In this document: positions 1 to 64,000 of the stretch, piece after piece
Position numbering within the stretch: position 1 is the stretch's first letter
How the letters are laid out: the number at the start of each line of letters is the position of its first letter
DNA from: Eledone cirrhosa
Taxonomy: Eukaryota
Assembly (NCBI GenBank): GCA_964016885.1
Contig: OZ024753.1
Coordinates: 2,046,001 to 2,110,000, forward strand
Reading direction: 5' to 3'
DNA: 64,000 nt
Made by a program: the position numbers and the translations under genes
The notes under the pieces: model-generated
Told to the model about the DNA's origin: nothing
What the model saw: only the letters and a program-made list of their open reading frames with translations
The model's database searches: none

Positions 1-2611
1 TCTTTACCCTCTCACACAGCCTTTACTCTGTTCGTTCCCTCTCTCTGCTTTACCTCCTATTCACTCAACATCCCTCTCTCTCTCGCTCTCCTTACATCTT
101 ACCCCCTTCTTCCACTACACTATCTTCTTGCGCTCTCTATTTCTCACCAACCAAATATAAACACGGCCACCTCTCAGTTCTCTCTCCCAGAATAAATTTG
201 CGTGTGTGCAAAATCAGATCAATTTTACAGTCCAGGGGGAAGTAAATGTGTAAAAAAATCTCGAACAAAATTGATTACTTAATAAAATACGACTATGAAA
301 CTTGAACATAATCGCCATGAAACATTCACAAATTTATAATAAAAAATTAATAAATAAAAAATAACGATGTAAAGGTAAGATTGAACCCTAAACTTCGTGA
401 AATTCCGTTAAAGCTATTCGTGTAGTCTTGGCAGACGATGTGTGTGTGTATATATATAAATATACCTGTAAACATGTATATATTTATGTATGCATATATA
501 AATTATTCTCTTATTTACAAAACTATTTAACTAATTTCGTGTCGTCTGGTTTCCTTCCATTTAATTACGACATAACTCTGAACACACCTCCCCTTCATTT
601 ACATTCTCTCTCTCTCCCCTCTCACGCAGCCTTTACTCTGTTTTTTCTCTCATTGTCCCTTCTTCGTTCCCTCTCTCTGCTTTACCTCCTATTCACTCAA
701 CATCCCTCTCTCTATATCTGTCTGTCCGTCTCTCTCTCTCCTTACATCTTACCCTCTCTTGTTCTCACCAACCAAATATAAACACGGTCACCTCTCAGTT
801 CTCTCTCCTAGAATAAATTTGCGGGTGTGCAAAATCAGATTAATTTTACAGTCCAGGGGGAAGTAATTGTGTAAACAAACAGAAAGACAGGAAGTCCCTA
901 CTTGGGCGCTCTACCGGGTAAAAAATCTCGAACAAAATTAATTACTTAATAAAACACGACTATGAAACTTCAACATATTCGCCATAAAACATTCACAACT
1001 TTATAATAAAACATTGATAAATAAAAAATAGCGAAGTAAAGGTAAGACTTCGTGAAATTCCGTTAATGCTATTCGTGATGTCTTGGCAGAGTATGTTTGT
1101 GTATATATATATGTAAATATACCTATATATAAATTATTGTCTTATTTAAAAAATGTTTGTGTTTAATGTTTCATATTGAGTCGTATGGTTTTCTTCCATT
1201 TAATCACGACATAACACTCAATACACTTCCATCCATTTACATGTGTCTCTCTCGGCCTTACCTTTTATTCACTGAACATACCCCTCTCTCTATCATTCTG
1301 TTTCTCCGCCTCTCTCTTCTCACTAACCAAATATAAACACGCTCACCTCTCCTGGAATGAAATTGCGGGTGTGCAAAATCAGATCAATTTTACAGTCCAG
1401 GGGGAAGTAATTGTGTAAAAAAACTCGAACAAAATTATTTACTTGATAAAATACGACTATGAAACTTCAACATAATCGCCATAAAACATTCACAACTTTA
1501 TAATAAAAAAATCGATAAATAAAAAATAACGATGTAAAGGTAAGATTGAACCCTAAACTTCGTCAAATTCCGTTAAAGCTATTCGTGTAGTCTTGGCAGA
1601 CGATGTGTGTGTGTGTGTATATATATAAATATACCTGTAAACATGTATATATTTATGTATGCATGTATATAAATTATTCTCTTATTTACAAAACTATTTA
1701 ACTAATATTTTGTCGTCTAGTTTCCTTCCATTTAATTACGACATAACTCTGAACACAGCTCCCCTTCATTTACATACGGTCTTTCTGTCTCTCTCTCTTT
1801 CCCCCCTCACACAGCCCTTACTCTGGTTTTTCTCTCTCATTGTCCCTTCCTCGGTCCCTCTCTCTGCTTTACCTCCTATTCACTCAACATCCCTCTCTCT
1901 CGTTCTCCTTACATCTTACCCCCTTCTTCCACTACACTAACTTCTTACGCTCTCTATTTCTCACCAACCAAATATAAACACGCTCACCTCTCCTGGAATG
2001 AAATTGCGGGTGTGCAAAATCAGATCAATTTTAGAGTCCAGGGGGAAGTAATTGTGTAAACAAACAGAAAGACAGGAAGTCCCTACTTGGGCGCTCTACC
2101 GGGTAAAAAATCTCGAACAAAATTAATTACTTAATAACACACGACTATGAAACTTCAACATATTCGCCATAAAACATTCACAACTTTATAATAAAACATT
2201 GATAAATAAAAAATAACGAAGTAAAGTTAAGACTTCGTGAAATTCCGTTAATGCTATTCGTGTTGTTTTGGCAGACTATGTTTGTGTATATGTAAATATA
2301 CCTGTATACTTGTACATATTTATGTATGCATATACCTATATATAAATTATTGTCTTATTTACAAAAATGTTTGTGTTTAATGTTTCATATTGAGTCGTAT
2401 GGTTTTCTTCCATTTAATCACGACATAACTCTCAATACATCTCCCTCATTTACATGTCTCTCTCTCTCTCTGTCTTTCTTTCCCCTCTCTTTCTCTCTCC
2501 CTTACCTTTTATTCACTGAACATATCCCTCTCTCTCTATCAGTCTGTTTCTCCGCTTCTCTCTCTTCACATGTTACCCCTCCTTTTTCTCTCTCTCTTCT
2601 CATCTACCAAA

Positions 2612-3100
2612 TATAAACACGCTCACCTCTCCTGGAATGAAATTGCGGGTGTGCAAAATCAGATCAATTTTACGGTCCAGGGGCAAGTAATTGTGTAAAA
2701 AATCTCGAACAAAATTAATTACTTAATAAAACACGACTATGAAACTTCAACATATTCGCCATAAAACATTCACAACTTTATAATGAAACATTGATAAATA
2801 AAAAATAACGAAGTAAAGGTAAGACTTCGTGAAATTCCGTTAGTCTGCCAAGACAACACGAATAGCATTAACGGAATTTCACGAAGTCTTACCTTTACTT
2901 CGTTATTTTTTATTTATCAATGTTTTATTATAAAGTTGTGAATGTTTTATGGAGATTATGTTGAAGTTTCATAGTCGTATTTTATTAAGTAAATAATTTT
3001 GTTCGAGAATTTTTACATAATTACTTCCCCCTGCACCGTAAAATTGATCTGATTTTGCACACCCGCAATTTCATTCCAGGAGAGGTGAGCGTGTCTATAT
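2612..3100. repeat. Inverted-repeat centre of the array: ~230-bp arms with a 26-nt spacer (2843-2868)
   Basis: ...CTTCGTGAAATTCCGTTA (ends 2842), spacer, TAACGGAATTTCACGAAG... (starts 2869); the arms stay complementary through the core with scattered mismatches. Confidence 0.95.
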
Positions 3101-3591
3101 TCCGTTAGTCAGCCAAGACAACACGAATAGCATTAACGGAATTTCACGAAGTCTTACCTTTACTTCGTTATTTTTTATTTATCAATGTTTTATTATAAAG
3201 TTGTGAATGTTTTATGGAGATTATGTTGAAGTTTCATAGTCGTATTTTATTAAGTAAATAATTTTGTTCGAGAATTTTTACATAATTACTTCCCCCTGCA
3301 CCGTAAAATTGATCTGATTTTGCACACCCGCAATTTCATTCCAGGAGAGGTGAGCGTGTTTATATTCCGTTAGTCAGCCAAGACAACACGAAGAGCATTA
3401 ACGGAATTTCACGAAGTCTTACCTTTACTTCGTTATTTTTTATTTATCAATGTTTTATTATAAATTTGTGAATGTTTTATGGCGAATATGTTGATGTTTC
3501 ATAGTCGTGTTTTATTAATTAACTTATTCTGTTCGAGATTTTTTACCCGGTAGAGCGCCCAAGTAGGGACTTCCTGTCTTTCTGTTTGTTT

Positions 3592-3671
3592 ACACAATTA
3601 CTTCCCCCTGGACTGTAAAATTAATCTGATTTTGCACACCCGCAATTTCATTCCAGGAGAGGTGAGCGTGT
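3592..3671 (+). ncRNA. Representative candidate pri-miRNA-like hairpin in the array core (hypothetical)
   Basis: Hand fold ACAC-AA-UUACUUC-CC-CCUGGA-C-UG-UA-AAAUU / loop / AAUUU-CA-U-UCCAGG-A-GAGGUGA-GC-GUGU gives ~24-25 pairs over a ~32-nt stem; no expression evidence. Confidence 0.35.
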
Positions 3672-6600
3672 TTATATTTGGTTGGTGAGAAGAGAGAGAG
3701 GAGATAGCGTAGTGGAAGGAGGGGGTATGTTCAGTGAATAAAAGAGAAAGAGAGGAAAGAAAGCCAGAGAGAGACATGTAAATGAAGGGAAGTGTATTGA
3801 GAGTTATGTCGTGATTAAATGGAAGAAAACTAGACGACACAATATTAAACATGATATTAGATAAACATTTTTGTAAATAAGACAAACATTTATACATGCT
3901 TACAGGTGTATATATACATAGACACATCGTCTGTCAAGACTTCACGAATAGTTTTTACGGAATTTCACGAAGTTTTGTGTTCAATCGTATCTTTACTTCG
4001 TTATTTTTTATTTATCAATGTTTTATTATAAAGTTGTGAATGTTTCATAGTCGTGTTTTATTAATTAACTTATTCTGTTCGAGATTTTTCTATCTGGTAG
4101 AGCGCCCAAGTAGCGACTTCCTATCACTCTGTTTGTTTACACAATTACGTCCCCCTGGACTGTAAAACTAATCTGATTTTGCACACCCGCAAATTTATTC
4201 TAGGAGAGAGAACTGAGAGGTGACCGTGTTTATATTTGGTTGGTGAGAAAGAGAGAGAACAAGAGAGGGTAAGATGTAAGGACAGGGAGAGAGAGAGACG
4301 GTCAGACAGATATAGAGAGAGGGATGTTGAGTAAATAGGAGGTAAAGCAGAGAGAGGGAACGAAGAAGGGACAATGAGAGAAAAAAAACAGAGTAAAGGC
4401 AACGTGAGAGGGGAGAGAGAGAGAATGTAAATGAAGGGGAGGTGTGTTCAGAGTTATGTCGTAATTAAATGGAAGGAAACCAGACGACACGATATTAGTT
4501 AAATAGTTTTGTAAATAAGAGAATAATTTATATATGCATACATAAATATGTTTACAGGTATATTTATATATATACACACACACACATCGTCTGCCAAGAC
4601 TACACTAATAGCTTTAACGGAATTTCACGAAGTTTAGGGTTCAATCTTACCTTTACTTCGTTATTTTTTATTTATTAATGTTTTATTATAAAGTTGTGAA
4701 TGTTTTATGGCGATTATGTTCAAGTTTCATAGTCGTGTTTTATTAAGTAATTAATTTTGTTCGAGATTTTTTACACAATTACTTCCCCCTGGACTGTAAA
4801 ATTAATCTGATTTTGCACACCCGCAATTTCATTCCAGGAGAGGTGAGCGTGTTTATTTTTGGTTGGTGAGAAGAGAGAGAGAGAGACGGAGAAGCAGACT
4901 GATAGAGAAAGGCGGATAAACAGACAGAGAGAGGCGGAGAAACAGACTGATAGAGAGAGGGGGAAGAAAGACAGAGAGAGAGAGAGAGACATGTAAATGA
5001 GGGAGATGTATTGAGAGTTATGTCGTGATTAAATGGAAGAAAACCATACGACTCAATATGAAACATTAAACACAAACATTTTTGTAAATAAGACAATAAT
5101 TTATATATAGGTATATGCATACATAAATATGTACAAGTGTACAGGTATATATATATACACAAACATAGTCTGCCAAGACAACACGAAGAGCATTAACGGA
5201 ATTTCACGAAGTCTTACCTTTACTTCGTTATTTTTTATTTATCAATGTTTTATTATAAAGTTGTGAATATTTTATGGCGAATATGTTGAAGTTTCATAGT
5301 CGTGTTTTATTAATTAACTTATTCAGTTCGAGATTTTTTACCCGGTAGAGCGCCCAAGTAGGGACTTCCTGTCTTTCTGTTTGTTTTCACAATTACGTCC
5401 CCCTGGACTGTAAAATTGATCTGATTTTGCACACCCGCAATTTCATTCCAGGAGAAGTGAGCGTGTTTATATTTGGTTGGTGAGGAGAGAGAGAAAGGAT
5501 ATAGCGTAGTGGAAGGAGGGGGTAACATGTGAAGAGAGAAAGGCAGAGAAGAAGAGAGGGGTATGTTCAGTGAATAAAAGCCAGAGAGAGAGAGAGTGAC
5601 ATGTAAATGAAGGAAAGTGTATTGAGAGTTATGTCGTGATTAAATGGAAGAAAACTAGACGACACAATATGAAATATTAAACACGATATTAGATAAACAT
5701 TTTTGTAAATAAGACAATCATCTATACATGCATACATAAATATATACACGCTTACAGGTATATATATATAGACACACATCGTCTATCAAGACTTCACGAA
5801 GTTTTTACGGAATTTCACGAAGTTTTGTGTTCAATTGTATCTTTACTTCGTTATTTTTTATTTATCAATGTTTTATTATAAAGTTGTGAATGTTTTATGG
5901 CGAATATGTTGATGTTTCATAGTCGTGTTTTATTAATTAACTTATTCTGTTCGAGATTTTTCTATCTGGTAGAGCGCCCAAGTAGGGACTTCCTATCACT
6001 CTGTTTGTTTACACAATTACGTCCCCCTGGACTGTAAAATTAATCTGATTTTGCACACCCGCAAATTTATTCTAGGAGAGAGAACTGAGAGGTGACCGTG
6101 TTTATATTTGGTTGGTGAGAACAAGAGAGGGTAAGAGAGACGGACAGACAGATATAGAGAGAGGGATGTTGAGTGAATAGGAGGTAAAGCAGAGAGAGGG
6201 AACGAAGAAGGGACACTGAGAGAAAAAACAGAGTAAAGGCTGCGTGAGAGGGGAGAGAGAGAGAATGTAAATGAAGGGGAGGTGTGTTCAAAGTTATGTC
6301 GTAATTAAATGGAAGGAAACCAGACGACACGATATTAGTTAAATAGTTTTGTAAATAAGAGAATAATTTATATATGCATACATAAATATGTTTACAGGTA
6401 TATTTATATATATACACACACACACATCGTCTGCCAAGACTACACTAATAGCTTTAACGGAATTTCACGAAGTTTAGGGTTCAATCTTACCTTTACTTCG
6501 TTATTTTTTATTTATTAATTTTTTATTATAAATTTGTGAATGTTTTATGGCGATTATGTTCAAGTTTCATAGTCGTGTTTTATTAAGTAATTAATTTTGT

Positions 6601-6719
6601 TCGAGATTTTTTACACAATTACTTCCCCCTGGACTGTAAAATTAATCTGATTTTGCACACCCGCAATTTCATTCCAGGAGAGGTGAGCGTGTTTATTTTT
6701 GGTTCGTGAGAAGAGAGAG

Positions 6720-6965
6720 AGAGACGGAGAAGCAGACTGATAGAGAGAGGCGGAGACACAGACTGATAGAGAGAGGCGGAGACACAGACTGATAGAGAGA
6801 GGCGGAGACACAGACTGATAGAGAGAGGCGGAGAAACAGACTGATAGAGAGAGGCGGAGAAACAGACAGAGAGAGGCGGAGAAACAGACAGAGAGAGGCG
6901 GAGAAACAGACAGAGAGAGGCGGAGAAACAGACAGAGAGAGGCGGAGAAACAGACTGATAGAGAG
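6720..6965. repeat. 22/26-bp minisatellite expansion inside one array unit
   Basis: About 10 copies of GAGAGAGGCGGAGA(A/C)ACAGAC(TGAT)A; only 1-3 copies in sister units. Confidence 0.85.
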
Positions 6966-9900
6966 AGGGGGAAGAAAGACAGAGAGAGAGAGAGAGACAT
7001 GTAAATGAGGGAGATGTATTGAGAGTTATGTCGTGATTAAATCGAAGAAAACCATACGACTCAATATGAAACATTAAACACAAACATTTTTGTAAATAAG
7101 ACAATAATTTATATATAGGTATATGCATACATAAATATGTACAAGTGTACAGGTATATATATATACACAAACATAGTCTGCCAAGACAACACGAAGAGCA
7201 TTAACGGAATTTCACGAAGTCTTACCTTTACTTCGTTATTTTTTATTTATCAATGTTTTATTATAAAGTTGTGAATATTTTATGGCGAATATGTTGATGT
7301 TTCATAGTCGTGTTTTATTAATTAACTTATTCTGTTCTAGATTTTTCTATCTGGTAGAGCGCCCAAGTAGGGACTTCCTGTCACTCTGTTTGTTTACACA
7401 ATTACGTCCCCCTGGACTGTAAAATTAATCTGATTTTGCACACACGCAAATTTATTCTAGGAGAGAGAACTGAGAGGTGACCGTGTTTATATTTGGTTGG
7501 TGAGAACAAGAGAGGGTAAGCTGTAAGGAGAGAGAGAGACGGACAGACAGATATAGAGAGAGGGATGTTGAGTGAATAGGAGGTAAAGCAGAGAGAGGGA
7601 ACGAAGAAGGGACACTGAGAGAAAAAACAGAGTAAAGGCTGCGTGAGAGGGGAGAGAGAGAGAATGTAAATGAAGGGGAGGTGTGTTCAGAGTTATGTCG
7701 TAATTAAATGGAAGGAAACCAGACGACACGATATTAGTTAAATAGTTTTGTAAATAAGAGAATAATTTATATATGCATACATAAATATATACATGTTTAC
7801 AGGTATATTTATATATATACACACACACATCGTCTGCCAAGACTACACGAATAGCTTTAACGGAATTTCACGAAGTTTAGGGTTCAATCTTACCTTTACT
7901 TCGTTATTTTTTATTTATCAATTCTTTATTATAAAGTTGTGAATGTTTCATGGCGAATATGTTGAAGTTTCATAGTTGTATTTTATTAAGTAAATAATTT
8001 TGTTCGAGATTTTTTACCCGGTAGAGTGCCCAAGTAGCAACTTCCTGTCTCTCTGTTTTTTTACACAATTACTTCCCCCTGGACCGTAAAATTGATCTGA
8101 TTTTGCACACCCGCAATATCATTCCAGAAGCGGTGAGCGTGTTTATATTTGGTTGGTGAGAAGAGAGAAAGGAGATAGCGTAGTGGAAGGTGGGGGTAAC
8201 ATGTGAAGAGAGGGGGAGAAACAAACTGATAGAGAGAGGAGTATGTTCAGTGAATAAAAGGTAAGGCAGAGAGCTGAAAGAAGGGACAATGGGAGAGAGA
8301 GAGGGAACGAATGGACAATGAGAGAGAGGGAAAGGAGAGCATGTGGGGAGGGGAAAGGAAGACAGAGAGAGAGTCACGTAAATGAAGGGAGATGTATTGA
8401 GAGTTATGTCGTGATTAAATGGATGAAAAGCAGAGAACACAATATGAAATATTAAACACGATATTAGATAAACATTTTTGTAAATACGACAATAATTTAT
8501 ATATAGGTATATGCATACATAAATATGTACAAGTATACAGGTATATTTACGTATAAATATACACAAACATCGTCTGCCAAGACCACGAATACTTTAAACG
8601 GAATATCACGAGGTTTAGGGTTTAATCTTATCTTTACTTCGTTATTTTTCCTTATTAATGTTTTATTATAAAGTTGTGAATGTTTTATGGCGAATATGTT
8701 GAAGTTTCATAGTCGTGTTTTATTAAGTAATTAATTTTGTTCGAGATTTTTTACCCGGTAGAGCACCCAAGTAGGGACTTCCTGTCTTTCTGTTTGTTTA
8801 CACAATTACTTCCCCCTGGACCGTAAAATTAATCTGATTTTGCACACCCGCAATTTCATTCCAGGAGAGGTGAGCGTGTTTATATTTGGTTGGTGAGAAG
8901 AGAGAGAGAGAGAAAGGAGATAGTGTAGTGGAAGGAGGGGGTAACATGTGAAGAGACAAAGGCAGAGAAGCAGAGAGAGAGGGAGAAACAGACTGATAGA
9001 GAGAGAGAGGAAAGAAGGGACAATTGGAGAGAGAAAGAGGGAAGGAAGGGACAATGAGAGGGAGATGTTGCGTGAGAGGCGAAAGAAAGACAGAGGAACA
9101 TATGTAAATGAAGGGAGGTGTATTGAGAGTTATGTCGTAATTAAATGGAAGAAAACCAGACGACACAATATGAAATATTAAACACGATATTAGATAAACA
9201 TTTTTGTAAATAAGACAATCTTTTATACATGCTTACATAAATATATACATGCTTACAGGTATATATATATAGACACACATCTTCTGACAAGACTTCACGA
9301 ATAGTTTTTACGGAATTTCACGAAGTTTACTGTTCAATCGTATCTTTACTTCGTTATTTTTTATTTATCGATTTTTTTAATTATAAAGTTGTGAATGTTT
9401 TATGGCGATTATGTTGAAGTTTCATAGTCGTATTTTATTAAGTAAATAATTTTGTTCGAGATTTTTTACACAATTACTTGCCCCTGGACTGTAAAATTGA
9501 TCTTATTTTGCACACCCGCAATTTCATTCCAGGAGAGGTGAGCGTGTTTATATTTGGTTAGTGAGAAGAGAGAGAGAGAGAGAAAGGAGGGGTAACATGT
9601 GAAGAGAGAGAGGCGGAGAAACAGACTGATAGAGAGAGGGGTATGTTCAGTGAATAAAAGGTAAGGGAGAGAGAAAGAGAGAGGAAAGAAAGACAGAGGG
9701 AGACACATGTAAATGAGGGAGATGTATTGAGAGTTATGTCGTGATTAAATGGAAGAAAACCATACGACTCAATATGAAACATTAAACACAAACATTTTTG
9801 TAAATAAGACAATAATTTATATATAGGTATATGCATACATAAATATGTACAAGTGTACAGGTATATTGACATATATATATACACAAACATAGTCTGCCAA

Positions 9901-10544
9901 GACAACACGAATACTTTAAACGGATTATCACGAAGTTCAGGGTTTAATCTTATCTTTGCTTCGTTATTTTTCCTTATTAATCTTTTATTATAAAGTTGTG
10001 AATGCATCATGGCGAATATAGTCGTGTTTTATTAATTTGATTATTTTGTTGGAGTTTTTTATTACCTGGTAGAGCGCCCACGTTTGAACTTGGTGTCATT
10101 GTGTATGTTTAGAGACTTACCTCCCCATGGACTATAAAATTGATCTGATTTTGCACACCCGCAATTTTATTCCAATGACCAGAGCAGTAGTGCCATCAAT
10201 AATATTGTATGTATTTAAGTTTTAGAGACTAGGTTTGATATGTAGAATTTACTATGATTACTGGATACAGGAAGAGTCATCTCCAAATTGAGAAATTCCT
10301 ACTTTCATAAATTAGTTATTTACATAAGAGAAACCCTATAGTTTACGTTGATTACATAGAAATGATTAAAGGAAAAATAACTTTTTACAGGGACAAATGT
10401 AGGATTAGAACCCAGTTCCTTGCAATTGCAAAGTAACAGATATGTATTTGTGTGTATAAATATACATCATAGTGTAATGAATGCATGAGTATGTATATAT
10501 ATATATATATATATATATAAACACATTATCTCAAGGAACTCTGC

Positions 10545-10745
10545 TCAGTGCACTATACATGTGAATGGAGTTCCACTGAAGCAGATGGAGAAGCTCAAGT
10601 ATCTCGGGTCCATGTTCACAAGTGATGGACGATAAGATACTGAATTAAGTACAAGAATTGCAGTAGCCAAATGATTAGTTTCAATATTATTTAAAGATAG
10701 GGAGTGTCTCTCATATAAAGTAACAAAAATGCTATAAGTAGGTGT
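10545..10745 (+). mobile_element. Decayed non-LTR retrotransposon reverse-transcriptase fragment
   Basis: Translates as IHVNGVPLKQMEKLKYLGSMFTSDGR then stop; the KYLG motif is typical of the LINE RT C-terminal region. Confidence 0.6.
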
Positions 10746-10822
10746 AATCTGAAATAAAATACCAGGAATGAGACGATATTTCTCACTGAACACATGTACA
10801 ATCTTGTTATATGAGAACTTAC

Positions 10823-10895
10823 TTTTGAGGATAATATGTTAAGCCTGCAGAATGTAGGTAGTAGTCAGGAATAAAGGCCCACCCAATGTACAAGC
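10823..10895 (-). CDS. PIGP: PIGP second coding exon ([24 protein letters not shown]), 73 nt
   Basis: Acceptor ttttcag, phase 1 to 2, donor AA|GTAAGT. Confidence 0.93.
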
Positions 10896-12598
10896 CTGAA
10901 AATATACAAGTAGATAAATACAGATGTAGAAATAACACATGGTATCTTTGGGAAAATACATTCAGAATTTTTCCAACCCTTGCAAGCAATAAATGATGAT
11001 GATGTTTTCTAACTGTGTTGCACAAAGAAGCTGTGTATTCCTTACTAAAGACTTATGTATCTAAGAGGTTACATAGCTAGAAATACATCTCAACGACTGG
11101 CTCTTCTCTTCAAGGCCAGAAAATACTTCAACCATTAACAATTACTGACCCTCTGTAAAGCTCAGGCGAGGTTCACATTTATTCCTTATTACCGACATGA
11201 TAACTTTGAGGACTGGTGCAATGATAAAATGCAACAATCACTCTGTAAAGCAGTTGATGTTAGAAAGAGCATCCAGCTGTAGAAGCTATGACAAAAATGG
11301 AATGTATGAGCAAGATAGCATTCTCTGACCCATCTAACTCAGAATAAGAACTGACTTAACCCTTTAGCATTTAAACCGGCCATATGCGGCCAGAATTCTC
11401 TCACCTCTTTCTGTTCAAACCGGCTGTAACCAGCTACTCATACTGATGTTAAAGTATTGTTTTCAAAATAAATAATATCAAAATCTCATAGATTTGATAT
11501 TATGTGAAATAATTATGTGAGGTAAAGCCTTTACCATGAAAATATAATAGTATATATAGAGTAATGTAAATGCTAAAGGGTTAAACCCTGATGACCTGAG
11601 CAATCCATGTCAGCAAAGAAAGCAGGTGTAAAATGATGATGTTCATTCTCAGAATCATCATCATCATTCATCAAATGTTCGTTTTGTTTTGAACTGTTTC
11701 AACTCTACATCTGAAAAGTGGGTATTAGCCCTGAAATATCATGTTGAAATATATTGGGTAAAACATTACTTGGTTTTGTTTTATTTGTCATTTGTCTTTT
11801 GTATTTTTATACCGTATTGTACCAGCTTTTTTAAATTTATCAGTCTTTTATTATCACCATCATCATTTAATGTTTATTTTCCATACTTGCATGGGTTAGA
11901 TGGGCTGTCATATACTGAGGTTACACTAGTTTGGTGACCATGTCTTTCTTGTATGTTCTGATTTTGGCTCGGGTTTTCTACAGCTGGATGCCCTTCTTAA
12001 TGCCAACCACTTTACAGCATGTACTGGGAGCTTTTTTGCATGGCACCAACATTACTAACTTACAGGCAAACTGGATGCTCTTTGTCATGACACCAGTATG
12101 ACCCCTTATAGGTTGGACCATGTGCTTTTTGTCATGGAACTAACAAGACCACATTGAATGGTTAACTGGGTGCTTTTTGTTGTGACACCAGCACTACCAT
12201 TGTACAGGGTGTGTTTTATCATGTTACCAGTGCTGTGTCATCATGACATTTGGGTCCTTGTTGTTTCCTTGGACCAGCTGATGAAGCAAGGAAAATAAGA
12301 GAGCAAGCTATATAGATAAAAGATTGAAAGCACAATTATCTCAATTATCTTTTAAACAGTCTTTCAGAAAAGGAAGCTACATAGCCACATATTTGCTCTA
12401 ACGATTCTGTCATCTATTGCTTTGTAACAATGATAAACTGAAACTCAAATAAGAATCAGTAAAGAAACAAAAAAGGAAATCTGCTGCTTACAAAATGAAA
12501 ACTAACTTACCAAGACAGATAAAAGAACCAAGATAGAAAGCAAATCCATATATAGCTCTTTCAGGAGATGGGAAAGGTGAGTGTTCTGGTTTAGCCAT
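10823..12598 (-). CDS. PIGP: PIGP (GPI-GlcNAc transferase subunit P), 5' coding part; two coding exons, 3' exons not in window
   Basis: Spliced translation [54 protein letters not shown] matches the remembered PIG-P N-terminus ([17 protein letters not shown]...[23 protein letters not shown]); canonical splice sites with compatible phases. Confidence 0.93.
11360..11580. mobile_element. piggyBac-type MITE (family A), TTAA target duplication
   Basis: TTAA|CCCTTTAGCATTTA ... TAAATGCTAAAGGG|TTAA; homologous copies at 16454, 19954 and 48417. Confidence 0.85.
12511..12598 (-). CDS. PIGP: PIGP first coding exon ([29 protein letters not shown])
   Basis: Acceptor ccttctag before 12617, ATG at 12598-12596, phase-1 donor TTG|GTAAGT. 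Confidence 0.92.
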
Positions 12599-13875
12599 AG
12601 TCCAAATATGTCATCATCTAGAAGGTAAAATTAAAATAATGAGAATATCAATAACTAATTATTTTATGGCTGGCTTACTATTTCAATGAATTAATGAAGA
12701 ATCTTGAGGAATTTATAAAAATGAAAAATCCACACTGTAACATGGTTAGTGCTAGGAAGGGCATCAAGCCGTAGAAACCAGGCCAAAATACAGATCCGTA
12801 TGAGCAAGACATGGTCTTTAGACCTGACTTGTCTCATAACATGACAACCCGTCTAACCCATGTGGAAAATGGAGATTAAATGATAATGATAATTCTATTA
12901 CTAAGATAGTAACTTAACATGATTATATGAATTTACATTGGAAGATATTAATATAAATTGGAACCCTTTAAAATGAGTGTTTTTATTTCATAAGAACCAC
13001 AGCAGGTTACGGTTGAAACCAAAATTGACAAATTTCAATTTAAGTATTTTTTCAAGGTTCACCAATGCCATATCTTCAGCGATTGATTGGCAGAATTGCT
13101 AGAGTGTAGGACAAAATACTTCGCAACATTTAGTTACAGGCCTTTATGTTCTGGGTTTAAATCGCGTCGAGGTTGACTTTGCCTTTCATCTTTTCGGTAA
13201 AATAAAGTACCAATGAAGGGAAAATTTATACAACAACCTCGATTTTAGTTGGAAAAAATATTGTTGTTTTTTTTCGTGCGCTATCAACTAATCTAATCAC
13301 AAAAAAATTCCTGAAAAGACCGAGTAAAACATTTTTCCTACAGAAATTGAGGGGTGGGGCTTCTATAACACGCAATTAAGTACTGGGATCAATTTCATCG
13401 AGCCCCGCCCCAACTAAAATTACGTTGAATAAACATTTCATATAAAATATCTTTCAGTTGTACTAGAACATATATGTAAAAGAACACCCAACAATAAATT
13501 CATAACAAATGTATGTAAATGAACACAATACTGTAATGTATTTAGTTGAATACAATACCAGTTTTTGGTCATCTCTGGTGGCGGTTTTGTAGCAATCTGA
13601 TAATCTTTTTAAATAGAATAATTGATTTAGTGCATTCCTAGAATAACTGCAAATTCCTTCGAGTTAGTTACAACAAAGAATTCACTACGCAACTTGAAGA
13701 AAACGGTAGTCACACGTATGATGGTTTGGTTTTCTATACATAAAAACACCGATTAGTATTCACTAGTTGAAGAATAATAACTTCAAATTATTACTGGAAA
13801 TATAAAAAATAAATATCAAATATCACGCCAAATAAGAAATACTAAAATTAATTTGCTTTTCTCGTTAGAAAAATA

Positions 13876-13885
13876 TCTTACCTGA
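13876..13885 (-). other. PIGP: Candidate splice donor of a non-coding PIGP 5'UTR exon
   Basis: Strong CAG|GTAAGA on - strand upstream of the acceptor at 12617; exon start not determinable. Confidence 0.4.
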
Positions 13886-14783
13886 ACTATAGAAATATAT
13901 TAAAAGTTCTAGTTACGAAAACAAATCAATAAGATGCCATGTTTAGTGTTGACCATTGTGACACAGAATCTTGTACCGAACAACATTTATTTAGTTATTC
14001 ATCATGCATATTGTTTCAATTGATATTTTTTCTAGAAATATTTCCCTTTGGAAAATACTCTCACATTAAAGTGACAATGGGATTAGATGACAATTTTTCT
14101 TGCACATAGGTTTATTTTTAACAATATGTCCACCTCATTTATACAGTTGGATGTTAGCTCTCGTTATTTGTACTGAAATTGTTAGAATTTAATGTAAGAG
14201 TTCTTTCTCGTGAAAGTTTCGAAATCTTGACGGAAAAACTCCCAGTACAAGAACTGCAGCTTCGCAATTATATTTTCAAAACCAGCTGACTATAGCCAAA
14301 GCGGGCTCGTTGCCAGGGGGCGGGGCACTGCTCCCTCCCTTCCTCACTTTTTTTACATCTTGAAACTTACATCAGAGTTATCTCCCATATTACTTGTGAA
14401 ATCTGTTGCTTTTCTCTATTAAATACAAAACCAACACATAAACAAGCTTTCCTAAACTATAACTGATGCATGTACATGCATAGACACAGATACAACTGTT
14501 ACCATACACCTGTGGCTGAACATATACGAGCATTTAAGAGACGCATGCATATACATGGAAATATAAAATGCAATGTATATATATATATTTACGACTTCCA
14601 ATATACAATATTAAATACGTATAATCGAGGAACATTCAGAATCAAGTCAGAATACATAAACACACACATACGTAAGACACATGAGATCAAATACAGGTGA
14701 ACAGCTAATAAATACACACAACGCCAGAATCAGGCTTATTGACAGAAGCAGAACACACGAACATGTACATACACATATTGCAA

Positions 14784-14831
14784 TTTACACTAGTAACGGT
14801 TTAGTTTACATCACGTGACCAAAAATGGCGG
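14784..14831 (+). promoter_or_regulatory. Motif cluster at NPHP4 start: X-box-like TTTACACTAGTAAC, E-box TCACGTGAC, YY1-like AAAATGGCGG overlapping the ATG
   Basis: Motifs at 14784-14797, 14811-14819 and 14822-14831. RFX X-boxes are typical of ciliary genes; the X-box match is imperfect. Confidence 0.5.
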
Positions 14832-14950
14832 GTCCTAATACGCATTGGGTGCCAAAATCTGTAGTACAACCGCCACACGAACGACTTTCAACTGCACAGA
14901 AGCTCTCTACTCCTTTCAAGATCTGTTTAAAAACCTCTGATGGCGTCAAG
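14825..14950 (+). CDS. NPHP4: NPHP4 exon 1a (MAGPNTHW...[15 protein letters not shown])
   Basis: ATG, donor AAG|GTAAGA, phase 0; PPH..ST.F...LK..DG as in the NPHP4 N-terminus. Confidence 0.9.
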
Positions 14951-17900
14951 GTAAGACCTGTTTTAACTAAGCACTCCATGATAGCCCCACAAGAAAAGAA
15001 ATGTCGAAGAGACCCGGTGGTAGAAGCATAGAGTAAACATTTCTTTCTATAGGTTGTGTGAAATAATATTTTCTTTTATCTAGCATCAGAGTTAACCTAT
15101 ATTGGCAATAAATACAAATAATTAATTCAAGCCTTTTTTTTCTCTTTCTACTGGGATTCAACGCACCGATTCCTAATCCAAGAAATATCAAGTCATGTGT
15201 TTTTTCGTCCTAGGTCAGCCCCAATCCATCATACCTACCTAGTTCGATTGATTACTTAAATGTTATATAAAGATCCTTTGATGTAAATATTCGTGCATTT
15301 TTATTATTACATCCATTTTCCTCTGGTGGAGGAACCGCCGAAAACGAGTAATTTACGAACGACGGTTTCGAATAATGCAATTTTGGCTCAAAACACTTTA
15401 AAAAATCACAGGAAAAACAAATTTCACAGTAGAGCATCAGACAGCATGTTTTGCAGCATACAGTTATATCCCTTGACATTTTGAGTTCAAATCTGAGATG
15501 GTTAGCATTCCCTTTTATCCTTACGGGGTCGATAAAATAAAGTACATGTAATGCACTGGATCGATTTAATAGACTTTCCCTTTCCCCAAAATTGTTGGCC
15601 TTGTGCCTAAATCAGAAACCATTATTTCCTTGAACTCAGACAGATCTTGTATCATCAAAATTAATACACAGGAGCAAGTACTAACATATGACCTACAGTT
15701 TACCCTCCTTACCATATTTGTAGTACATCATCATCATCCTCATCATTTACCATCTGCTTTCCCTGCTATCAAGGATTAGATGGATCTACATAGATCAAGT
15801 CAGTATTGAAGCCAGGCTGCTGACCTCCCAGACAGGCTGAGGGTCTGTATCCTGACTACAAACGGTCATATCAAGTGCTGAGGAGAAGTTGTGTCTTTTG
15901 ACACAAACTGAAGGGTTTTCCTAATCCCTTGTTTGGCAAGCTTTCTACAACTGGATACCCTTCCTAACACCAACCACTTTACAGTGTATGCTGAGTGCTT
16001 TACAGTATGTGCGAGGTTAGCTTTGTCTTTCATCCTTACTGCTGTTAAAATAAAGCACCAGTAATGCACTGGAATCAATTTAATTGACTTTTCCCTCCCC
16101 TTCAAATTGCTGGCCTTTTGTCTAAAGTAGAAACAATTATTGATATGTTTGATATTTTAAATGTTTAATTTTTAGTCTCTGTTATAAATTTTATTTGACA
16201 CAAACGAGACCCCACACTGTACCATCCTGTGCTATCTTTAATGTTTTCTTAATGTGAACACTGTGTGGCTATAAAGAAACCAATATTATTATTGTGGATT
16301 GGCAGTATCAGTAGAGCATCGGCGAACATACTTTGCGGCATAGTGTTACGGCCCTTTAAATTCTGAGTTCAAATCTCACTGAGGTTGGCTTTGCCTTTCA
16401 TCCTTATGGGAATGATAAAATAAAGTATCACTAAGGCACGGGGTTCGATTTAACCCTTTAGCATTTAAACTGGCTATATCTGGCTAGAATTCTCTCACCT
16501 CTTTCTGTTTAAACCGGCCACTCATACTGATGTTAAGGTATTGTTCTCAAAATAAATAATATCAAAATCTCCTAGCTTCGATATTATGTGAGATAATTAT
16601 GTGTGGTAAAGCCTTTACTGTGAAAATACAATTGTAAATATAGAGTAATGTAAATGCTAAAGGGTTAATTGACTTTCCCCTCCCCCAAAATTGTTGGCCT
16701 TGTGTCTAAATTGCCTAAATCAGAAACTATTATTATTATGATAAAGTCAGTTGGTAACAGTTTTAGTGGAGCAGAAAAAAAATTACTTACGGTATTTAGT
16801 TACCTTCCTCTTATGTTGTGTGTTTAAATCTGATTATCCGTCTAAAATTGCATTTCAGTGTTTCATGGAAAGGAGTCATTCAGATTTAACATGCATATCT
16901 CATGATTTATAATGCTTATTATCTACAATGTGGTTTGTACAATTTCACAGTTCAACCATACAAACATTGCATTGTTTTTGATTCTTTTTACTGTATAAAT
17001 CCTTATCATTGCAACTTGTACAGACATGATAGAATAACACTTTTCTACATTCCTTCTAAATAACTTCTATCTTAATATCTTATTTCTGAGTACTTTGTCC
17101 ATACATACATTTATGTGTATATGTATATAGTGTTTGTATACACACACACACATGCTGATTGCTATAGATAACAACTGCAAAAATCGGACAAAATAACCCT
17201 ATAGACAGAAAGGATGTGGTCTGAGGCACCTCAATTAAATCAATTGACAAGATCCCACACCTCATTGATTTTTCCATGTTTGCATAGGTTGGACAGGTCC
17301 TTCTCAGCATGGCATCTTTCCACACATCGCAATCCTTTGTCAACGCTTGTGTGAGTCTCAGTGACTTGAGGCCAGCTCTCACAACCTCTACCCAGGTCTT
17401 TCTTGGTTTACCTCTATCACTACTTCCTTCCACTAGCATTTTCTGGCACATCTTTACCCAATGATCATTGTCCATGAACATCACATGTTCAAACTAACGC
17501 AGTCTTCTCTCCTGCACACTACTTCAAATTCCTCTTAAACCCAGCTTCTCCTTCAACTCGTCCAAACTCTGACTGTCTCTCACATTTACATTGCATGTCC
17601 AATGGAGTATTGTTGTTTCATTCTTCTATTCTAGCATTTTGAACAACAGAAATTTAATTTCTTTCTGTTGTGCAGGCAATACTTTCAGATATAGTCCTTC
17701 CCTTCCGTGCAAAACTATGTTTACAGTATTGTGGCAAGCTGACGATTGAAATAATGCTAAAGTTCCTTTTTTCTTGTTAGTTTGTTCTCTCCATCTTTCT
17801 ATCCATCTCTTCGTTTTTCTCCATAAGTCCTGCTCCATTGTTTTTGTCCCCATTTTTCTCCACTCCTTCTCCTCCCATCTCCCTCTATAATCCTCTCATT

Positions 17901-18545
17901 TCTCATCTCATACTTTAGACTCTCTTTCTTCCTCTTTCCGTTCGATTTGCTATACATATAGTATCCGGCTGTTTACGAGTATGTATATATGTATATATAT
18001 GTAAATGGTGTTGGAGGGGGTGGCATCCAGTTGTAGAAACCATGCCCAACATGGTGCACGCGCAGTTCGTTGCAACAATAACACCAAATTTTGGGTTGAC
18101 TCTGAATCAAGTTTATTCTCAGTTCATGTTTGCCACAATCCTGTAATTGATTACCTAATCTTGGCAATTTACACCCGATGACATCGCAAAGCCTTACATC
18201 ATGATTTCATGCTGTAACTAGGCCTTAGAAATACGTATTATAATTTTACAATAAAGAACATTTGGAATCCGGCCTTCTGTTGTCTTTTAAATATTTAACT
18301 CTGTTCATTCACCAACCACGAAATACCACATCTATGATGGATGAATTGCATAATATCAAGTGCTTTAGCTTATTACATTGTGATTTAGTAACCAGAATAA
18401 CCAGATCTATCCATTAGTTAAACCATCCAACATAAATGGTATGTATATATATTATATATGTGTATGTGGAGAGATGCTGTGCTGAATAGGACCCGTCCAA
18501 CCCTTGCAAGCAGGCAAAAGCGAACGTTAAATGATGATGATGATG

Positions 18546-18606
<61 letters not shown>

Positions 18607-18967
18607 CATATATATTTGTATATACACACACATATGTAACTCTCTCTCCCTCTCACTATATATATGTATGTACATATATATATCTGTATATATGTATGAA
18701 TGTATATATATAGATATATATTTGAAGAACTGTAAATATGAAATTCAGGTTAATGATTCAAGAAGCCTTCAGATTCTAATAAAAGACACACACTCTACTA
18801 TATATATTGAGTTCTCACTCCCACCTCATTTATAAACACAACCATCCACCAGTTTCACTCCCTTTATATATGTATATGCTTGTGTATGTGTCTGTATCTG
18901 TGTATTTATATTAGATATATATTACAAAAGCTGTGTATCTGTGAGTGTATGCATGTGTGTGTGTCAG

Positions 18968-19019
<52 letters not shown>

Positions 19020-22000
19020 TATTTATATTCATGTGTCTGTGTTTGTATGTGAGTGTGTGTGTGTGTGTATTTATATTAGATATTATTTATTACTAAAGCT
19101 ATGGTTGTCTTTCATAACTTTGTTGGAATGTCAAAGTTTAACTCAGTCAAGCTTTCAGCTTTGAGAGAGAGAGAGAGAGAGAAGGAGTGTGTGTGTGAGA
19201 CATAGAGAGTTGAAGAGAGGGAGTATTTGTGCATGTGAAACAGAGAGAGAGAAATATTTTTACTGACCATTGACAGCAGTGGGTGGCAGGTTGAGGTGGA
19301 GTGTTAAAACAATTGCTGTTATCATTGTGTATGGTCTGTGAAGGAAATCACTAGGCAGACCATCGACCATCAACCCATCAAGCATTGCCATTGTAATTTA
19401 GTAGTTAGGTCTAAACGCCTGTTGTTTGTCCTTCAAAAATAATGGTGTTTCTGAATTATGAGAGGAGGTTGGCACCACATTGCAAACGGAAAGAGACAAC
19501 AACATCTCACAAGCATAGCTATAGCTGTCCATTACGGATTTCTTTGACATCATGTGAAGGTGTCAATCAGAGCAGAGATGGTGGTGGTGGTAGAAGGAAG
19601 ACAAAGGTATGTAAACATAAATCATATTTTCTTACATAAGTGGAAAGCCATTTTTTTATGAAGAAATGTTTGGTAAATAGAATCAATGCCCAGAATATGT
19701 CTTCATCAGGTGGTGAACTGTCAGTCATTAGAACATTGGACAACATGTTTTGTAGTATTTGTTATATTTGTTTTGACTTTCTGTGCTCTCTGAATTTAGA
19801 TCCTGCAAAGGTTAACTTTGCTTTTTATCCTTTCGAAATTCATAAAAAAATGTACCAGTTAAATATGGCGATCAATTCTTTCTCTATGTCCCTTTCTCAC
19901 TCTCTGTCTCTGGAAGTAATTGGCTGAAAGGCGATGGATTCCTCTAGGTTTAACCCTTTAGCATTCCCATTACTCTATATTTACTATTGTATTTTCACAG
20001 AAAAGGTTTTATTGCACATAATATCGAATCTATGAGATATTGATATTATTTATTTTGGGAACAATACCTTAATGTCGGTTAATACCTGTTACAACCAGTT
20101 TGAACAGAAAGAGGTGAGAATTCCGACCAGATATGGCTGATTTAAGTGCTAAAGGATTAAAGTGCCTAAGCCACACTGTGTGTTATGATTGCACCACTAC
20201 AATTCCATCAGTAATTACTGGTCCATATATATATATCTTCATCATCATCAAAATATTACTCTGTTCTTATCAAGCTAAATACCATACATCCCTATCTTGC
20301 TCTATATTGTCTTGTTCTTATATATTCACAGTATTTTAAGTTTGTCAATTATTTATATTATTCATCCACTAAGGGACGAAGGGTGGTGAATTGGTGGAAT
20401 TGTTAGAGTGTTGGACAACATGCTTTGTAGTATTTATTTACTGCTGCTTATGTTCTGAATTCAAATCCTACTGAGGTCAGTTTTGCCTTTCATCCTTCTT
20501 GGGTCGATAAAATGTTTTGTTTAGGTAGTTTGCAGTGTTTTTTTGTTTTTTTTGCTGGCATGGGTTTGACAGGACTTTTCGAGATAATGTTTTAACAGCC
20601 ACATACTCTTCCTGACACCAACCATTTTAGTCACTTCTTATGATACTCAGGTATACAGTATACCTATTCTAAACTGGATGCACAATGCCCATAGGTAGTT
20701 TTATTATTTTTATAAATTATCTATTTCATTCTATTATGTATTATTAATTATTATTATTCATTAGAACATTGTACAAAATGTTTTGTAACATTTAGTTATG
20801 ATCCTTTATGTTCTGAGTTCCAATCCAGCTAAGTTCAACTTCGCTTTTCATCCTTTTGGAGTCAATAAAATAAAGTACCAGTCATATACTATGGTCGATG
20901 TAATCAGTTTTCTTTTCCCTTCCCTTCAAATTGTTCGCCTTGTCCCTAAGTTAGAAATCAATATTTAAATGTGACCATTTATCATCAAATTCCAATGACA
21001 TTCATTTTGCCTTTTATCCTTTTGATGTTAATCACATAAGTACCAGTTACATACTGGGATTGAAATAAGCAACTCATCCTTCCTTCTAAATGTGTGCCTA
21101 TGCAAGGAATTCTTATTATCAAGGTAGTGGGTTGGTAGAATTGCTAGATGTTGGACAAATCCTTAGTTTGGCATATTGTTAAGTCTCTTTAGTTCAAATC
21201 CTGCTGAGGTAAGCTTTTGCATTTCATCTTTATGGGATTGATAAAATAAGTACCTGTAATGAGCTGGGGTCGAGTTAATCAGCTTCCCCCATCTCTTCAA
21301 ATTTCTGGCCTTGTGCCAAAAGTAGAAACAAATATTTGTTGTCGCTCTTTAGGTTCTGATTTCAAATCCCACTAAAGTAAACTTTGCCTGTCATCCTTCC
21401 CTAATGAGGGACGGTGGTGGTTGTAGAGGTTGGTAAAATAAAGTACCATGGGGAGGAGGTCAGTAAAATAATGTAGCAGTCAAGTACAAGTATCGATGTA
21501 ATCGATTTCCTCCTCCCCAACAAAGGACCAGACATGTATCTAAAGTAGAAACAATCATTATTATGGAAGTAGCAGGATGGGTGTGATGTGCAAGGTAATG
21601 GTACACCTATTACAGAATGCACCCGGTACTTCTGGTTTCATCTGAACTAATTTTCAGTTGGTCAGTTTATCATGCAGTTGTTGTCATAGCAACCATCACA
21701 TGGCTACTAACTGACCAACTATTTTTCAGTTTTACAGATGCCAGTTTCTCTCAGATAGAAAGATTAATAAAGACAAAAGAAAAAATATTAAAAACTGATC
21801 TATGTTCTGTTCTTTGATATTGTTGTTCTGCACAGAAGCTTTCAAAACAGGTTTGTGACCATAAATGGCTAACAAATTGTTGGTGGTGGTGGTGGTGGTG
21901 GTGGTGGTGGTGGTGGTATTGGCGACAGTGGTGGTGGTGGTGGTATTGGCGGTGGTATTGGTGGTGGTGGTGGTGGTGGTGGTATTGGTGGTGGTGGTGG

Positions 22001-25000
22001 TGGTGGTGGTGGTAGTGGTGGTGGTATTGGCGACAGTGGTGGTGGTGGTATTGGTGGTGTTGATGGTGTTGGTGATGGTGGTGGTATTGGCGGTGGCGGT
22101 GGTGGTGGTATTGGTGGTGGTGGTGGTATTGGCGACAGTGGTGGTGGTATTGGCGACAGTGGTGGTGGTATTGGCGGTGGTGGTGGTGGTGGTGGTGGTG
22201 GTGGTGGTATTGGCGGTGGTGGTGATGGTGGTGTTGATGGTAGTGGTGATGGTGGCAGGGTTGGTGTTGGTAGTGTTGGGTGTTGGTGGTGTTGATGGTA
22301 GTGGTGATGGTGACAGTATTGGTGTTGATGGTGACAGTGTTAGTGTTGGTAATGGTTGTGGTGATGGTGGCAGTGTTGGGTGTTGATGGTAGTGGTGATG
22401 GTGTTGGTGGTGTTGATGGTAGTGGTGGTGGTGGCAGTGTTGATGTTGGTGGTGTTGATAATAATTGATATTAATTGTGTTAGATGACAGAATTATAAGT
22501 GAGTGGCACACATGTTGCCATTGGTGATTGAGTTGTTATTTAGTTCCAGGTCATCAACTTTGATTGAGTTGTTATTTCGTTCCAGGTCATCAACCTTGAT
22601 TGAGTTGTTATTTCGTTCCAGGTCATCAACCTTGATTGAGTAGATTTATGATAGAAATTGTTCCAGTTGTGGCCATCCTACCATTTGACATAATATACCT
22701 ACAGTCTCTTAATAATAATAGTAATAATAATAATAATAATATAAATACAAATAATAAATAATTTAACAGATATTAAATAAATCTATTATCCTATGTTTTT
22801 CTTTTTTAAGACAACATTGACTTAACACTTAACATCCTGTAATGATTAACAGAAAATATTTAAAAATTGGTTTGTTTTATTCAAATGTTTATAGTATCTT
22901 TATTAGAGGACAGATTGCTGTAAAAATTGGAAGCAAACAAGAGTGAAGTCTTTAATTTATAATGTGATGCAGGCATTGTGCTGTTTTGTACTTTTCAAAA
23001 TTGTCAGGAGGATGTTCAGCTCGAAGACCATTGAGACTTTTCAAAGGTCCTTGACTTGGCAGAGTTATAGGGTAGTTTTGTCTGGTTGAGACAAACTCTA
23101 TAGGCACAGGAGTGCCAACAACGAAATCTATCCAAGACATATGCAACACACCAAAACCATCTTGTATGGCTATCATCACTTATTCTCTTCATTGACATTC
23201 TACAGAAAGTGAGCATTGTTTTCTGGTTGCTGATTCCCTTTAGACATCCCTGTTGACCTTTTTTCTTTCTCCAGGGATACTTTACACAATATATCCAACT
23301 GCTGATTGTCTTGTCCAGTTGGTAGAGTGCTATGAGTGCCTGACAGCATTCTAAATTTTTGATACCCATCCTCAGTTTGCACTTGAACCAGAGCTACAGA
23401 TCTGCTAAAAAGAAAAGATGTGAAAAAAAAATATGTCTAATGAAAGGTACCCACCAGAGATGTGTGGTTCAATCCCCTGTAGGTGTCTCTGTATGTTCAC
23501 TTTCTGTCTGTCCATCTTCACAGATATTCTGTCTGCATGGTAGCAACTATATTTTCAAATATATATAGCTCATGGATGTTATCCAACCATCTTGCTTGGG
23601 TTTGGTTTTGCCTGTAAAATCTGTCCAGCAATTCTTTCCTGAGATATTCTAACTACATGCCCATAGCTGTAATCTCTCAATTTGGAGAAGTAGTTGCTCT
23701 ACCTGGAATGACTCTCTGATCTCTGAGTTCTATCAAGTAACGTTACTCCAAAGACTCTATTAAAAAGATATCTTAATAAACATGAAGAATAATATTTCTG
23801 GTCCGCAGAGAATTTAATAGGAGGACATATAAAGGGGAAAAGGTGGAGTAAACTAAATGGAAAGGTTACTTTGGTTTTATTAAGATGTAATAAACAAAGA
23901 GAAGTGTTACAGCCAGATATATTTTGATTGGTGAGCCTGCTTGCACCCCACACCTTTCAAATTCTTTTTCTACCATTTTGTAACCTTCAATATAACCAGG
24001 GTGGCATGGGAGTGTCTACCCTGCCAGCTTTCTTTTCACCTTCACATAGGTATGTGTTTATAGCATACACTTAAATAGGTTGCTAGATAAGAATTTTAAG
24101 ATAGGGCAATAAATCACTATATTCAACAAGTACAACTTTGATTTGAGATATTTTGTTTTGAATCAGTATAGGTAATATCTCTATAGCTTGGTTTCTTAAT
24201 TTACTTAAATTGATTAAAATTAATTATTTTTAGTATAAAGATAACTGTACTTAAATAGAGAAAAATGAACATTAACAGAGACAAAAATTCAAATAGAGAA
24301 AAACACTTAAACAGAAAAATTAGGGGAAAATAGTGAAACTTAAATATTGAAAAACATAGAAATAAAAGATATAGTGAGGAAACAATACATGTATAGAGAA
24401 TAAAATGACAAAAGGGGAAATCAAATAATCAGATACTTTGTTCATAAATTTCAACAAAAGATGCCATGCTTAAAGGACATTAAGAGTCGGACGCCATGCT
24501 TTGACGCATAGAGTTACGGCCCTTGCCATTCTGAGTTCAAATCCCGCCGAGGTTTACTTTGCCTTTCATCCTTACGAGGTCGATAAAATAAAGTACCAGT
24601 AATGCACTGGGTAATTGCTGGCCTTGTGCCAAAAAGTAGAAACAATTATTGGCGGTGGATTGGCAGTATCGGTAGAGGGTCGGACGCCATGCTTTGCAGC
24701 AACGAGTTACGGCCCTTTATGGTCTGAGTTCAAATCCCGCCGAGGTTAACTTTGCCTTTCATCCCTAAGGGTCGATAAAATAAAGTACCAGTAATGCACT
24801 GGGTAATTGCTGGCCTTGTGCCAAAAGTAGAAACAATTATTAAGAATCCTATATTGTCAATATAGACCTGGCTGCATGTGAATCAATATTTTTCATCCCC
24901 ATCATCATCAACATTCTTTTTCCATCAAGTATTTGATACTGGTATGAGTTGGATGGGACTTTTTGAGGCAATGTTTCACAGCTAGAGGCCCTTCCTGATA

Positions 25001-28000
25001 CCAACACTTTTAGTCATTTCTTACATGTAAATATATTATGTAACATATTCTAAACCAGATAATTACAGCCAAATATATAGAATTGATTAATAATTAATTC
25101 AGCTTACAGCCTCCAGTCCAGCTATTTGGTGATTATTCATTTATTAAACTTAATTCTACATCAAACTCACCATCTTCATCATCATCATCGTCTAACATGT
25201 ATTTTCAATGCTTGCACTGGCTAGACAGTTGTCACGTGCTGAGGTCAGACTGGTCAAGGGACTAAGTCATGGTGGTATGCTTTGATTCTATGCCTGGATG
25301 CCTTTCCTAACACCAACCACTTTATAGCATGTACAGAGATCATGGTTTCTACAGCTGGATGTACTTCCTAACATCATCCACTTAACAGCCTGCACTTACA
25401 CACTCACACGCACACCCCCACATACACACACACACACACACACACACGCACATGCACACACACACACACACACACATATATATAAATTCATGTAAAAAGG
25501 GCCTGTTTGATGAAGAATATCAAATATGAATAAAAAAAGTGGAGGTGCACAAGACAAAGACAATAGAAAATGAACAGTCACTTTTCTTCAGTCAACCTTT
25601 ATATATATATCTCCATATATAGTGTATATCTATCTATGTATTATATCTATCTATCTATATATGTATATATATATGTATCTATATATGTATATATATATAG
25701 ATACATATATAGATAGAGGTGCTACACCCCAGTAAATTCGCTGAAAGGTGGGTGAATGTGGCGAAAATGGCCCGAGTGAGTGGGCCTTCTCTGTATATAA
25801 ACCTGTCGGTTGAGGAAGATAACCAGAGGGAAGACAGGAACACCTACAAAACGTGTTCCTGGTGTTGAGGGTTGTTCTATCCACGGGGTGTAAAACAACC
25901 CTGCAGTAACGTTCCTCCCGATTGGGGATTTCAATTGTTATTTTATTATATATAGTTTATTGTTATTTATTAATTTTAAAGTTATATGATTTTTATGTAA
26001 AACCCCCACCGTCACGTCTTGTAATGTCCCATTTTTGTATGCCCCTGTGGCAAATAAAGAAATATATATATATAGATGATGATGATGATATAGATATATA
26101 TGTATATGTATATATATATAATGGATTGTCTTAGTCTGTAAAGACTAAGACAATCCATACCAACATGAAAAACTGGCCATAAAATCTTGATATATACACT
26201 ATTGTAAGGCGATCCCCACCTATAAGGTGGTAGTGTTGGTGCCATGAAGAAAGGTACCCAAGCAACAATGTAAAGCAGTAGTGATGGTACCTCAACAAAA
26301 GCACCCAATCTACCTTGTGATAGTAGCAGTGCTGGTGTCATAAGAAAATACTCTCAGTTCTTGCTGTAAAGTGGTTGGCATTAGGAAGGGCATCCAGCTG
26401 TAGATAAAAAGCTAAAAATCTAAGCTAAAAATGGAATGTTCTGGCAAGACGTAGTCACCTGAGCACTCTAATCTCAGTACATGATAGCCTAAGTCATGCA
26501 AACATGGAAATTTTCCATTAAATGATAATAGTAATGATGATGATGATTATGATGATGGTGTGAATAGCTAACTTTGTCTTTCCTTCTATTCAAAATCACT
26601 AACATTAATATCAATAGAAGTCTATTAATTAACCATTCTGTTTTACTTTTAATATATTTCAGGTGTCAGATTCAAAAGAAGTATATCAACTTTATGTCAG
26701 CCTTTATGATGCTGTTTACCATTGTTACTTTGGTTGCCAGTGGCAGAGTTCAGGTATCACCTGCTCTGCTGCGAAAGGAAACCATACAAAACTTACCTTT
26801 AATCAGGTGAATTGTTTATCACATCCTTTTTCTTTTTTTTTTCTTTTACAAAAATCATAAAACACTTGTTTTGTTTCTTTTACAAGATACAGACCTGTTA
26901 TGGGGGGAATGCCTTTTTGATAGAGAGCTTTGAATTGAGCACAGCAATCTAGTTGTAGAAAAATGGCAATCTAGTTAACTCTTTCATGACCTTGTTTCTA
27001 ATGAAATACACTGTATTTCAATTAATTGATGGAGAATTTGGAGGGATTAACTAAAACCATTAATCATTTCATTATTGTTGGATTAAGGGTGGGGCATTTC
27101 AACTCTTCTTATTAATAACTGCATTGTTTCTTTCCAGGGACTATGTTGAAAAATAAACCTCATTTGGTCAATCCATGAGAGTATCTTGGTCAACCTATGA
27201 ACCTTTCTGCCAACCCTCATACTTTATTACTCTAGACTTTTCCATTTCCCCTCACCTTATATCTATCTTTCTTTCTCTCTAGGTAATCTACATGCACACC
27301 ACTTTGAAAGCTCCAAGTGTTGTACTTGTTGTAGAGCTTGTTAGTCAAACAAAATATTCTGATGGCACCAACAAAACAAAGTCACTTGGCTGGGGGATCA
27401 TCAGACCCTTTGCTGTGGATGCTGAACATTCAAATACTTTACGAAATGACCAGAGTACTCTTAAAAAGTAAGTAGACCCTTGGTAATGTTTCTGTGTAAC
27501 TTTCTCTCTTTCCCACATTCAGTTGATTAAACTTTCATTTTTCATCTGTTGGTTGGTGATAGGAAGTGCATCCATCTGTAGAAACCATGTTGATAAAGGC
27601 TCGAGAGGACTCTCAATTTGTGTCATGGGCACATCAACCTCTCTAGTGTTGATAGTCCACATGAGAAACACTCCCAGTACACTTTGTAAAGTGGTTGGTA
27701 AAAGGGAAGGCATCCAACCATAGGAAATCTGCCAAACAAAGGGCCAGAAGAACTCTTTAGCTATGTCACAAACATGACGACCTTCTCCATGCTGGTGCCG
27801 AATAAAATGCATTCAGCAGAGTGAATGGACATATGTAAGTGAGATGCTAGCCCCCGGCTTGCCTGAGCACCAGTTACAGTGTAGGAACATAAGTGAGTGA
27901 GAAGCAGGCACCTAGCCCATCTCAGAGTTCAGTAGCTCTGTTTTGAGTATTGACTTGGTTTGTGATGATCCAGCCAACCCTTGTTAGCAGGGAAAATGGA

Positions 28001-31000
28001 TGGTAAAGGACGGCATCTACACCGTATAGCACATGTAGAGATAAAATTTGTCTATTCTATGAGATACTATATCAGATTGTATGCCTTTGATATTATACTG
28101 TCTGTTTAACCATTGACAACCACAAGAAGACCAATAACAAAAGGGATTATAAACATACTACTGTGTAACCTGCTACTGTGATTATGTTCATGCTCATAAT
28201 TGTTTTTTACAGAGTGCAGCTATATAAGGGTACACCCAGGGCACTCTATCTTGTAGATGAACCAATTGAAAGTAAGTGATTTTTATCTCTTTCTATGTAG
28301 TGTATGTATGTTTTTGTATTTACCTGCTTATATACAGTCATACAAATATGATTATAAAGAAATGAAGTGAGTATGCTTTGTTGGGTGTGTAATGTTAGCA
28401 TGGATGACTGGCACAAAATAAGCAAACTGACAGAAAAACTCTATATAAGGGGGTGCATATGCAGTATACAAAAAAGAAGACTGTGATGCTCTGGACATGT
28501 GATATGTATTGAAGATGACAGCTGTATAAAGAAATGCAGAGAAATCTCAATGGATGGAACTCCGGGGAGGTATATTACCAGGAAGACGTGGGTTGATGTA
28601 GTGAAGACAAACCTTATGACTAGTATGATATAACCCTATTGCTGTTATTGTTGACAACACAGGTCCAGCAGTATTATATAACCCTTTGCTGTCATTATTG
28701 GGGGCACAGATCTAATAGTTTCTAATATAACATTTCTGTTCTAATGACACTCTTCATATTTTAGACTGCGAACACTTAAAAGCAATTAATGGCCGGTACC
28801 TGACCTGTTCCTTAAGCATTCACCAGCCTCTGTTTAAAATACTTCATTTTCTACCTGAGAATGTATTCTTTGGACGAACAGACAATGTGCCAGGATTACA
28901 GACTATTGGCAGAACAGGTTAGTGATTCTTCTGTGAAGATTCTTTTGTTCTTTCTTTCTATTCTCTTTCCCTACTTTCTCCCTCTACTTCACTCTCTCTT
29001 TCTATCCAGTCTTTTTTATGTTACTCCCTTCTTTTCAGTTGATCATTTCTTACTCTATATTCATCTATTCATGACGTTAATATCACACATATATTCATCT
29101 ATTCATGACGTTAATATCACAAATATATTCTCAGAGCAGATCAGCAGCAAACAGCAAAGGTTTTAAAGCCATATTCCCCTGGCAATTCTTTAACCCTTTC
29201 ATTATGGTATTTCTAATGGAAAACACTGTCTATAATTTTCAAAAAATTTTGAAAATAAACAAGAATTTAAAGGGATTTAGTAATCTAACTAACTTTCTAA
29301 TTATTAAGCTGATGTTTAGAACATAAGTTAACATAGGTTCCCTCATAAAATTGTGATGAAAGGGTTTTAAATGAATAAGCATTCAGTATACTGTGTATAG
29401 TTGAGGGCCAGAGTCACAGTAAAATGTTCCCTGTACTTGCTGTAAAGTGGTTTACGTTAAGAAGTGCATCCAGCCATAACAACTAAGCCAAAAAACAGCA
29501 TACCTAACCAGTCTAACCTCAGTATATAACAAACCATCCAACATATGGGAGCATGGGAAAAGACATTAAATGGTAATAATAATGATGATAATGAGGAGGA
29601 ACTCACAGTAGAGGTAGACCAAGAAAGACCTTGGCAGAGGTGGTAAGAGCTGATCTCAAACTGCTGAGACTCACAGGAGATCACAAAGAAATGTCGCCAG
29701 TGGAGAGATGCTGTGCTGAAAAGGACCTGTCTAACCCAAGCAAGCATGGAAAAACAGACGTAAAAAAATGATTAGGATGAGGATGATGACATTAAAATAT
29801 ACAGTTTTGTATTGTAGAGCCAAGAACAGTTTCAATCGTATTCTACATTCATTCTTAGGAAGGGCATCCAGCCGTAGTAATCTAGTCAGAAACAGTCCTA
29901 TATGAGCAAAACACGGTTACCTGACTCAACTTGCCTCAAATGGGACAACCTGCCTAACCCATGCTAGCTTGGAAAATGAACGTTAAACGATGATGATGAT
30001 GATTCTTTATGATTTTCTTCTCTTTATCTTTACATTTCAACTAGTTGATCCATTTCATAAGCCAAAGTTATCTCCAGTATTAATGTGCCAGCTGAATAAC
30101 ATTTTAGTAACATTGCCACCAAATATTGATCGATTTGAGGAGGAACTCTGCCAACAACTCAGTGAAGATTATCTCAACAACATCTCAGATGCTGATAGCC
30201 TTACCAACATCTCAATTAACAATCTGGTTACAATTACAGAACGGCGACTCAAGGTAGGAATATGATCTTGATCAAGATAACTGACTATGGTGGCTGTGAT
30301 GGTATGATGGTTTAGTGGTTGTTGTGGTAGTGTGGTGGTTATGGTAGTGTGGTGGTTGTTGTGACGGTGGTGACTGTGACGATATGATGGTGTAGTTGGT
30401 GTTGTGGTAGTGTGGTGGCTGTGATGGTATGATGGTGTAGTGGTTACCGTGGTACTGTGGTGGCTATGGTAGTTGTGATGGTAGGATTGTTTAGTGGTTG
30501 TTGTGGTAGTATGGTGGTTATGGTATTGTGGTGGTTGTTGTGACAGTGGTGACTGTGGCGATATGATGGTGTAGTTGGTGTTGTGGTAGTGTGGTGGCTG
30601 TGATGGTATGATGGTGTAGTGGTTACTGTGGTACTGTGGTGGCTATGGTAGTTGTGATGGTAGGATTGTTTAGTGGTTGTTGTGGTAGTGTGGTGGTTAT
30701 GGTAGTGTGGTGGTTGTCGTGACGGTGGTGACTGTGACGATATGGTGGTGTAGTTGGTGTTGTGGTAGTGTGGTGGCTGTGATGGTATGATGGTGTAGTA
30801 GTTACCGTGGTACTGTGGTGGCTATGGTAGTTGTGATGGTAGGATGGTTTAGTGGTTGTTGTGGTAGTGTGGTGGTTATGGTAGTGTGGTGGTTGTCGTG
30901 ACGGTGGTGACTGTGACGATATGATGGTGTAGTTGGTGTTGTGGTAGTGTGGTGGCTGTGATGGTATGATGGTGTAGTAGTTACTGTGGTACTGTGGTGG

Positions 31001-34000
31001 CTATGGTAGTTGTGATGGTAGGATGGTTTAGTGGTTGTTGTGGTAGTGTGGTGATGATTGTGGTAGTGGTAGTGTGGTGTTGTGGTGGTGATTGTGGTAG
31101 TGTGGTTGTAGTAGTGTGGTGGTGATAGTGTGGGGGTTATGTTAGTGTGGTGGTGGTAGTGAAGTGGTGGTTGTGTTAGTGTGGTGGTGGTAGTGTGGTG
31201 GTGGTTGTGAAGTGGTGGTTGTGTTAGTGTGGTGGTGGTAGTGTGGTGGTGGTAGTAGTGTGGTGGTTCTGAAGACAGTATAACTCAATGTTTTTGTGAT
31301 TGAGATGCGATGAGTATTGAAGGGTATTGGAGATTGATCAGTAACTGTAAAAGTATGATGGCTGGTTGTCAAGGGATGCTGATTGTCAAAGAATATTGGT
31401 TGTCAAAGAAATTTGGTTGCCAAGGGATGTTGGTTGTCCAGGAATGCTGGTTGTCAAGGAAATTTTATTTTAAGTGGTAGCATTCCTGCAATAATTAATT
31501 TTCTTTAGACATTAAAAAACATTACACATGACAAAAAACGTACATTACTAAAAAATCCCATAAGTTATAAAATAAATAGGTTGGGTTCTCAATATGAAAA
31601 CTAAATGACTAATTCTGTTTTTTTTTTTTTAAATCAACAGAGTCAACCTAGAAAAATTACCGATATTCCACCTACCCCCGCTTATTTCACCCCCCCCCCC
31701 ATTATTTGGGACCTAAAAGTACACATTTATTTAACAAGTCAGATGTTGAGTTGCTCAAATAACTGTACACATCATAGAAAAACCCATGGAAAATCTATTA
31801 TCAGCTACATTATTGTAACTCCTGTTGGAGTTGTAGGGGGCGCTGTCGTGACATATGGCACGTCTTGGTACACTTTAAACCTTGTAGAGCCCTTCTTCTC
31901 TCCTGGTCTGAACATAGCCAATTTCTTCCTGAGAAGGTGAGAGAGAGAGAGAGAGCACCTCAGAATTGTAATGGTACTTTTTTTCATCGCTCTCAAAAGG
32001 ATGAAAGGCAAAGTTGACCCCCGCTGGGTTTGAATTCAGAGAACACAGAGAACCAGAATAAATACCATAAAACATTTTATCTGCTGTTCTAATGACTCTG
32101 CTTGTTTGCTGCCTAATAAAAATATATTCTGGGGGTTGTGCCGGATTTAGGACAAATGAGGCCTTGTGCTAGTTAAGTTATGAGGCCTCTTACTTGGGCC
32201 CTGAAGGAGGTAAAACATTTTTGGGGCAAGAAGATGCTCTCCCTCCTCTCCCCCCAGTCAACGGGGCCCTGTGCTTAAGCAAACCTAATCACAATGGTAA
32301 ATCCAGCACTGTCTGGGGGTTGAATCTATTTACCAAAAAGTTTTCTGCTTATGATTAAATCTGCCAATTCACCACCTACTTTCTACATTATTATTGATGT
32401 TAAAAAAAACTCAATAGCCATTACAACAGCTAACACTGTTCTTTTGTTTGATTGTTGTTTTTTACATAATCTTTTCTTTTATGTTTTTTCTTCATTTATT
32501 GAACATCTGACTCAATCAATAAAATATTGATATCTTCTGAGTCAGTGATACAGCATAATATCTTAGGCAATTATTATCTATCTTTAATGTAAGTCACTCA
32601 CAGCACTGCAACCTGGTCAACTGAATATTGCTGTTGTTGCTTCCTTTTCTTTATACAATAAAAAAGAAGGAAATATATTTAGTTGTGATCTGGTATCTTA
32701 ATGTCTTTAATGCTGATTCATTTTTACCCCTTACACTAGATCTTTATTACTTCTCACAACATTTTTCCAGCTCTAATGGTCTTCATCTAATTTTTTATAA
32801 GCTATTTCATAGCAGCTGACTGTATTCACAGTTATTTTCTGTGTCTGAGCTCTCTGCATCTTATACATTTATTTCATTGCTGCTTAGTAAGTTCAAAAAT
32901 TCAAGTTTCATACACATTGTAAAAACTAATGTTTTATTAAAAGGCTACCATGATGCAAATTGGTCATTAATTGTTAAAATATAGTGATAACAAAGATGTT
33001 AGAATGTTACCATGGAGATTTTTAATGGTTTATATATTTATCTTGAAATATAAAGGATTAAAAAACTCCAAAGTAACATCCCAACATCTTTGTTATCACT
33101 ATATTTTACCCAGTTGATGTCCCATTTGCCTTTTTAATAAAACACTATGTTCTACACTTAACACAATGTTTTGGGCAAACTACAACACCCTCTTTCAATG
33201 TAGTTTTTATATGTAAACAATCTATTTTAGAACCATTAAGCAATAGGGAGTCTTTTTAAATGTTGTTTGACTATGAAAATTAGTCTAATAAGTTGGGCAT
33301 GTCAAACATTGTTAATGCTACCAACTTTCAAATTCAGTAATTTTTATAATTTTTCTTCTCTTTTGGTAGCTTGCTGTACATAATGGTTGGTGCTATTGTG
33401 GTAAGGAAGAAATCATACATTTGGATATGGAGTACAATAATAGTTCAAATGGCCCATCTCCAAGTCCTGTTCCCAGACCAAGAAGCAGCTACCGAAGGAA
33501 ATATTCTGTGTCTTCAAACGGGTATTTAGGAAATTATATTTCTATAATTCTAAGAGATTCATAGAGCTTTTTTATTTAAAAAAAAATGAGTTAATCAAAG
33601 TAGATAGAGTGATGTCCATTAACTATTGCAGATTTTCTTGGACTGCTGAGGTTAATGAGGTAGATGTTGAACTTGAACATTGGTAGGTTGGTCTCACTAG
33701 TACTGCTTTCACAATAACATTCACCCAGTACACTCTGTAAAGTGGTTGGTATTAGGAGGGGTATCCAGTTGTATAAACCATGCTATAAAAATGGTAGAGA
33801 AGACTCTTTAATCACATAAAAAACGAGACAACCTCTCTAGCGCTGGTAGCATAGTAAAGTGCGCCCAGTACACTCTGCAAAGTGATTGGCATTAGGAAGG
33901 GTATCCAGTTGTAGAAACCATGCTATAAAAATGGTAGAAAGGACTCTTCAATCATATTAAGATTGAGACAACCTCTCTAGTGCTGATGGCACAGTAAAGT

Positions 34001-37000
34001 GTGCCCAGTGCACTCTGTATAAAGTGGTTGACATTAGGGAGGTTATCCAGTTGTATAAACCATGCTATAAAAATGGTAGAGATGACTTTTTAATTGCATA
34101 AAAAAAAATGAGACCCCCCCCTATGTAGTGCTGGTGATTCTTTAATCACATCAAGGTTGAAACAACTTCTGTAGTGCTGGTGTTGCAGCCAAATGTCCCT
34201 GTCAGAAGCATATATAATAAATTTGGCTTCTAAACAGGGTTTGGATTTTTGCTCATTTCTCAGACATAAAATAAAGTGGTTGGTTTATATTCAGATCGGC
34301 TTATATTTGAGTATAAACAGTAATTACTAATTCTGTATTTTTATTTCTATTTGAATCCTTTTTTCAGGTCTTCAAATGCTGTTGGATTGGCGCTAAGATC
34401 TCCATGTTATGTTAAAGATCTCTTTGACTCACCCGACTGCACCGTGGTTATGTCTTTGGAGTATGTCATTTCTGAACCAATGAGGGAAGAATACATGAAA
34501 GTAAGACTGAAATTAATCCAAAATAGCATACTTAAAGAATCTGTGAACCCTCCTCCTCCTTGTCCTCCTTCTTTTATGACTCTGTTTTAAAAACAATCTT
34601 CAGTTTGTTGTTCTCATGTTTTGAACACAAAGTATTCAGAATCTAAGAAAACAATTTTTGTAAAGACAATGAAAAAATTTAGAGAGAATTAAGAAAAATT
34701 CTCTGCTAAAAGGAATAAGCACCTAATAATTATTCCCTGGCCTATATTTTACTGCTGCCTGTGTAAATATTAACTTGTCCTGTTTGCAGAGAACACACAG
34801 AATGTGATTGATATGCAGGAGAAGGGAATATAACAGCCTACAATTTCCTGTATTGTTTATGATTGCCTTTAGCTGTTAGAAAAGACAGATCTAAAACTTG
34901 CTCTCTCTCTCCTTCACCACCTCTCTCTCTATCTCTCTTTTTCTCTCCATTTCTCTGTGCATATGAAATATGACACATGTTTAGTTAGGGAAATAGCACC
35001 TCAGAATATGACAGTCATGATTGTGGGACATAAAGTTAATATTTAGGTTTTCATGCACTGTTCTTTACATATAATTAATGCCATATTTTCAAATTCAAAA
35101 GTGTTATTACATAGATATTTTTCCATTATAATCATTGTCATCGTCATTGTTGTTGTCTTTGTCATTGTTTGTATGTTGACTTTCCCATGTTGGCATGGGT
35201 TGGATGGGACTTTTGAGGCAATGTTTTATAGCTAGATGCCCTTCCTGACACCAACCATTTTAATTGCTTCATATGACATGCAAGGATATGGTGTAACTAT
35301 TCTAAACTGGACACACATGTTTACAGAACATATCATATCAATACAGTTGTTATTAATTTTTCTTCTTATTGGTTAGCTTTGCTTTTCATCCTTATGCGGT
35401 CGATAAAATAAAGTACCTGTCACGCACTGGGGTTGAATTAATTGACTTTCCCCTCCCCCACAAAATTGTTGGCCTTGTGCCTAAATCCAGTCCTCTAACC
35501 ACTAAGCCATTTGTCTTTAGTAGAGTCTATTCTATGGCAAACATTTGGGCCAAGTCTCCAGTTTAAAAATACTTTCATCATTCTCACTAGTCTTGAAGAC
35601 CTCAAAATGGGTCATGGATACTGTTCTTCCTCCTGTCTAAGTAAAAAAAAGAAAAGAATATATCTATATACAGCTTATACATAATTACAATTATAGCACT
35701 TTTCTTTTGCTTCCAGTTTGTTCGATCAATACCATGGGCCTTCAAAAGAGTTATCCTTCTCCGATGGTGCATATGGAAACCATTTGATTTATCAGCACCT
35801 GGTCAAGAAATGGTTGGAGATGTTTATAGAATCCCATTTATTGCTGGACCCAGTCGAAATCCAGATGAAGTATTTGTGTACAAGGGAACACCAACAGATA
35901 TGTATGAGGAACACTTAGCTCGAATGGCTCAAGGGAATATCCAGTTCTATGCAGTATTGCATAAACAAGTATGTACTTCCAAATTACAGGTTGAAAGTGG
36001 TGGATTGGCAAAATTATTTGAGCTTTGGTAAAAAAATGTCTTATGGAGTTGATAAATAAAAAAACAGTAATGCACTAGGATTGATTTAATCGACTTTCCC
36101 CTCCCCCAAAATTGTTGGCCTTGTGCCTAAATCAGAAACAATTATTTTGCCATTTTTTGCCCTAAACTTCACTGGTTTAGAAAATCTCTATTTAGGCACC
36201 TGTCCAAATCATGCTGGATTAATGATGTTCAACCTTTACTATGTAATTTATTATATAGGCTCTCTTTGGAAATGGATCAACATTTTAAAATATAACTTTC
36301 TCTGCATATAGCTTACTTTGATAATTATGTTTGATTTTTACGTTGTTTCTGTTCGAGTTACATTTTTTTCCCTTTTTTTTGTTTTTGTTTTTTCTTCTTC
36401 AATATAGGACCAAAGCGAAAGTCCTGCTAATGTTGAAGACCTTCAGGTGAAGATGCAGAATGCAGCCATGCCACCTTTACCTTTACCTGTACAGTCTCCC
36501 ATGTAAATAACTGAATGTTATATATTTTATTACAATAACATGGGTGGTTTATAATTTATAATTAGCACTTTTGTCTGTCGATGACCAAAATATTTAGCTT
36601 CCAAATTGTCCGATCTGCATGAAGGCCACCTCATCACTGAAGTAGTGGTAGCAACATAAAATATGACAAATGGTTCATTTAATTCCTCTTGTGAGTACTG
36701 TTAAAACAGCTCTTGTATCTTATCTAGATGTCAATAGATCTTATCATTCACAGATGTCTACTTCTGATTAGGAAAGTCAATAATTTACTCAACCAAATCA
36801 TAACAGATTTATCACCATCACCGTTTAATAACCATTTTCCCAGATAGCAAGGGTAGGATGGGTTGTCAGCAGATCAAATCACTATTCACTTACATACAGT
36901 GGCCCACAGCTTACATGAAATCCCATGCACTACCAACACTAGCACTAGGGAGGTTGCCATGTCTTTGACACAGCTGAAAATTTTCATTCTTTGTTATTGT

Positions 37001-37941
37001 GGTTCAATAAGATTGCTTTTCATTGAGAAATTAGTTACAAAATGCAGACCTGCCAACCTCTAAAAACCCAAACAGGGAGTATCATGAAAAAAAGTGCCCT
37101 AAAACGAAGAGAAATGAGGCAAAATGGGGAGGTTTTACATAATGAAAGCTATACCCATTTTCACAAGTGAAGACATCTTTTCACGCTCCGCAAAGTGGGT
37201 AGAAGATCTCTCCGTCGGACGGGGAGAGTTGACAGGTCTGAAAATGTCTGAGCTGAACAATACAATTCTTTTATTTACTTTAGACAAATGTCTCCGCCAA
37301 AGAGAGCTGTCAACCAGTCTATGCAAAACCAACAAGCCAACATGGCGTATTCAAGCTATCAGCCCAAGTCTACCATTTCCCAGATGTCAATTCCATATAG
37401 CATACCACCTGTTTCACCTGTGCCAGCATATCAGCAGCAATTGACTCAAAATCCTGTTGCACCAGCAGCAGTTTATCATCAGCATCAGCAGCAGCATCAG
37501 CAGCAAATGGTACCATCACATCATCAGCAGCAAATGGCACCATCACAGCATCAGCAGCAAATGGCACCATCACATCATCAGCAGCAAATGGCACCATCAC
37601 ACCATCAGCAGCAAATGGCACCATCACATCATCAGCAGCAAATGGCACCATCACAGCATCAGCAGCAAATGGCACCATCACATCATCAGCAGCAAATGGC
37701 ACCATCACATCATCAGCAGCAAATGGCACCATCACATCATCAGCAGCAAATGGCACCATCACAGCATCAGCAGCAAATGGCACCATCACACCATCAGCAG
37801 CAAATGGCTAGGGCTGATGGTCAAGTCACTGAAGTAACTAAGGTTGGTCAACATAACACCTATGCATGTATACACACACACAAACACACTCATTATACAC
37901 TTATGCACGAGTATGTATTCATGTTCACATATATGCACACA

Positions 37942-37989
<48 letters not shown>

Positions 37990-38964
37990 CACGAGCATGT
38001 ATTCCTGTTCACACACACACACACACACATACACATGCATTAGCATATATTCACATTCACACACATGCACACATACACGCACACACATAGATACTCTTTG
38101 ACATGGTCACTTTCCATGCATAGGTTGGACATATATATATATATATATCATGGAGGCACATGGCTTAGTGGTTAGAGCATTGGGCTTGCAATCGAAAGGT
38201 TGTGAGTTCAATTCTCAAACTGGGTGATGTGTTGTTTCCTTGAGCAAGACACTTTATTTCACATTGCTCCAATTTACTCAGCTGTAGAAATGAGATGATA
38301 GGGACTGATGTCCCTATCATTCCACTGCAAAGTGGTCGTGGAGGTGCCACGGCAAAAAAGCACCCAGCACTCACTGTAAATGAGGTTGGTGTTAGGAAGG
38401 GCATCCAGCTGTAGAAATCAAGCCAGAATCAGTTCCCGTCCCACCCTTGCAAGCAGGGAAAAAGCGGACGTAAAGTGATGATCATATACAACATGTTGCA
38501 CAATTCATATTTATCATAGATGATGTTTCTTCTTTTGACCTGTTTGTACATCCAGATGTATTGGGCCCTTATGAACATAGACCCCATTAGTTGTGTGAGG
38601 AGTTTAATGCAGTTCTTCTATTATTTTGTTTGTTAACAGCAATTTTCTTCCCTAACAACTGCTGTCGCTGCTCTTCCTGATGAAGCAGAATTCTTACATC
38701 AGATGCCAACTTCTAGACACAATCCTATCTTAGCACAGGTACCACACACAACAAGGTGAGCTGGAGTGTTAGAGTGGAGGAGTAGTCGGGGTAATGGAGT
38801 AAGAAATATCATCATTAGCCCCCCCCCCCCAACCATCATCATCATCATCATCATCAGCCCTCCTCACCACTATCATCATATTCATCATCGTCATTATCAT
38901 CATCATCATCAGCCCCCTCCTCTACTATCATCAACATCATCATCAGCTCCCCTATCTACTATCG

Positions 38965-39000
<36 letters not shown>

Positions 39001-39533
39001 GCCCCCTCCCCACTCCCGAAAAAAAAAAAAATTAAAATCAAACAACAAAGAATGATAAAGAACAAACAAACAAAAAACTAAACTAGTAAAAACAGGTTTA
39101 AAAACTAACTCTTGGTTTCTTTTATTGGTATTTTAGTTGCAAGAGTTTATCTCGGAGTACCTACAATCTCTTGTTCAATACTGGCTTCCCTACAATCTTA
39201 GATCGAAATGGTGACCCTGCAGAAGTTATCAACCCAGAGAGATCTGATGTAGATACTGATTTCAGCTGTAGTTACCGAGATCCACTTTCTAGTAATGAAA
39301 TCATCTTTCAGTTTTTAGCTGTCAACAGGTAAATCACAAATTGTTGTTGTTACTCTTCTCTTGTTAGTGCTGGTTGTGAGTCTCATAGTTTGTTGCTATT
39401 GTTGTCAGTCCTGGACTTAACTGTAAGCCAAATAAGCTATAGCTTAGGGCCAAACACCCTCGGGGTCCTCATTTAAAAAAATATATTTTCATTTTATCAT
39501 TGTTAGTTTTTATTCTTTAACACTAAATCATCA

Positions 39534-39572
<39 letters not shown>

Positions 39573-42500
39573 TATATACGAACAGCAGTTTTTAGACACA
39601 CTAGACTAATGAAACATTAGTTAATACTTTGAATAAACCCTATTGTACAGCCGATCCGTATTATTTTTCACTCATTTACTATATATATATATAAAGAATT
39701 TGAAGTTTGAAAGCCACGACAATACAAAATGGACAGAAGAAGAGCTCTTAATCTCAAAATATCAGGACATATAAATATATTAAGGTAAAAAAGACACACA
39801 ACATCTTGTTTCTTTCATCCGACTCATTTGTTTATCCATCCATTTCACATTATTGTGGCTTTCAATCTTCAAATCTTTATACCATATACAATGCTTCAAG
39901 TAAACTACAAATTCCTCCTTATATATATATATATATATAATTATTTTTTGAGATTTTTAGTAATATTTCCTATGCTTCAGTTAACCCTTTCTTGCCCAGA
40001 CCACATTTCTAATGTATTTTATTTAACTAATGAAGAATTTTAAGGATTTATTAATTAATTCATTCATTATTGAGGGTGTAAATAGAGGATTTTGAATTGG
40101 CTGAATAATTAGGTGTGTTGGACAACTGCTTTGCAGTATATGTTTCAAATCTTTATGATCTGAGTTCAAAAGCCGCCATGGTCAACTTCTCCTTTCATCC
40201 TCCTGAGGTCAATAAGAAAAAGTACCAGTCAAATACTGGGGTTATTGTTATCAACCTTTCCTCTGTCTCCGAATTTATTGGCCTTGTGCCTAAATTAGAA
40301 ATCATTATTAAGGTGGCATTCGTAACATAATGTTCTAATTATTTTAAAAGGTTTAAATTTAAATAGGAACTCTTTAAAATGTATGGTTTTGTTTCATAGA
40401 ACCAGAAATGGTTTGGGTGGATTGATACCAAAAAGGTTGAATATAATTAATCTAAAAAAAAAATATGTAAACCATCTTGAGAATTTTTTTCATTTTTTTT
40501 TCTTTTGTTTACTTTTTAATCTAGAATATTTGACTCGCAGCAAATTGAAACTGAACAAGAAAGCCACTCTGTGTTTTTCACTTTCCAGTTCTACAAATAT
40601 CCACCAGTAACTACAGAACGGCAAGTTCACTAACCATATTTATTTCTGATATTTTATCACAGAATTGTTCATTGGATATGAAACATCTAATTAATTAATC
40701 TAAATTATACATTAACATCGTCCTTTTTTCTTTCATTCTCTTTATATCCTCTCTTCCATGCTTGCATGTGTTAGGTAGTCTTCTTCAACAGAGCCACATT
40801 CCACTTGCTATACTCCTTCATCATCTCTATACATTCACTTGTCATTGCTAAGGCTTTAAAAATAAAATAAAAATAATAATAATGTCCCAACTATGTATTT
40901 TCATCAGCAACCCTAAAACATACGAAATGTGGATTAAATAGTAGTGTGCAGGAGAGAAGACTGCGTTGGTATGGCCATGTGATACGCATGGAAGATGACC
41001 GCTGGGTGAAGAAGTGCCAAGAAATCCTGGTGGAAGGAAGACGCAGTAGAGGAAGACCATGAAAAACATGGGAAGAGGTGGTGAGAGCTGACCTCAGATC
41101 GCTGAAGCTCACAGAGGAGATGACGAAAGGAGAGAGATGCTGTGTTGAAGAGGACCCGTCCCACCTTTGCAAGCAGGGAAAAGCAGACATATAATGATGA
41201 TGATGATGATCATCATCATCTGAGAAATCATTTCACTAAGTGTACGTCTATCAAGCACTTGCTACACATTAAATACATCAACCTCATCATCATCACCTGG
41301 TGAACTGGATGCTTTTTGTTGTGGCACCAGCACTAATGCCTTACAGCAGGGTTTCCCAAACCTTTTCAAACACAGAACCCTTTTTAGTTCAGAAACTTTT
41401 GGGGGAACCCCAAAGTCTAATACTGTTATATGGTCGTAATATAAAATATAAAACTCTACCTTTTTTCATGACAGACATTCCTTTGCAGAACTCTTGAGTT
41501 CTGTGGAACCCACTTTAGGAACCACTGTCTTACAGGGTAGACTGGATGCTTTTTATCATGGCACCCGCACTACTGCTTTACAGTGTAGACTGGATGCTTT
41601 TTATCATGACACTGGCACTAATGCCTTACAAGATTGAGTGGGTGCTTTTTATTGCGGCACCAGCACTACTGCCTTACAGAGTAGACTGGGTGCTTTTTAT
41701 CATGGCACCAGCACTACTACCTTACAGGGTAGACTGGGGGCTTTTTGTTGTGGCACCAGCACTACTGCCTTACAGGATAGACTGGGTAATTTTTATCATG
41801 GCACCAGCATTACTACCTTACAGGGTAGACTGGGGGCTTTTTGTTGTGGCACCAGCACTAATGCCTTACAAGGTAGACTGGGGGCTTTTTGTTGTGGCAC
41901 CAGCACTAATGCCTTACAAGGTAGACTGGGGGCTTTTTGTTGTGGCACCAGCACTAATGCCTTATAAGGTGGAGTGGGTAATTTTTGTTATGGCACCAGC
42001 ATTACTGCCCAACAGGGGGGAGTGGCTGCTTTTCTGCAACAAAATAATAATATGTACATTTATATAATGTGGAATTACCTTGTTATTTTCTTCTCTTCTA
42101 CAGATTGCTGTTATGTAAAGTAAAAGACAAGAAAGGAATAAAAGATAGGAAAAAAGGAGTGAATTGTCACACCAGTTTTAGTATATTACACAAAATAAAT
42201 AAAGATGAACTGAAATCAAAAGGTTCAGCTGGTTTCGAAGTTAGTTCTTGTTTGTTTGATCCTGTCGATAAAAGTTTGTTATTGCTTAGTAATTTGTTGT
42301 AAAGAATCTGGAAAGAAGTATGTTTATTATTGTTATTATTTTTGGTGGATTGGCAGTATTGATAGTGTCGGACAATATGCTTTGTGGCTTTGAGTTATGG
42401 CCTTTTACGTTCTGACTTCAAGTACCACCGAGGTTAAATTTGCTTTCCATCATTATCTATATATATATATATGTGTGTGTGTGTGTAAGAGACAAATTGA

Positions 42501-42615
42501 TAGAAAGCTCAAATAAGTGAATAAGCAGCAAATAAAAAGTTGAGAAATATAGAAGAAGCCACTTGGTGTGATATTTTAAATAGAATAATTTCAGCTGAAT
42601 ATTTCCCTAAATACA

Positions 42616-42687
<72 letters not shown>

Positions 42688-45600
42688 GGAAGAGACCTGC
42701 TTTCTCGAAGAATTTTTTTCTGTTTTTGCCCCTGCTCACTCTCCTCTGTCTTTTTATTTCTTCTTTAATTTCTCATTCTATTTTCTGATGAAGGACTACC
42801 ATCCAAAAGGTTAAGACACTTTTCCTACTATATCAAGTGTAAAACTATATTTCTTCATTGTACTGTGATGTTTGCTTTGTTGTTTCTTTTTACTCTTTAC
42901 ATTTACATAAATACATATATATATATATTGAAAACAAAGGTCTTTACACAGTAATAACCATTTCACAGATAGGTGGCTAAGGATCTATATAAATGCTATA
43001 GACCCAACTCCAGCCCAATCTGCTCATCAGACTTGTTAATCAAGCAAAGCCAAAATCTCATCTAACTGCACCCCATTATATTATCGAGTTCAAATCCCGC
43101 CGAGGTTAACTTTGCCTTTCATCCTTACGGGGTCAATAAAATAAAGTACCAGTAATGTACTGGGTAATTGCTGGCCTTGTGCCAAAAGTAGAAACAATTA
43201 TATTATTATTATATATATATATATATATATATAGATAGATGTGCTTTTTTTATCATTTTTTCTAGATTCGTTATTTTGTTGATCCATGTTTCTTAAAACT
43301 CGGTGAATTCCCGCTGTTCCTGCAGTATTTAGAACACCAAATTCTCCATATTGATGTCTGGAATGGAGATTCTTTACTCTTGCTTGGCTCTTCCTCTGTT
43401 CCTTTAAAGGTGTAGTTACACTTATTTAATATCTATTTGTTATTGTTTCAACTCAGACATTTCAAATCTATCCTTTTCATTGCCATACACTATGTATGAT
43501 ATTTTAATAATACTAAAATTATTCAAGAATTTTCATTATTAAACTAGTGTTTGGTACATACCAAATATACTCAAATATATGCCAACTGCCTCCCCTATTG
43601 TATGTCTGAGAAATGGGCAAAAATCCAAACCCCATGTATAAACTGAGACAGCCAATCAACACATTGTTTAGATAGTGTGTAAAAGCTGACCAACCCCCAT
43701 TTTACTATCAATGTTTTGGGTCTCATATCCATTGGCTTATATTTGAGTGTATATATGGTAATTTAATAAATGTTTTTACATAAAATTATGTTGGTAAAGT
43801 TTTAGATAAATATAAACACTTTAAAATAAACAGTTTGTATTGTCGAAAAATTTGTTTTTTTAGTGGTTTTGTATTAGTAAGTTTAACCTTTTGAGACTAA
43901 CCTGCCTGAAACTTACCCTTGTTCTGCGATAAAACTGTCTTTTAAAACTTTCCATCATGATATTATGTAAGAACTTTGAACATTTTTACGGACAAAACCA
44001 ACCAACAGGAGACCCAGGGGTAGACCCCGAGCAAGATGGTTGCATAACATCCATGAGCTCAGCTGGTCTCACTTGGGGATCTAGATGGATTAATTGGGGA
44101 TGGTTACTCCTGACAAGACCCACTGGAAAGTGTGTTTGAGGACTCTGCTCCAATGACCCTCCCAGAAATAAATGGATGAAGAAGAAGAAGAACTTTGTTG
44201 CTGTTCTAAACATCAACTTAATGAAAACATTATTCTGACTAAAACCCTCCAAATTCTTTATTATTTTCAATATTAACCAAAACACACTGAATGTATTTCA
44301 TGATAAATATGGTCATGAAAGGGTTATAATTGTTTTCTTTTCATTTTGAACCAGTACCTATGTCGAAAAGGAAACGAAGCTGTGCAGTGTTCTGTGGAAT
44401 TGGATATCTTGGTCACGGAATCATCTGGAGAGCTTCAAGAAATAGGTGAAGATATTGGCAAACTACGGGGCATTCAGCCATATGGTTCGACTGCAGTTTC
44501 TAAAGGACAGCTGCACTTGAGAATGGCTAATGTTGGACATCCACCCAAGAATGCTCAAGAATCTAAAAAAGGTGAGTGACATATATCCATTCAAAAACAA
44601 CCAGCAAAATGACCGCCAAAACTACCAAATTCGTTAGCACCACCACAACAAAATAACATAACCATACATATACATACACATTCATACATACATACACACT
44701 CATACACTCACATACATACACACATACATACACACACATGCCCATACATACATACATACACATACATACATACACACTCTCTCTCTCTCACACACGCACA
44801 CACACATACAGAACAGAATATATTTGAATTTGTCTTTTCTTTTCTTCAAGTAGTAAATCAAATTCCTCTAAAGAAATATGTGATAATGTCTCACCTGACT
44901 GGAGAATCAGAGTTCCATGGTGGGAGCTTGACAACGAGAAATAAACATGGTAAGTTACAGTATATCATAAGTATCTAGTAAGTAGGTAAGTAAAGACACC
45001 CTTCGGTCATGAATGACCAAGTGTTTTGTACCTAGAAATTTCCCCTCCGAGGTACAAGTCTGGCCAAGGTTGTTTGTGGAAGACCAGCAGTTGCCCATGC
45101 ATACCTGTCTCCTCTCTCTATGCTCCACCACTTTGCAGAGTGGACTGGGTGCATTTTGTTGTGGTACTTACACTACTACTTTACAGGGTGTACTGGGTGC
45201 ATTTTATCATGGTACCAGTTCTAGAGAGGTCATCAGATTCTAGGTTGAACTGAAGAGTCCTCTCAAAGCTTATATTGCCTCCATTTAGTTGCCACACACT
45301 ATGGCGTCTGTTCTCTCCCCATTTTTACGTTTAGTAGTATAGAGCTTGAGGATGGGATCATCATCATCATCATTGTCGTTTAACGTCTACTTTCCATGCT
45401 AGCATGGGTTAGATGGGTTGTCCCATTTGGGGCAAGTTGGGTGGTGACCATGCCCTGCTCATACAGAACTGTTTCTGGCTAGATTTCTACAGCTGGATGC
45501 CCTTCCTAATACCAACCACATTTACAGTATGTGCTGGGTGCTTTTTGCTGTGACTCCTGCACGATCACTTTACCGTGTGGGTTGGGTGCTTTTTGTCAGG

Positions 45601-48600
45601 ACCCCTACACGACCACTTTACAGTGTGGGCTGGGTGCTTTTTTTCGTAACACCTACATGACCAGACTACAGTGATCATTGAACTCAGCCTGTCAGTAGCA
45701 GATATGTGACACTTTTCAGATCCTTTCTACTGGTATTGTATCATCTAACTGATTAATGTAATCCTGTTGCAGGCATTGGTGTTAAGAAAAAGATTTCGTT
45801 GGCCAACCATCTTCTACATACAAATCCTGAACTGGGGACTGTTATAACATCTCGGAAGACATTTCCAGTTCCTGGTGCACCTGCCAGCCTCAAGGAAGAC
45901 AATACTCTTGAGCGGAAACGTAAGCTTGCCAGAATGGAAATGGTGAAGAAAGAGTTATCAACTGACGCGAAACCAGCTATAGTTCTGGTAGGTATTATTT
46001 CATTTCACCCTTTTTATTTTAGATGATACTAGCAGAATGGCCCGGCGTTGCTCGGGATTCTAAACATAGATTGGCATGTTTATCCCTCCTTTCTGAAACA
46101 GTTTCGTCGTATCCAGCCCCACACTGTAAATGTGGTTGGTGTTAGGAAGGGCATCCAGCTGTAGAAAATCCGCCAGATAGTCCTATGCGAGCAAGACAAT
46201 CACTCTTGCCTCAAGTGGGGAAAACCCCCGTCCAAACCCATGCAAGCGTGGAACACGGACGTTAAACGTTGATGATGATGATGATGATGTTCACCAATTG
46301 ATGCAGAAGTCCTAATAAAAAGTGAAGTCGCCTTGAGTGAATAGGCAAATAATTTTCCATTAAGATTTTTCAAAAGCATGTAATTGCGTTCCCTCTTTTT
46401 TTTGTTGTTGTTTTGCCTGCTTTTGGTGTGATAGCGGCCGTTGGTCGTACTACTACCACAGTCTCGTCCTTCTTCAGCCAATCGTGTATATCTCCTTCTG
46501 CCTCGTCAGCAATGAGAACAATATTTGCTCTAGGGTTCTTATATATTTGATATATATTTATCCTTATTGAGCCTCGTGAAATAAATACGTTTGTTTATAT
46601 TTTGTTATTGTGTATGCAAAAATATCTGTACACGAATATATATATCATCATCATCATTTCATTTTATGTCCACTTTTCCCTGCTTGCAAGGGTGGGACGG
46701 GAACTGATTCTGGCTTGATTTCTACAGCTGGATGCCCTTCCTAACACCAACCTCATTTACAGTGAGTGCTGGGTGCTTTTTTGCCGTGGCACCTCCACGA
46801 CCACTTTGCAGTGGAATGATAGGGACCCCAGTCCCTATCATCTCATCTCTACAGCTGAGTAAACTGGAGCAATGTGAAATAAAGTGTCTTGCTCAAGGAA
46901 ACAACACATCACCCGGTCTGAGAATTGAACTCACGACCTTTCGATTGCAAGGCCAATGCTCTAACCATTAAGCCATGTGCCTCCATTATATATATATATA
47001 TTAAAATAACAGATTAAAGTTTAAGCAAAGAATTGCTGCTTTCACCCTTAACAGGATCTTCTGAAACTAAAATAATCAATCTGTGAACGCAGAAGTAAAG
47101 ATTTTGAAAAACGTTACACACTATATATATATATACGCACACACTATATATACATATATACACACACACACAGATAGTGTCATAATGCAGACAGCCAGAC
47201 ATACAGACAGATATTATAAGGGTGCGACGTAATAGCTATCTAATGTGGTCCCTAGGGCATTGAAAATTTGAAATATTTTTTGCTCAAAACACTTACAGGA
47301 CCATACGTATTACATGTGTAAAGTTTGAAAAAAATCGGTTGGGTGGTTCTCGAGTTTTAGGGAGTCAGACAGACAGACAGACATTCTCTGTTTTAGATAT
47401 ATAGATATCGGATTGGCTTATTAGTAGAAAAAGCAGTAGTGTGGGATTCATTACTGCCATTGTATCCACTCTTTGTGACATTACATTTTACTGGCTCAGT
47501 TCAGATAATTGTACATGTGTATGTGTCCACAACTCCTGATGGAGTCATAAGAGACACTATAGTGTCATACAGAGTGGACTTGAGCACTTTAAACCAGGCA
47601 GAGCTCATTCCCTCTCCAGGTCTGAACACAGCTAATTCCTTCTAGAGAAAGAGATGGGGAGTGTGATAGAGAAGAAATGAGAAAGAGATATAGAGGAATA
47701 ATCTACCCCAGTACTGGACTCTTAATTTTTTTTATGGACCCCAAAAAATTAAAAAGCAAAATTAACACTGGATGGGTTTCGAACTTAGCACACATAAAGC
47801 TAGAACAACAAAGCATTTCATTCCACTTTTTAATGACTCTGTCCATTCGTTGCCTTGCAGGAGAGATAAACCGGTAATTTAATAAAGGTTGAGTGTGATG
47901 ATATCTTTTCTTTTACCCTTGTCTTTTGACAATATTGTATCTATATTGTCTGTTATACTGAGAAAATTAATATATGACAAGTAACGTGCGAGGGAGTTAG
48001 AGAGATGAATGAACACTGAAAGTAACTGTCGTCCTAAGTGCAGCATTTGTATAAAATAAAATTTTTTTTCCATTGCTTTGAACATGAACAATATAATGAA
48101 CCGTTTAGTCAAATACAGGAATAGCGAATTCATTTGTATTATACATTTTGATTTACTTACCATTCGTTTCCCAAAGTGGTATATTCCCAAATTTTCATGT
48201 ATGACAAGAGACACTCTAGTACAAATGAAACGAAAACCATTATCTCCCTTATATGATTCAACAACTTTTAAAATAAGAGTTGCTTCCCTCATTCAAGAGA
48301 CGTAACTCTATGGTAATAGTTGCACTTTTCTCACAAAGCCCAGGTCTGTGAAATGTGCAGTATTCTTTTACTGGTTTCATTTATTAGACTGTGACCATGC
48401 TGTGGTACCACCTTAACCCTTTAGCATTTACATTACTCTGTATTTACTATTGTATTTTCATGGTAAAGTGTTTACCTCACATAATTATCTCACATAATAT
48501 CGAATCTATGAGATTTTGATATTATTTATTTTGAAAACAATACCTTAACATCAGTATGAGTGGCTGATTACAGCTGGTTTGAACAGAAAGAGGTGAGAGA

Positions 48601-51600
48601 ATTCTAGCCAGATACGGCCAGTTTAAATGCTAAAGGGTTAAAGATATTTAGTCAATCAAATTGATCCCAGTAATTATCGTTTTGAATTCTTCTACTTATT
48701 TTATCAATCTCTTTTTGTCAAACAACTAAGTTATAGAATATAAACAAAGACATGGACACACACACACACTCACATTCACGTACATACATACGACAAGCTT
48801 CTGCACTGTCTCTGTCAACCAACTTTCACTCACAAGGCATTGGATCAACAAGCTGTGGTAGATATCACTTTCTCAAGGCGCCATCAGTTAACTGATCTCA
48901 AAACCACACACACACACACACACACACATACACACACACACACACACATACACACACACACACACACACACGCATACAGACACACACGCACACATGCATA
49001 CAGACACACACACATATTCATACAGACACACTCACATGCATACTGACATACACACACACACACACATATGTATACAGATACACACACACACACACATATG
49101 AATACAGACTTGCTGTCTTTTAAGTTATTAATTTCTTTTTAACTTTCTTTCTTTTTTGTACAAGCCCATCAATGGGTATTTATTTTTCTGTTAGTCATGT
49201 TTATTGATTTTTCTATTAGTAATGATTGGTAAACTTCTCCACATTTTCAGTTATTCAAAGACATGAGATTTACCACCATAACTTGCTCCTCTAATGAACA
49301 ATCTCCTTCTCATTTTGAAATTCAACTAAAAAGTGATAAAGTCAGGAAATACACAAACTCTTCAATTTTATGAGTATTTAATAATAATAATGAAATTATT
49401 GTGTACAGTGCTCAAGTGCACTACAACTCATCAAAGGTGCATGTATAGTCCATAGAATAATGTACAAATGTCAGGAAAATGAACAGTGTATGAGTCATGA
49501 TATAATAATAATAATAATAATGAAATATTGTGTACAGTGCCCAGGTGCACCACAACTCATCAAAAAAGTGCATGTACAGTACATAGGGCAATGCACAAAC
49601 ATCAGTAAAATGAACAGTGCACGAGTCATGATACACACATGTGTGCATGTGTATGGAAGGGGTACATCAGGTGTAGTTTTGGCGTATTTCGGGAAGCATG
49701 AGTGTCATGCTTTTGATCTGTATTTTGTTATATTCTAAATTCTCACCAAATTTAAACTTCAGTTTTGATTTTGATAATAATAATAATGAAATTATTGTGT
49801 GCAGTGCTCAGGTGCACTACAACTCATCAAAGGTACATGTAAAGTACATAGAATAATGTTCAAATGTCAGGGAAATGAACAGTGTATGAGTCATGAAATA
49901 CATGTGTGCGTGTGTGTGGAGGGGGGGTATGTTCATACAATAATCTGTGAGATAATTGTTATATTATAGCATGTTGTATAATAATTTCATATGTGATATA
50001 TATATACAACAAAATTAAAATAAGAGAGCAATTAAACAATTAAATAGAAGCATCACACTGTTGTAATGAGTTAGTGTGGGTGCCATGATAGAATGCACCT
50101 AGCCCATTTTATAAAGTGGTAGTGCTGGTGCCATGATAAAAAGTAACAAGTCCAACCTAAATGGCAGTAGAGATGGTGCCACAATGGAAAGAAACCTAAT
50201 CCATCCTATAAGGTGGTAATACTAGTACCATGACAAAAAAAACCCAGTTCACTCTGTAAGGTGGTACTGCTGGTGCCACAAAACAATGCTCCCAATCATC
50301 ATCATCATCATCATCATTGTTTAACGTCCATCTTCCACGCTAGCATGGGTTCCAATATATGCTGTAATATTTTTGGCATTAGAAAGAACATCCAGCTATA
50401 GAAACTCAGCCAAAAACAGAATGTATAAGCATGATGTGTTCACCTGATCCATTTAGCCACAGAACATGACAATCTATCTCAAGCATGCAAGCAGGGAAAA
50501 TAAGTGTTAAATGGTGATGATGATAAATAAATAACTATAGCCTAAATTTGGAACAATTACTGGTACAGCCATTTAAGTTGTCTGTAATAATTCCTTACTT
50601 GGCCAAAATAATTCTGGAACATAGTAGCTAGAAAAAGAACAGGACAGAAAAAGTTCAGAGAGCTACTATGGGCATGTGGTTAGAATGTCTCAGGAAAGAA
50701 TTGCTGGAGACCCAGGGGTAGACCCCGAGCAAGATGGGTGGATAACATCCATGAGCTTGGCTGGTCTTGCTTGGGGATCCAACTGGATAAGTTGAAGACA
50801 GTTGCTTCTGACATGACCTGCTGGAAAGAGTGTTTGAGGACTCTTCCCCCATGACCCTCTCAGGAAGAAGTGGGCGAAGAAGAAGAAGAAGAAGAAGAAG
50901 AAGAAGAAGAAGAAGAAGAAATGAAATACTTGAAACACCCAGCAGTATTTGAACCCACAATTTAAAGGGATTAAATAAAAATACTCAAAGGCATTTTCTT
51001 TGGATCTCTACACTTTTTGACACCCCTCTTCTTTTAAAGAAACTTTCTTTTAAAATAGTAATGCTAGTAGTTTCCACTATAGACACTAGGCTATAAATTT
51101 TGGAGAAAGGCCAAATTGATTAAATATATTATTTAGTTAATTAAGAACATTATTTTAATCAATTCTGGATAAATGAAAGCAAAGTTAACCTCAGCAGGAA
51201 TTGAATTCAAAATCTAAAGAACCAGAACATATACTGATTTGTAATTTAGACACAAGATCAGCAAATTTTTGGGAAGGTGAAAATGGATTAAATCAACCTT
51301 AGTATTTGACTGGTACTTTATTTTATTGACCCTTGAAGGATGGAAAGCAAGGTTGACCTCGGCAGGATTTGAACCAGAATAAATATTGCCAGTAATTTTC
51401 TCCAATACTCTAATGATTCTGCCAGAATCTCAACTGCCAGAAAATTCTATTCAATGATAAATAACAACATGGGTTATTAACAATATAACTATTTTGTTTG
51501 TGTGTGTGAGTTAGGGTGGTGGTGGTGGTGGTGCATGTGAATATGTGGGTGTGCACATTTGTGTGTTTGGGGTGGTGGTGTATGTGAATGTGTGGGTGTG

Positions 51601-53409
51601 CACGCTTGTATGTGTCAGTATGTGTGTGTGGTGTGGGTGTATATGTTTGGGTGTGCATGGAGCTGCATGCAAATGTGTGTGTGTGTGTGTGCGTGCATGG
51701 TTGTGTGTGTCAGTGTGTATGTGTGTGTGGTGGTGCATGTGAATGTGTTGGTGTGCATGTTTGTGTGAGTGTGTGTGTGTATACACATTATTTTATTAGT
51801 ACTGTTGTTTCAGCCAAGAGTGAGTTTTTGGATTTGCCTATTCTTCTCCAGAATACAATGCATATATTTAGCAAACAGAATAATGCCAAACATCTCACAG
51901 ACATTCCTAAACTGTATTGTTGCCAAGTCTTTTCAAATAAACTATCCAAGCATTCAGCAAGATCCATCCGGGGGTGAGGGAGTGGGGGTTCATAGAACTT
52001 GTGTCTTCCTGTGACCTCAATCTTCTCATCAGTACACTTCATTGTTCACGTATGAAAGCATACTGGCTATACAATTAAGGTGCTGGACTTCTGACTACTT
52101 ATTCATGAATTTTACTATTCAAATCCTCTTGTTGTGCCCTTCAGCACATTTTACATTCGTTTTACAATCCTAACTTGGTAAAATGGTTGCAAAACAGCTT
52201 CATTATCATCATCATCATCATCATCATCACCATTGTTTTTATGCCTGTTTTTCCATGATAGCATAGGTTGGATGAGACTTTTTGAAGCAGTGTTTTACAG
52301 CTAGATGGAAACCCTTTTACTTGCTTCTTACAACATGAAGGAATGTGATGTATGTTTTCTAAAACCTGGGCAGTGGATTGGCAGAGTAATTAGAATGTGG
52401 GATAAAATGTTTTGCAGTATTTATTCCAGCGCTTTATGCTCTGAGTTCAAAACATCCTGAGGTCAACTTTAGCCTTTCATCATTTTGAGTTTAAATAAAA
52501 AAAGTACTAGTTCACTACTTAGGTCGATTCTTATTCTTTCTCTCTTTCTCACCTCCTCTCCCCCCTCTCTCTCTGTATATATATATATATATCCTCTCTC
52601 TCACTCTCCTTCTTCTCTGGAAGAAATTGGCTGTGTTCAGACCTGGGGATGGGCTCCCCTAGGTTTAAAATGCCAAAGACATGCTGTATGTCACTATTTC
52701 TGTTTGTAAAAAAATAAACTCCTAAAATGTTCATCCATTTCAGGCTCACAAAGATGATATGAACCAGCGGGTTCGGGATCTGAAAATGTTGGAGTTATAT
52801 CGCCAACAAACAAAACGAGAATGTATAATGAATATGTTAAACTCAAGTATTACCAAAGAACATGTAATCTTCCCCAGCTTTGCTGTAGCTGAATTCTTTG
52901 AGTTTGTTCTCCTCAATCCAAACAATGTACAAGAAACAATCTCTATTGAATATGATGATGATCCTGATCTCAGGTAAAGGTCTTTTTGATACAGTGTTAT
53001 AATTTGTGAAATTTACTGACTATGCTTGCTTTGCTCTAGGATTTCTGTTGTCTACTCTAAATATATGTGTAGTAGAAGTAGTAACCTATTTATAAAAGAA
53101 AATCTATTCAACTACTATGCTTCATATATCATATTTTGATGATGATGATAATGGTGACAATGATGATGATGATGATGGTGTTATCATTTCCTTTCTTTTT
53201 TTACTATTAACTTTAGCATCATAACCAATGCAGAGGAGTGGCGGTATTTTAAGTCACAGACAAATGTGACCACACCAATGGAGGAGGACATGTTTCTAGA
53301 GAGCAATGGAGAAAGAAAATGGAAGCAGATATTAATGAGACCCAAAGAAATAGTACATATACCATTCAAGTTCCAGAGTTTTACTGCTGACCATTCAGTG
53401 CACCCACAG
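14825..53409 (+). CDS. NPHP4: Nephrocystin-4 (ciliary transition-zone protein), 21 coding exons, 3705 nt / 1235 codons, C-terminus not found in window
   Basis: All exon phases chain without stops. Motifs [66 protein letters not shown] and HIPFKFQSF match remembered NPHP4 motifs in the expected order. Confidence 0.96.
16454..16664. mobile_element. piggyBac-type MITE (family A) inserted into a SINE
   Basis: Same TIRs and TTAA; splits the SINE motif TCGAT-TTAA-TTGACTTTCCC. Confidence 0.85.
17267..17625 (-). mobile_element. RTE-clade LINE 3' fragment
   Basis: Translation ...[30 protein letters not shown]..., typical of the RTE ORF C-terminus. Confidence 0.8.
19442..19606 (+). CDS. NPHP4: NPHP4 candidate alternative first exon 1b ([13 protein letters not shown]...[14 protein letters not shown]...KTK)
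   Basis: ATG preceded by an in-frame stop, donor AAG|GTATGT in phase 0, protein similarity to exon 1a. Confidence 0.65.
19954..20156. mobile_element. piggyBac-type MITE (family A), opposite orientation, degenerate
   Basis: TTAA|CCCTTTAGCATT ... GTGCTAAAGGA|TTAA. Confidence 0.75.
21878..22458. repeat. (GGT)n-derived low-complexity tract
   Basis: Long GGT/GAT/GGC triplet run. Confidence 0.95.
22525..22641. repeat. 36-bp tandem repeat, ~3.2 copies
   Basis: TGATTGAGTTGTTATTT(A/C)GTTCCAGGTCATCAAC(T/C)T. Confidence 0.9.
24483..24841 (+). mobile_element. Two head-to-tail copies of a tRNA-derived SINE (family with >15 copies or fragments in the window)
   Basis: A-box-like TGGCAGTATCGG, B-box GAGTTCAAATCCC, shared block TTTGCCTTTCATCC...GGTCGATAAAATAAAGTACCAG and ATT tail; others at e.g. 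~13085, 15440, 16295, 20380-21560 cluster, 40110, 43085, 52370, 63170. Confidence 0.85.
26663..26806 (+). CDS. NPHP4: NPHP4 exon 2
   Basis: ttcag|GTG...CAG|gtgaat; [24 protein letters not shown]...LTFNQ; phase 0-0. Confidence 0.92.
27283..27467 (+). CDS. NPHP4: NPHP4 exon 3
   Basis: [20 protein letters not shown]...[10 protein letters not shown]; phase 0-2; donor gtaagt. Confidence 0.92.
28213..28271 (+). CDS. NPHP4: NPHP4 exon 4
   Basis: [19 protein letters not shown]; phase 2-1. Confidence 0.92.
28765..28917 (+). CDS. NPHP4: NPHP4 exon 5
   Basis: ...[18 protein letters not shown]...VPGL; phase 1-1. Confidence 0.92.
30045..30253 (+). CDS. NPHP4: NPHP4 exon 6
   Basis: DPFHKPKL...[10 protein letters not shown]...ITERRLK; phase 1-0. 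Confidence 0.92.
30288..31268. repeat. 179-bp GT-rich satellite (~4.3 copies) with degenerate (GTG)n tail
   Basis: GATATG(A/G)TGG recurs at 30381, 30560, 30739 and 30918. Confidence 0.9.
32138..32311. mobile_element. Short MITE
   Basis: GTGCCGGATTTA ... TAAATCCAGCAC inverted ends, flanked by direct repeat TCTGGGGGTT. Confidence 0.55.
33370..33521 (+). CDS. NPHP4: NPHP4 exon 7
   Basis: [11 protein letters not shown]...; phase 0-2. Confidence 0.9.
33724..34185. repeat. 140-bp tandem repeat (~3 copies) of a dispersed SINE/LINE-tail segment
   Basis: CCCAGT(A/G)CACTCTG at 33724, 33864 and 34004. Confidence 0.85.
34368..34500 (+). CDS. NPHP4: NPHP4 exon 8
   Basis: LALRS...[10 protein letters not shown]; phase 2-0. 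Confidence 0.9.
35717..35968 (+). CDS. NPHP4: NPHP4 exon 9
   Basis: [10 protein letters not shown]...[13 protein letters not shown]; phase 0-0. Confidence 0.9.
36408..36502 (+). CDS. NPHP4: NPHP4 exon 10
   Basis: Strong polypyrimidine acceptor; DQSESPANV...PVQSP; phase 0-2 matches the next acceptor. Confidence 0.75.
37284..37842 (+). CDS. NPHP4: NPHP4 exon 11 (Q/H/P-rich, contains coding minisatellite)
   Basis: tttag|A CAA ATG...AAG|gttggt; phase 2-0; open throughout. Confidence 0.75.
37498..37809 (+). repeat. 27-bp coding minisatellite, 11.5 copies, encoding QQQMAPS(H/Q)H
   Basis: CAGCAGCAAATGGCACCATCACA(T/G/C)CAT repeated; the SQH variant occurs at units 2, 6 and 10. Confidence 0.95.
38152..38482 (+). 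mobile_element. tRNA-head/CORE-like SINE with RTE-like tail
   Basis: A box TGGCTTAGTGG, B box GAGTTCAATTCT, CORE-like GTGTTGTTTCCTTGAGCAAGACACTT, tail GCAAGCAGGGAAAA..GGACGT..GATGAT. Confidence 0.85.
38640..38755 (+). CDS. NPHP4: NPHP4 exon 12
   Basis: QFSSL...[13 protein letters not shown]; phase 0-2; donor gtgagc. Confidence 0.82.
39137..39328 (+). CDS. NPHP4: NPHP4 exon 13
   Basis: [15 protein letters not shown]...[10 protein letters not shown]; phase 2-2. Confidence 0.93.
40525..40620 (+). CDS. NPHP4: NPHP4 exon 14 (ends in GC donor)
   Basis: [18 protein letters not shown]; CG|GCAAGT; phase 2-2. Confidence 0.88.
40905..41210 (+). mobile_element. RTE-clade LINE 3' fragment with (GAT)n tail
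   Basis: [41 protein letters not shown]; related pieces at ~28375-28620, ~29590-29790 and ~18460-18548. Confidence 0.85.
41299..42035. repeat. 48-bp minisatellite (~11 units), interrupted after unit 1 by the hAT MITE
   Basis: Unit AGGGTAGACTGGG(G/T)GCTTTTT(GTTG/ATCA)TGGCACCAGCACTA(A/C)TGCCTTAC. Confidence 0.92.
41347..41527. mobile_element. hAT-type MITE with 8-bp target duplication
   Basis: CAGGGTTTCCCAAAC ... CTTTAGGAACCACTG flanked by CCTTACAG / TCTTACAG. Confidence 0.75.
42104..42239 (+). CDS. NPHP4: NPHP4 exon 15
   Basis: LLLCKVK...ILHKI...GSAGFE; phase 2-0. Confidence 0.85.
43266..43409 (+). CDS. NPHP4: NPHP4 exon 16
   Basis: [14 protein letters not shown]...[20 protein letters not shown]; phase 0-0. 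Confidence 0.94.
43560..43760. mobile_element. Tc1/mariner-type MITE
   Basis: TACCAAATATACTCAAATATATGCC ... GGCTTATATTTGAGTGTATATATGGTA imperfect TIRs with TA ends; related end at ~34295-34322. Confidence 0.55.
44355..44571 (+). CDS. NPHP4: NPHP4 exon 17
   Basis: [11 protein letters not shown]...[14 protein letters not shown]; phase 0-1. Confidence 0.93.
44851..44949 (+). CDS. NPHP4: NPHP4 exon 18 (NAGNAG acceptor; may start at 44854)
   Basis: ...EFHGGSL...; phase 1-1; donor gtaagt. Confidence 0.85.
45773..45987 (+). CDS. NPHP4: NPHP4 exon 19
   Basis: ...NPELGTVI...[13 protein letters not shown]; phase 1-0. Confidence 0.9.
46029..47405 (-). mobile_element. Non-autonomous Helitron-like element with nested SINE insertions
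   Basis: On - strand A|TC start, (TCTG)n near the 5' end, 3' hairpin CCCGAGC-AAC-GCCGGG followed by CTAG|T. Confidence 0.65.
46644..46984 (-). mobile_element. Same CORE-like SINE family, reverse orientation
   Basis: Near-identical reverse complement of 38152-38482. Confidence 0.85.
48417..48637. mobile_element. piggyBac-type MITE (family A)
   Basis: Same TIRs and TTAA flanks. Confidence 0.85.
49378..49928 (-). mobile_element. Three adjacent 3' ends of a non-LTR element with (ATT)n tails
   Basis: (AAT)n-GAAATTATTGTGTACAGTGCTCAGGTGCACTACAACTCATCAAA at ~49380, ~49503 and ~49773; family unassigned. Confidence 0.6.
50600..50920 (+). mobile_element. Second RTE-like LINE family 3' end with (AAG)n tail
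   Basis: YYGHVVRM...[14 protein letters not shown]; related copies at ~43990-44190 (+) and ~23450-23700 (-). Confidence 0.7.
52744..52973 (+). CDS. NPHP4: NPHP4 exon 20
   Basis: [10 protein letters not shown]...[13 protein letters not shown]; phase 0-2. Confidence 0.94.
53217..53409 (+). CDS. NPHP4: NPHP4 exon 21
   Basis: EEWRYFK...TPMEEDMF...HIPFKFQSF; phase 2-0; donor gtaagg. Confidence 0.94.
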
Positions 53410-53587
53410 GTAAGGACGTTTGTTTTAATTAGTCGATTGGAAGATGTTTTCATCAATGTTGATTTTATTTAGCAGCTGGTCAGGGTGGAGATACATATTT
53501 TATAATCTTTTACTAGTTTCAGCAATTGATTGAATAGCTGGAACACTCATTGTCACATCTGACAGAGATCTAACAATATATATATAT

Positions 53588-53904
53588 ATCATCATCATCA
53601 TCATCATTTTACGTCCGCTTTTCCCTGCTTGCAAGGGTGGGACAGGAATTGATTTCTACAGCTGGATGCCCTTCCTAACACCAACCTCATTTACAGTGAG
53701 TGCTGGGTGCTTTTTGCCGTGGCGCCTACACGTCCACTTTACAGTGGAATGATAGGGACATCTCATTTCTACAGCTGAGTAAACTCGAGCAATGTGAAAT
53801 AAAGTGTCTTGCTCAAGGAAACAACACATTACCTGGTCTGAGAATTGAACTCACAACCTTTCGATTGCAAGCCCAATGCTCTAACCACTAAGCCATGTGC
53901 CTTC
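53588..53904 (-). mobile_element. Same CORE-like SINE family, reverse orientation
   Basis: Reverse complement of 38152-38482 with small deletions. Confidence 0.85.
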
Positions 53905-54447
53905 ATATATATATATACAATATATTAACAAATGGAAACTATATTTATAAAACCATATTTATTTCATTATACATATTTCAAGGGCCACCAGAGCAAACTA
54001 TGGTGCGCTTTCATCAGATAAAATATAATATATGTTAGTTTTATAAATAAATATTGACATACCCTTAAAAAATGCAACCATTCTGGTTGGAATCTCCTGG
54101 ATAGTCATTATCATCATCATCATCATCATCACCGTTTTACGTCCGTTCTTCCACGCTAGCATGGGTTAGACGGGTTGTCCTGTTGTGGGCAATGTCTGGT
54201 CGGCTGACCATCCCTTGCTCATACAGGAACTGATTTGGCTTGATTTCTACAGCTGGATGCCCTTCCTAACACCAACCTCATTTACAGTGAGTGCTGGGTG
54301 CTTTTTCGTGGCGCCTACACGTCCACTTTACAGTGTGGGCTGGGTGCTTTTTTGCCGTGGCACCTCCACGACCACCTTGCAGTGGGAGGGTGTGGAGGCA
54401 TATTGTCTATATGTATATATATATATCTATAGTGTATATATATATAG

Positions 54448-54489
<42 letters not shown>

Positions 54490-55676
54490 TGAATTGCTTA
54501 AATACTAAATAAATAACAACTTAAATGAAAAAAAACATTATCTATTAATTAATCATACTTGCAAGAACAGTTATAAAGTAGCTATTTTATTTTTGATTTT
54601 TCATTCCACATGGGGTCAATAAAATAAAGTACCTGTAATGCACTGGGGCCAATTTAATCAACTTTCTTTTTCTCCCCAAATTGTTGCTCTTGTGCCTATC
54701 TCAGAAACCATTATTTAGATGTTATCAATGTTACTAAGAATGTGTTTCAAATCTCACTTTAACCCTTTGAGATCAACCTGTCCAACACAAAACCATTTAT
54801 TTTAACGAGTTCCTATCTAAATTAAAATGTTTCAATATAATTTCATATAAAAATGATTTGTTAAGTTACTCTCTTAATAATGAAATAATTAATTTTATTA
54901 AATCCAGAAAAATCTCATTAAAGAATTGAAATTAAGTGTATTTCATTAGAAATATGGGTATGAAAGTGTTAAATGATATAACTGTTAAATTTGTTTAAAT
55001 AACAGAAACTATCATATAATTTTAAACTTAGTTACTGTTTATGAAATGTGTCTGGAAATATTTAAATCTACAAATAAATATTGAATATGTTTGGCAAATT
55101 AAATGTCTACATAATTGGCAAGTTATTTCAATCTTATGTAAGAAGGTCGATTTAAATATTCATAGTACTGGTTTATGCACACTAAAAGAAATAAAATTTA
55201 ATTCTGGAAGAAGACATAATAATTCACTATTATTAACTACATAATATAAAATTCTGACTATTAGATAGAATAATATTTTATACTTATCCACTGCAATCCA
55301 AGTCAATCATCATCGTCATTGTCACCACTATCATCATCATCATTTTATCACCACTACCACCACCACAACTTTGATGACAATGACGATAATGACGACGACA
55401 CATTTTTATGATAACGCATTTTAAAACCTGATAGTGGCCATGCCCTCTCCAGACCTGTGTACAGCAGGATTGAGAGTAAGAAAAAAGAAGCGAGAAAGAG
55501 ATATAGGAAGAATTGATCCCAGTGCTAGACTGGTAATTTTTTTTATTGACCTTGAATGGAGGAAAAGCAAAGTTGACCTTGTAGGGATTTCAACAGAAAC
55601 AGCAAAGAGCCAGAACAAATATCACAAAGCACTCTGTCTGATGTTCAAATGACTCTGCTGATTTGCATTATATATA

Positions 55677-56304
55677 CTAGCAGAAATCCACCCTTTGGGT
55701 GGTTTTCTGCTAGGATGTGTAGTGTGTATATTGATATTATACGCATTGATATTATACATGTAGATATGATACATCAAATAAAATCGTAATTTACAATATA
55801 CACAGAAATTGAACGAAGACTGTGTTACACTCTCTTATGTAATCAGCAACGTAATCTATGATACATTAAAAAAAGACGATATTATATATCTGCTAGCATG
55901 TGTAGTGTGTATATTGATATTATACGCAAGTATATATATGCATGTAGATATGATCAAATATAATCGTAATTGACAATATGCACAGAAATTGAACGAAGAC
56001 TGTTATGTAATCAGTAACGTAATCCATGATACATTAAAAAAAGACGATATTATATATAAACTGCATTAGGAGAAAATTAGTGACGGAAATATATGAATGT
56101 TTATTTAAATGATCGCTAACCAGAAGTGTTGATATTTGAAAATTTTAAAGAAGTGAATCTTTAAATAAGTAATAAAATATATTTAATGAACAGCCACGAA
56201 ATTTAGTAGATAAATTATGTAATATTCATTCATTATTTATTCCAAGTAATCCAACTTATTTTACTAAATTATAAACCGTACGCAGTCCTGTGCTTCTTAC
56301 TTTA

Positions 56305-56340
<36 letters not shown>
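55677..56340 (-). mobile_element. Helitron-like element with terminal palindrome and ~183-bp internal tandem duplication
   Basis: CTAGCAGAAATCCACCC-TTT-GGGTGGTTTTCTGCTAG at 55677-55713; block 55707-55889 repeated at 55890-56058; far end approximate. Confidence 0.5.
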
Positions 56341-56345
<5 letters not shown>

Positions 56346-56448
56346 GACGTTAAACAAAGATGATGATGATATATAATATATACATACATATATATATAGT
56401 CATCATCATCATCATCATTTAACATCCACTTTCCACGCTAGCATTGGT

Positions 56449-56503
<55 letters not shown>

Positions 56504-56550
56504 ATATATATATATATATATGTGTGTGTATATATATATATATATATATA

Positions 56551-56599
<49 letters not shown>

Positions 56600-56858
56600 A
56601 TTAAAACAACAGAAGGCTGGCCTGAAAAATATCCCTTTAAAGTTTTAATGTTGCAAGAAAACACTATATATATTTCAATGGCCTGGTTATGTAAGAACTT
56701 GGTGACATCATCAGGTATCAATAAAAGGAATTACAGCAAACACAAACAGAGAATAGAGAATATATTTGATTCTGAGATGGTTCACAAATTCGGTGTTATT
56801 TTTGTGGCAGACCATCTCCGAATTGGTGAACCACACAACAAAAATGTATATACATTTG

Positions 56859-56942
<84 letters not shown>

Positions 56943-57349
56943 AAGAATGAAAACGGTTACAAAATATCTAAAATGTAATATCCTCCCTGACATTAGTTAT
57001 ACTAGGTATGTATAGATATACACACTGTAAAGTCGAGTAGAATTCAAGTTAAATTGTGTAAAAGTATAGATCATGATAAATTCTTTAGTAAATGTCGCCT
57101 ACTTAAATGAGTTCACATCCAAAGATTTGAACCATAAATAAATGGTATGAACCAATACTTAATGAATCTAGTCAATATTTCTATAGTACATCTTGAGATT
57201 GCTAAGTCAAGAAACGGTGAACAATAACTGGCTTAGGTAAACATTAAGGTTAGAAAGGTAGATATATAAAATAATGTATATCTATATATTTTATATTGAG
57301 GTTACAAGGTTCAGCCATAGATCACAAAGCATCCTTTTTATTACTATTT

Positions 57350-58265
<916 letters not shown>

Positions 58266-59006
58266 GTAATATAGTTAACATGAAACATTGTGAGATGTGT
58301 AATAAATGATTGATAAGTATTTCAGAAAGCCAGTATGATACTGTAGAAATATAAAGGCCAAAGGATGACAAATAAATGTTTTTCTTACCAAATATATTTC
58401 AACATGTACAAGGCAAGAAAAACATTATTTTGTTTGTTTCATTTGTCATCTTTTGCCCTTTATGTTCTATGGCAGTGTACCAGTTTTCTGAAATACTTAT
58501 CAATCATATATTATTGCGTGTATATATATAGAGATTTATAGATTTTTCCATAAATATCCAAAGTTTGTATAGCACTCAATCCGAGGAATGTGTTGTGTTA
58601 TGCAGTTATTTATTACACTAACATTATGATTCCAGATACATATGTTTCATTGACTATGTCAGGTTGACATTGTCAGATCTTCAGTTTGGCCATTTTGGAA
58701 TCGTTGTGTTCATTTATTTCTCATTAATAGAAGAGTTCTAAAGAAAGGAGGTGATTAATTAGTGGTTAGGTATGTAGTGAAGAGAGTTTAAAGGGGATAA
58801 TTCCTTTTTGTCTCTTCGTCTTGTGTAAGGTAGACAGGGTGCTTTTCAATCATGGCACCAGCACTGAGGGAGGCCGAGCAATGTGCCAGGGGATGAGTGT
58901 GTATATATATATTGAGTTAAAAATAGAAGCTTTCGCTGTATTTTGAATAAAGAAAATTAGCCTGATAGTGGGGTTTAAAACCCTCTAAATGGAAAAGGGT
59001 GAATAT

Positions 59007-59076
59007 TGACATACATGGGAGTCGAACCAATATCTTTGGTTATCCAGATCATGTGCTACCACTACACCAATATATC
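59007..59076 (-). pseudogene. tRNA-like relic (pseudogene or SINE head)
   Basis: A box TGGTGTAGTGG, B box GGTTCGACTCC; acceptor stem and D arm pair but the anticodon arm is broken. Confidence 0.4.
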
Positions 59077-59968
59077 ACCCATCCTGTTCCATTCAAATTA
59101 GAAAATATATATTCATAGTAAGTATAATAACAAAGCAAGTGTGTTGGTTTGAAGACGGTGAGTGAAGTTTGATATTGAGTAAGAAATAGAGATAGATATA
59201 TAGATAGATACATACATATATAGATAAATAGATAGCTAGGAAAATAGAAAGAGAGAGAGTGAAAGAGAGGAGAGAGAGAGATACTTAGATAGACAGATGC
59301 ATAGATATATAGATAGGGAGTGAGAGAGAAAGATTGATAGAGATAGAGATACTTAGATAGATATGTTTCTTTAGCCACAGGGGCACAAAAGAAGGGGACA
59401 AGATACTTAGATAGATAGATAGATAGAGAAAGAGAAAAAGAGAAATACTTAGATAGACAAACACATTGATATATAGACAGGAAGAGAGAAGAGAGGGAGA
59501 GAGGTGACTTTTCAAAATTTACATATCTTGTGCTGATTCTTCTGTTTGTAATTTGTAATTGACAAAATTACAATGATTCTTGATTACAAGATTGCCAAGT
59601 TCCTGAATTGTTGTGTGGCAATGGAAGAGTGTTTAATCCTTTGGTGACAGCACGCAGTTACAATGGCAAGCTGAAATATTACTTAATGAGCACCATCAGA
59701 ATCAATACACACACATACCAACATTGACAATTAACTATGCCTTCAGACAGTTATTCTAAACAATGGTACAGATGCAAGCAAGCTGTGGTTGCTCCTACTT
59801 GTCTTCTCTTAATAACTACTTTCCCCTCTCTAGTTACTGTTCCTGTACAAACAGGGCTGACACTACCATATAGGCATAATCAAACCTTGTCTAGAACATT
59901 CTTATCTACTAGGCCACTGACATGTACAATTAAGAAAAGCGAATAACCACAACCAAGCTTCTACTTAC

Positions 59969-60073
59969 TTAAATATGGAATGTTATGCAATGGGGCCCTC
60001 CCACAGCCCCGACGGACACGATGGAGAAGGCGTTTCTCCGGAGGACAGCATAGTCTGACCCTGTGCACAATGG
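59969..60073 (-). other. Candidate 105-nt exon of an unidentified antisense transcript
   Basis: Pyrimidine tract + CAG acceptor, AA|GTAAGT donor, GC/CpG-rich interior in AT-rich DNA. Confidence 0.5.
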
Positions 60074-62604
60074 CTGCCAGAAGTAAGGAGTAAAAGTGGA
60101 GTATTTAAAACAACAACAACAACAATAACAAAAATACAAAACAAAAAACAAACAAAGAAACAATGAAAAAACCCCAAAACAACAACATTGTTTTCAGTCA
60201 TCTGGACTGTCAACGTTTTCTCAGGAAGTACTTACTGGGGTGATGATGATGATGGTGATGGCAATAAGTATATGACAACAGTGTCAATGACAACAATAAT
60301 GATGGTTGATGATAGGGGTGTAGGTAGGGTGGGTGATGATGACAAGGTATGAAATTACCAGAGAGTTTCTAGCTGCTCTGTAAAATCAGTCATCTGTGAG
60401 AGAGTTGTAGAATGTCAGGTAGGGTACAGCACTGTTATACAAGTGTCTATAGACACTTGTATATTCAGTCAATGGAATGGTGAGTGGCTGAGTATCTCAT
60501 AGACACATGTACCATTAAGTTTGTTCTCAGAGAGATTCAGCCTGATGCAATGCATGACAAGACTGGCCCTTTGAATTATGGGACGAGTCCATCCTATGGG
60601 TTTCTGCACAGTTCAATTGGTCGAATCCATTGACAAGATCGCAGACCTCATTCACTTACCAAGTGGGGTGAAACTTGTCAAGTTGGATCATAGAAACAAT
60701 GTTTCTATTGGTCTTTTCATTGTTGATAATATCTACTGGTTGCAACTCCTGGCAGAAAGAGCAACATGAAATAATGTGCTTTGCTCAAGGACATAACACA
60801 TCACCCAGCCCAGGAATCGAACTCTCAACCTCAGGATTTTGAATGCAATTCACTAACTACTATGCCATCTGCCTGCACAGTTACTCTCTTCTTAATTTTA
60901 ATTGCAAGACTTGAGTCAACCTGAGGTCACACTGTGGAACCAAACCATGGACCTGATGATTGTGAAATAATCTTTTTAATCATTCAGCTGTGCACCATCC
61001 ATGATAATATCATAAGATATTATAACAAACTGTTATACTGAAATCTAGATGTGTGTAAAAACATGGTGATAAGCACTGCCTCTAAACTTCAGTTCAAGGA
61101 ATGAAGAAAGAAATTGTGCTTCATTATTAATTATAAAACGTTCACCTGCTGCTATAATCACTTTTCAGGCAGTGGCTAATGAAGATGAATACTGTGATTA
61201 TTCTTTCATTTTATTTTATTTTATTTTTTATTTCCAATGACAACATATGAAAATGAGGAAATTTACCATTTATCAATTCATCATTGCTAGAATGAAATGT
61301 AAATGTTAAATACCAAGAAGTACAAGCTTTCAAAGGTCACAGATTAGACCACATCATCCTGTTGTATTGTCATGTAAAACACCTTATATGCAAATTGACA
61401 TCCAAATTAAACCAAGAATTTATTGATCAACACTGAACTTCTCTTGCCTCCCCCCACTCTCTCTTATCCACAATGTTGTCTTGTGTTCCCTCTAACTATT
61501 GAACTTTGACCCCCACCACTTCTCCCTTTCTCCCATTAAATACAGAGAGCTAATAAATTTCCTTTCACTCACCATTTCTCCTGACATATCTGAATTGAAT
61601 TGAGGTGGTAATAAGACAACATTGTCCAAATAAGGGTGGTGGTGTATCGTGTGAGTTGATTGGCTAATTTGGCTGTAAAGATGAATTGGTTTACATCTTA
61701 TTGGTCAGACTAAATAACCATCTTCACATCTTCTACAATAGAAATTCTGATGTTCAATATTTGAAGTTTGCTGCAGAAAATATCAGGCATACATTTGTGC
61801 TCAACCTAATTTCAGCATCAAGATTGATGGCTTCATTTTCAGGGGTTGGTGACTGCCATTTACCATTCTTCCTCTGATTCTTGATTTGGTTCTACTAAGG
61901 CAATAAGTAGTGGTAGTAGTAGTAGTAGTAGTAGTAGTAATATAGTAGTCATTGGTGGTGGTAGTGGTTTCTATTTGCTTTGGTTGTTGTTGTTGGCAGT
62001 GGTTATCACATATTAGGGTTGTGTTGTGCCATTGTTGGTGGTGATGCTAGTTGTTACCACATGTTAGAGTAGTGTTATTGTTGCTATTGTCTTTGTTGTC
62101 ATCATCGCCATCATTGAGAGCGGTGGTTACCACATGTTAGGGTTGTATTTTACTATATTGTTGTTGTTATTGTTGGTTGTTGCTATAGTTGTTGCTATAG
62201 TTATTGTTAGCATTTAACTGTTTCATGGTTGTGTTTGCTTGTTTCTATGGTTCTAATGGACTGTTGCTTTTGTTCTAGGGGATTTTTATAATTCTGGTTG
62301 ATTGTTGCTATAGCAGCTAGTTGTAAATAGAATGAAGGAACCAGAAAAGTGAGAAGAGCTGCTCTATCATCCTAGTTTGTAAATCCAATTACATGACATT
62401 AACTCACACACACCTATATATATATAAATATAAATATAACCTTTACTAGCAGGGAAACGGATGTTAAAATGACAATGATGATGATATGTATATAGATATA
62501 TATAACCCTTACAAGCAGGGAAAGCAGATGATAAAACAGCACATATGATGATGATGGTGACATACATATATATGGATGCTAAACGGTCGTGATGATGATG
62601 ATGA

Positions 62605-62656
<52 letters not shown>

Positions 62657-62718
62657 TATATATGTATATATATATATGTGTGTGTGTATGTGTGAGTTTG
62701 TGAATATGTTTGTCTATA

Positions 62719-62749
<31 letters not shown>

Positions 62750-63438
62750 GATGATGTATGTGTGTGTGTGTATCTATACACACATACAAATTATATATAC
62801 ATGGAGAGAGAGAGAGAGAGAGAGCAAGCATGAGCATCTGGAGTGCTGCAGGCATCTCTTCATAAATTTTGCACGGCACATGTAAAATCATGATAATATA
62901 AACATAACGTTTTATTAAAATTGTGTAACATAATCTTACGGTCTCTGTTAATATGAACAAATTCATTTCTTTCTGTTTCTCATTGCTGCAGGCCACAATT
63001 TCTCAATAAAATTCTTATCATTGTAATATAAGGTGTATTCTGTACTACATATGATGTTGTTTGATAAATAAATCTTTTAGTGATGTGACTTGATGACCGA
63101 TGAAAAATATTATCCATTCCTGGTGTAGGTTTATAAGTACATGTGTGTGTGTGTGTGTATGTGTATAGGTGGTGACTTGGCAGAGTTGTTAGAATGTCAG
63201 ATAGAATGCTTTGCAGTATTGGTTCCGGCTCACTGATCACTGAGCTCAAATCTCGCAGAGTTCAACTTCGCCTTTCATACTTTCGAGGTTGATAAAAAAA
63301 AAGTACCAGTCTAGTATTGGGGTCAATTCTTCTTCTCTCTGGAAAAATCTGCTGTACTCAGGCCTGGAGAGGGGTGGGTTCTGCCAGGCTTAAAATGCCA
63401 GACCATACCATGTATGTTTTTATGCATGTATATATGTA

Positions 63439-63473
<35 letters not shown>

Positions 63474-63489
63474 ATATCGTAGGAGGAAA

Positions 63490-63940
63490 ACTGGGAGAGG
63501 GTTCTTGCCCTAGTGGTCAGGGTGACTGTGGAATTTTTCCTTTGTTTTCATTTTTTGTTACATCCTTTGTTTTTATTTTTTTTAAATATATAATTTTGTT
63601 TTTTTATGGCAGAAATTCCCATTTGTTCCACCCTGTACCGTCCTATGCTGTCCTTAATCTTATACTTTGTTAACACTTGTGATTAATAAAGAAAGCATCT
63701 GAGAGAGGGCGCTTGCCCTGGTGGTCAGAGTGGCTGTTGTCTTTTGTGTGGTTTTCCGCACAAGTGACTGTCGGAGCTTTCCCCCTTTTTGGAGAATTTT
63801 TGTTGTTTGAATTTTTTAATTTCTTTTTACACGTTTCTGTCTTGTCATAACCTTTTTACACAGCCAAAACCCACTTTGTATTGTCCTATGTCGTCTGTAA
63901 TGTTTTTCTTCATGTTAGCCATTGTGGCTAATAAAGAAAC
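63490..63940 (+). mobile_element. Two tandem 3'UTR-like pieces of a probable non-LTR element
   Basis: GAGAGGG..CTTGCCCT.GTGGTCAG start and TGTG..TAATAAAGAAA end occur twice; a similar end at ~26045-26062 also lies among microsatellites. Confidence 0.4.
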
Positions 63941-64000
63941 AATTATTTTTATTATTATTATTACTATTATTATTTATTGTTTTTTACCTGATCTTTAATT

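What the first reader, a model, noticed from the sequence alone, without database searches (positions are those of the whole stretch)
19442..19606. Duplicated, diverged alternative first exon of NPHP4
Seen: a second ATG-initiated exon ~4.5 kb into intron 1 encodes APH..R...[14 protein letters not shown], aligning with exon 1a PPHER...[14 protein letters not shown] (6/14 identical plus conservative pairs in the last block). It ends in a phase-0 donor like exon 1a and has an upstream in-frame stop, so the two are mutually exclusive. Knowledge: this segment begins the N-terminal C2-type domain of NPHP4. Inference: an old exon duplication kept at protein level gives two promoters and N-termini, possibly for different cilium types. 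I know of no description of this for NPHP4.
Basis: partly seen in the sequence, partly recalled or inferred. Interest (0 to 1): 0.7.

Follow-up and report, generated by a model that had tools for sequence, protein, structure and literature searches.

The report
Duplicated first exon of octopus NPHP4
Two octopus-group species carry a second, diverged start exon in the cilia gene NPHP4, likely an old copy of the first, which is predicted to swap the first strand and a surface loop of the protein's first C2 domain and would give a second version of this ciliary gate protein.

Summary
An ATG-started 55-codon frame at 19442-19606 lies 4.5 kb into intron 1 of an octopod NPHP4 gene and ends at the strongest donor-like site of that intron. 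Its orthologue begins Octopus sinensis RefSeq isoform X1 (60% identical); isoform X2 begins with exon 1a, and the two are identical from exon 2 on. Homology to exon 1a is weak pairwise (no BLASTP alignment) but supported by a cephalopod-free profile (single-comparison E 2e-4; 3 of 5000 shuffles). A split-domain fold puts 1b residues 26-43 in the strand-1 slot of the first C2 domain (0.78 against best control 0.05). Exon 1b adds a longer, basic, glycine-rich loop. No RNA junction was seen here, so promoter, tissue and function are inferred, and the age of the duplication is unresolved. This is a new member of a known class, N-terminal substitution by a tandem duplicated exon; human dysferlin C2A/C2Av1 is the closest parallel. 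The isoform is already in an automated annotation; I found no paper on it.

The parts
13201..15600 (.). CpG-rich block around exon 1a, likely the main unmethylated promoter region
   Evidence: CpG observed/expected 0.76-0.95 in four 600-base bins against 0.40 for the window and mostly 0-0.6 in the gene body; promoter role inferred
14825..14950 (+). NPHP4 exon 1a, 42 codons from ATG, phase-0 donor at 14951
   Evidence: 37 of 42 identical to O. sinensis X2 N-terminus; profile E 2e-8
19412..19414 (+). last in-frame stop before the 1b ATG
19442..19606 (+). NPHP4 exon 1b, alternative first coding exon, 55 codons from ATG
   Evidence: orthologue begins O. sinensis RefSeq X1; A at -3 and G at +4 of the ATG
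19442..19489 (+). 1b residues 1-16: conserved basic N-terminal arm
   Evidence: 13 of 16 identical to O. sinensis; not in the confident interface of the fold
19517..19570 (+). 1b residues 26-43: predicted first beta-strand of the N-terminal C2 domain
   Evidence: aligns on the conserved strand; sits between strands 86-97 and 181-195 in the split fold
19562..19606 (+). 1b residues 41-55: Gly- and Lys/Arg-rich extension of the loop between strands 1 and 2
   Evidence: 15 residues here, 24 in O. sinensis, 2 in exon 1a
19607..19612 (+). 1b splice donor, phase 0
   Evidence: score 10.3, the only site at 10 or more in intron 1
26663..26806 (+). shared exon 2 (48 codons), acceptor for both first exons
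   Evidence: 35 of 48 identical to O. sinensis
27283..28917 (+). exons 3-5 (27283-27467, 28213-28271, 28765-28917): rest of the first C2 domain
   Evidence: exons 2-9 give 429 codons without a stop
30045..53409 (+). further NPHP4 exons, to residue 1144 of the 1493-residue O. sinensis protein; the rest is not found in the window
   Evidence: tblastn

Best explanation
Octopod NPHP4 has two alternative first coding exons, and exon 1b is likely an old tandem copy of exon 1 that is likely transcribed from its own, tissue-restricted start inside intron 1 and spliced to exon 2. Both isoforms are predicted to fold the same eight-stranded C2 domain, because each exon supplies strand 1 with the same hydrophobic pattern. 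They differ in the N-terminal arm and in the loop after strand 1: 9 residues in the 1a form against 22 (this species) or 31 (O. sinensis) in the 1b form, with net charge of the exon +8 and +11 against +4 and +3. That loop is one of the membrane-facing loops of C2 domains (established knowledge, recalled), so the 1b form would bind acidic lipid or a transition-zone partner differently while the other 1451 residues stay the same. Shown: anatomy, conservation, annotation in a second species. Computed: homology, strand placement. Inferred: own promoter (about 0.65), tissue restriction, changed binding (about 0.5).
For: O. sinensis X1 (P0008, XP_036363682.1) starts with a 1b orthologue, X2 (P0005) with 1a; identical over 1451 residues after exon 1. 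Conservation is in blocks (13 of 16 and 12 of 19 identical) with a diverged linker, and length differences keep the frame. Cephalopod-free profile of 15 N-termini: 1b E 2e-4 (window) and 5e-4 (O. sinensis) as single comparisons; 3 of 5000 and 4 of 5000 shuffles reach the score; profile-profile E 2.6e-4, 0 of 300 column shuffles; against 1a plus P0009 E 2.8e-3, 0 of 300. A model of a lizard NPHP4 N-terminus puts the exon-1 segment at a helix and strand 1 of an eight-stranded sandwich whose best matches are C2 domains. Split-domain fold, no alignments used: score 0.78, best of 3 controls 0.05, runs agree in at least 76% of contacts, partner pLDDT 51-52; the mark was reached by 51 of 78 solved and 2 of 108 mismatched microbial pairs, and 39 of 65 solved and 2 of 126 unrelated eukaryotic pairs; 1b residues 26-43 lie antiparallel between strands 86-97 and 181-195. 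Strong donor and good ATG context. 1a lies in a CpG-rich block, 1b in CpG-poor gene body.
Against: No transcript of this species was seen; the only expression support is a predicted RefSeq model of another species whose evidence fields I could not view. In a blind scan of all 2050 open segments of the window 1b ranks third at E 0.74, behind a repeat-derived chance hit, and a vertebrate-only profile misses it (E 15). Only 3 of 15 outgroup N-termini gave window 1b a pairwise score reached by at most 1 of 2000 shuffles. Halves of a split domain tend to pass the fold test, peptides were not calibrated, and the controls were unrelated proteins, not strand-prone peptides. A 1b start was seen in 1 of the 4 named octopod species in the clusters read (O. 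vulgaris record has 1a; O. bimaculoides records start inside exon 2; Argonauta is partial) and in 0 of 3 full-length sequences of the outside cephalopod cluster. No promoter motif beyond chance was found before 1b.
Confidence: 0.7

Rival explanations
1. One promoter: a non-coding leader upstream of 1a is spliced either to 1a or to an acceptor just before 1b, so the two copies are chosen by splicing, not by promoter. The proteins are the same as in the best explanation.
For: A donor-like site at 14696 (score 8.3) and an acceptor-like site at 14794 (5.5) lie upstream of the 1a ATG; acceptor-like sites at 19280 (7.2) and 19402 (6.4) lie before 1b; nine ATGs in 14300-14824 hint at a spliced or short leader. 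1b has no CpG-rich block.
Against: These acceptors are at or below the low end of the gene's 19 real acceptors (6.8-14.2), and sites of 6.4 or more occur 25 times in intron 1.
Confidence: 0.17
2. 1b is a real alternative first exon but arose from intron sequence or another source; the likeness to exon 1 is chance or convergence on a strand that fits the slot.
For: No BLASTP or DNA alignment between 1a and 1b; blind rank 3 of 2050 at E 0.74; non-homologous alternative N-termini occur in vertebrate NPHP4 annotations (P0013, P0057).
Against: Two separate motifs match in order and spacing, the donor is in the same phase, and shuffle tests give 0 of 300, 3 of 5000 and 4 of 5000; window 1b scores against oyster and snail N-termini with 0 and 1 of 2000 shuffles.
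Confidence: 0.07
3. 1b is a decaying duplicate, still spliced at low level but without a selected protein role.
For: It changes faster than 1a (60% against 88-90%) and than exon 2 (73%), and its loop varies by 9 residues between two species; long branch in the exon tree.
Against: Start codon, frame, phase and two blocks are kept between species whose NPHP4 is only about 84% identical; the donor is the strongest in the intron.
Confidence: 0.06

Closest known systems
N-terminal substitutions by tandem duplicated exons (Martinez Gomez et al. 2021, PMC8373072; 2022, PMC9741552)
   Same: Two homologous 5' coding exons, used one at a time, give homologous N-termini on one shared body; 39 of 236 human events are of this type and are ascribed to alternative promoters; core residues kept, disordered parts not (passages read).
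   Different: NPHP4 has 0 hits in that paper's text and supplementary table; this case is in a mollusc lineage and is so diverged that pairwise BLAST misses it.
Human dysferlin (DYSF) C2A / C2Av1
   Same: Catalogued as an N-terminal tandem-exon event (supplement row 68); the variant keeps the C2 structure where sequence is not conserved and does not bind via calcium (PMC3898210 passage); its structure 4iqh is among the fold matches of the NPHP4 model (rank 46).
   Different: Unrelated gene family and independent origin; the 30-residue dysferlin exon appears to cover strand 1, the loop and strand 2 (my reading of the listed peptide), 1b covers an N-terminal arm, strand 1 and part of the loop. 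Calcium binding by NPHP4 was not tested. The primary paper (Fuson 2014) was not held; I saw only its title and others' summaries.
O. sinensis nephrocystin-4-like isoforms X1 and X2 (XP_036363682.1, XP_029643356.1)
   Same: The same two N-termini on one body.
   Different: An automated annotation with no statement of homology, structure or tissue; its 1b exon is 10 residues longer.

Membership tests
NPHP4 (nephrocystin-4) gene | Colinear similarity to named NPHP4 proteins over many exons | tested here: met
   21 colinear tblastn pieces over residues 1-1144 of P0005; exon 3 finds three octopod proteins, two named nephrocystin-4; tree groups the window with octopod NPHP4 at 100/100
NPHP4 (nephrocystin-4) gene | N-terminal C2-type domain | tested here: met
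   Model of lizard homologue P0083 is an eight-stranded sandwich matching Aida, DOCK and PI3K C2 domains; the local Pfam copy gave no NPHP4 family
Tandem duplicated exon, N-terminal substitution | Two 5' coding exons in tandem in one gene, joined to the same next exon in the same phase | tested here: met
   O. sinensis X1 and X2 identical after exon 1
Tandem duplicated exon, N-terminal substitution | The two exons are homologous | tested here: met
   Met by profile and shuffle tests; not met by pairwise BLASTP or DNA or in a blind window scan (E 0.74)
Tandem duplicated exon, N-terminal substitution | Used one at a time at protein level | tested here: met
   In-frame stops before the 1b ATG and no acceptor scoring above 1 from 19403 to the donor; separate RefSeq isoforms
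Tandem duplicated exon, N-terminal substitution | Both forms transcribed and spliced | tested here: inconclusive
   Predicted RefSeq models in O. sinensis only; no junction read seen for this species
Tandem duplicated exon, N-terminal substitution | Separate promoters | not testable with these tools
   Needs capped 5' ends; CpG contrast and motif scans do not decide
Tandem duplicated exon, N-terminal substitution | Kept across species under purifying selection | tested here: inconclusive
   Kept in 2 octopods with block conservation; no orthologous DNA for dN/dS
Dysferlin C2A/C2Av1-like switch (works like, not member) | Isoforms differ in lipid or calcium binding | not testable with these tools
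   Needs a binding assay

The most novel reading that the evidence does not exclude
Octopods build two kinds of ciliary gate from one NPHP4 gene: the 1b isoform, with a long polybasic loop and its own conserved N-terminal arm, docks the NPHP module on a different membrane or partner in one cilium type (sperm flagellum or a sensory cilium), an invertebrate parallel to the dysferlin C2A switch in a transition-zone protein.
Probability: 0.2. Interest if true: 0.7.

Novelty: new member of a known kind. Interest (0 to 1): 0.43.

Why it matters
NPHP4 is a transition-zone protein mutated in nephronophthisis and Senior-Loken syndrome, and its C2 domains are thought to mediate membrane and partner binding (review PMC12109206, passages); no solved structure was matched. 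A natural swap of only the N-terminal arm, strand 1 and one loop, kept in two octopods, points to which surface of the first C2 domain can be tuned and gives a ready pair of proteins for a binding test. It also shows that such events can diverge past pairwise detection, so catalogues built on BLAST would miss them. The mechanism class itself is known, and the case is limited to one animal lineage.

Tried and rejected
No whole genome is held, so other cephalopod loci and dN/dS were out of reach. The look-up of sequencing runs: no RNA holder listed; the three holders cover exon and intron flanks in one contig and show no joints. Exon 1b alone found nothing in the protein collection (7 candidates, none scored), Pfam or the Atlas. 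The HMMER search of 50% representatives gave 12 hits, all matched in exons 2-3, none 1b-type. PDB sequence search: 0 hits. Metagenome scan: 1 locus of 594 stretches, an off-frame chance match in a GC-rich, bacterial-looking gene; rejected. A possible third exon at +21467 (second in the profile scan, E 0.089) lies in sequence resembling the dispersed repeat seen throughout intron 1 (by eye); rejected. RFX X-box scan (consensus recalled): three-mismatch sites near both exons are among 107 in the window; the one-mismatch site at 21680 is 1 of 2 against 0.87 expected; not used. Dating: exon tree of 46 columns joins 1a with the outside cephalopod P0009 at 82/62, but the AU test rejects neither an octopod-only duplication (p 0.15) nor a cephalopod clade (p 0.19); unresolved. 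The intact 1b-form domain was not folded as one chain, and no matching split fold was run for 1a, so the two forms were not compared by structure. Three look-ups of earlier scan findings returned nothing. Literature: 10 searches; by their listings none describes alternative first exons of cephalopod NPHP4; subscription papers and bioRxiv supplements are not covered.

Full report
Observation. Window 19442-19606 is an ATG-started frame of 55 codons ending at a phase-0 GT; exon 1a (14825-14950, 42 codons) ends the same way, and exon 2 opens at 26663. The last in-frame stop before the 1b ATG is at 19412-19414. On a matrix from 16 donors of this gene the 1b donor scores 10.3 (1a 10.5) and is the only site at 10 or more in 15000-26600; both ATGs have A at -3 and G at +4. 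No acceptor scoring above 1 lies between 19403 and the donor, so 1a cannot be read through into 1b. The exon is single-copy in the window and is covered without differences by one contig in each of three runs of one sample, possibly the window's source.

The gene. Exon 3 retrieves proteins of Octopus bimaculoides, O. vulgaris (both named nephrocystin-4) and Argonauta hians. O. sinensis NPHP4 maps colinearly in 21 pieces up to residue 1144 at 53409. A tree of exons 2-9 puts the window among octopods (100/100), outside the three Octopus species, 84% identical to the nearest; the unnamed P0009 is sister to all octopods and is taken as another cephalopod (inference).

Independent support for 1b. 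The cluster look-up shows two O. sinensis RefSeq isoforms: X2 (P0005, 1493 aa) starts with 1a, X1 (P0008, 1516 aa) starts with a 65-residue 1b orthologue, and both are identical over the remaining 1451 residues. The X1 N-terminus hits the window only at 19442-19594 (31 of 52 identical, E 2e-14; next hit E 0.52). Conservation starts at the methionine and falls in two blocks (13 of 16; 12 of 19) around a diverged linker; length changes keep the frame. 1a is 37 of 42 and exon 2 is 35 of 48 identical, so 1b changes faster. That such RefSeq isoforms usually rest on aligned transcripts is recalled knowledge; I could not see the record's evidence. Against: among the clusters read, 1 of 4 named octopod species shows a 1b start, and 0 of 3 full-length sequences of the P0009 cluster.

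Is it a duplicate? Pairwise, barely: no BLASTP alignment, 20 of 2000 shuffles reach the 1a/1b score, no DNA likeness. A vertebrate-only profile finds 1a (E 3.5e-4) and misses 1b (E 15). A broader cephalopod-free profile (15 N-termini including snail and oyster) gives 1a E 2e-8 and 1b E 2e-4 and 5e-4 as single comparisons, but 1b ranks only third of 2050 segments in a blind scan (E 0.74). Because 1b is singled out beforehand by the O. sinensis isoform, the single comparison is the fair one; shuffles agree (3 and 4 of 5000; profile-profile E 2.6e-4, 0 of 300). In the full-length alignment the 1b block falls on the conserved strand ending in the near-invariant glycine. A frog isoform pair (P0011, P0038) differs by a segment that matches octopod exon 2 at both ends, so the intron after exon 1 looks ancient and exon 1 is a unit that can be copied (inference). 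The date is open: the exon tree favours 1a with P0009 (82/62), which would make the copy older than octopods, but an octopod-only duplication is not rejected (p-AU 0.15).

Structure. AlphaFold2 on a lizard NPHP4 N-terminus (P0083, 26-row alignment, mean pLDDT 78) gives a short helix, a linker and eight strands, the first at 31-41 within the exon-1 segment; the best PDB matches are C2 domains of Aida, DOCK8 and PI3K, with dysferlin C2Av1 at rank 46. Folding the O. sinensis domain without exon 1 (43-216) together with the window's 1b peptide, with no alignment used, scored 0.78 against a best control of 0.05; runs agree in at least 76% of contacts, partner pLDDT 51-52; the mark was reached by 51 of 78 solved and 2 of 108 mismatched microbial pairs and by 39 of 65 and 2 of 126 eukaryotic pairs. 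Residues 26-43 lie antiparallel between strands 86-97 and 181-195, the strand-1 slot. Split halves pass easily, peptides are uncalibrated and C2 folds are abundant among solved structures, so this shows fit, not function. Residues 1-25 are not placed with confidence.

What differs. Between the conserved glycine and the tyrosine that opens strand 2 there are 9 residues in the 1a form, 22 in this 1b form and 31 in O. sinensis X1; oyster has 12 and a frog 15 (counted). K+R minus D+E per exon is +4 and +3 for 1a, +8 and +11 for 1b. In C2 domains this loop is one of the membrane-facing loops (recalled). 1a lies in a CpG-rich block (0.76-0.95), 1b in CpG-poor gene body (0-0.3), which fits a broad promoter for 1a and a restricted one for 1b, but equally a shared leader spliced to either exon: a donor-like site at 14696 and acceptor-like sites at 14794, 19280 and 19402 exist, though weak and common.

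Mechanism. Most likely an old tandem copy of exon 1 is used from its own start in some tissue and yields an NPHP4 with an intact first C2 domain but a different arm and a longer basic loop, changing lipid or partner binding at the ciliary base. Anatomy and cross-species conservation are shown; homology and strand placement are computed; promoter, tissue and binding change are inferred.

Known systems. N-terminal substitution by tandem duplicated exons is catalogued: 39 of 236 human events (PMC8373072, passages; PMC9741552, passages). DYSF is one; NPHP4 has no hit in the supplementary table. Dysferlin C2Av1 keeps the fold and does not bind via calcium (PMC3898210, passage; bioRxiv 2022.01.18.476802, passage). 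NPHP4 background is from a review (PMC12109206, passages). PMC7140416 (passages) added nothing. Fuson 2014 was seen as a title only. Ten searches (listings only, apart from the six papers named) showed no paper on cephalopod NPHP4 first exons; closed journals are not covered.

Verdict. Real, conserved, a new member of a known kind; already present as an unremarked automated isoform. Interest 0.43; 0.7 if the isoform proves specific to a cilium type with changed binding (probability about 0.2).

Noticed in passing
window 148-10174: 18 copies of a roughly 96-base core (81-100% alike) in units of mostly 600-700 bases; the first five are on one strand and the other thirteen on the opposite strand, flipping near 2.8 kb where GC skew also turns. 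CpG is not depleted (0.7-1.4). No Rfam family at gathering score.
   Followed up: partly
window 21680-21693: Near-perfect palindromic RFX X-box-like site in unique sequence of intron 1, 2 kb after exon 1b, followed by an acceptor-like and a donor-like site with no long open frame; 2 such sites in the window against 0.87 expected. Could be an enhancer or a start for forms that begin in exon 2, as the O. bimaculoides records do.
   Followed up: partly
window 21881-22459: About 575 bases of GGT/TGG-type repeat in intron 1 with strong GC skew.
   Followed up: no
window 38159-38222, 53838-53895, 59007-59076: Three weak tRNA matches (31-33 bits), probably heads of tRNA-derived SINEs.
   Followed up: no
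P0013, P0057, P0038 (vertebrate NPHP4 records): Annotated vertebrate isoforms also replace or skip the first coding exons, but with N-termini that do not look homologous and would break the first C2 domain (by eye).
   Followed up: no
window 53410-64000: No further NPHP4 exon is found in the last 10.6 kb; residues 1145-1493 presumably lie beyond the window. 56-58 kb is very AT-rich (GC 0.17-0.24).
   Followed up: no
L001 3196-3300: Off-frame chance match to exon 1b in a GC-rich bacterial-looking gene.
   Followed up: yes
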